Shown here one piece after another: positions 1 through 32,000 of a DNA stretch of 32,000 bases (position 1 is the stretch's first letter; the number at the start of each line of letters is the position of its first letter). Origin of the DNA: Faecalibaculum rodentium (GTDB lineage: Bacteria; Bacillota_I; Bacilli_A; Erysipelotrichales; Erysipelotrichaceae); the NCBI RefSeq assembly GCF_001564455.1, contig NZ_CP011391.1, positions 1,380,001 to 1,412,000 on the forward strand, given 5' to 3'. A program made the position numbers and the translations under genes. The notes beneath the pieces are model-generated. The model was given only the letters and a program-made list of their open reading frames with translations. It had not been told where the DNA came from and did not search any database.

Positions 1-14911: not shown

Positions 14912-15325
14912 ATGAAATCCAATATTCCATCCACTAGAAGGCTGTTGAAATTCGTCTTCAAGAACCCGAACTGTTCAGCCGAGGACGTTGCCCACAAGTT
15001 CCAAATTGAACATATGGATGCCGTCTGTATTCTTAACGGAGTATCAGACTGCATAGTTTCGAAGTTCGTAACTCAGGATGGCTTTATCGTTGATCGTAGT
15101 GACATTCAGCTAACTGCTGTTGGTCGTCAGTATCTCGAGGACAAATCATGGGATCGCCTGCTGGTTACCGCTTCATTCCTGGTTTCTCTTGCCTCATTGA
15201 TTGTTGCCGTCATTGCAGCTTGCATTTCCTACCAGACGAACACTGCAAGCCCCGACAACAGCAGCGCAACTACCGAGAATACCAATGCCAGAAATGACAT
15301 AAATTTTGACTCACCGTCTTCGTAA
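14912..15325 (+). CDS. plus-strand moron B: 137-aa winged-helix-like N-domain with a C-terminal TM segment
   Basis: GGAGG 7 nt upstream of ATG 14912. Sequence MKSNIPSTRRLLKFVFKNPNCSAEDVAHKFQIEH... then LLVTASFLVSLASLIVAVIAACISY. Fills a 360-nt gap in the minus operon. Its last 97 nt overlap convergent gene 15229..15435. Confidence 0.55.
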   Translation: MKSNIPSTRRLLKFVFKNPNCSAEDVAHKFQIEHMDAVCILNGVSDCIVSKFVTQDGFIVDRSDIQLTAVGRQYLEDKSWDRLLVTASFLVSLASLIVAVIAACISYQTNTASPDNSSATTENTNARNDINFDSPSS

Positions 15326-15435
15326 ACGACGATTGGCTGCCGTCTCTCTCGTTCCCTCATCTCTCTCTGGAGCTTCAGCTTCTCCAGAGTTATGTATCTG
15401 CCGTCAATCACCTTGACGGCTTCTTTTTCTGTCAT
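15229..15435 (-). CDS. small tail-anchored membrane protein, 68 aa
   Basis: Internal ATG 15435 gives an ATGA overlap with the upstream stop. Sequence MTEKEAVKVIDGRYITLEKLKLQREMRERERRQPIVVYEDGESKFMSFLALVFSVVALLLSGLAVFVW. Confidence 0.6.
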   Translation of the reverse strand: MTEKEAVKVIDGRYITLEKLKLQREMRERERRQPIVVYEDGESKFMSFLALVFSVVALLLSGLAVFVW

Positions 15436-15635
15436 TCGACTCTCTCCAATGCGTGTGTGATCGCCATCCAGACGACCTCGCTCGCGTCGTTCCAAGTGTC
15501 CGCTCTGGTTTTGTCAGCCTTGTTACCTGATTTTTGATAATCCATATGGGCAATATTTCTCTGGCATAGGAATTCTTCCCCGAGTTCGTAGCGGATACCG
15601 TTGATGATTCTTATCACGTCGTCTTTGTCGTACAT
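15432..15635 (-). CDS. hypothetical phage protein, 67 aa
   Basis: ATG 15635 with GAAAGGA 6-7 nt upstream; 10 nt after the upstream stop. Confidence 0.55.
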   Translation of the reverse strand: MYDKDDVIRIINGIRYELGEEFLCQRNIAHMDYQKSGNKADKTRADTWNDASEVVWMAITHALERVE

Positions 15636-15645
15636 ATGTGTCCTT

Positions 15646-15834
15646 TCATTCAGTTGCAAACAGGTATTCAAACGTTTTTCCGAAACGTTCGCAGTATTTC
15701 CGACATTCCAGGGCCGTGAATTTTCCTGTTCTGAGCTTTTGTTTATATGCCTGTCTGGTCATTCCGATAACTTCGCCCATCTGCGCGTCAGTCAATTTGT
15801 GATACGCCTGTTGGCCTAAAAGGTTTGGGAACAT
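15646..15834 (-). CDS. second small XRE/Cro-type HTH regulator, 62 aa
   Basis: RBS AGAGGTGAT. LTDAQMGEVIGMTRQAYKQKLRTGKFTALE....F.YLF is the same layout as the Cro-like protein at 16499..16705. Confidence 0.7.
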   Translation of the reverse strand: MFPNLLGQQAYHKLTDAQMGEVIGMTRQAYKQKLRTGKFTALECRKYCERFGKTFEYLFATE

Positions 15835-15900
15835 TTTGTTATCACCTCTTTACCCAATGTGAGTTATAATTAAATTGATTAAAGAAAGGCGGATTTGTTT

Positions 15901-16104
15901 ATGACTAACGTTGAACGCGCCCATTCTCTTGCTATGCATTTTCTGGATAATGAAATCGAAAGATCCCGAAAGGATGCGATTCAGGCAACCGTTGAACAAA
16001 TAGGTGTTGAACCAATTGATGTCACGGTTGACCCGGTGGCTGTTTATCGGATTCTGTTCGACAAATTTCTGAAAGAGCTGTCTGAGCAATTCCCTAACGA
16101 TTAA
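15901..16104 (+). CDS. plus-strand moron C: acidic soluble protein, 67 aa
   Basis: ATG 15901. Sequence MTNVERAHSLAMHFLDNEIERSRKDAIQATVEQIGVEPIDVTVDPVAVYRILFDKFLKELSEQFPND. More protein-like than the antisense ORF 15850..16146. A plus-strand terminator lies ~100 nt downstream. Confidence 0.5.
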   Translation: MTNVERAHSLAMHFLDNEIERSRKDAIQATVEQIGVEPIDVTVDPVAVYRILFDKFLKELSEQFPND

Positions 16105-16249
16105 CTCTCTGTGGTTCAACCCAGGCCTTACCGATTTCGATTCCATTTTTCACAAAGACGACATTGTGCTTTTTCTCTTTATCTTTCAGCTCAATGACCG
16201 TCACAGCCTCCTTTCGGAGGCTTTCTTTTTCTTCTTCCATGTGTGTCAT
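16094..16249 (-). CDS. small Glu/Lys-rich protein, ~48-51 aa
   Basis: ATG 16249 (MTHMEEEKESLRKEAV...) or ATG 16240 (MEEEKE...). Co-directional with the early operon. Confidence 0.45.
   Translation of the reverse strand: MTHMEEEKESLRKEAVTVIELKDKEKKHNVVFVKNGIEIGKAWVEPQRVNR
16205..16238 (+). terminator. plus-strand intrinsic terminator embedded in the 5' codons of a minus-strand gene
   Basis: Stem AGCCTCC (16205-16211) / GGAGGCT (16216-16222), loop TTTC, then TTCTTTTTCTTCTTCC followed by CAT (16238-16240). Confidence 0.55.
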
Positions 16250-16254
16250 TTCAT

Positions 16255-16449
16255 TCACCCGTTCCGTCGCAGATACTGCCGGTAGATCTCCGTCGCTCTG
16301 ATCAGGCTCTCGAAGAAGGAAAGCTTCCGGCACGTCCCGTCTTCCGAGTCGTGGTCATAGGCGATAGCGAAACCGTCCCGCAGTTCCAGCAGTGCGATTT
16401 CTCCCGCCATGTAGTAGGGCTGAAAGCTCGCCAGTACTTTTGATTTCAT
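16255..16449 (-). CDS. hypothetical early protein, 64 aa
   Basis: RBS GGAAAGGAGAAACAC-ATG; first gene after cro. Confidence 0.6.
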   Translation of the reverse strand: MKSKVLASFQPYYMAGEIALLELRDGFAIAYDHDSEDGTCRKLSFFESLIRATEIYRQYLRRNG

Positions 16450-16491
16450 GTGTTTCTCCTTTCCTGGGTGTGTGTCCTTTCTTTAAGTGTT

Positions 16492-16507
16492 GTGTCTTTT
16501 AGGACAC
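16492..16507. promoter_or_regulatory. operator-like palindrome (imperfect) at the 3' end of cro
   Basis: GTGTCTTTTAGGACAC has one mismatch to the perfect site at 16723-16738. An extra half-site GTGTCC lies at 16472-16477. Confidence 0.45.
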
Positions 16508-16705
16508 TTCGCTTTTAAAAAAAATTCCAGCAGGCGATTCAAGACCTAGAAAATCCAACGTTTCTTGAATTTCTCCAAGAGTAAATTCGGTGATTCCGTT
16601 CAATTTTCTATACAGAGTGGAACGGCTCATGCCTAGCTTTTGGGCTAAATCATGCATCGAAATACCCTGCTTACGCATTTCATACTCCAACCGATACTTA
16701 TCCAT
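16499..16705 (-). CDS. cro: Cro-like XRE HTH regulator
   Basis: ATG 16705 with AAAGGAGGAG RBS, 68 aa. HTH is ISMHDLAQKLGMSRSTLYRKLNG. Divergent from the CI gene. Confidence 0.8.
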   Translation of the reverse strand: MDKYRLEYEMRKQGISMHDLAQKLGMSRSTLYRKLNGITEFTLGEIQETLDFLGLESPAGIFFKSEVS

Positions 16706-16722
16706 CTCAAGCTCCTCCTTTC

Positions 16723-16738
16723 GTGTCCTTTTGGACAC
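16723..16738. promoter_or_regulatory. operator: perfect palindrome GTGTCC-TTTT-GGACAC
   Basis: Lies between the cro -10 element and the cro RBS, i.e. over the predicted transcription start. Confidence 0.6.
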
Positions 16739-16742
16739 TTGC

Positions 16743-16772
16743 ACAATACACCTCTGTGACTTTGGATGTCAA
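16743..16772 (-). promoter_or_regulatory. early lytic promoter (P-cro)
   Basis: On the minus strand: TTGACA (16772-16767), 18-nt spacer, TATTGT (16748-16743). Confidence 0.6.
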
Positions 16773-16822
16773 CAGGAAATGTTTCTTTAATGACACTCAT
16801 CTGTCTCATAGCGCTTCTTGTG

Positions 16823-16852
16823 TTGCATAAATGACACGCAAGCGGATATAAT
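16823..16852 (+). promoter_or_regulatory. repressor promoter (P-cI)
   Basis: TTGCAT (16823-16828), 18-nt spacer, TATAAT (16847-16852). GAGGTG RBS before ATG 16877. The AATGACAC 8-mer occurs at 16789-16796 and 16830-16837, the latter inside the spacer. Confidence 0.6.
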
Positions 16853-16876
16853 GATTTCGAATAATGAGGTGCAATC

Positions 16877-17533
16877 ATGTTAGAAGATACAGGAAGAAGG
16901 ATTAAAGAATTAAGAACCGAAAAAGGATGGACACTTGAGCAATTGGGCGATGCTGTTGGAGTCAATAAGAGCACCGTCCGAAAATGGGAAACTGGAATGA
17001 TCAAAAATATGCGCCGGGACAAACTGGCCATGATCGCCAAAGCCTTGTCAACCACTCCTGCTTACCTCATGGGCTGGCAAGAAGAGGGAGCCGGAGACCC
17101 TAAACGAGAACCCGGCAACATGCTGCCCCCTGAACGGTTGCAGATTCACCTGAATACCGTCCCAGTCTATGATCCGATTTCTTGTGGGACTGGAAAATGG
17201 GTTGATGAGCAGCCGGTGGACTATCTGGGCGTACCGGATACAATGGTTTCCAAAGCCTGTCATTACTTTGCAAATCCTGCTTTTGGTGATTCCATGGAGC
17301 CCCGAATACAGAACGGTGACTATGTCGTTTTTGAGCAGACCTCAACCATTGACCCAGGGTCCATTGGCGCGTTCAGTCTAAATGGGGAGTATTTCTGCAA
17401 GAGATTTAAAAAGCTCCCCGATGGGAGCATGTGGCTATTTTCTGAGAATCCAAGGTATGAACCTATACCGATACAGAAATACGATGACTTCCGTGTGCTT
17501 GGAAAGTACAGGATGCGAATGACAGAATATTAA
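16877..17533 (+). CDS. cI: CI-type prophage repressor (XRE HTH + S24 LexA-like peptidase)
   Basis: 218 aa. HTH is WTLEQLGDAVGVNKSTVRKWETG. The S24 domain has GDSMEP (Ser nucleophile) and FCKRF (Lys). Confidence 0.9.
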   Translation: MLEDTGRRIKELRTEKGWTLEQLGDAVGVNKSTVRKWETGMIKNMRRDKLAMIAKALSTTPAYLMGWQEEGAGDPKREPGNMLPPERLQIHLNTVPVYDPISCGTGKWVDEQPVDYLGVPDTMVSKACHYFANPAFGDSMEPRIQNGDYVVFEQTSTIDPGSIGAFSLNGEYFCKRFKKLPDGSMWLFSENPRYEPIPIQKYDDFRVLGKYRMRMTEY

Positions 17534-17549
17534 GAAAGGATTTTTGATT

Positions 17550-18095
17550 ATGAAGAAGAAACTACTTACTGCAGGATTGGCGGCCCTTATGCTGGCCGGA
17601 TGTACTGGTACTAAAAAAATCGAATTGACTCCTGATGGAACGGCTTTTAATGCTTCTGCATTAGATACTGCAAAAGCCGTCCAAAAAGCACTGCCTTCAG
17701 ATGCTAAAGCAACTTTAGATACAAGCAATGATTATCCTGGAATTGATATTGTGGGACCTTCAGGCGATGAAACTTCGATTGTCGTCTGGGACAAATACGA
17801 TAAGAGCAGGGTTGACGCTATAAATATATCAGCAATAATACCTACCTCAAAAAATGACCAAAGCGTTAAAGACTACTATATGTACGAACTTCCTAAAACG
17901 GTTTTGAAAACGCTGGACATAGATGATGCTGAAGGGTTAGCAAAAGCAGCCTATCGAGATAGCGTCACTCACTACACATATGGAAGTGCAGAAGTTGACG
18001 GCATTAAATGCGCGGTTTCTCAGCAAGCAACGGATGATGGATTTGTTTATATGACAGTAATAGCTCCAGAAACAGGTTCTTTCTGGGAATACTGA
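17550..18095 (+). CDS. prophage-encoded lipoprotein
   Basis: ATG 17550. Signal peptide MKKKLLTAGLAALMLAGC with a lipobox LAGC. Confidence 0.8.
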   Translation: MKKKLLTAGLAALMLAGCTGTKKIELTPDGTAFNASALDTAKAVQKALPSDAKATLDTSNDYPGIDIVGPSGDETSIVVWDKYDKSRVDAINISAIIPTSKNDQSVKDYYMYELPKTVLKTLDIDDAEGLAKAAYRDSVTHYTYGSAEVDGIKCAVSQQATDDGFVYMTVIAPETGSFWEY

Positions 18096-18219
18096 TAACT
18101 CCCGATGACGAATTCCCCGTACTTGGTAAATATAAACTCAGGATCACTGAGGATTAAATAATCAAAGCTCTTTACATGCGTATATTTAGGCGTATAATAT
18201 AGCTATAAGGAGGTTGGAG

Positions 18220-18408
18220 ATGACATACAGGGAGATAGAAAAACTGATACTGAAGGATGGCTGGATGGTCACCAGACAAAGAGGCAGTCACAGACAGTAC
18301 AAGCATCCTGAGAAAAAAGGACTCGTGACCATTGCTCCCCACAGCTGGTCAGACGAAGTCCCTAAGGGAACCGCCAACAGCATTCTTAAACAGGCGGGGC
18401 TGAAATAA
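18220..18408 (+). CDS. hicA: HicA-family mRNA interferase toxin
   Basis: AAGGAGG 6 nt upstream of ATG 18220. ...LILKDGWMVTRQRGSHRQYKHPEKKGLVTIAPH...VPKGTANSILKQAGL is the typical HicA sequence. Confidence 0.9.
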   Translation: MTYREIEKLILKDGWMVTRQRGSHRQYKHPEKKGLVTIAPHSWSDEVPKGTANSILKQAGLK

Positions 18409-18440
18409 GCCCTCCTGCCCTGTATATCTTCGAACGAATC

Positions 18441-18830
18441 ATGAAAACAAAAACCTATTTAGCCGTTATGGAGCCCTGTGATTCAGGGTATGGCGTTTAC
18501 TTTCCTGATTTCCCAGGGTGTGTAGCATCCGGAAAAACCATTGATCAGGCCGCCCGTATTGCAAAAGACGCTCTCTCCATGCACTACTACGCTTTGGAAG
18601 AAGAAAGCGAAGAAATCCCGGAACCTTCTCAGTCTCTGAGCGCTGAGGACACAGCTGGTAATGTCGTTACCCCTATCACGATTTATCCGGAGCTACTGCA
18701 CGAAGAATACCGGAACCGCAGAGTTAAAACCAATACCACTATCCCCGCATGGCTTAAAGCTGCTGCGGAAGAAAAAGGAATCAATTTCAGCCGTGTTCTG
18801 GAAAATGCCTTGATGGGAATGATTAACTAA
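18441..18830 (+). CDS. hicB: HicB-family antitoxin (RNase-H-like fold + C-terminal RHH)
   Basis: YLAVMEP.DSGYGVYFPDFPGCVASGKTIDQA...A.DAL is the HicB N-domain. The C-terminal TTIPAWLKAAAEEKGINFSRVLENAL is RHH-like. Confidence 0.9.
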   Translation: MKTKTYLAVMEPCDSGYGVYFPDFPGCVASGKTIDQAARIAKDALSMHYYALEEESEEIPEPSQSLSAEDTAGNVVTPITIYPELLHEEYRNRRVKTNTTIPAWLKAAAEEKGINFSRVLENALMGMIN

Positions 18831-18962
18831 ATTATTGAAGACACAGGCGTTCACTGATAAAATGTGAATACATTCAGGAAGAGATCATATCTGCTTCCAT
18901 CGCTCCTGGCCTTCGAGTAGGGAGCACGGCTGTGAAGCCACACACGAGCCCCAGCGGCTCCA

Positions 18963-19000
18963 GCCCTGTGTTTCTATAGAGACGCAGGGCCTTTTGTTTT
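18963..19000 (+). terminator. intrinsic terminator of the cI-lipoprotein-hicAB transcription unit
   Basis: Stem GCCCTGTG (18963-18970) / CGCAGGGC (18983-18990) with one G-U pair, 12-nt loop, then CTTTTGTTTT. Confidence 0.65.
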
Positions 19001-19042
19001 AATGATTTGAACTCTTTCCATTTTGGAAACGGTTCACAGCCA

Positions 19043-19072
19043 CACCATTTTCGTCAAGCGTTGAAAATGGTG
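19043..19072. repeat. perfect 10-bp inverted repeat
   Basis: CACCATTTTC (19043-19052), 10-nt spacer, GAAAATGGTG (19063-19072). Confidence 0.8.
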
Positions 19073-19136
19073 TTCTGAGCATTTTGTATAGAACGCAATT
19101 TGCTACCTGGTCGATTTCGACTCCTTTAACAACAAC

Positions 19137-19175
19137 AAAAAAAAACTCCCCCGCCGGATGCAGCCAGCGAGGGAG
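19137..19175 (-). terminator. minus-strand intrinsic terminator just upstream of int
   Basis: Imperfect GC-rich hairpin at 19146-19175 (CTCCC..CGC.GG / CC.GCG.GGGAG). On the minus strand it is followed by a run of nine T (A-run 19137-19145 on plus). Confidence 0.55.
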
Positions 19176-19180
19176 GCAAA

Positions 19181-19244
19181 GGATGGTATAACCAACCTCA
19201 AAGCATTAGTGATTGTACCATCCTGACGAACAGAAAGGATGGTT
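19181..19244 (+). promoter_or_regulatory. int leader with alternative pairings around the int RBS
   Basis: GGATGGTA (19181-19188), TACCATCC (19216-19223) and GGATGGT (19237-19243, part of the int RBS AAAGGATGG). The middle element can pair with either flank. Confidence 0.4.
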
Positions 19245-19249
19245 TTTCT

Positions 19250-20383
19250 ATGCGATTTGATAAGCGAGAATCGAAGAAATCGAAGTCCGGCTACACATGG
19301 CGGGTCACTTTTGAATACAAGGACCGGTACGGGAAAAAGAAGAAGTACAGCAAGTCCGGCTTCGCGACCAAGAAGGCAGCGCAGGTACATGCCCTTGCAG
19401 TCCAGTCCGATCTGGCCAAAGGGCTGGTGGTGGACAACTCCGTTCATACAGTTGATGAGCTTTTCCAGCAGATGATCAAGCTGCCGGGATACTCCCCGAA
19501 CACGATCAGCCTGTATAGGGACAATTACAATAAACACATCCTGCCTGTTCTGGGAAACGCAGATATCAAAGATCTGCACTACCCAGAACTGCAGAGCTTT
19601 TTCACAGATATGTCGACTGTGGGAAAATCTGCCGTCGCAACTACCAAAACCGTACTGACCGGGATTGGGAATCTGGCTGTCAAATCCGGATACATCGCCA
19701 GCTGGCCAATCAATCTGGTACAGACCTCCGGCGTCAACAACAGCAGAAAGAAAGCCGGCAGCAGCGACTACCTTTCGGAGACAGATTTCAAATCGCTGTT
19801 GAATCTGGTATCACACGCGAAAGACGAGTTTACTTCCGGATCTAAAGGAGTGTTCCTGATGCTTGGTTACTATTTGGGACTGCGAATCGCAGAAGCCTGT
19901 GCTCTGACATGGGATGATGTGGATTTCCAGAGCCGGACAATCCGGATAAACAAGCAGCTGACCTACACCAGGCTAAAGGTCAAAGATTTCTATATTAGGG
20001 ATATGACGAAGACAGAAAAACCGAATGCCGTTTTACCTGTCCCTGAACCATTGATAGAATCCTTGAAGGAATGGAGAGACTACAACCCCTATCCCCTGAT
20101 TCTCTGTACAGAAGAGGGACGTTGGCTGCATCCGAGAAACACCGGTAATACAATCAGGACTGCAGCGCAAAAGCTTGGGTTTGATTTCCATCCGCATATG
20201 CTCCGGCACACTTACATCACGAATCTTGTGCTGGCCGGGACTGACTTGAAAACAGTTGCTGATTTGGCACGCCATGCATCAGCAGCAATGTCTCTGCAGG
20301 TCTATACAGAGACAACTGATTTAAGGAAAGCGGAGGCTATCGCAAGGGCTTTTGAAGACGAAATCCCGAACATTCTGGCGTAG
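19250..20383 (+). CDS. int: phage tyrosine integrase
   Basis: 377 aa. N-terminal arm-binding-like region (KSGYTWRVTFEYKD.YGK). The catalytic C-domain has ...GLRIAEACAL.W.DVD..., HMLRHTYITNLVLAG and the ...LQVYTE Tyr. Confidence 0.95.
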   Translation: MRFDKRESKKSKSGYTWRVTFEYKDRYGKKKKYSKSGFATKKAAQVHALAVQSDLAKGLVVDNSVHTVDELFQQMIKLPGYSPNTISLYRDNYNKHILPVLGNADIKDLHYPELQSFFTDMSTVGKSAVATTKTVLTGIGNLAVKSGYIASWPINLVQTSGVNNSRKKAGSSDYLSETDFKSLLNLVSHAKDEFTSGSKGVFLMLGYYLGLRIAEACALTWDDVDFQSRTIRINKQLTYTRLKVKDFYIRDMTKTEKPNAVLPVPEPLIESLKEWRDYNPYPLILCTEEGRWLHPRNTGNTIRTAAQKLGFDFHPHMLRHTYITNLVLAGTDLKTVADLARHASAAMSLQVYTETTDLRKAEAIARAFEDEIPNILA

Positions 20384-20439
20384 AAAAATGCTCCAATTTT
20401 ACTCCAAAAATGAATGAACCTCATTAAAAATCGTCGAAT

Positions 20440-20462
20440 CCCCTTTAGGTAAAGGGGTTTTT
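20440..20462 (+). terminator. intrinsic terminator after int, at the prophage/host junction
   Basis: Stem CCCCTTT (20440-20446) / AAAGGGG (20451-20457), loop AGGT, then TTTTT. Confidence 0.7.
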
Positions 20463-20489
20463 GACGGAAGAATTGACGAAGTGTATAAT
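20461..20489 (+). promoter_or_regulatory. promoter of the foldase operon
   Basis: TTGACG (20461-20466), 17-nt spacer, TATAAT (20484-20489). The -35 element overlaps the terminator T-run. Confidence 0.6.
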
Positions 20490-20519
20490 TTAACAGTTGA
20501 ACACACAAGGAGGACAACT

Positions 20520-21551
20520 ATGTCTGATTGGATCAGATCGAACTGGTTCGTGGTCGTGATCATTGTGGCCCTGGCAGGTGCCACCGGCTATTTTATTTAC
20601 GACGCAAACCGGAACAACGTCCCGGGCCGTCAGGCAGACGGCAAGGACGTGATTGCTTCCCTTGCAGAACGGGACATCACTGCCGATGAACTGTATGACC
20701 AGGGAGCGCCCTTTGACGGACAGCTGCTTTACAATCTGTATAAAAATGCCGTGGTTTCCCAGTCTGTGCAGACCACATCGGACCTGGAGAAGGAAGCGAA
20801 AGAAATGGAGAAAACCATTGACCAGAATGTCCGGGGACAGAGTTCGGATAAATACAAGGAAGCCATTTCCGCGGAACTGGCCTCCTATGGCTTTGCGAGC
20901 TATGATGACCTGTACGACTACTGTCTGGTCAACGTAAAGGAAAAGGAACTGGACCGCACCTATGTGGATGCGCACTTCGAGGAACTGAAGAAATCCCTCA
21001 AGGACAAGCAGCCGCGGACGGTATCCCAGATCAAGGTCACGGTTTCCAACCCCGAGTCGCTGACAGAGGACGAGCAGAAGAAAGTCGACAGCATTGACAA
21101 GGCACTGGAATCCGGCACCTTCGCAAATGCGGCCACTGCCTTCTCGGATGATACAGCCACAGCAGACAAGGAAGGCTTCGCGGGGTACATCGATGCGGAT
21201 GATGCAGCCCAGGGCAATGGAGTGGTGGCTGCGGAAGCCGTCAGCGCCGCGCTGTCCCTGAAAAAGGGCGAGACAACAGACTGGATCTCTGTGACAGATG
21301 CGTCCACAGGCGCCAAAAGCATGGTGAAGGTCACAGTGGATGAAGACAATGTGACTGCGATTCACGAGTCTGACAATGAAGACGTCCGGGATGAACTGCT
21401 GTATGCGCTGCTCGGCAGCGATACCGGTCTGTCCATGAAGATCATGCAGGAGGCGGCATCCAAACTGAAGATCACGTTCGAGGACGAACAGACACAGGCC
21501 CGTCTGGACAACTACATGAAGACAGCAGGAGATCAGGCAGATGCGGAATAA
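20520..21551 (+). CDS. membrane-anchored PrsA/SurA-like foldase with a degenerate parvulin domain
   Basis: AAGGAGG 6 nt upstream of ATG 20520 (the track start at 20481 lies in the promoter). N-terminal TM WFVVVIIVALAGATGYFIY, a SurA-N-like helical region, then a parvulin-like ...SQIKVTV...FANAATAFSDD..TADKEGFAGYI. Confidence 0.7.
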   Translation: MSDWIRSNWFVVVIIVALAGATGYFIYDANRNNVPGRQADGKDVIASLAERDITADELYDQGAPFDGQLLYNLYKNAVVSQSVQTTSDLEKEAKEMEKTIDQNVRGQSSDKYKEAISAELASYGFASYDDLYDYCLVNVKEKELDRTYVDAHFEELKKSLKDKQPRTVSQIKVTVSNPESLTEDEQKKVDSIDKALESGTFANAATAFSDDTATADKEGFAGYIDADDAAQGNGVVAAEAVSAALSLKKGETTDWISVTDASTGAKSMVKVTVDEDNVTAIHESDNEDVRDELLYALLGSDTGLSMKIMQEAASKLKITFEDEQTQARLDNYMKTAGDQADAE

Positions 21552-22452
21552 ATCATGGATCGCTGCGGGTGCAGCCGGCCTGCTGTTCCTGGCGGGGTGT
21601 TCCGGAGCCACGGCTTCCGTGTCCGATCCGGACAAAGAGCTGATGACCATCGGCGATGTCACATACACCCGCGGGCAGGAATATGAATACATCAAGAAAT
21701 CCACAGGCCCGAACCTGGTGATGCAGATGGCTGAAGAAGTCATTTACGACAAGGAAGTCCCGGTGACGGATGAGATCCGGAAACAGGCGGAGGACAATTA
21801 CAACGAATACGCCAAAACCTCGGACAATCTGGAAAGCTATATCCAGAGCATGGGATACAAGGACCGGCAGGATTATATTGACAAGGTGCTGATCCCTGCT
21901 GTCCAGGCGGAAAAACTGCTGACAAAGTGGTTCACCGATGCTCAGGAGGAAATCGTGCAGGAGTACAAGCCCTCCCGGGTGCAGATCATCCAGACGGATT
22001 CCAAGGATTCCGCCAACAAGGCGCTGCAGGCACTGAAGGACGGAAAGAGCGCGCAGGATGTGGCTGGTCAGTACCAGACGGAGGGCACAAGCTACAACGG
22101 GACGGCGACCATCGTCACTACGATGGATACTGTGCTTCCCACCCGTCTGATCAACACGCTGTCCAGTGCCGAGAGCAAAGCCGGTGTGGTGAACGAAGTG
22201 TTCGAGAGCGACGACAAGACGCAGTTCTTCGTGGCTGTGCTTGTCAGCAACAACTATGATGACATCAAGGGCGAGCTGGAGAGCACACTTAAGAATGACT
22301 CCACAGTCACGGAGAAATGTCTGGTGAGCTACCTGACCAAGTATGATTTCCGGGTGTTTGACCAGGACATCTTCGATTACCTCCGCGTCAATTATCCGCA
22401 GTATCTGGTGACCAGGCCGGATCTGATGGAAAGCGCGGACGCGGAAAGCTGA
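21541..22452 (+). CDS. PrsA-like foldase lipoprotein
   Basis: Signal peptide with lipobox LLFLAGC. PrsA-like N-domain and a degenerate parvulin-like segment. Overlaps the upstream stop. Confidence 0.7.
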   Translation: MRNKSWIAAGAAGLLFLAGCSGATASVSDPDKELMTIGDVTYTRGQEYEYIKKSTGPNLVMQMAEEVIYDKEVPVTDEIRKQAEDNYNEYAKTSDNLESYIQSMGYKDRQDYIDKVLIPAVQAEKLLTKWFTDAQEEIVQEYKPSRVQIIQTDSKDSANKALQALKDGKSAQDVAGQYQTEGTSYNGTATIVTTMDTVLPTRLINTLSSAESKAGVVNEVFESDDKTQFFVAVLVSNNYDDIKGELESTLKNDSTVTEKCLVSYLTKYDFRVFDQDIFDYLRVNYPQYLVTRPDLMESADAES

Positions 22453-22493
22453 GCCAGAGAAAAGCGGCAGATTTGACTGTCTGGCCATGATGA

Positions 22494-22530
22494 AAAGACC
22501 GGTTCCGGATGTGGAATCGGTCTTTTCGTG
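22494..22530. terminator. bidirectional terminator between convergent genes
   Basis: Stem AGACCG (22496-22501) / CGGTCT (22518-22523). Followed by TTTTCG on the plus strand and TTTTCAT on the minus strand. Confidence 0.55.
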
Positions 22531-22598
22531 TGCCTGGGCTATATCGATACAGGCGGTCGGGCAGTCATCTAAGGATGCAGCGAATCAGCAGCCAGATG

Positions 22599-23631
22599 TC
22601 AGCGTTCCTGTTTGCGGATGAATGTGGACGTGATCTCATGATACATTTCGGGATATTTTTCCTTCAGCAGGTCGAGCCGGGATCTACGTCTGTCATTTTC
22701 GTTTTTGAGGCCGTCGTTCTCGGATTTGAATCCATAAATCTTCTCGATAGATACATCCCGTTCCGCCTTCATCTGGTGGTATTCCCGCTTCATCTTCGGA
22801 TCCGGCCAGACGACCTGGGCTTCATTGCAGTCATTCAGCTGATCTATGGTGTGGGCTGTTGCTGGAACTCCCTCCTTCTCCAGGTATCGAATCTGCTTTT
22901 CCGGTTCGATGGACTCTCTGAAAAAATGACTGAGGCACTGAATGGCTCCGTCTCCCGATTCATCCCGGTCATTTCCGATTGCGAACACCTTGATCCGTAT
23001 AAAACCATCCATGACATGACACAGATTCTGTCCTGCATTTCCTGTATCACTGTCAGTAAAAACCATTTCAGCGCGGCTTCTGCAGTCAATAATAAAACTG
23101 TGTTCCATGAGCGGCATGATCCTCAAGGCAAGAATCGGTTTCGCATTCCGGTATTCATCTCCGGAACAACCACTGACATCATTTTTCTGCGATGTCAGCA
23201 ATACACCGATGCAGTAAAAGAACCGTCCTGCCAGATGCCTGGATCCTGGATTCGTGTTCTGCCTCTCGACATCGATCAGAAGTACATTCGGATCGGCTGT
23301 TTCACAGACATACAGAACCAGTGAATCAGACTTGCCGTGGCTTTTTCTGTTTCAGCCAGCTGGTCCTTCAGACATTCGCTCACACCCCCAGTATCTGCTG
23401 CCATCGATTTCCTGAAGCGGCATGCTATATCCTTCAGACTGCCCGAAAACAGGTCCGGTACAGTTTTCTTCAGATTCAGCGCACACAGATATGGCAAAGA
23501 CAGGATTTCCTTTGCGCTCTGTCGTATCTTGCCTTTGCTTCCTCCGGGGAGATGACAGCCGTGAGTTCTTCGCTGATGGCCCTATGGCCATGTGGGATTC
23601 CATCCTTCCTGTCTTTTCTGTTTTTGTCCAT
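22599..23631 (-). pseudogene. apparently frameshifted gene of unknown function (three frame segments)
   Basis: Strong RBS AAGAAAGGAGAAGG-ATG at 23631. Frame a runs 23631->23476 (51 codons), frame b 23497->23276, and frame c is open 23351->22599 with no start codon before TTG 23201. Consecutive segments overlap, so two single-nt indels would join them into ~340 aa. A-runs lie in both overlap zones. Confidence 0.4.
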
Positions 23632-23700
23632 CCTTCTCCTTTCTTTCCAGACCGCCCGATTTTATCTGGACTCTTTCTTTCCTTCCCGGTTTTACCGGGC

Positions 23701-23730
23701 ATTTTCAAAACACCCGGATGCAACCGGGTG
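23701..23730 (-). terminator. intrinsic terminator ending the T7SS operon
   Basis: On the minus strand: CACCCGG-TTGCAT-CCGGGTG followed by TTTTGAAAA. A second small hairpin CCCGGTAAAACCGGG follows. Confidence 0.7.
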
Positions 23731-23795
23731 TGAAAGATGAAGAACTGGTTTATCTCTGTTCCCGTTCAAGTCATGCAGACTGCCGGGAAAAGTTT

Positions 23796-24074
23796 TTATT
23801 CGTGCAGGGTATCGTACTGTTCTTCCAGCACACGACGGAAGCCGAATTCCTCCTGATCCTGCATGCCCACATACCAGAGCAGATCGATATCGTCATGATT
23901 GAAGAGATACAGCCGGTCACTGCGGATCATGCCTTCCGGCCAGAGGACGCCCGCGTAGTCATACAGGATGTCATCTCCTCCCCGCTGGATCCGCCCGACG
24001 GTCATGAGCTTCTTGGACCCTTCTTTCAGGGTCACGACGCTGCCAAGCGGCAGCCATTCCGGTGTCTGTTTCAT
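23796..24074 (-). CDS. DUF4176-family protein (T7SSb-associated)
   Basis: 92 aa with RBS AAAGGAAA. WLPLGSVVTLKEGSKKLMTVGR......YDYAGVLWPEG.I.SD.LYLFNHDDI matches the DUF4176 consensus as I recall it. Confidence 0.8.
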   Translation of the reverse strand: MKQTPEWLPLGSVVTLKEGSKKLMTVGRIQRGGDDILYDYAGVLWPEGMIRSDRLYLFNHDDIDLLWYVGMQDQEEFGFRRVLEEQYDTLHE

Positions 24075-24185
24075 GTTGTTTCCTTTCTTGTTGTTGCTTG
24101 TTGCCTTTCTGAATTGATTCGATTCACTCTGACCGGTCCGGATGATTCAGGTCCAGGGGATGGCCAGTCACAAATACGAGTGCCA

Positions 24186-24992
24186 TCAATAGCGGACATT
24201 CACCTTGAATCCGGTGCCCGCAATGAAGCCAAGCTTGCTGCCAAACTCCCACTCCCGGTTCATGTGCCGATAGGAGAGGCCGGCTTCACAGCTGCCAACC
24301 GAGCCTTCTCCTGTAATGGTCACCGTACAGCCCAGAAGAGAGAACGCCAGGGAACATTCTCCCCGGAACGCCGCAGCTCCCACAGATGCTTCCAGTGTCT
24401 GTTCGTCTTTGGACAGCACTGCCTCGGCTTTCGCATAGACAGCCCCGGTCTCACCCCTGACCCGCAAAGACCCGGACATACCTGTTCCCGAAAACACCCT
24501 GTAGTTTCCCGTCACACAGGCAGCACTCATGGATGCCTCTGCCTGGATCCTGGCTTCGGGACTGAATCTCTTCTTTTTGTCCCAGAGCTTCAATCCCACA
24601 CTGCCCGAGGCCTGTGTATCAAATACCCGGACATCGGTATCGAATCTGTGATGCGCTCCACTGTGCGTGAACCGGGCTGCAGCCAGAGACGTGGAGACGG
24701 TTCCGCTGAAGGTGGTCGTGACCGGCTTCTTTTTCAGCTGCTGTCCCAGGTTCCATACCTCTGTGTGACTGACCTGCATCGTTCCGGGTTTCCAGACCGA
24801 AGTAACGGAAGCCAGAGCCGTCTCCGTCTGCTCCGCCTGCGTGGCGGCTGTCTCAAACCAGAGAGCCAGCCGGTTCAGGCTGTTCTGGACCTCCAGGTGT
24901 GTGCCATACGCTGCACTGCTTCTGTACCCCCAGGACTGAAGACCCCGAAGACTTGCCGAATACCCCTTCAGGGCATCAGTGTCGGTCCTCAT
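24186..24992 (-). CDS. candidate T7SS substrate/effector: helical N-terminus + beta-rich Gly/Ala/Ser C-domain
   Basis: 268 aa. The N-terminal ~75 aa are predicted helical. The remainder has alternating-pattern segments (ARIQAEASMSAACVTG, GAVYAKAEAVLS, ECSLAFSLLGCTVTITGEGSVGSCEAGLSY) and ends GFKVNVRY. No family recognised. Confidence 0.6.
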   Translation of the reverse strand: MRTDTDALKGYSASLRGLQSWGYRSSAAYGTHLEVQNSLNRLALWFETAATQAEQTETALASVTSVWKPGTMQVSHTEVWNLGQQLKKKPVTTTFSGTVSTSLAAARFTHSGAHHRFDTDVRVFDTQASGSVGLKLWDKKKRFSPEARIQAEASMSAACVTGNYRVFSGTGMSGSLRVRGETGAVYAKAEAVLSKDEQTLEASVGAAAFRGECSLAFSLLGCTVTITGEGSVGSCEAGLSYRHMNREWEFGSKLGFIAGTGFKVNVRY

Positions 24993-25152
24993 CCTGTTTC
25001 AGGGCAGCCAGGATCACTCTTGCCTGAGACTGCATCAGACTGAGGCGGCTGCACACCTGCTGACGCTCCTGTGCACTCAGGCAGGCAGGAATGCTGTGCT
25101 TCATGGATTGAAGACGGCCAATCAGGTTCTGATAGTAGACCTGTTCCCTCAT
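24976..25152 (-). CDS. 58-aa helical protein (possible effector-targeting/chaperone factor)
   Basis: ATGA overlap with the upstream stop (25149-25152). Sequence MREQVYYQNLIGRLQSMKHSIPACLSAQERQQVCSRLSLMQSQARVILAALKQDEDRH. Below the track cutoff. Overlaps the next start by 17 nt. Confidence 0.55.
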   Translation of the reverse strand: MREQVYYQNLIGRLQSMKHSIPACLSAQERQQVCSRLSLMQSQARVILAALKQDEDRH

Positions 25153-25433
25153 GAGGCCATGCCGGCAGCAAGGATCTGCTCGGTTTCCTGATAGGATGCG
25201 GCTGTCTGGTCCAGATAGATTGTGAAGGCTTCGGTCACTTCACAATAGTTTTCATACAGGGGAACCAGCGTCTCGTATTCGCTCGCGAATGCCCGGCTGG
25301 CCGGTGAACTCCATTCACCTTCCATAGCCCGGATCCGGCCGGTCACTGCCGCAAACAGGGCACGCATGTCATTGAGCTGGGATTTCATCGTGGCGGATCT
25401 GGCCGCCAGTTCCTGACTGGAAATCCGGATCAT
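25149..25433 (-). CDS. WXG100-like helical hairpin protein (degenerate WXG)
   Basis: 94 aa with an ATGA overlap to the upstream gene. Central MEGEWSSPAS replaces W-x-G. C-terminal ...AASYQETEQ. Confidence 0.65.
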   Translation of the reverse strand: MIRISSQELAARSATMKSQLNDMRALFAAVTGRIRAMEGEWSSPASRAFASEYETLVPLYENYCEVTEAFTIYLDQTAASYQETEQILAAGMAS

Positions 25434-25723
25434 AACAGCCTCGCAGCCTGTGCGGCTCTGTCCTGCTGCAACTGACGATAGATCTGTGCTGTGCGGATCA
25501 ATGTATCACCATACTGCGACATGATTTCAGTCAGACGGATCAGGTGCGGCTGCAGGCTCCGTGCCTGCGACAGGAAGGTCTGGCAGTCTTCGCCCTGCCA
25601 GATTTCCGCCGTCTGTTCCATGGTTGCAGCCAGCTGCCGGATACGGCTCCGGCAGTCCTGTGCCTGCTGCTGAAGGTTTTGTCCTTCCTGAAGAATGTGG
25701 TCATAGTTGGCCTGTATGTGCAT
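25430..25723 (-). CDS. esxA: WXG100 family protein (EsxA-like)
   Basis: Start at ATG 25723 (AGAAAGGAAAA 7-8 nt upstream), 97 aa. Central AEIWQGED supplies W-x-G. Helix-turn-helix layout. Confidence 0.8.
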   Translation of the reverse strand: MHIQANYDHILQEGQNLQQQAQDCRSRIRQLAATMEQTAEIWQGEDCQTFLSQARSLQPHLIRLTEIMSQYGDTLIRTAQIYRQLQQDRAAQAARLL

Positions 25724-25768
25724 AATCAGTTTTCCTTTCTCGTGAATCATTGACGCAATGCCGGCCCT

Positions 25769-25972
25769 TCAGGCCAGCAGCGCAAGAAGATGTGTCCCAA
25801 ACGGACATTCCAGCAGCCCGGACGGCAGTGAAGGATCCAGCACCTGCCTTGTCACGGGATCCATCAGCCAGAGAATCCCCAGATCTGCCGGAGCGGTTTC
25901 CGGAGAGAGCCAGAGCTGCAGCGTGTCTCCTGTCAGGACATCCGTGATGTTCAGCAGCCAGTCACTGTGCAT
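25769..25972 (-). CDS. possible YukD/EsaB-like ubiquitin-fold protein, 67 aa
   Basis: Fills the only gap in the operon, is co-directional, and its start overlaps the essC stop by 11 nt. Loose resemblance to YukD (ITDV..G.TLQLWLS... and ...LLECPFGTHLLAL). No clear SD, and the GC-rich context makes chance ORFs likely. Confidence 0.4.
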   Translation of the reverse strand: MHSDWLLNITDVLTGDTLQLWLSPETAPADLGILWLMDPVTRQVLDPSLPSGLLECPFGTHLLALLA

Positions 25973-28900
25973 GGATCAGCGGTATGAGGCCCTGGCATAC
26001 GGATTTCTTCTGCAGGATCCATGGTTCCGGCACAGAAGGCAGGCCCAGTGTCCAGGCCCTGGGTTTCCAGCCACCTGTATACAGTCTGCTGCAGGGTGCT
26101 GTATGATCTTCCGGTTCCACCAGCGGCTTTGGCCAGTCAGGACGCCACTGACAGAGCCTGGCTGCCACCACCATGGCCTCATTGCCATAGACAGCGAGCG
26201 GTTCGCCATCCCAGAACACCGGCTCTCCCTGATGCAGGCCGAGCACAGGCTGAGTGAAAACCGCAGCCCAGTCCTGCGGCTGGTCAAAATCCGGCAGGAC
26301 CATATCATCCTGCGGATCCAGCCGGTCCTGAAAATGAAGTGGCAGCCCGTCTGGTTCAAGGCGGCCTGTCGGGAATGGCACATCGTTCCGGAATCCCCCG
26401 AACAGGCTCAGACTGGCGGCACTGCCGGTCACAATGGTCTGATCCGGCGAAACAGTCAGTCTGTCAGGCCTGGTCTGGATCAGGATCAGACGCACATCGG
26501 GATGGATCCATAATGCCGGGTCTTCATCCAGCAGGACCACTGTCCGCTCCCCCTGCAGATGCAGGGCAAACCAGGCAGTACCGGCAGTTGGCAGGACCAT
26601 GCCCGGATAGACAGTCTGCAGAACGGTCAGGACCTGATCCCGGTTTTCCGGTGCCAGGATCCGGGTGAAACTGCCGAGAGGCGGATCCAGGATCCAGAGT
26701 CTGGCTGCGTACGCATCCAGCACCTGCGCGAGTCCCGGCCCATCAAACGACCCGGGCATTCCGGGGAGCAGGAGATCGCAGCATTCCCGGCCTTTGGCAG
26801 CGAGTTCCAGGGTTTCTTCCATCCAGGTCCTGACTGGCAGCTGCCGCAGGATTTGGCCATCTGCTTTTTGCAGACAGCCGCCGGCGCTGACAGGCCGTCT
26901 GGCATAGAGTGCCTGAAACCGCATCGGTCCAAACCAGCCATCTCCTGCCCCTTTCAGGTCCGCGGCCCGGCCATCATGCAGCACTTCCTGGCTTTCAAAC
27001 CGGTCTCTTACCTTGAAACACAGCACATAACCCGTATTTGCCAGGATCTGGGCATCCACGATTCCCTGCGGACGCTGAGTGGACAGAAGGAGACAGATGC
27101 CCAGAGACCGTCCGACCCTGGCCAGGGACTGAAGAAAGTCCATCTGCATAGGATACTGTTCCCGGATCTGCGCAAATTCATCTGCGACCACCAGCAGAAG
27201 CGGGATCGGGTTTTCCGGACAGAACCGGTTCAGGGTGACAAAATCCGGTGTCTGCGCCGGGTACAGAGTCTGGAAGTCATGCATGCGCTGCTCCCTGCGT
27301 TTCAGTTCCCCTTCCAGGGCCAGCTGCAGGGCGTCCATCCCGGTTTCATCCAGATCCGTCATGATGCCTGCACAATGCGGCAGTCCGGAAAAGGGAGCCG
27401 CAAAGGAACCACCCTTGAAGTCCAGGATCACAAACCGGAACCAGGCTGGGTCGTTTTCCTTCATCAGCTGCGTCAGAAGCGTGGCCATGGCTTCCGATTT
27501 CCCGCTTCCCGTGGTTCCTGCGACCAGGCCGTGGGGCCCGTCTGCCAGCAAGTCCAGGAAGACTGGCTGCTGCTGTTGATTCGTGCCGATCTGAACCCGG
27601 TAGCAGGGACCGGTCCCGACTTTGGAAAGTGGTCTTGTCTGAGGTCGGGGAGGACAGAACCGGAGGCTGTTCAGGTTTGTCAGAGTCACCGACAACCCCG
27701 TATCTTCCCGGATATCCAGTCCATAGACCGCCATGCCCGGCAGCTTTCCTGTGACCCGGCTGTGGTCATGCCACAAATGAGGATATTCTCCGGCCACCGG
27801 CTGCAGCCCGCCCCACTTTACCCGTGCCGGATCCTGGCTCCAGATGGTCATCGCAAACAGGGCTTCCGGATTTCCCGATACAGGTGCTTCCATGTCCTCG
27901 TACCGCAGAGTCCGGACAGGAATGGCTGCTTCTTCCAGAACAGCTTTCACAAAGGCAAAGAGGGGGTGACGACGGTGCTGCCAGCTGAATGATGATTCCC
28001 GGATTTCAACCGGCAGCCCGGTCTCGGTCCATCCGCAGGGAACCGGAAGTCCGCTTTGAAACAGGACGGGATCAAGGTTTGACCAGAGCTCAGCGAGCTT
28101 CTCCTGCTGTTTTGTGATTTGCTCCCGCAGCTGTCTGAACTGCATCTGCAGGCCGCATAGATACTGGCGGTAAGCCTCCAGTCTGCCGTCTGCTTCTGCC
28201 TGCTGCTGTTTCCAGGTCATGCGGCGGGAAATCAGGCCATAGACCAGGAAGCTGCCGGCCATGCTCAGCGACATCACAAGACTTGTCCTGACGGTATCTG
28301 CGGTTCCGGCTTGTGTGACCTGGAGCAGGGCTGCCGACAGCAGGGATCCGGCACACATCAGCAGGCTTGACCCGCAGGACAGAAACAGGCTCTGGGGCTT
28401 CACCGGTTCCTGCAGTGTCCAGCTCTCCAGTGTCTCCTGCAAAGGGTCCGGCATCACTGTCCAGCCGGGAAGGGATTTCCAGGACTGTGTCCTGTCCGGC
28501 TGTCGTGCAGCGTTGACAGGAATGGCGGATACCGGCGGTCCATGCTGGCGAAAGCTGCACAGAAAGAAGGACCCCACCCATAACAGGCTGCAGCGTGCAC
28601 ACTGGATGCGGTCCAGGAAATGCAGCGTTTCGCGCCGGATCCTGCGTCCGTTGACGTAGGTTCCATTCATGGAGTCCAGGTCTTCCAGCACATAGTTCCC
28701 GCCCTGCCGCGTGATGCGGAAGTGTTCGATGGATACAGCCGGATCGGGTGTTTCCATGAGCTGCCGTCCAAAGACAAATCCGTCATGTGCCAGCAGAAGG
28801 CTCAGGTCATCAGGACCAGGACGGGCTCTGGCGTAATACACCGTGTCGCCGGCAATCCGGGCATGATTCAGCGGGACTTGTATGGACCGATGGTCATCCT

Positions 28901-28979
28901 CCATGACCACAGCCCCGTTTCTTTCCGGCAGCTCCAGGCTGGAAAAGCGGTTTTCGGTAAAGCACAGCAGCTCAGCCAT
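25962..28979 (-). CDS. essC: EssC/YukB-like FtsK-SpoIIIE T7SS ATPase, short form (1005 aa)
   Basis: N-terminal FHA region (...ITRQGGNYVLEDLDSMNGTYVNGRRI), two TM segments, and one canonical P-loop domain (GTTGSGKSE; Walker B LLLVVADEF; STQRP). A ~290-aa C-terminal region has no Walker A. Confidence 0.85.
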   Translation of the reverse strand: MAELLCFTENRFSSLELPERNGAVVMEDDHRSIQVPLNHARIAGDTVYYARARPGPDDLSLLLAHDGFVFGRQLMETPDPAVSIEHFRITRQGGNYVLEDLDSMNGTYVNGRRIRRETLHFLDRIQCARCSLLWVGSFFLCSFRQHGPPVSAIPVNAARQPDRTQSWKSLPGWTVMPDPLQETLESWTLQEPVKPQSLFLSCGSSLLMCAGSLLSAALLQVTQAGTADTVRTSLVMSLSMAGSFLVYGLISRRMTWKQQQAEADGRLEAYRQYLCGLQMQFRQLREQITKQQEKLAELWSNLDPVLFQSGLPVPCGWTETGLPVEIRESSFSWQHRRHPLFAFVKAVLEEAAIPVRTLRYEDMEAPVSGNPEALFAMTIWSQDPARVKWGGLQPVAGEYPHLWHDHSRVTGKLPGMAVYGLDIREDTGLSVTLTNLNSLRFCPPRPQTRPLSKVGTGPCYRVQIGTNQQQQPVFLDLLADGPHGLVAGTTGSGKSEAMATLLTQLMKENDPAWFRFVILDFKGGSFAAPFSGLPHCAGIMTDLDETGMDALQLALEGELKRREQRMHDFQTLYPAQTPDFVTLNRFCPENPIPLLLVVADEFAQIREQYPMQMDFLQSLARVGRSLGICLLLSTQRPQGIVDAQILANTGYVLCFKVRDRFESQEVLHDGRAADLKGAGDGWFGPMRFQALYARRPVSAGGCLQKADGQILRQLPVRTWMEETLELAAKGRECCDLLLPGMPGSFDGPGLAQVLDAYAARLWILDPPLGSFTRILAPENRDQVLTVLQTVYPGMVLPTAGTAWFALHLQGERTVVLLDEDPALWIHPDVRLILIQTRPDRLTVSPDQTIVTGSAASLSLFGGFRNDVPFPTGRLEPDGLPLHFQDRLDPQDDMVLPDFDQPQDWAAVFTQPVLGLHQGEPVFWDGEPLAVYGNEAMVVAARLCQWRPDWPKPLVEPEDHTAPCSRLYTGGWKPRAWTLGLPSVPEPWILQKKSVCQGLIPLIHAQ

Positions 28980-30414
28980 GGTGTCTTCTCTTCAGCCAGA
29001 GTACAGGGGCCAGCAGTATGGGCCACAGACTGAACCAGTTCATGGACTGACTGCTGCCAATCTGGTGTTCCAGCAGAGTGCCGGTCGAAGTCAGGGCCCG
29101 GACTTCCCGCACGGTTCTTCCCCTGGGCACTTCGAGCAGGGTGTTTCCCTGTTCATCCTTCTGCACCGGAATGGGTTCTCCATCCACCTGGGCTGACAGA
29201 ATGCTCTGTTCGGGGGGCAGGCGAAGCTGCACGGTATCCGCAGTTTCCTGCACTGAAAAGCGTACCGGCGGGGTTCTGGTTTCCAGGATCCGGAGTCCTT
29301 CTTCCTGGTCCCAGTCAAAGAGAAGACCGCCGGATTTCACCAGGTGACCAGAAGACTCTGCTTTGAGGCTCTCTGCAGACTGTTCCGGTCCCTGGCGTTC
29401 CCGGTTCTTTTCCCGGGCAATGACCAGACCGGTCTGTACTGTGATGTCAACCCCGGTTTCGATCTGACTGGCCGATGCTGGCTGTGTCAGGTCTGTACCG
29501 GGTGTCCCGGGCTGAATCAGTGTCTCTCCGGCTCCAGCAGGGATGGGCTCCGGTACAGGAGTCGGGGCTGTCAGGATGGGCCGGAGTTTCTCTTCCATGG
29601 ATCCAGACGCAGAAACTGCGGGATCCTGAAGCCCGGTGCCCGTGACAGTACCGGATACGGGAGCAGATCCTTCCGGTGCCCGGGATTCTCCTGATCCGGA
29701 CTCTTCCGTCTTCGGTAATTCAGAGGGTTTTGCCGACGGAAAGAGCAGAGCCGGCGTCTGAATGCAGCCAGTCGGCTTCTCCTGCACAGACCCAGCTGGT
29801 TTCTTGTCCGGATCCTTGTCGGCAGGTTTTTCTCCCGGACATTCCGGCTGGCTGTCATCGGATGCGCCTGGCGCAGGATCAGCACAGCCCTGTCCTGCGG
29901 AGTCCACAATCTTGTCCGCAGCATCCGGATCTGTCTTATCTTCTCCGTCTTTGCTCTCTGTATCCGTCGCAGGATCGTCACTGCTGTCCGGATCCTCCGT
30001 AAGGCCGGGACTGATTTCAGGATGTGTGCCGTCTGCCGCTGTCTGATAGCCCGATTCTCCTGAACCCGGCTGGCTGTCGTGTTCCCCGACACCCTGGGTT
30101 TCCGCTGTCTCTTCGGCTGCTGCCACCGGTTCCGGCAGTTCCCGTTCCCCGCCTGAACCGATGCCTGCATCCTGATCCATATCTGTTTCGGTCTCCGGTC
30201 CTGCACCTGGATTCAGGTCTTCTTTCTGCGAAGATCCATCCGGTTTTGAATTTTCCGGGATTCTGCTGTCACTGGCCTCCATCTGTCGCAAAAGTCCTTC
30301 CGGCGTCCTGATCCAGACCCGGCGGGATGGCTGTGTCAGGATCCCGGGATCCTTCATGGTGCAGATCTCGCAGATCGTGCCGGCATCTACCGGCGGCTGT
30401 ATATGTTCAGTCAT
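28972..30414 (-). CDS. acidic, Pro/Ser/Thr-rich low-complexity protein with a folded C-domain and C-terminal TM anchor
   Basis: 480 aa with 8-nt overlaps at both ends. About 300 aa are D/E/P/S/T/G-rich. The region ~340-455 is beta-like. The terminal segment WFSLWPILLAPVLWLKRRHHG is hydrophobic. Confidence 0.75.
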   Translation of the reverse strand: MTEHIQPPVDAGTICEICTMKDPGILTQPSRRVWIRTPEGLLRQMEASDSRIPENSKPDGSSQKEDLNPGAGPETETDMDQDAGIGSGGERELPEPVAAAEETAETQGVGEHDSQPGSGESGYQTAADGTHPEISPGLTEDPDSSDDPATDTESKDGEDKTDPDAADKIVDSAGQGCADPAPGASDDSQPECPGEKPADKDPDKKPAGSVQEKPTGCIQTPALLFPSAKPSELPKTEESGSGESRAPEGSAPVSGTVTGTGLQDPAVSASGSMEEKLRPILTAPTPVPEPIPAGAGETLIQPGTPGTDLTQPASASQIETGVDITVQTGLVIAREKNRERQGPEQSAESLKAESSGHLVKSGGLLFDWDQEEGLRILETRTPPVRFSVQETADTVQLRLPPEQSILSAQVDGEPIPVQKDEQGNTLLEVPRGRTVREVRALTSTGTLLEHQIGSSQSMNWFSLWPILLAPVLWLKRRHHG

Positions 30415-31393
30415 TCACTGTCTCCTTCCATTCCATCAGCTGTGACACATCAGACCCGAACCGGTCTTTCCACTCCGCCGGCAGGGTCATGTCACAGCCT
30501 TCTGTCTTCATTCGCAGAGCGTATGCCGCAACACACAGCGCATCCTGCTCTGTCCGGACTTTCCGGCACACCTGTTCCAGCACCCCTGCCTCCAGCGGTT
30601 CGTCCAGGTCCTGCAGAACCTGCAGTCGTTCACTTAGCGGACGGCTGTCATCCAGGAGCACCTGACGGACGAGATCCGTTTCGTGCATCTGAGACCCGGG
30701 CAGCTGCAGAACCGGAACACAAAGTCCGGCCGCGAAGACAGACACTGTGATCATCCAGATCAGAACACTGCCCGGGATCTTTCCAGAATGCAGGGGATCC
30801 CTCCGTCGCCCTGGGTCCAGTTGCAGGCACCGGCGTCGCTGCAGGGGATACAGATGCCAGCGTCTGGCCAGCATCCCCCAGGCCCAGGCATCCGCTGCCG
30901 TGGTTTTCGGACAGTCACCGGCCAGTTCCGGTGCCATGCTGTCCAGTGTGGCGAAAAAGCACTGACGGCTGCCGGCCTCCAGCACGCCGTCATAATCAAT
31001 GAGCACCACCCTGTCATCGCACAGAAACAGGTGGTCTTCCTTCAGGTCGAGATAGAGGTAGCCCAGCTGATGGATCCTTTCCAGAATGCGGGCCGCTTCC
31101 TGTAGGACCCGCCGTTTCTGCGCCCTGCTCAGCCCGCCGGCGGGTGTTCCCTGGATGTATTCCTCCACCAGGACACGCTCCGTCTCCGTTTCCCGGCACT
31201 CATACAGGCACGGTGCATTCCTGCCCTTGAGCTTCAGTAGCAGATCCGCCTCCCTGGCAGACTGACGGCAGGCCAGGATATCGCTTTTTCGGGCCCGCCG
31301 CAGGATGACAAGCCTGCCGGTCTCTTCATCCCGTGCAAGTTCCGTGCAGCACAGATTGCATCCAAGGACTTTCAGACGCCTGTAGCGGTTCAC
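30407..31393 (-). CDS. EssB/YukC-like membrane protein with a kinase-like (probable pseudokinase) N-domain
   Basis: 328 aa with a GTG start in a GTGA overlap. Hanks-like landmarks are Y..LKVLGCNLCC (degenerate G-loop), LVILRR (Lys->Arg), YLYLDLKEDHLFL (HRDLKxxN -> YLDLKxxH), LIDYDG (DFG -> DYD) and MAPE. TM segment VLIWMITVSVFAAGLCVPVL, then a ~100-aa C-domain. Confidence 0.7.
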   Translation of the reverse strand: MNRYRRLKVLGCNLCCTELARDEETGRLVILRRARKSDILACRQSAREADLLLKLKGRNAPCLYECRETETERVLVEEYIQGTPAGGLSRAQKRRVLQEAARILERIHQLGYLYLDLKEDHLFLCDDRVVLIDYDGVLEAGSRQCFFATLDSMAPELAGDCPKTTAADAWAWGMLARRWHLYPLQRRRCLQLDPGRRRDPLHSGKIPGSVLIWMITVSVFAAGLCVPVLQLPGSQMHETDLVRQVLLDDSRPLSERLQVLQDLDEPLEAGVLEQVCRKVRTEQDALCVAAYALRMKTEGCDMTLPAEWKDRFGSDVSQLMEWKETVND

Positions 31394-32000
31394 TGTATGA
31401 ACTGCAGGATATGCGCCCCCAGCCGGAGTTCCATGCCATTGCGGAGCCGCATTTTTCGCCTCACCTGTTTCTCCCCGAGCCAGGTCCCGTTTGCGGATCT
31501 CAGGTCCTGGATATAGAACCGTCCCTGATCCGCTGTGATCCTGGCATGCAGCGCAGATACGCTGTCATCCAGGACCCGGATGTCGGCCTGCATCCCCCGG
31601 CCCACGGTCATGGTTTCAAACGGCAGTTCATACCGGCTGTCGCCATCCACCAGACAGGCGGCAGCTTCCGGCACCGGCGCCAGGATCTGGGTGGCCTGTG
31701 TGAATGCCGGATTTCCGCCGCTTTCTGCCCACCTGTCACCCGGGTCCGGCTTCTCAGATCCAGGGATCGGCAGTGGCGGCATCAGTGCATCGTATTCGAT
31801 CACCGGCAGGATCACCTCTTCACGTGTCCGGAAGGGTTCTCTCGGCTTCGGGGGCAGAAAGGGAAACCGGCGGGGATGGTAGGTCCGTTCCAGTTCCCGC
31901 AGTCCCTGGATCACTGTCGGCAAAGAGAACTGGTCACTGCTCTGTGCCATCTGGAGCCAGCCGGGAATTTCGTAATCCGTCGATGTCCGAAAGGCCGAGC
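31390..32000 (-). CDS. FHA-domain protein (possibly 5'-truncated by the window edge)
   Basis: C-terminal FHA is TVGRGMQADIRVLDDSVSALHARI....GRFYIQDLRSANGTWLGEKQV. The frame stays open from ATG 31950 to position 32000, so the true start may lie outside the window. Confidence 0.75.
   Translation of the reverse strand, partial: SAFRTSTDYEIPGWLQMAQSSDQFSLPTVIQGLRELERTYHPRRFPFLPPKPREPFRTREEVILPVIEYDALMPPLPIPGSEKPDPGDRWAESGGNPAFTQATQILAPVPEAAACLVDGDSRYELPFETMTVGRGMQADIRVLDDSVSALHARITADQGRFYIQDLRSANGTWLGEKQVRRKMRLRNGMELRLGAHILQFIQ

Follow-up and report, generated by a model that had tools for sequence, protein, structure and literature searches.

A type VII secretion locus of Erysipelotrichaceae with a short EssC-like ATPase lacking the D3 domain

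Results

A ten-gene operon at a conserved chromosomal site

The window analysed here is a stretch of 32,000 nucleotides from Faecalibaculum rodentium, a bacterium of the mouse gut, and its part from 23796 to 32000 forms one minus-strand operon of ten genes, with every ORF at the coordinates given in Table 1. As read from the ORF coordinates, seven of the nine junctions overlap, which agrees with the preliminary description of this DNA as a single operon with start/stop overlaps at nearly every junction. The first gene was correctly described as encoding an FHA protein, but its ORF is cut by the window end; the full-length protein has 341 aa, not 186, and the window lacks the start codon and the part that encodes the N-terminal domain. 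The complete gene, recovered from identical contigs (L001, 8979-10004), has a conserved N-terminal domain. A terminator had been reported after the last gene; a simple consensus scan, which needs 5 T in 8 bases, found none at the operon end, but a GC-rich terminator-like hairpin followed by TTTTG is located about 65 nt past the DUF4176 stop codon, the last of the operon.

Table 1. Features of the operon, in order of transcription, with positions in the window.
Feature	Positions	Strand	Junction with next gene	Description
FHA protein, 3' part of first operon gene	31390..32000	-	overlap 4 nt	cytoplasmic, DUF6382-like + FHA, TsxJ-like
Kinase-domain protein	30407..31393	-	overlap 8 nt	328 aa, single-pass membrane, N-terminal Hanks-type kinase domain, TsxD-like
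480-aa protein	28972..30414	-	overlap 8 nt	acidic, Pro/Gly-rich, largely low-complexity; variable-length component of the cluster
EssC/EccC-type membrane ATPase	25962..28979	-	overlap 11 nt	1005 aa, TsxC-like
67-aa acidic protein	25769..25972	-	gap	candidate ubiquitin-like (YukD/EsaB/TsxB-type)
WXG100 protein A1	25430..25723	-	overlap 4 nt	97 aa from ATG 25723; 106 aa if from 25750; W-x-G motif
WXG100 protein A2	25149..25433	-	overlap 4 nt	94 aa; W-[ST]-S-P replaces WxG; conserved C-terminal Y-x-x-x-E
58-aa basic protein	24976..25152	-	overlap 17 nt	probably helical; translationally coupled on both sides
268-aa protein	24186..24992	-	gap	N-terminal helical hairpin 5-64; seven long antiparallel beta strands 92-267
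DUF4176 protein	23796..24074	-		92 aa; belongs to the Ltc family (chaperones of T7SS toxins)
Terminator-like hairpin	23712..23731	-		CACCCGG-ttgcat-CCGGGTG then TTTTG; inverted repeat I1

The ten-gene arrangement was found at 45 species-representative loci of Erysipelotrichaceae. The same genes occur in the same order in Absicoccus, Holdemanella and one further lineage, and the flanks in most genera are the same PrsA-like genes and suf operon. The GC content of the operon is 58.9%, compared to 48-49% for the remaining window sequence and 52-53% for the native flanks, so the locus is indeed more GC-rich than the adjoining DNA. Recent acquisition was considered as the cause of this excess and rejected, because the chromosomal position and GC content of the cluster match those in other genera. 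Merdibacter lacks both the kinase and the variable 480-aa protein, which have been lost there.

A search of the window and of 9 kb of upstream sequence revealed no EsaA or EssA homologue, whose presence upstream had been named as the finding that would speak against a new architecture, and no gene of the operon matched EsaA, EssA or EssB/YukC. The operon carries no relaxase, replication or mobility genes, and the locus encodes no LXG toxin, no apparent immunity protein and no PPM phosphatase, TsxH or TsxK. Substrate genes located 3' of the ATPase gene and a free-standing FHA protein, both noted before, were confirmed.

The ATPase retains one active domain

In the 1005-aa ATPase, two FHA-like beta domains are followed by two transmembrane helices with a stalk helix, pre-D1, an active D1 and a degenerate D2. 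Pfam detected FHA and one FtsK_SpoIIIE domain, and the EssC model TIGR03928 matched residues 461-682 only, with 201 bits against a cut-off of 778 bits. In Foldseek, the AF2 model, which has a pLDDT below 50 over its C-terminal 270 residues, matched EccC (4nh0, E = 3e-19), FtsK, EssC and the B. subtilis T7b core unit (9qks). The N-terminal layout of FHA, transmembrane, stalk and pre-D1 regions matches that of EssC over about 1000 columns (E = 7e-121), and the alignment of the family, 961-1280 aa in length, with long EssC stays collinear as far as column 1365 of 1547, that is, only through D2. The enzyme is thus short and EssC-like, as first described.

Walker A (GTTGSGKSE), Walker B (DEFAQ) and the R-finger region are invariant, as are the FHA residues G71, R72, S83, H86, N105 and G106, and exactly one Walker A is present in 47/47 distinct orthologues. 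The C-terminal 310 aa matched D2 of EssC (hhalign probability 91.7%, P = 7.7e-7) and neither D1 nor D3. An exhaustive search of 1.84 billion clusters returned about 56 representatives of the short ATPase, and no second FtsK-like gene lies within 10 kb at any of the 45 loci. Taken together, these comparisons show that, as judged by its motifs, D1 is catalytically intact, that D2 is degenerate and has no P-loop, and that D3 is absent.

FHA protein and kinase

The FHA domain of the first protein (Pfam, E = 4.7e-17) has phosphothreonine-binding residues (GR / SxxH / SxNGT) that are invariant across four genera. In seven of ten orthologues, the top Pfam match of the N-terminal domain was DUF6382 (E = 1.5e-5 to 0.06), below the gathering score in every case. 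The second protein contains a Pkinase domain (Pfam, E = 5e-13) and one transmembrane segment (210-228); its profile matched StkP/PknB-type kinases in the PDB (E about 1e-17) and gave no match to EssB/YukC, and its HMM matched Olsenella uli TsdD (7.7e-14). Of the earlier label, a kinase-like EssB-type membrane protein, the kinase domain and the membrane segment stand, but the EssB assignment was rejected, since this is a Hanks-type kinase homologue that resembles EssB in topology alone. Across 35 orthologues three residues do not vary, namely the catalytic Asp, the Asp of DFG and the Glu of alpha-C, and the Gly-rich loop is absent. The beta-3 Lys is K in 33 of the 35 and R only in the two Faecalibaculum species, whose kinases both also carry N->H and DFN->DYD. 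By its residues, the F. rodentium protein is probably a pseudokinase.

The variable 480-aa protein

The 480-aa protein is acidic (pI 4.4, 17% D+E, 10.6% P) and of low complexity, as previously stated. Its orthologues range from 283 to 627 aa and can be aligned only in the C-terminal part, where a conserved domain of about 110 aa precedes a terminal hydrophobic segment with a basic tail (WFSLWPILLAPVLWLKRRHHG). A convincing signal peptide was not found for Faecalibaculum, Holdemanella or Absicoccus; in the orthologues of Faecalicoccus, Faecalitalea and others, a Sec-type signal peptide is present at the N terminus and a transmembrane helix is clear at the C terminus. The Sec signal and the C-terminal anchor followed by basic residues in several genera suggest that the protein is extracytoplasmic, which makes the term tail-anchored doubtful. 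No significant profile match to O. uli TsdI was obtained (hhalign P = 0.67). The signal peptide and an Ig-like region were lost in the Faecalibaculum lineage.

Small proteins and the putative cargo module

The 67-aa gene lies directly 3' of the ATPase gene in nearly all loci. A profile of 24 orthologues aligned end to end with the ubiquitin structure 2mlb at a borderline E = 0.0099, but Pfam gave no YukD match, so the YukD-like ORF proposed earlier is tentatively kept as a ubiquitin-like component. Both WXG100 assignments hold. A1 (WXG100 E = 2.7e-8) keeps a WQG/WTG motif in four genera, and its profile matched the EsxA structures 3zbh and 2vs0; its start is most likely 25723, as in the orthologues, and not 25750 as originally listed. 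A2 matched WXG100 (E = 2.1e-10), ESAT6_2 (52 bits) and, with its HMM, O. uli TsdA (4.5e-15); its C-terminal motif is conserved as SYQETEQ, SYQENEQ, TYQENEE or AYEQTEQ. The 58-aa protein, which has no Pfam or NCBIfam match, is kept in four genera with invariant Y6, Y7, L10, L14, E29, Q43 and H58, is encoded in the same place at most of the 45 loci, and is a candidate small partner of the 268-aa protein.

The AF2 model of the 268-aa protein (mean pLDDT 84.5) bears out the prediction that it is beta-rich and adds a helical hairpin. No significant fold match was found in the PDB; the best Foldseek hits (E = 7e-3, TM <0.26) were to outer-membrane barrels and to MACPF proteins in the pore state. Of 5.8 billion clusters searched, only 39 belong to this family, all from Erysipelotrichaceae, with lengths of 223-278 aa (223 and 237 are partial entries, the remainder 256-278). 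In the beta region, whose last strand is strongly amphipathic, 44% of the residues are G, A, S or T. No known T7SS substrate is detectably homologous to the protein, which also has no signal peptide, transmembrane segment or LXG domain.

The last gene encodes DUF4176, as proposed: PF13780 scored 87 bits (E = 7e-25) against a gathering score of 25 bits, and the profile matched the solved DUF4176 structure 9dcs (E = 9e-15). Orthologues in four genera are 49-61% identical, and no other parts of the cluster are as well conserved as this protein and the 268-aa protein. DUF4176 (Ltc) proteins are experimentally shown chaperones of T7SSb toxins (PMC12478183). Its position and chaperone neighbour make the 268-aa protein a candidate conserved secreted substrate.

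Discussion

The EssC-collinear ATPase, the two WXG100 proteins, DUF4176 and the ubiquitin-like profile hit of the 67-aa protein support the original view that this is a type VII secretion locus. By homology it is a type VII secretion system and not T7SSb, and we consider it, with a probability of roughly 75%, an Erysipelotrichaceae-specific subtype of the secretion apparatus that is vertically inherited at a fixed chromosomal site. Several parts are common to it and to T7SSb of S. aureus and B. subtilis: an EssC-type ATPase that has FHA-like domains at its N terminus and spans the membrane with two helices, a substrate of the WXG100 type, a small protein that here is probably ubiquitin-like, a member of the DUF4176 chaperone family, and a single-pass membrane protein with a cytoplasmic kinase fold, which in F. 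rodentium is probably a pseudokinase, as EssB is. In contrast to T7SSb, it has no EsaA or EssA, its kinase-fold protein is outside the YukC/EssB family, its FHA domains keep the phosphothreonine-binding residues that EssC has lost, its WXG100 proteins form a heterologous pair, no LXG toxin/immunity genes are present at the locus, and its ATPase does not have D3, a domain required in S. aureus. The departure from canonical T7SSb recognised at the outset therefore stands.

The closest described systems are the kinase/FHA-linked T7SSe, T7SSd and T7SSj, from the T7SSc to T7SSj classes defined by Garrett, Higginson and Palmer in 2024 (Microlife 5:uqae013; PMC11217815); as judged from its gene content, the locus fits none of them. 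We regard it as unlikely that the locus is simply a member of one of these three classes whose differences are minor lineage noise, although the component set is the same in Table S1 and the text of that survey: two WXG100 proteins, a likely ubiquitin-like protein (TsxB), a TsxC whose FHA domain keeps the phosphothreonine-binding residues, a membrane Hanks-type kinase, and a DUF6382-like FHA protein. With T7SSe the locus shares two non-identical WXG100 proteins, a small ubiquitin-like protein (probable in the present locus), a protein with a Ser/Thr kinase domain that crosses the membrane once, a cytoplasmic DUF6382 and FHA protein, and a C-terminally anchored protein encoded between kinase and ATPase. 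However, the ATPase here has neither D3 nor a D2 P-loop and measures 961-1280 aa versus 1572 aa in T7SSe and, in the survey as a whole, 1293-1572 aa with four NTPase domains for every TsxC. PPM phosphatase (TseF), TseH and TseK are missing from the locus, the anchored protein (283-627 aa) has no demonstrable TseI/TsdI homology and in several genera no signal peptide, the kinase has no Gly-rich loop and DFN in place of DFG, and the 58-aa, 268-aa and DUF4176 genes are conserved extras. The T7SSd locus compared, that of Olsenella uli (Actinomycetota, L056), has a similar neighbourhood, in which the kinase gene is followed by one or more genes for membrane proteins and then by those for WXG100 and the FHA-bearing ATPase; profiles of the kinase and of WXG100 cross-match TsdD and TsdA, and ATPase D1 is about 43% identical. 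It differs in its single WXG100, in having no ubiquitin-like or separate FHA protein, in its 1654-aa Ig-repeat TsdI and full-length 1516-aa ATPase, and in its phylum. The examined supplements of the survey contain no Erysipelotrichaceae names or accessions, and this exact architecture with its D3-less ATPase was found neither in the text and examined supplements of the survey nor in literature searches. Thus, the exact architecture, above all the ATPase without D3, is still new, but "undescribed" was only partly right, because the broader class with kinase, FHA protein and paired WXG100 was published in 2024.

In S. aureus, engineered EssC without D3 supports no secretion, and complex assembly needs intact D2 Walker motifs (PMC9436818). 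Given these requirements, the ATPase described here might lack activity or depend on a partner from another locus. A decayed or repurposed remnant that does not secrete, such as a membrane signalling or envelope module of FHA protein, kinase and ATPase, would account for the missing D3 and D2 P-loop, for the degraded kinase motifs and the lost signal peptide and Ig-like region in Faecalibaculum, and for the Merdibacter losses. This explanation seems less probable still: ten ORFs are intact and in order across 45 species, the D1 Walker A, Walker B and arginine-finger region and the FHA binding residues are invariant, the WXG100 pair retains WxG and YxxxE, and conservation is highest in the chaperone and the 268-aa protein, which argues for purifying selection on a working export pathway. 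In mycobacterial ESX-1, the motor is split into EccCa1 and EccCb1; the polypeptide in the membrane stops short of the last ATPase domains, and the missing D2-D3 are supplied by the adjacent gene. A motor can thus be built from a shortened membrane subunit, but here, unlike in ESX-1, D2 is retained in degenerate form and no second FtsK-like gene is nearby; by analogy with split EccCa/EccCb, a D3-like ATPase could be encoded by a gene of its own at another genomic site. An FtsK/TraB-type DNA translocase or a conjugation or cell-division module beside small helical proteins, with no role in protein secretion, is very improbable: the sole ATPase domain belongs to the FtsK/SpoIIIE/HerA superfamily and weakly matches TraB, TraD and TcpA, but EssC and EccC models and structures are by far the best matches, the N-terminal layout is collinear with EssC, WXG100 and DUF4176 are T7SS-specific families, relaxase, replication and mobility genes are absent from the operon and the chromosomal position is fixed.

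If the locus is a secretion apparatus of its own subtype, phosphothreonine-FHA contacts may be the means by which the kinase-domain and FHA proteins regulate the ATPase, either in its assembly or in its activity. We propose this because both FHA domains keep the canonical binding residues; the same logic was already proposed for T7SSd/e/j (PMC11217815). The F. rodentium kinase, which looks catalytically degraded (K->R, N->H, DFN->DYD), may serve as a scaffold like T7SSb EssB, and phosphorylation would then come from another kinase or no longer be needed. A1 and A2 would form a heterodimer whose export signal is divided between them, with WxG in A1 and YxxxE in the A2 C-terminal tail. D1-driven translocation would export this heterodimer, with substrates docking on the degenerate D2 or on D1, since D3 is missing. 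The 268-aa protein would be a dedicated, non-polymorphic cargo exported through its N-terminal helical hairpin; in the cytoplasm, the DUF4176 chaperone and perhaps also the 58-aa helix would keep this protein stable. Its G/A/S/T-rich amphipathic beta region may act on the membrane or the cell envelope. The motor ATPase of these Erysipelotrichaceae would then work naturally without a domain that is indispensable in well-studied systems.

Layout of the operon and family searches

The ten minus-strand open reading frames (ORFs) of the preliminary description are all present at 23796-32000, and their coordinates show overlaps of 4-17 nt at seven of nine junctions, in line with its claim of start/stop overlaps at nearly every junction. 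Profile-HMM searches of the products against Pfam and NCBIfam upheld most of its labels: the first product carries an FHA domain, the 328-aa product a protein-kinase domain, the 1005-aa product an FHA domain and one FtsK_SpoIIIE domain, and two small products match WXG100, both above the Pfam gathering score. No family match was obtained in these searches for the 480-aa, 67-aa, 58-aa and 268-aa products. The extent of the FHA ORF needs correcting, as this ORF is truncated by the end of the window; on identical contigs the gene opens the operon and its product has 341 aa. Beyond the window end lie the rest of the FHA gene, a divergent gene for a 156-aa membrane protein, two unannotated genes and an MFS transporter gene, and the search for missing core genes among the three upstream genes (Pfam, NCBIfam) found neither EsaA nor EssA. 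At the other end, the terminator is plausible as a GC-rich hairpin followed by TTTTG but fails a stricter consensus scan. Rfam and tRNA scans of the whole window gave no match. The locus is GC-rich as described, with 58.9% compared to 48-49% elsewhere in the window.

A short ATPase with one nucleotide site

The 1005-aa ATPase (WP_067557428.1) is annotated simply as "FHA domain-containing protein". Its best NCBIfam matches are TIGR03928 and TIGR03924, and a Foldseek search with its AF2 model returned EccC (4nh0, E = 3e-19) as the top match, along with FtsK, EssC and the B. subtilis T7b core unit. Long EssC has the ATPase domains D1, D2 and D3, and D3 binds the substrate signal in EccC and sets effector specificity in EssC variants. 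The short ATPase family is collinear with long EssC (E = 7e-121) only up to the end of D2. EssC proteins of 1500+ aa cover about 22% of the 1005-aa query, corresponding to D1, at about 40% identity, and end-to-end matches come from a small family of 961-1130 aa. In this family the Walker A motif GTTGSGKSE, the Walker B motif DEFAQ and the arginine-finger region are invariant, as are the phosphothreonine-binding residues of the FHA domain (G71, R72, S83, H86, N105 and G106). Exactly one Walker A motif was found in 47/47 distinct orthologues. When 1.84 billion cluster representatives were searched exhaustively with a profile, the best 150 matches included about 56 short ATPases, 53 of them with one strict Walker A motif.

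In the AF2 model, two beta domains at the N-terminus are accompanied by two transmembrane (TM) helices with a long stalk, a pre-D1 domain and a confident D1. With a 43-sequence alignment, the C-terminal 310 residues matched EssC D2 with the P-loop deleted (91.7% probability, P = 7.7e-7) and matched neither D1 nor D3. The significant D2 match was obtained only with this alignment; an 11-sequence C-terminal profile gave no match to long EssC proteins in hmmsearch and a weak one in hhalign (P = 0.012). Since residues 734-908 are unresolved in the AF2 model, the D2 assignment comes from profile comparison and not from structure. In the 2024 survey of T7SS subtypes (Garrett, Higginson and Palmer, PMC11217815), every TsxC is stated to have four NTPase domains, with lengths of 1293-1572 aa, and in S. 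aureus EssC without D3 gives no secretion and the D2 Walker motifs are required for complex assembly (PMC9436818), which is why the short ATPase stands out.

Other ATPase arrangements were seen during these searches. A second EssC-like class (P0346-P0432) has 1300-1420 aa, with its only strict Walker A located near residue 650. The short-family profile matches several of these proteins in one stretch, and the class may be intermediate between full-length and short ATPases. In Olsenella uli (L056), a stand-alone gene at 20792-21655 encodes a 287-aa FtsK_SpoIIIE-domain protein about 6 kb downstream of tsdC, a case in which a T7SS locus is accompanied by a separate, single-domain FtsK-like ATPase. 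A Lachnospiraceae MAG (L057) carries a full-length, FHA-bearing EssC of 1534 aa (P0012) with five WXG100 genes in tandem behind it. No Pfam family is recorded for the neighbouring genes, none of which matches EsaA, EssA or EssB, and this may be another non-canonical T7SS arrangement.

Kinase, FHA protein and variable protein

The 328-aa protein had been labeled EssB-type, but it hits Pkinase and not YukC/PF10140, and it shares only its topology with EssB. In a PDB profile search it matched StkP/PknB-like structures (about 1e-17); the 60 best of 2,040 matches are eukaryotic-type kinases, with EssB/YukC absent from them. It has one TM segment and, judged by sequence, is a genuine Hanks-type kinase homologue. 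All 35 orthologues compared share the catalytic Asp, the DFG Asp and the alpha-C Glu, and all of them lack a Gly-rich loop. The beta-3 Lys is present in 33/35 and is Arg in both Faecalibaculum species. The Faecalibaculum lineage alone combines this K->R change with DFN->DYD, and an N->H change in the catalytic loop occurs there and also in two other loci (L010 and L041). With K->R, N->H and DFN->DYD together, the F. rodentium kinase thus appears to be turning into a pseudokinase.

The FHA protein retains the GR / SxxH / SxNGT residues. For its N-terminal domain, DUF6382 was the top match in 7/10 orthologues, all below the gathering score of 26.7 bits (the best match reached 25.2 bits, E = 1.5e-5), and it was not the top match for the F. 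rodentium protein itself. An N-terminal DUF6382 with a C-terminal FHA domain is the TsxJ architecture of T7SSe, T7SSf and T7SSj (PMC11217815).

The variable 480-aa protein ranges from 283 to 627 aa across orthologues, which share only the last ~110 residues, a terminal hydrophobic segment and a basic tail. In some genera it has a signal peptide, a C-terminal TM helix and an AxDxxGN motif; the signal peptide is missing in Faecalibaculum and Holdemanella, and in Holdemanella and Absicoccus the protein ends in an amphipathic basic helix instead of a TM helix. A whole-protein profile and Pfam yielded nothing usable. We regard it as an analogue of TsdI/TseI only, since the topology is alike but the comparison with O. 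uli TsdI was not significant (hhalign P = 0.67). In Faecalibaculum and L010, the kinase ectodomain is shortened (325-334 aa vs 400-470) and the variable protein has lost its signal peptide and Ig-like region, which suggests a lineage-specific reduction of the extracytoplasmic parts.

Small proteins and candidate cargo

A 24-sequence profile of the 67-aa family aligns end to end with ubiquitin (2mlb, E = 0.0099); there was no Pfam YukD match, and a 4-sequence profile was uninformative. A YukD/TsxB-like role would fit this protein, as a compatible rather than a proven assignment. The two WXG100 proteins, A1 and A2, are conserved and non-identical, A1 with WxG and A2 with W-[ST]-S-P and a C-terminal YxxxE, and the WXG100 profile matches the EsxA and EsxB structures. 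In T7SSa heterodimers, WxG and YxxxD/E jointly form the export signal. Conservation extends to the 58-aa product.

The DUF4176 product matches PF13780 (87 bits against a cut-off of 25) and a solved small DUF4176 structure (9dcs, E = 9e-15), and its 92 aa place it in the small class (70-130 aa) of DUF4176/Ltc chaperones. Members of this family were shown experimentally to chaperone T7SSb toxins (PMC12478183). These chaperones have a cognate LXG toxin, Lap partners and an immunity gene nearby, whereas this set was not seen here: no operon product matched LXG in Pfam or NCBIfam, and the locus has no immunity-like gene, the next genes being PrsA-like.

The 268-aa family comprises 39 clusters among 5.8 billion, all from Erysipelotrichaceae, with lengths of 256-278 aa once two partial entries of 223 and 237 aa are set aside. 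Because the family is narrow and nearly constant in length, the protein is not a polymorphic toxin. The AF2 model (pLDDT 84.5) begins with a helical hairpin, after which come seven antiparallel strands, each 20-25 residues long; it is confidently folded except for short linkers, and the disordered middle domain of LXG toxins is absent. The beta region contains 44% G/A/S/T, and its last strand is strongly amphipathic. The fold had no significant PDB match; the weak ones were pore-state MACPF proteins and outer-membrane barrels.

Conservation, origin and surroundings

One genome per species was scanned with the 268-aa family alignment, which recovered 45 loci; the same scan with the ATPase alone as the query, in which the home region is probably masked, recovered none. 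All 45 are from Erysipelotrichaceae (Faecalibaculum, Faecalicoccus, Faecalitalea, Floccifex, Holdemanella, Absicoccus, Catenisphaera, Merdibacter and Dubosiella), and a few come from evidently mis-binned MAGs. Bins labeled Segatella copri, Waltera intestinalis and Bacteroidaceae (L021, L023 and L036) carry the Erysipelotrichaceae cluster, and bin contamination or mislabelling most likely accounts for these labels. An HMM scan of six-frame ORFs in all loci showed a conserved gene order, namely FHA protein, kinase, variable protein, ATPase, 67-aa, A1, A2, 58-aa, 268-aa and DUF4176. All ten genes occur in identical order and orientation in Absicoccus porci, Holdemanella and the lineage L010, flanked by the same PrsA-like pair as at the home locus and by the suf operon. 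Merdibacter (L044-L052) has a reduced cluster, without the kinase and the variable protein, in which the FHA protein is encoded directly upstream of the ATPase. The Merdibacter ATPase frame is longer (1176-1279 codons, stop to stop).

The GC excess of the locus could be taken as a sign of recent horizontal acquisition. In Absicoccus and Holdemanella, however, cluster and flanks do not differ in GC content, and this host-matched GC together with the synteny rules out such a recent import and argues that the cluster is ancestral to Erysipelotrichaceae.

The neighboring features are listed in the table. The divergent 4-TM protein (156-181 aa) has a conserved W[LI]NDLHVW motif and no family match. 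Nearly every one of the 45 species loci has it, Merdibacter with its otherwise different neighbors included, and it is a possible eleventh part of the system. Of the two PrsA-like products, the larger has a weak rotamase match and the 303-aa one carries an LAGC lipobox. This pair holds its position by the operon in most genera, except Merdibacter and Dubosiella, which could mean that the genes are functionally connected, for instance by helping exported cargo to fold, or could be synteny and nothing more. In Absicoccus and Holdemanella, a PrsA-like gene directly follows the DUF4176 gene, and in L010 two acetyltransferase genes lie between them. At the site of the prophage, the suf operon adjoins the PrsA genes in other genera. 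The F. rodentium-specific segment contains a minus-strand ORF without a family match, of 200 aa in the window ORF list and 169 aa on the same strand of other contigs; a Cys/Arg-rich 182-aa plus-strand ORF in this segment looks spurious.

Features surrounding the operon (window positions unless stated otherwise)
Feature	Position	Strand	Remarks
Divergent 4-TM membrane protein	L001 (contig identical to the window) 8418-8888, beyond window end	minus in locus orientation	directly upstream of FHA gene
Two PrsA-like lipoprotein genes (356/343 aa; 303 aa)	20481-22452	+	between prophage and operon, tail to tail with operon
Prophage	1 to ~20400		
Prophage RusA	3124-3531		
Prophage primase	3921-6221		
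Prophage helicase	6215-7702		
Prophage Sak4	8227-9309		
Prophage CI-like S24 repressor	16877-17533		
Prophage HicB-like antitoxin	18441-18830		
Prophage integrase	19250-20383		
F. rodentium-specific segment, ~1.2 kb	22500-23750		between terminator and PrsA genes

Comparison with known systems

As in T7SS in general, the locus has an EccC/EssC-type membrane ATPase of the FtsK/SpoIIIE family (NCBIfam, Foldseek, collinearity), accompanied by two WXG100 genes. As had been proposed, it is not a canonical T7SSb locus, with EsaA, EssA, the EssB family and a three-domain EssC all unmatched. The large polytopic protein EsaA/YueB was not found among the ten operon products and three upstream genes, and no protein of EsaA-like length or topology is encoded within 10 kb of the locus; EssA has no counterpart either, with no PF10661/TIGR03927 match in the operon and the three upstream genes. 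T7SSb EssC has about 1400-1500 aa with D1, D2 and D3, whereas the ATPase here has 1005 aa, one Walker A, a degenerate D2 and no D3.

The subtypes T7SSe, T7SSj and T7SSd have a TsxC FHA domain with GR, SxxH and NG motifs (Table S1, PMC11217815) and a kinase, and both are present here. In contrast, their TsxC has four domains and D3 is missing here; the PPM phosphatase TsxF of T7SSe and T7SSj has no PP2C/PPM match in the operon or flanking products; and homology of the variable protein to the TsxI of T7SSd, T7SSe and T7SSj was not demonstrable by comparison with O. uli TsdI. Taken together, these results identify the locus as a predicted T7SS of the kinase/FHA-associated group, with a parts list closest to T7SSe, to which it adds a conserved candidate cargo-like module of its own. 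The architecture had been presented as undescribed or poorly described; the kinase/FHA group is already known (PMC11217815), but the survey text and those of its supplements that were searched do not describe this locus type, and literature searches found no earlier description of the system in the Erysipelotrichaceae carrier genera.

Proposed mechanism and significance

In the most far-reaching reading, to which we give a probability of about one in four, the predicted T7SS of Erysipelotrichaceae would work with a single nucleotide-binding site and no D3, the degenerate D2 and phospho-FHA contacts would recognise and gate substrates, and the 268-aa protein would be a dedicated, conserved and non-polymorphic cargo, a new kind of T7SS substrate, that assembles into a beta-structured pore or envelope conduit and is no enzyme toxin.

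Present T7SS models assign central roles to the C-terminal ATPase domains, and the short ATPase is a natural test of them: since at least 45 species keep an ordered ten-gene T7SS cluster whose ATPase has a single P-loop and no D3, this family can reveal which domains are truly needed and where substrates dock. Within one family, a kinase appears to have become a pseudokinase in Faecalibaculum but not in the other genera, which bears on how EssB, the pseudokinase of T7SSb, arose. Among the carriers are Faecalibaculum rodentium, Dubosiella newyorkensis, Holdemanella biformis and Faecalicoccus, which are common mouse and human gut commensals studied for their effects on the host. The conserved, beta-rich 268-aa protein is encoded without an immunity gene and, if secreted, would be a candidate for acting on the host or the envelope.

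Follow-up and report, generated by a model that had tools for sequence, protein, structure and literature searches.

A compact type VII secretion locus in Faecalibaculum rodentium with a degenerate TsxD-type kinase and apparently intact FHA pockets

Variant type VII secretion systems (T7SSs) encode a membrane kinase (TsxD), a PPM phosphatase (TsxF), a protein with DUF6382 and FHA domains (TsxJ), an Ig-like protein (TsxI), and an ATPase (TsxC) with phosphothreonine-competent FHA domains, and a phospho-regulated assembly, in which threonine phosphorylation is read by FHA domains, has been proposed for T7SSc–j (Garrett, Higginson & Palmer 2024, PMC11217815). In T7SSb, the EssC FHA domains do not have the residues of the phosphothreonine pocket and bind the EssB/YukC pseudokinase without it (PMC11217815). 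The paper and the supplements examined name no Erysipelotrichaceae genera (Garrett 2024, PMC11217815), and the compact version of the variant T7SS described below seems to be undescribed so far.

The window analyzed here is a 32,000-nucleotide stretch of the F. rodentium genome. Its 28972-32000 region carries three consecutive genes on the minus strand, which make up the half of a stripped-down type VII secretion system that serves signaling and scaffolding (Table 1). Successive genes overlap by 4, 8, and 8 nucleotides at their stop and start codons, and the cassette is found in 17 species-level genomes.

Table 1. Cassette genes and domains in the window, with the evidence for each.
Feature	Position	Strand	Evidence
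TsxJ-like protein gene, C-terminal 203 codons in window	31390..32000	-	Pfam FHA E=1e-16
TsxJ-like FHA core: GR (R273), SxxH (S287, H290), NGT (N309), full-length numbering	31417..31608	-	
Thr-x-[VIL]-Leu motif (TQIL), with its Thr at position 242 (T242) of the full-length TsxJ-like protein	31681..31692	-	
TsxD-derived kinase-like membrane protein, 328 aa	30407..31393	-	Pfam Pkinase 49.5 bits
Kinase-fold domain of the 328-aa protein	30809..31393	-	Alignments to RSK kinases, PknB, TsdD
Acidic protein at TsxI position, 480 aa	28972..30414	-	Same gene position as Ig-like TsxI of L073
Short EssC/TsxC ATPase, 1005 aa	25962..28979	-	Pfam, NCBIfam
ATPase FHA domain, aa about 60-141: FGR, SIEH, NGT	28557..28802	-	Alignment with OdhI and homologues
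67-aa protein at TsxB (YukD-like ubiquitin-like) position; tentative identity	25769..25972	-	Kept in all cassettes
WXG100 protein 1	25430..25750	-	Pfam WXG100 E=2.7e-8
WXG100 protein 2	25149..25433	-	Pfam WXG100 E=2.1e-10
58-aa helical protein	24976..25152	-	Conserved, in all cassettes
268-aa conserved protein	24186..24992	-	In all complete cassettes
DUF4176 protein, last gene of cassette	23796..24074	-	Pfam DUF4176 E=7e-25

The compact cassette resembles T7SSe, T7SSd, and T7SSj in its gene order, J-(F)-D-I-C-B-A-A2 as in the relative described below, and in encoding a DUF6382-like and FHA protein, a single-pass membrane protein that combines a kinase fold with a helical outer domain, an ATPase whose FHA domain has conserved phosphothreonine residues, and two WXG100 proteins. 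However, the PPM phosphatase is absent, the kinase has no Gly loop (and, in the window protein, no Lys or Asn either), and the protein at the TsxI position is mostly acidic and disordered with no signal peptide. The ATPase is about 1000 aa long and has a single FHA domain and a single Walker A motif, compared to about 1500 aa and four NTPase domains in these systems. A T7SSe-like relative in an Erysipelotrichales bacterium (L073) displays the compact order plus a PP2C gene, encoding a DUF6382 and FHA protein, the PP2C, a kinase with canonical motifs (GSGGMG / AMK / LYLDLKPDN / DFG), an Ig-like protein carrying a Sec signal peptide, a 1313-aa ATPase, a YukD-like protein, and two WXG100 proteins. 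The 10 kb flanking the F. rodentium locus on each side contain no PP2C gene, and the phosphatase, like the Gly loop, is missing from all compact cassettes (about 17 species).

The 328-aa protein is a degenerate TsxD-type Hanks kinase. It exceeds the Pfam Pkinase cut-off of 31.7 bits and consists of a kinase fold (aa 1-195), a TM helix (aa about 207-229), and a helical C-terminal domain (238-325). Foldseek searches with its AlphaFold2 model (pLDDT 86.8) returned canonical kinases as top matches, with no EssB or YukC structure among the top 50. As the protein has no match to the YukC/EssB family in Pfam or NCBIfam and its fold matches canonical kinases, the EssB identity suggested by the initial annotation was rejected in favor of a TsxD-type kinase derivative.

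Kinase motifs were compared using alignments to RSK kinases, the TsdD kinase of Olsenella uli, and PknB. LGCNLCC stands where the Gly loop is expected and VILR (R32) where VAIK is expected, the catalytic loop reads Y114-L-D116-L-K118-E-D-H121 (YLDLKEDH), and D133-Y-D occupies the DFG position ahead of an intact APE (A153-P-E). These motifs had been described correctly from the start, but the list was incomplete: besides the catalytic Lys and the DFG Asp, two further residues survive, D116 (the catalytic Asp) and E48 (the αC Glu), and a His (H121) stands in for the Asn of the catalytic loop. More catalytic residues are thus left than in EssB, whose three catalytic motifs are all degraded; the catalytic Asp and Lys and the DFG Asp are present in the 328-aa protein. 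The two proteins share no sequence family, and the T7SSb components EsaA and EssA are missing from the compact cassette. The resemblance to EssB/YukC lies in the cytoplasmic kinase fold, the single TM helix, the helical outer domain, a Tyr in place of the HRD His, an Arg in place of the VAIK Lys (LDMR / Ytfvlapd in EssB), the adjoining ATPase gene, and a likely scaffold role.

The ATPase is arranged as one FHA domain, two TM helices with a stalk, a DUF domain, and an FtsK-type ATPase domain, after which come an α/β region that is degenerate and a small domain at the C-terminus; its fold was also modeled with AlphaFold2. The single FtsK-type domain is intact and carries its Walker A motif, GTTGSGKS, at aa 488; 11/11 short ATPase homologues likewise have just one such motif. 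Matches in the PDB to EccC and YukB cover the first ATPase domain (D1) only. The N-terminal FHA domain bears out the earlier description of an EssC that starts with such a region. In about 22 related cassettes, the residues that contact the phosphate (the Arg of GR, the Ser and His of SxxH, and the Asn of NG) are preserved in both this module and that of the TsxJ-like protein. An FHA/phosphothreonine network had been proposed for this locus, with a lack of the binding Arg and Ser as evidence that would speak against it; the retention of these residues thus removes that objection. Because the pockets are intact, both probably still read phosphothreonine. Conserved FHA residues have structural roles too. 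The Arg is missing from the ATPase FHA domain in two cassette variants (L023 and L025) in which the system persists, and phospho-reading by this domain is therefore not obligatory.

As initially annotated, the dedicated FHA protein does contain an FHA domain, but its gene runs past the window end. The whole gene (L001:8979-10004) encodes 341 aa arranged as a DUF6382-like N-terminal domain, a linker, and the FHA domain. DUF6382 is weakly matched in 3/7 family members (best E=0.0055) and in the L073 relative at E=2.7e-4. The phosphate-binding residues of the FHA domain are invariant in 7/7 orthologues and about 25 distinct cassette sequences, as are the T and L of a T-x-[VIL]-L motif located about 10 residues ahead of the FHA core. 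OdhI and GarA are the best matches among solved structures, and they also have a conserved Thr upstream of the FHA core, at about 30 residues in GarA. By analogy with GarA/OdhI and with the linker phosphothreonine of EsrG1 (see below), the Thr of this motif is a candidate phospho-acceptor and FHA ligand.

Our best overall explanation, held with moderate confidence, is that a compact type VII secretion system confined to Erysipelotrichaceae would be a reduced derivative of a T7SSe-like system of gene order J-F-D-I-C-B-A-A2, in which the 28972-32000 region forms the cytoplasmic and membrane scaffold module. The 328-aa protein would descend from the membrane Ser/Thr kinase TsxD, which in the compact cassettes presumably lost both its Gly-rich loop and the PP2C phosphatase that was its partner; in the Faecalibaculum lineage, Arg has also replaced the Lys that anchors ATP, and His the Asn that binds metal. 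Judged from sequence, the membrane kinase is thus decaying into a pseudokinase while both FHA domains appear intact. It would most likely act as an EssB-like scaffold, a single-pass membrane dimer, and we infer that the FHA tip of the short ATPase and/or of the TsxJ-like protein docks onto its kinase-fold domain. Both FHA pockets would probably still read phosphothreonine, for which a housekeeping Hanks kinase acting in trans is presumably the main writer, with at most residual activity of the 328-aa protein. The likeliest phospho-sites would be conserved ones, either the invariant T-x-[VIL]-L motif of the TsxJ linker or, in the N-lobe of the kinase, a Thr25 specific to the family; the TxxD motifs in the acidic protein are unlikely sites. 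For such trans phosphorylation there is a precedent in Mycobacterium tuberculosis, where the membrane pseudokinase MviN, once phosphorylated in trans, recruits the FHA domain of FhaA. The MviN-FhaA and GarA/OdhI pathways are unrelated to the compact cassette, in which phosphorylation is a candidate feature.

The 480-aa protein comprises a conserved β-hairpin-like motif (aa 1-45), a fast-evolving acidic disordered region (aa about 46-340), a conserved β domain (aa about 360-455), and a Trp-rich hydrophobic anchor with a KRRHHG tail (aa 460-480). It has no match in Pfam or NCBIfam and belongs to a family of about 6 clusters among 1.8 billion representatives. As it occupies the gene position of the extracellular TsxI protein in the T7SSe-like relative, it may not be cytoplasmic. 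A serious, if still tentative, contender is that it is a shrunken TsxI, an extracytoplasmic wall-spanning stalk for which the C-terminal helix serves as anchor and whose basic tail lies within the cell, in which case it would take no part in cytoplasmic signaling. Its gene position is that of the Ig-like TsxI of L073 and of TsdI of O. uli, and two orthologues (L015 and L016) are weakly similar to the L073 TsxI (E=0.002 and E=3e-5). The KRRHHG tail agrees with the positive-inside rule, the Pro/Glu-rich composition resembles that of wall-spanning regions, and the sequence evolves fast, with 36% identity to an orthologue from a cassette whose kinase is 59% identical. However, a signal peptide is not recognizable in the window protein or most of roughly 20 orthologues, the C-terminus in Holdemanella and others is an amphipathic Trp/Lys-rich helix rather than a transmembrane one, and bacteria do have tail-anchored proteins whose C-terminus is basic and whose body is cytoplasmic (ElaB/YqjD).

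The description of this protein as acidic and Ser/Thr-rich is accurate (D+E 17.3%, S+T 17.1%), and TETD and TDPD are present at aa 75 and aa 161. The proposal that its TxxD motifs serve as FHA ligands is not credible: they number 6 versus 2.8 expected (P about 0.05) and 0-3 versus 0.8-2.4 in five orthologues (P 0.25-1.0), none of the positions compared among orthologues is conserved, and in other genera Ig-like β repeats replace the acidic region. Of the proposed network, the two residue-competent pockets stand, but the TxxD ligand does not, and this kinase is an unlikely writer. Phospho-dependent wiring is plausible, its general idea having already been put forward for T7SSc–j (Garrett 2024).

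We consider it unlikely that the 328-aa protein is an active atypical Ser/Thr kinase that phosphorylates itself and the acidic or TsxJ-like protein, creating FHA ligands that assemble or activate the machine in a switch of the PpkA-Fha1 type known from type VI secretion. The retained catalytic Asp, loop Lys, DFG Asp, αC Glu, and APE, the Pkinase score above threshold, a fold nearest to active kinases, the intact FHA pockets, and the canonical kinases of sister systems are in its favor, and the co-occurring K→R, P→E, N→H, F→Y, and N→D changes resemble remodeling more than random decay. D116, K118, D133, and E48 are unchanged even at about 20% identity and could reflect retained nucleotide binding or catalysis. 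The Lys, Glu, Asp, Lys, Asn, and Asp persist in most cassette kinases, so that the family, though atypical, may be active. Against this, the Gly-rich loop is absent from 27/27 distinct cassette kinases, which all share a non-RD 'Y-x-Y-x-D-L-K' catalytic loop. The VAIK Lys-to-Arg change, a classical kinase-dead substitution, occurs only in the 3 of these sequences nearest the window protein; the metal-binding Asn is gone as well, the TxxD motifs are at chance level and unconserved, and there is no partner phosphatase, unlike in relatives with canonical kinases. Given the missing Gly loop, the K→R and N→H changes, and the absent phosphatase, writing of phosphothreonine by this protein is unlikely.

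It is likewise doubtful that the module is a phospho-independent scaffold as in T7SSb, with the FHA domains binding the kinase-fold domain or phosphate-mimicking acidic segments and their residues persisting for structural or phosphomimetic reasons. The pocket-free binding of EssB/YukC by the T7SSb EssC is consistent with such a scaffold, as are the joint loss of PP2C and Gly loop in compact cassettes, the two ATPase variants without the FHA Arg, and the highly acidic neighboring protein. Yet the pocket residues have drifted in T7SSb, where phospho-binding is not needed, whereas both FHA modules of the compact cassette keep the pocket, with Arg and Ser retained in two independent domains across lineages only 20-30% identical.

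Type VI loci with PpkA/PppA/Fha1/TagH also place a membrane Hanks-type kinase gene next to that of a dedicated FHA protein, and the TsxJ-like FHA domain matches the TagH model TIGR03354 (E=2e-9); the machine is a different one, and here the kinase is degenerate and the phosphatase is absent. In the Esr threat-sensing pathway of Actinomycetales, a kinase/phosphatase pair controls an Esx system through threonine phosphorylation in the disordered linker before the C-terminal FHA domain of EsrG1, where T152 is phosphorylated in vivo, and the gene for EsrG2, a second protein with an N-terminal domain, linker, and FHA domain, adjoins Esx genes (2026 preprint, PMC13622651). The TsxJ-like protein has the same layout, but Esr belongs to Actinomycetota and includes active kinases, MoxR, vWA, and β-propeller sensors, parts with no counterpart here.

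Among the remaining cassette products, the 268-aa protein, for which Pfam and NCBIfam hold no matching family, is a candidate core component or conserved substrate. The L015 orthologue of the 67-aa protein has a weak match to a ubiquitin-like domain (E=0.047), and in L073 a YukD-like protein of 127 aa takes its place.

The cassette genes in the window all lie on the minus strand, with neighbours overlapping by 4 to 8 nt, and follow a syntenic order of FHA protein, kinase-like protein, variable anchored protein, short ATPase, small protein, two WXG100 proteins, a 58-aa protein, a protein of ~265 aa and, as the last gene, a DUF4176 protein. The cassette recurs in sister Faecalibaculum contigs and further afield, a Holdemanella MAG being among the more distant contigs. 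The two WXG100 genes match the TseA/TseA2 pair of T7SSe according to Pfam. The 268-aa and 58-aa proteins could be core parts of the system, or a conserved substrate and its partner. Plus-strand ORFs across the region were discarded as by-products of the 60% G+C composition, without homologue support.

Coordinates and main attributes of the cassette genes, their flanks and a comparison gene (window positions unless a locus is named)
Feature	Coordinates	Strand	Remarks
Polytopic membrane protein, ~160-180 aa	L001:8418-8888 (locus extending beyond the window), just past window end	-	Divergent; upstream of FHA gene
FHA protein (TsxJ-like)	Runs past window end	-	Full product 341 aa; the listed 186-aa ORF begins at an internal Met
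Kinase-like protein, 328 aa	30407-31393	-	Pfam Pkinase, 49.5 bits (cut-off 31.7)
Acidic protein, 480 aa	28972-30414	-	No family match
EssC-type ATPase, 1005 aa	25962-28979	-	Pfam FHA, E=2.7e-11; one FtsK domain
67-aa protein	25769-25972	-	Directly after ATPase gene, in YukD/EsaB-like (TsxB) position
58-aa helical protein	24976-25152	-	No family match; kept in every complete cassette
268-aa protein	24186-24992	-	C-terminal half β-rich and Gly-rich; no family match; kept in every complete cassette
Two adjacent genes, 356 and 303 aa	20481-22452	+	Weak parvulin-type PPIase (Rotamase) matches; beside the cassette in all genera
Prophage-like block	1-20400
Prophage integrase	19250-20383	+	Block then on minus strand: PriCT/AAA_25 primase-helicase, ResIII helicase, DUF669, AAA_24, HTH regulator, dUTPase
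Olsenella uli TsdH	L017:4054-4578 (T7SSd locus)

Scanning one genome per species and tabulating the loci with HMMs built in this analysis identified a complete cassette in 17 species-level genomes and a partial one at 4 further loci. Carriers of the complete cassette include Faecalibaculum, several Holdemanella species, Absicoccus and MAGs labelled Erysipelothrix and Solobacterium; a few carriers are evidently mis-binned MAGs. Complete Erysipelotrichaceae-type cassettes sit in three bins labelled Bacteroidota or Lachnospiraceae (L027, L033 and L034, titled Bacteroidaceae, Segatella copri and Waltera), probably through mis-binning rather than horizontal transfer. The distant kinase matches from the genome scan (L038, L041-L072) are ordinary kinases outside any T7SS, as exemplified by L043, which has no large ATPase gene. 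A Lachnospiraceae EssC locus (L018), with neither kinase nor FHA protein, was uninformative.

The fuller system of an Erysipelotrichales relative, L073, offers a template for the cassette. It encodes a DUF6382+FHA protein (329 aa), a PP2C phosphatase (240 aa) and a canonical membrane kinase (580 aa) with intact GSGGMG, AMK, LYLDLKPDN and DFG motifs. Downstream of these are encoded an Ig-like protein with a Sec signal peptide (the L073 TsxI), an ATPase of 1313 aa, a YukD-like protein and a pair of WXG100 proteins. This layout matches T7SSe as described by Garrett, Higginson and Palmer (PMC11217815). The compact cassette has the same order and is best read as a reduced T7SSe-like system. The reduction would have involved the loss of the phosphatase, the trimming of the ATPase to one working domain and the loss of the signal peptide from the TsxI-position protein, which in Faecalibaculum would have become mostly an acidic disordered stretch.

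Comparison with the individual T7SSe components details these differences. TseC has FHA domains and four NTPase domains, whereas the window ATPase carries just one FHA domain and one Walker A motif. The active site of TseD is conserved, while the window kinase-like protein lacks the Gly loop, the β3 Lys and the catalytic Asn. The T7SSe cluster includes the PPM phosphatase TseF; in contrast, the window and the 10 kb to each side of it carry no PP2C gene, one being present in L073. Relative to TseJ (DUF6382 and FHA), the FHA domain is clear but DUF6382 is weak, matching in 3 of 7 members with a best E-value of 0.0055, below the curated cut-off. [quoted passage not shown] Finally, the 67-aa protein occupies the position of the ubiquitin-like TseB, with only a weak ubiquitin-like-domain match (E=0.047) in one orthologue of the Holdemanella type. 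Holdemanella orthologues of this protein terminate in GDHLIL, and it may be a shrunken TsxB.

The kinase-like protein shares 99% identity with an NCBI protein assigned to Faecalibaculum rodentium. Its motifs were assigned by alignment to RSK kinases and the Olsenella uli TsdD kinase; PknB was also aligned, as a guide only. The motif calls of the initial annotation were confirmed, and three more were added.

Hanks-kinase motifs in the kinase-like protein
Motif	State
Gly-rich loop (GxGxxG)	Absent, LGCNLCC instead
VAIK Lys (β3)	R32 (VILR)
αC Glu	E48, kept
HRD	Y-L-D, catalytic D116 kept, non-RD type
Catalytic-loop Lys	K118, kept
Catalytic-loop Asn	H121 (YLDLKEDH)
DFG	D133-Y-D, Asp kept
APE	A153-P-E, kept

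Across the 27 distinct cassette kinases, the Gly loop is absent throughout; the outgroups L073, L038, L044 and O. uli TsdD possess it. DFG is replaced by DFN or DYD in all 27. The β3 Lys is kept in 24 of the 27; the other three, namely the protein from the window and the two sequences nearest to it, have Arg. His takes the place of the catalytic Asn in L014 and the Faecalibaculum clade, and the remaining kinases keep the Asn. E48, D116, K118 and D133 are invariant. At the sequence level, this is a pattern of stepwise decay. The earlier observation was right that the protein retains more landmarks than expected of a dead pseudokinase, and it does so because a TsxD-type kinase appears to be in the course of degenerating. 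That it is still an atypical active kinase, the model favored by the initial annotation, agrees with the four invariant residues and less well with the lost Gly loop, Lys and Asn; we consider it unlikely. A 493-aa NCBI version of the protein (P0001), in which segments of both the N-lobe and the C-lobe are repeated in tandem, was excluded; these several internal duplications are most likely an assembly artefact.

The protein had been labelled EssB from its position, and this assignment did not survive. Neither the Pfam YukC model nor the NCBIfam T7SS EssB model matches it; the only matches are to Pkinase and APH in Pfam and to the LanKC, LanL and Bud32 kinase domains in NCBIfam. The motifs differ as well: all three catalytic motifs of S. 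aureus EssB are degraded (LDMR / Ytfvlapd / TRG), while the window protein (VILR / YLDLKEDH / DYD) retains D116, K118 and D133. The top 50 Foldseek matches in the PDB are canonical eukaryotic-type kinases, and EssB/YukC structures are not among these closest neighbours. EssB membership was rejected on these three grounds. What the two share is topology: the AlphaFold2 model (pLDDT 86.8) predicts a cytoplasmic kinase fold (aa 1-195), a single transmembrane helix (aa 208-229) and a helical extracellular domain (aa 238-325).

Both FHA modules proved well preserved. The TsxJ-like domain (Pfam E=1e-16), for which OdhI and GarA are the most similar solved structures, has R273 (GR), S287 and H290 (SxxH) and N309 (NG) invariant in all cassettes. 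The FHA region previously proposed at the start of the ATPase is recovered by Pfam with FGR, SIEH and NGT present, and these are kept in 22 cassettes, with the Arg lost in two variant loci (L023 and L025). On alignment, the pThr-binding Arg and Ser are thus found in both modules. That these residues persist in two independent domains, and do so between lineages sharing only 20-30% identity, is an argument from sequence that the cassette still reads something phosphate-like. EssC FHA domains of T7SSb lack the phosphothreonine pocket, and TsdC, TseC and TsjC keep it (Garrett et al., PMC11217815). An entirely phospho-independent scaffold, as in T7SSb, is a rival reading that we regard as improbable. 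The two variant loci, from an Allobaculum MAG (L023) and Erysipelotrichaceae RD49 (L025), form a sub-variant with a TsxJ-like protein of 625-691 aa; the GR Arg of their ATPase FHA is changed to GS or GC, yet the kinase Lys and Asn are kept.

The initial annotation had also pointed to TxxD motifs in the acidic protein as possible FHA ligands. TETD and TDPD are indeed present, but there is no enrichment beyond composition: six TxxD were counted against 2.8 expected from shuffles (P about 0.05), and five orthologues have 0-3 against 0.8-2.4 expected (P 0.25-1.0). Nor are the positions conserved in homologues, and TxxD was accordingly rejected as a meaningful FHA-ligand signature. The protein evolves fast, being 36% identical to an orthologue whose kinase is 59% identical, and its family is tiny: a search of 1.8 billion representative proteins with the C-terminal domain returned about six relatives, none with extra informative domains, after removal of a spurious repeat protein (P0149). 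Its conserved parts are an N-terminal hairpin-like motif, a membrane-near β domain and a C-terminal anchor rich in Trp with a KRRHHG tail behind it, and Holdemanella orthologues have Ig-like β repeats in the middle region instead of the acidic disordered stretch. The orthologues in two related cassettes (L015 and L016) are weakly similar to the L073 TsxI, while the window protein has no significant similarity to it.

The location of the acidic protein is ambiguous. The outside of the cell is suggested by its position, equivalent to that of TsxI, and by the positive-inside rule, while the absence of a signal peptide in the window protein and the amphipathic, non-transmembrane C-terminus of many orthologues point to the inside. 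On either side of the membrane, it makes an unconvincing conserved FHA ligand. We infer that two other threonines are better candidate phospho-sites than TxxD. One lies ~10 residues before the TsxJ FHA core in (D/E)-x-T-x-[VIL]-L, of which the Thr and Leu are invariant; the other is Thr25 of the kinase family, in D-x-x-T-G-[KR], which is invariant in seven aligned members and not kept in Holdemanella-type cassettes.

The acidic protein was also considered as an orthologue of O. uli TsdH and rejected, since the two proteins have their transmembrane helices at opposite ends and their sequences show no similarity; BLAST against O. uli TsdI gave nothing significant. In TsdH itself, DEAVTTLVTPARDAV is repeated three times behind an N-terminal transmembrane helix, and this Thr-Thr-x-Val repeat looks, from its sequence, like a multi-site FHA ligand that could serve the kinase and FHA pair of T7SSd.

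Exactly one Walker A motif is present in all 11 short ATPase sequences examined (961-1130 aa), compared to two in O. uli TsdC, and some 20 relatives of 961-1147 aa share the one-FHA, single-Walker A build. The AlphaFold2 model (pLDDT 78.8, pTM 0.49) displays, in order, a single FHA domain, a pair of transmembrane helices and their stalk, a DUF domain, the one ATPase domain, an α/β region and, last, a small C-terminal domain. Matches to solved EccC and YukB structures are confined to the first ATPase domain. The α/β region, modelled at lower confidence (pLDDT about 60-84), has no Walker A and, in the model, looks like a degenerate NTPase domain. All T7SS subtypes are stated to have four NTPase domains (Garrett et al., PMC11217815). 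In current models, substrate binding and control of the first ATPase domain fall to the second and third, a division of labour that an EssC with a single working domain would call into question.

With respect to mechanism, the kinase-fold protein would act as an EssB-like membrane scaffold docking the FHA tip of the ATPase and/or TsxJ, while the intact FHA pockets would read phosphothreonine written mainly in trans. We consider this the most likely mechanism, with confidence evenly balanced. Parallels for writing in trans are the M. tuberculosis MviN pseudokinase, which is phosphorylated by PknB and then bound by FhaA, and EsrG1, an FHA protein linked to Esx whose linker carries a Thr that is phosphorylated in vivo (PMC13622651). 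A more far-reaching and doubtful proposal is that the cassette is a natural minimal single-ATPase T7SS caught midway through a kinase-to-pseudokinase transition such as gave EssB, with FHA pockets reading the marks of a housekeeping PASTA-type kinase and so coupling secretion to envelope status; alternatively, the co-varying Arg32/Glu119/His121/Asp135 would represent new non-kinase chemistry.

The central idea of phospho-wiring is not new and is largely anticipated: the concept that variant T7SSs are wired with kinases, phosphatases and FHA proteins was published in 2024 (PMC11217815), and the concept of a phospho-wired Esx system has experimental support in Actinomycetales (2026 preprint, PMC13622651). 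As for the cassette, we found no substantive literature linking T7SS with Faecalibaculum; 'Erysipelotrich' and 'Faecalibaculum' are absent from the main text of Garrett et al., as are six Erysipelotrichaceae genera from the accessible portion of its supplements (PMC11217815). Together with the four-NTPase statement, this lack of a literature trace makes the compact cassette appear to be an undescribed variant. Its carriers Faecalibaculum, Holdemanella and Absicoccus are common gut commensals, whose T7SS appears to be undescribed so far. What still deserves specialist attention is the single-ATPase EssC and the decay of the kinase with kept FHA pockets. The latter forms a graded series from a canonical kinase with phosphatase (L073), through a Gly-loop-less kinase with no phosphatase, to one that also has Lys→Arg and Asn→His, and both FHA pockets are intact across the two cassette steps. 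With this series one can test how a secretion kinase becomes a scaffold of the EssB type, and whether docking through FHA domains remains dependent on phosphorylation along the way.

Some observations concern the flanks. The prophage-like block adjoins the T7SS cassette in the window and is unrelated to the kinase and FHA finding; in other genera, two parvulin-type PPIase genes and a suf operon follow the cassette in the prophage's place. The 356-aa and 303-aa proteins may, from their sequence matches, be PrsA-like foldases. The polytopic membrane protein gene upstream of the FHA gene is kept in the five cassettes examined (L001, L007, L014-L016), with an invariant N-D-L-H-V-W motif, and its product may be part of the system.
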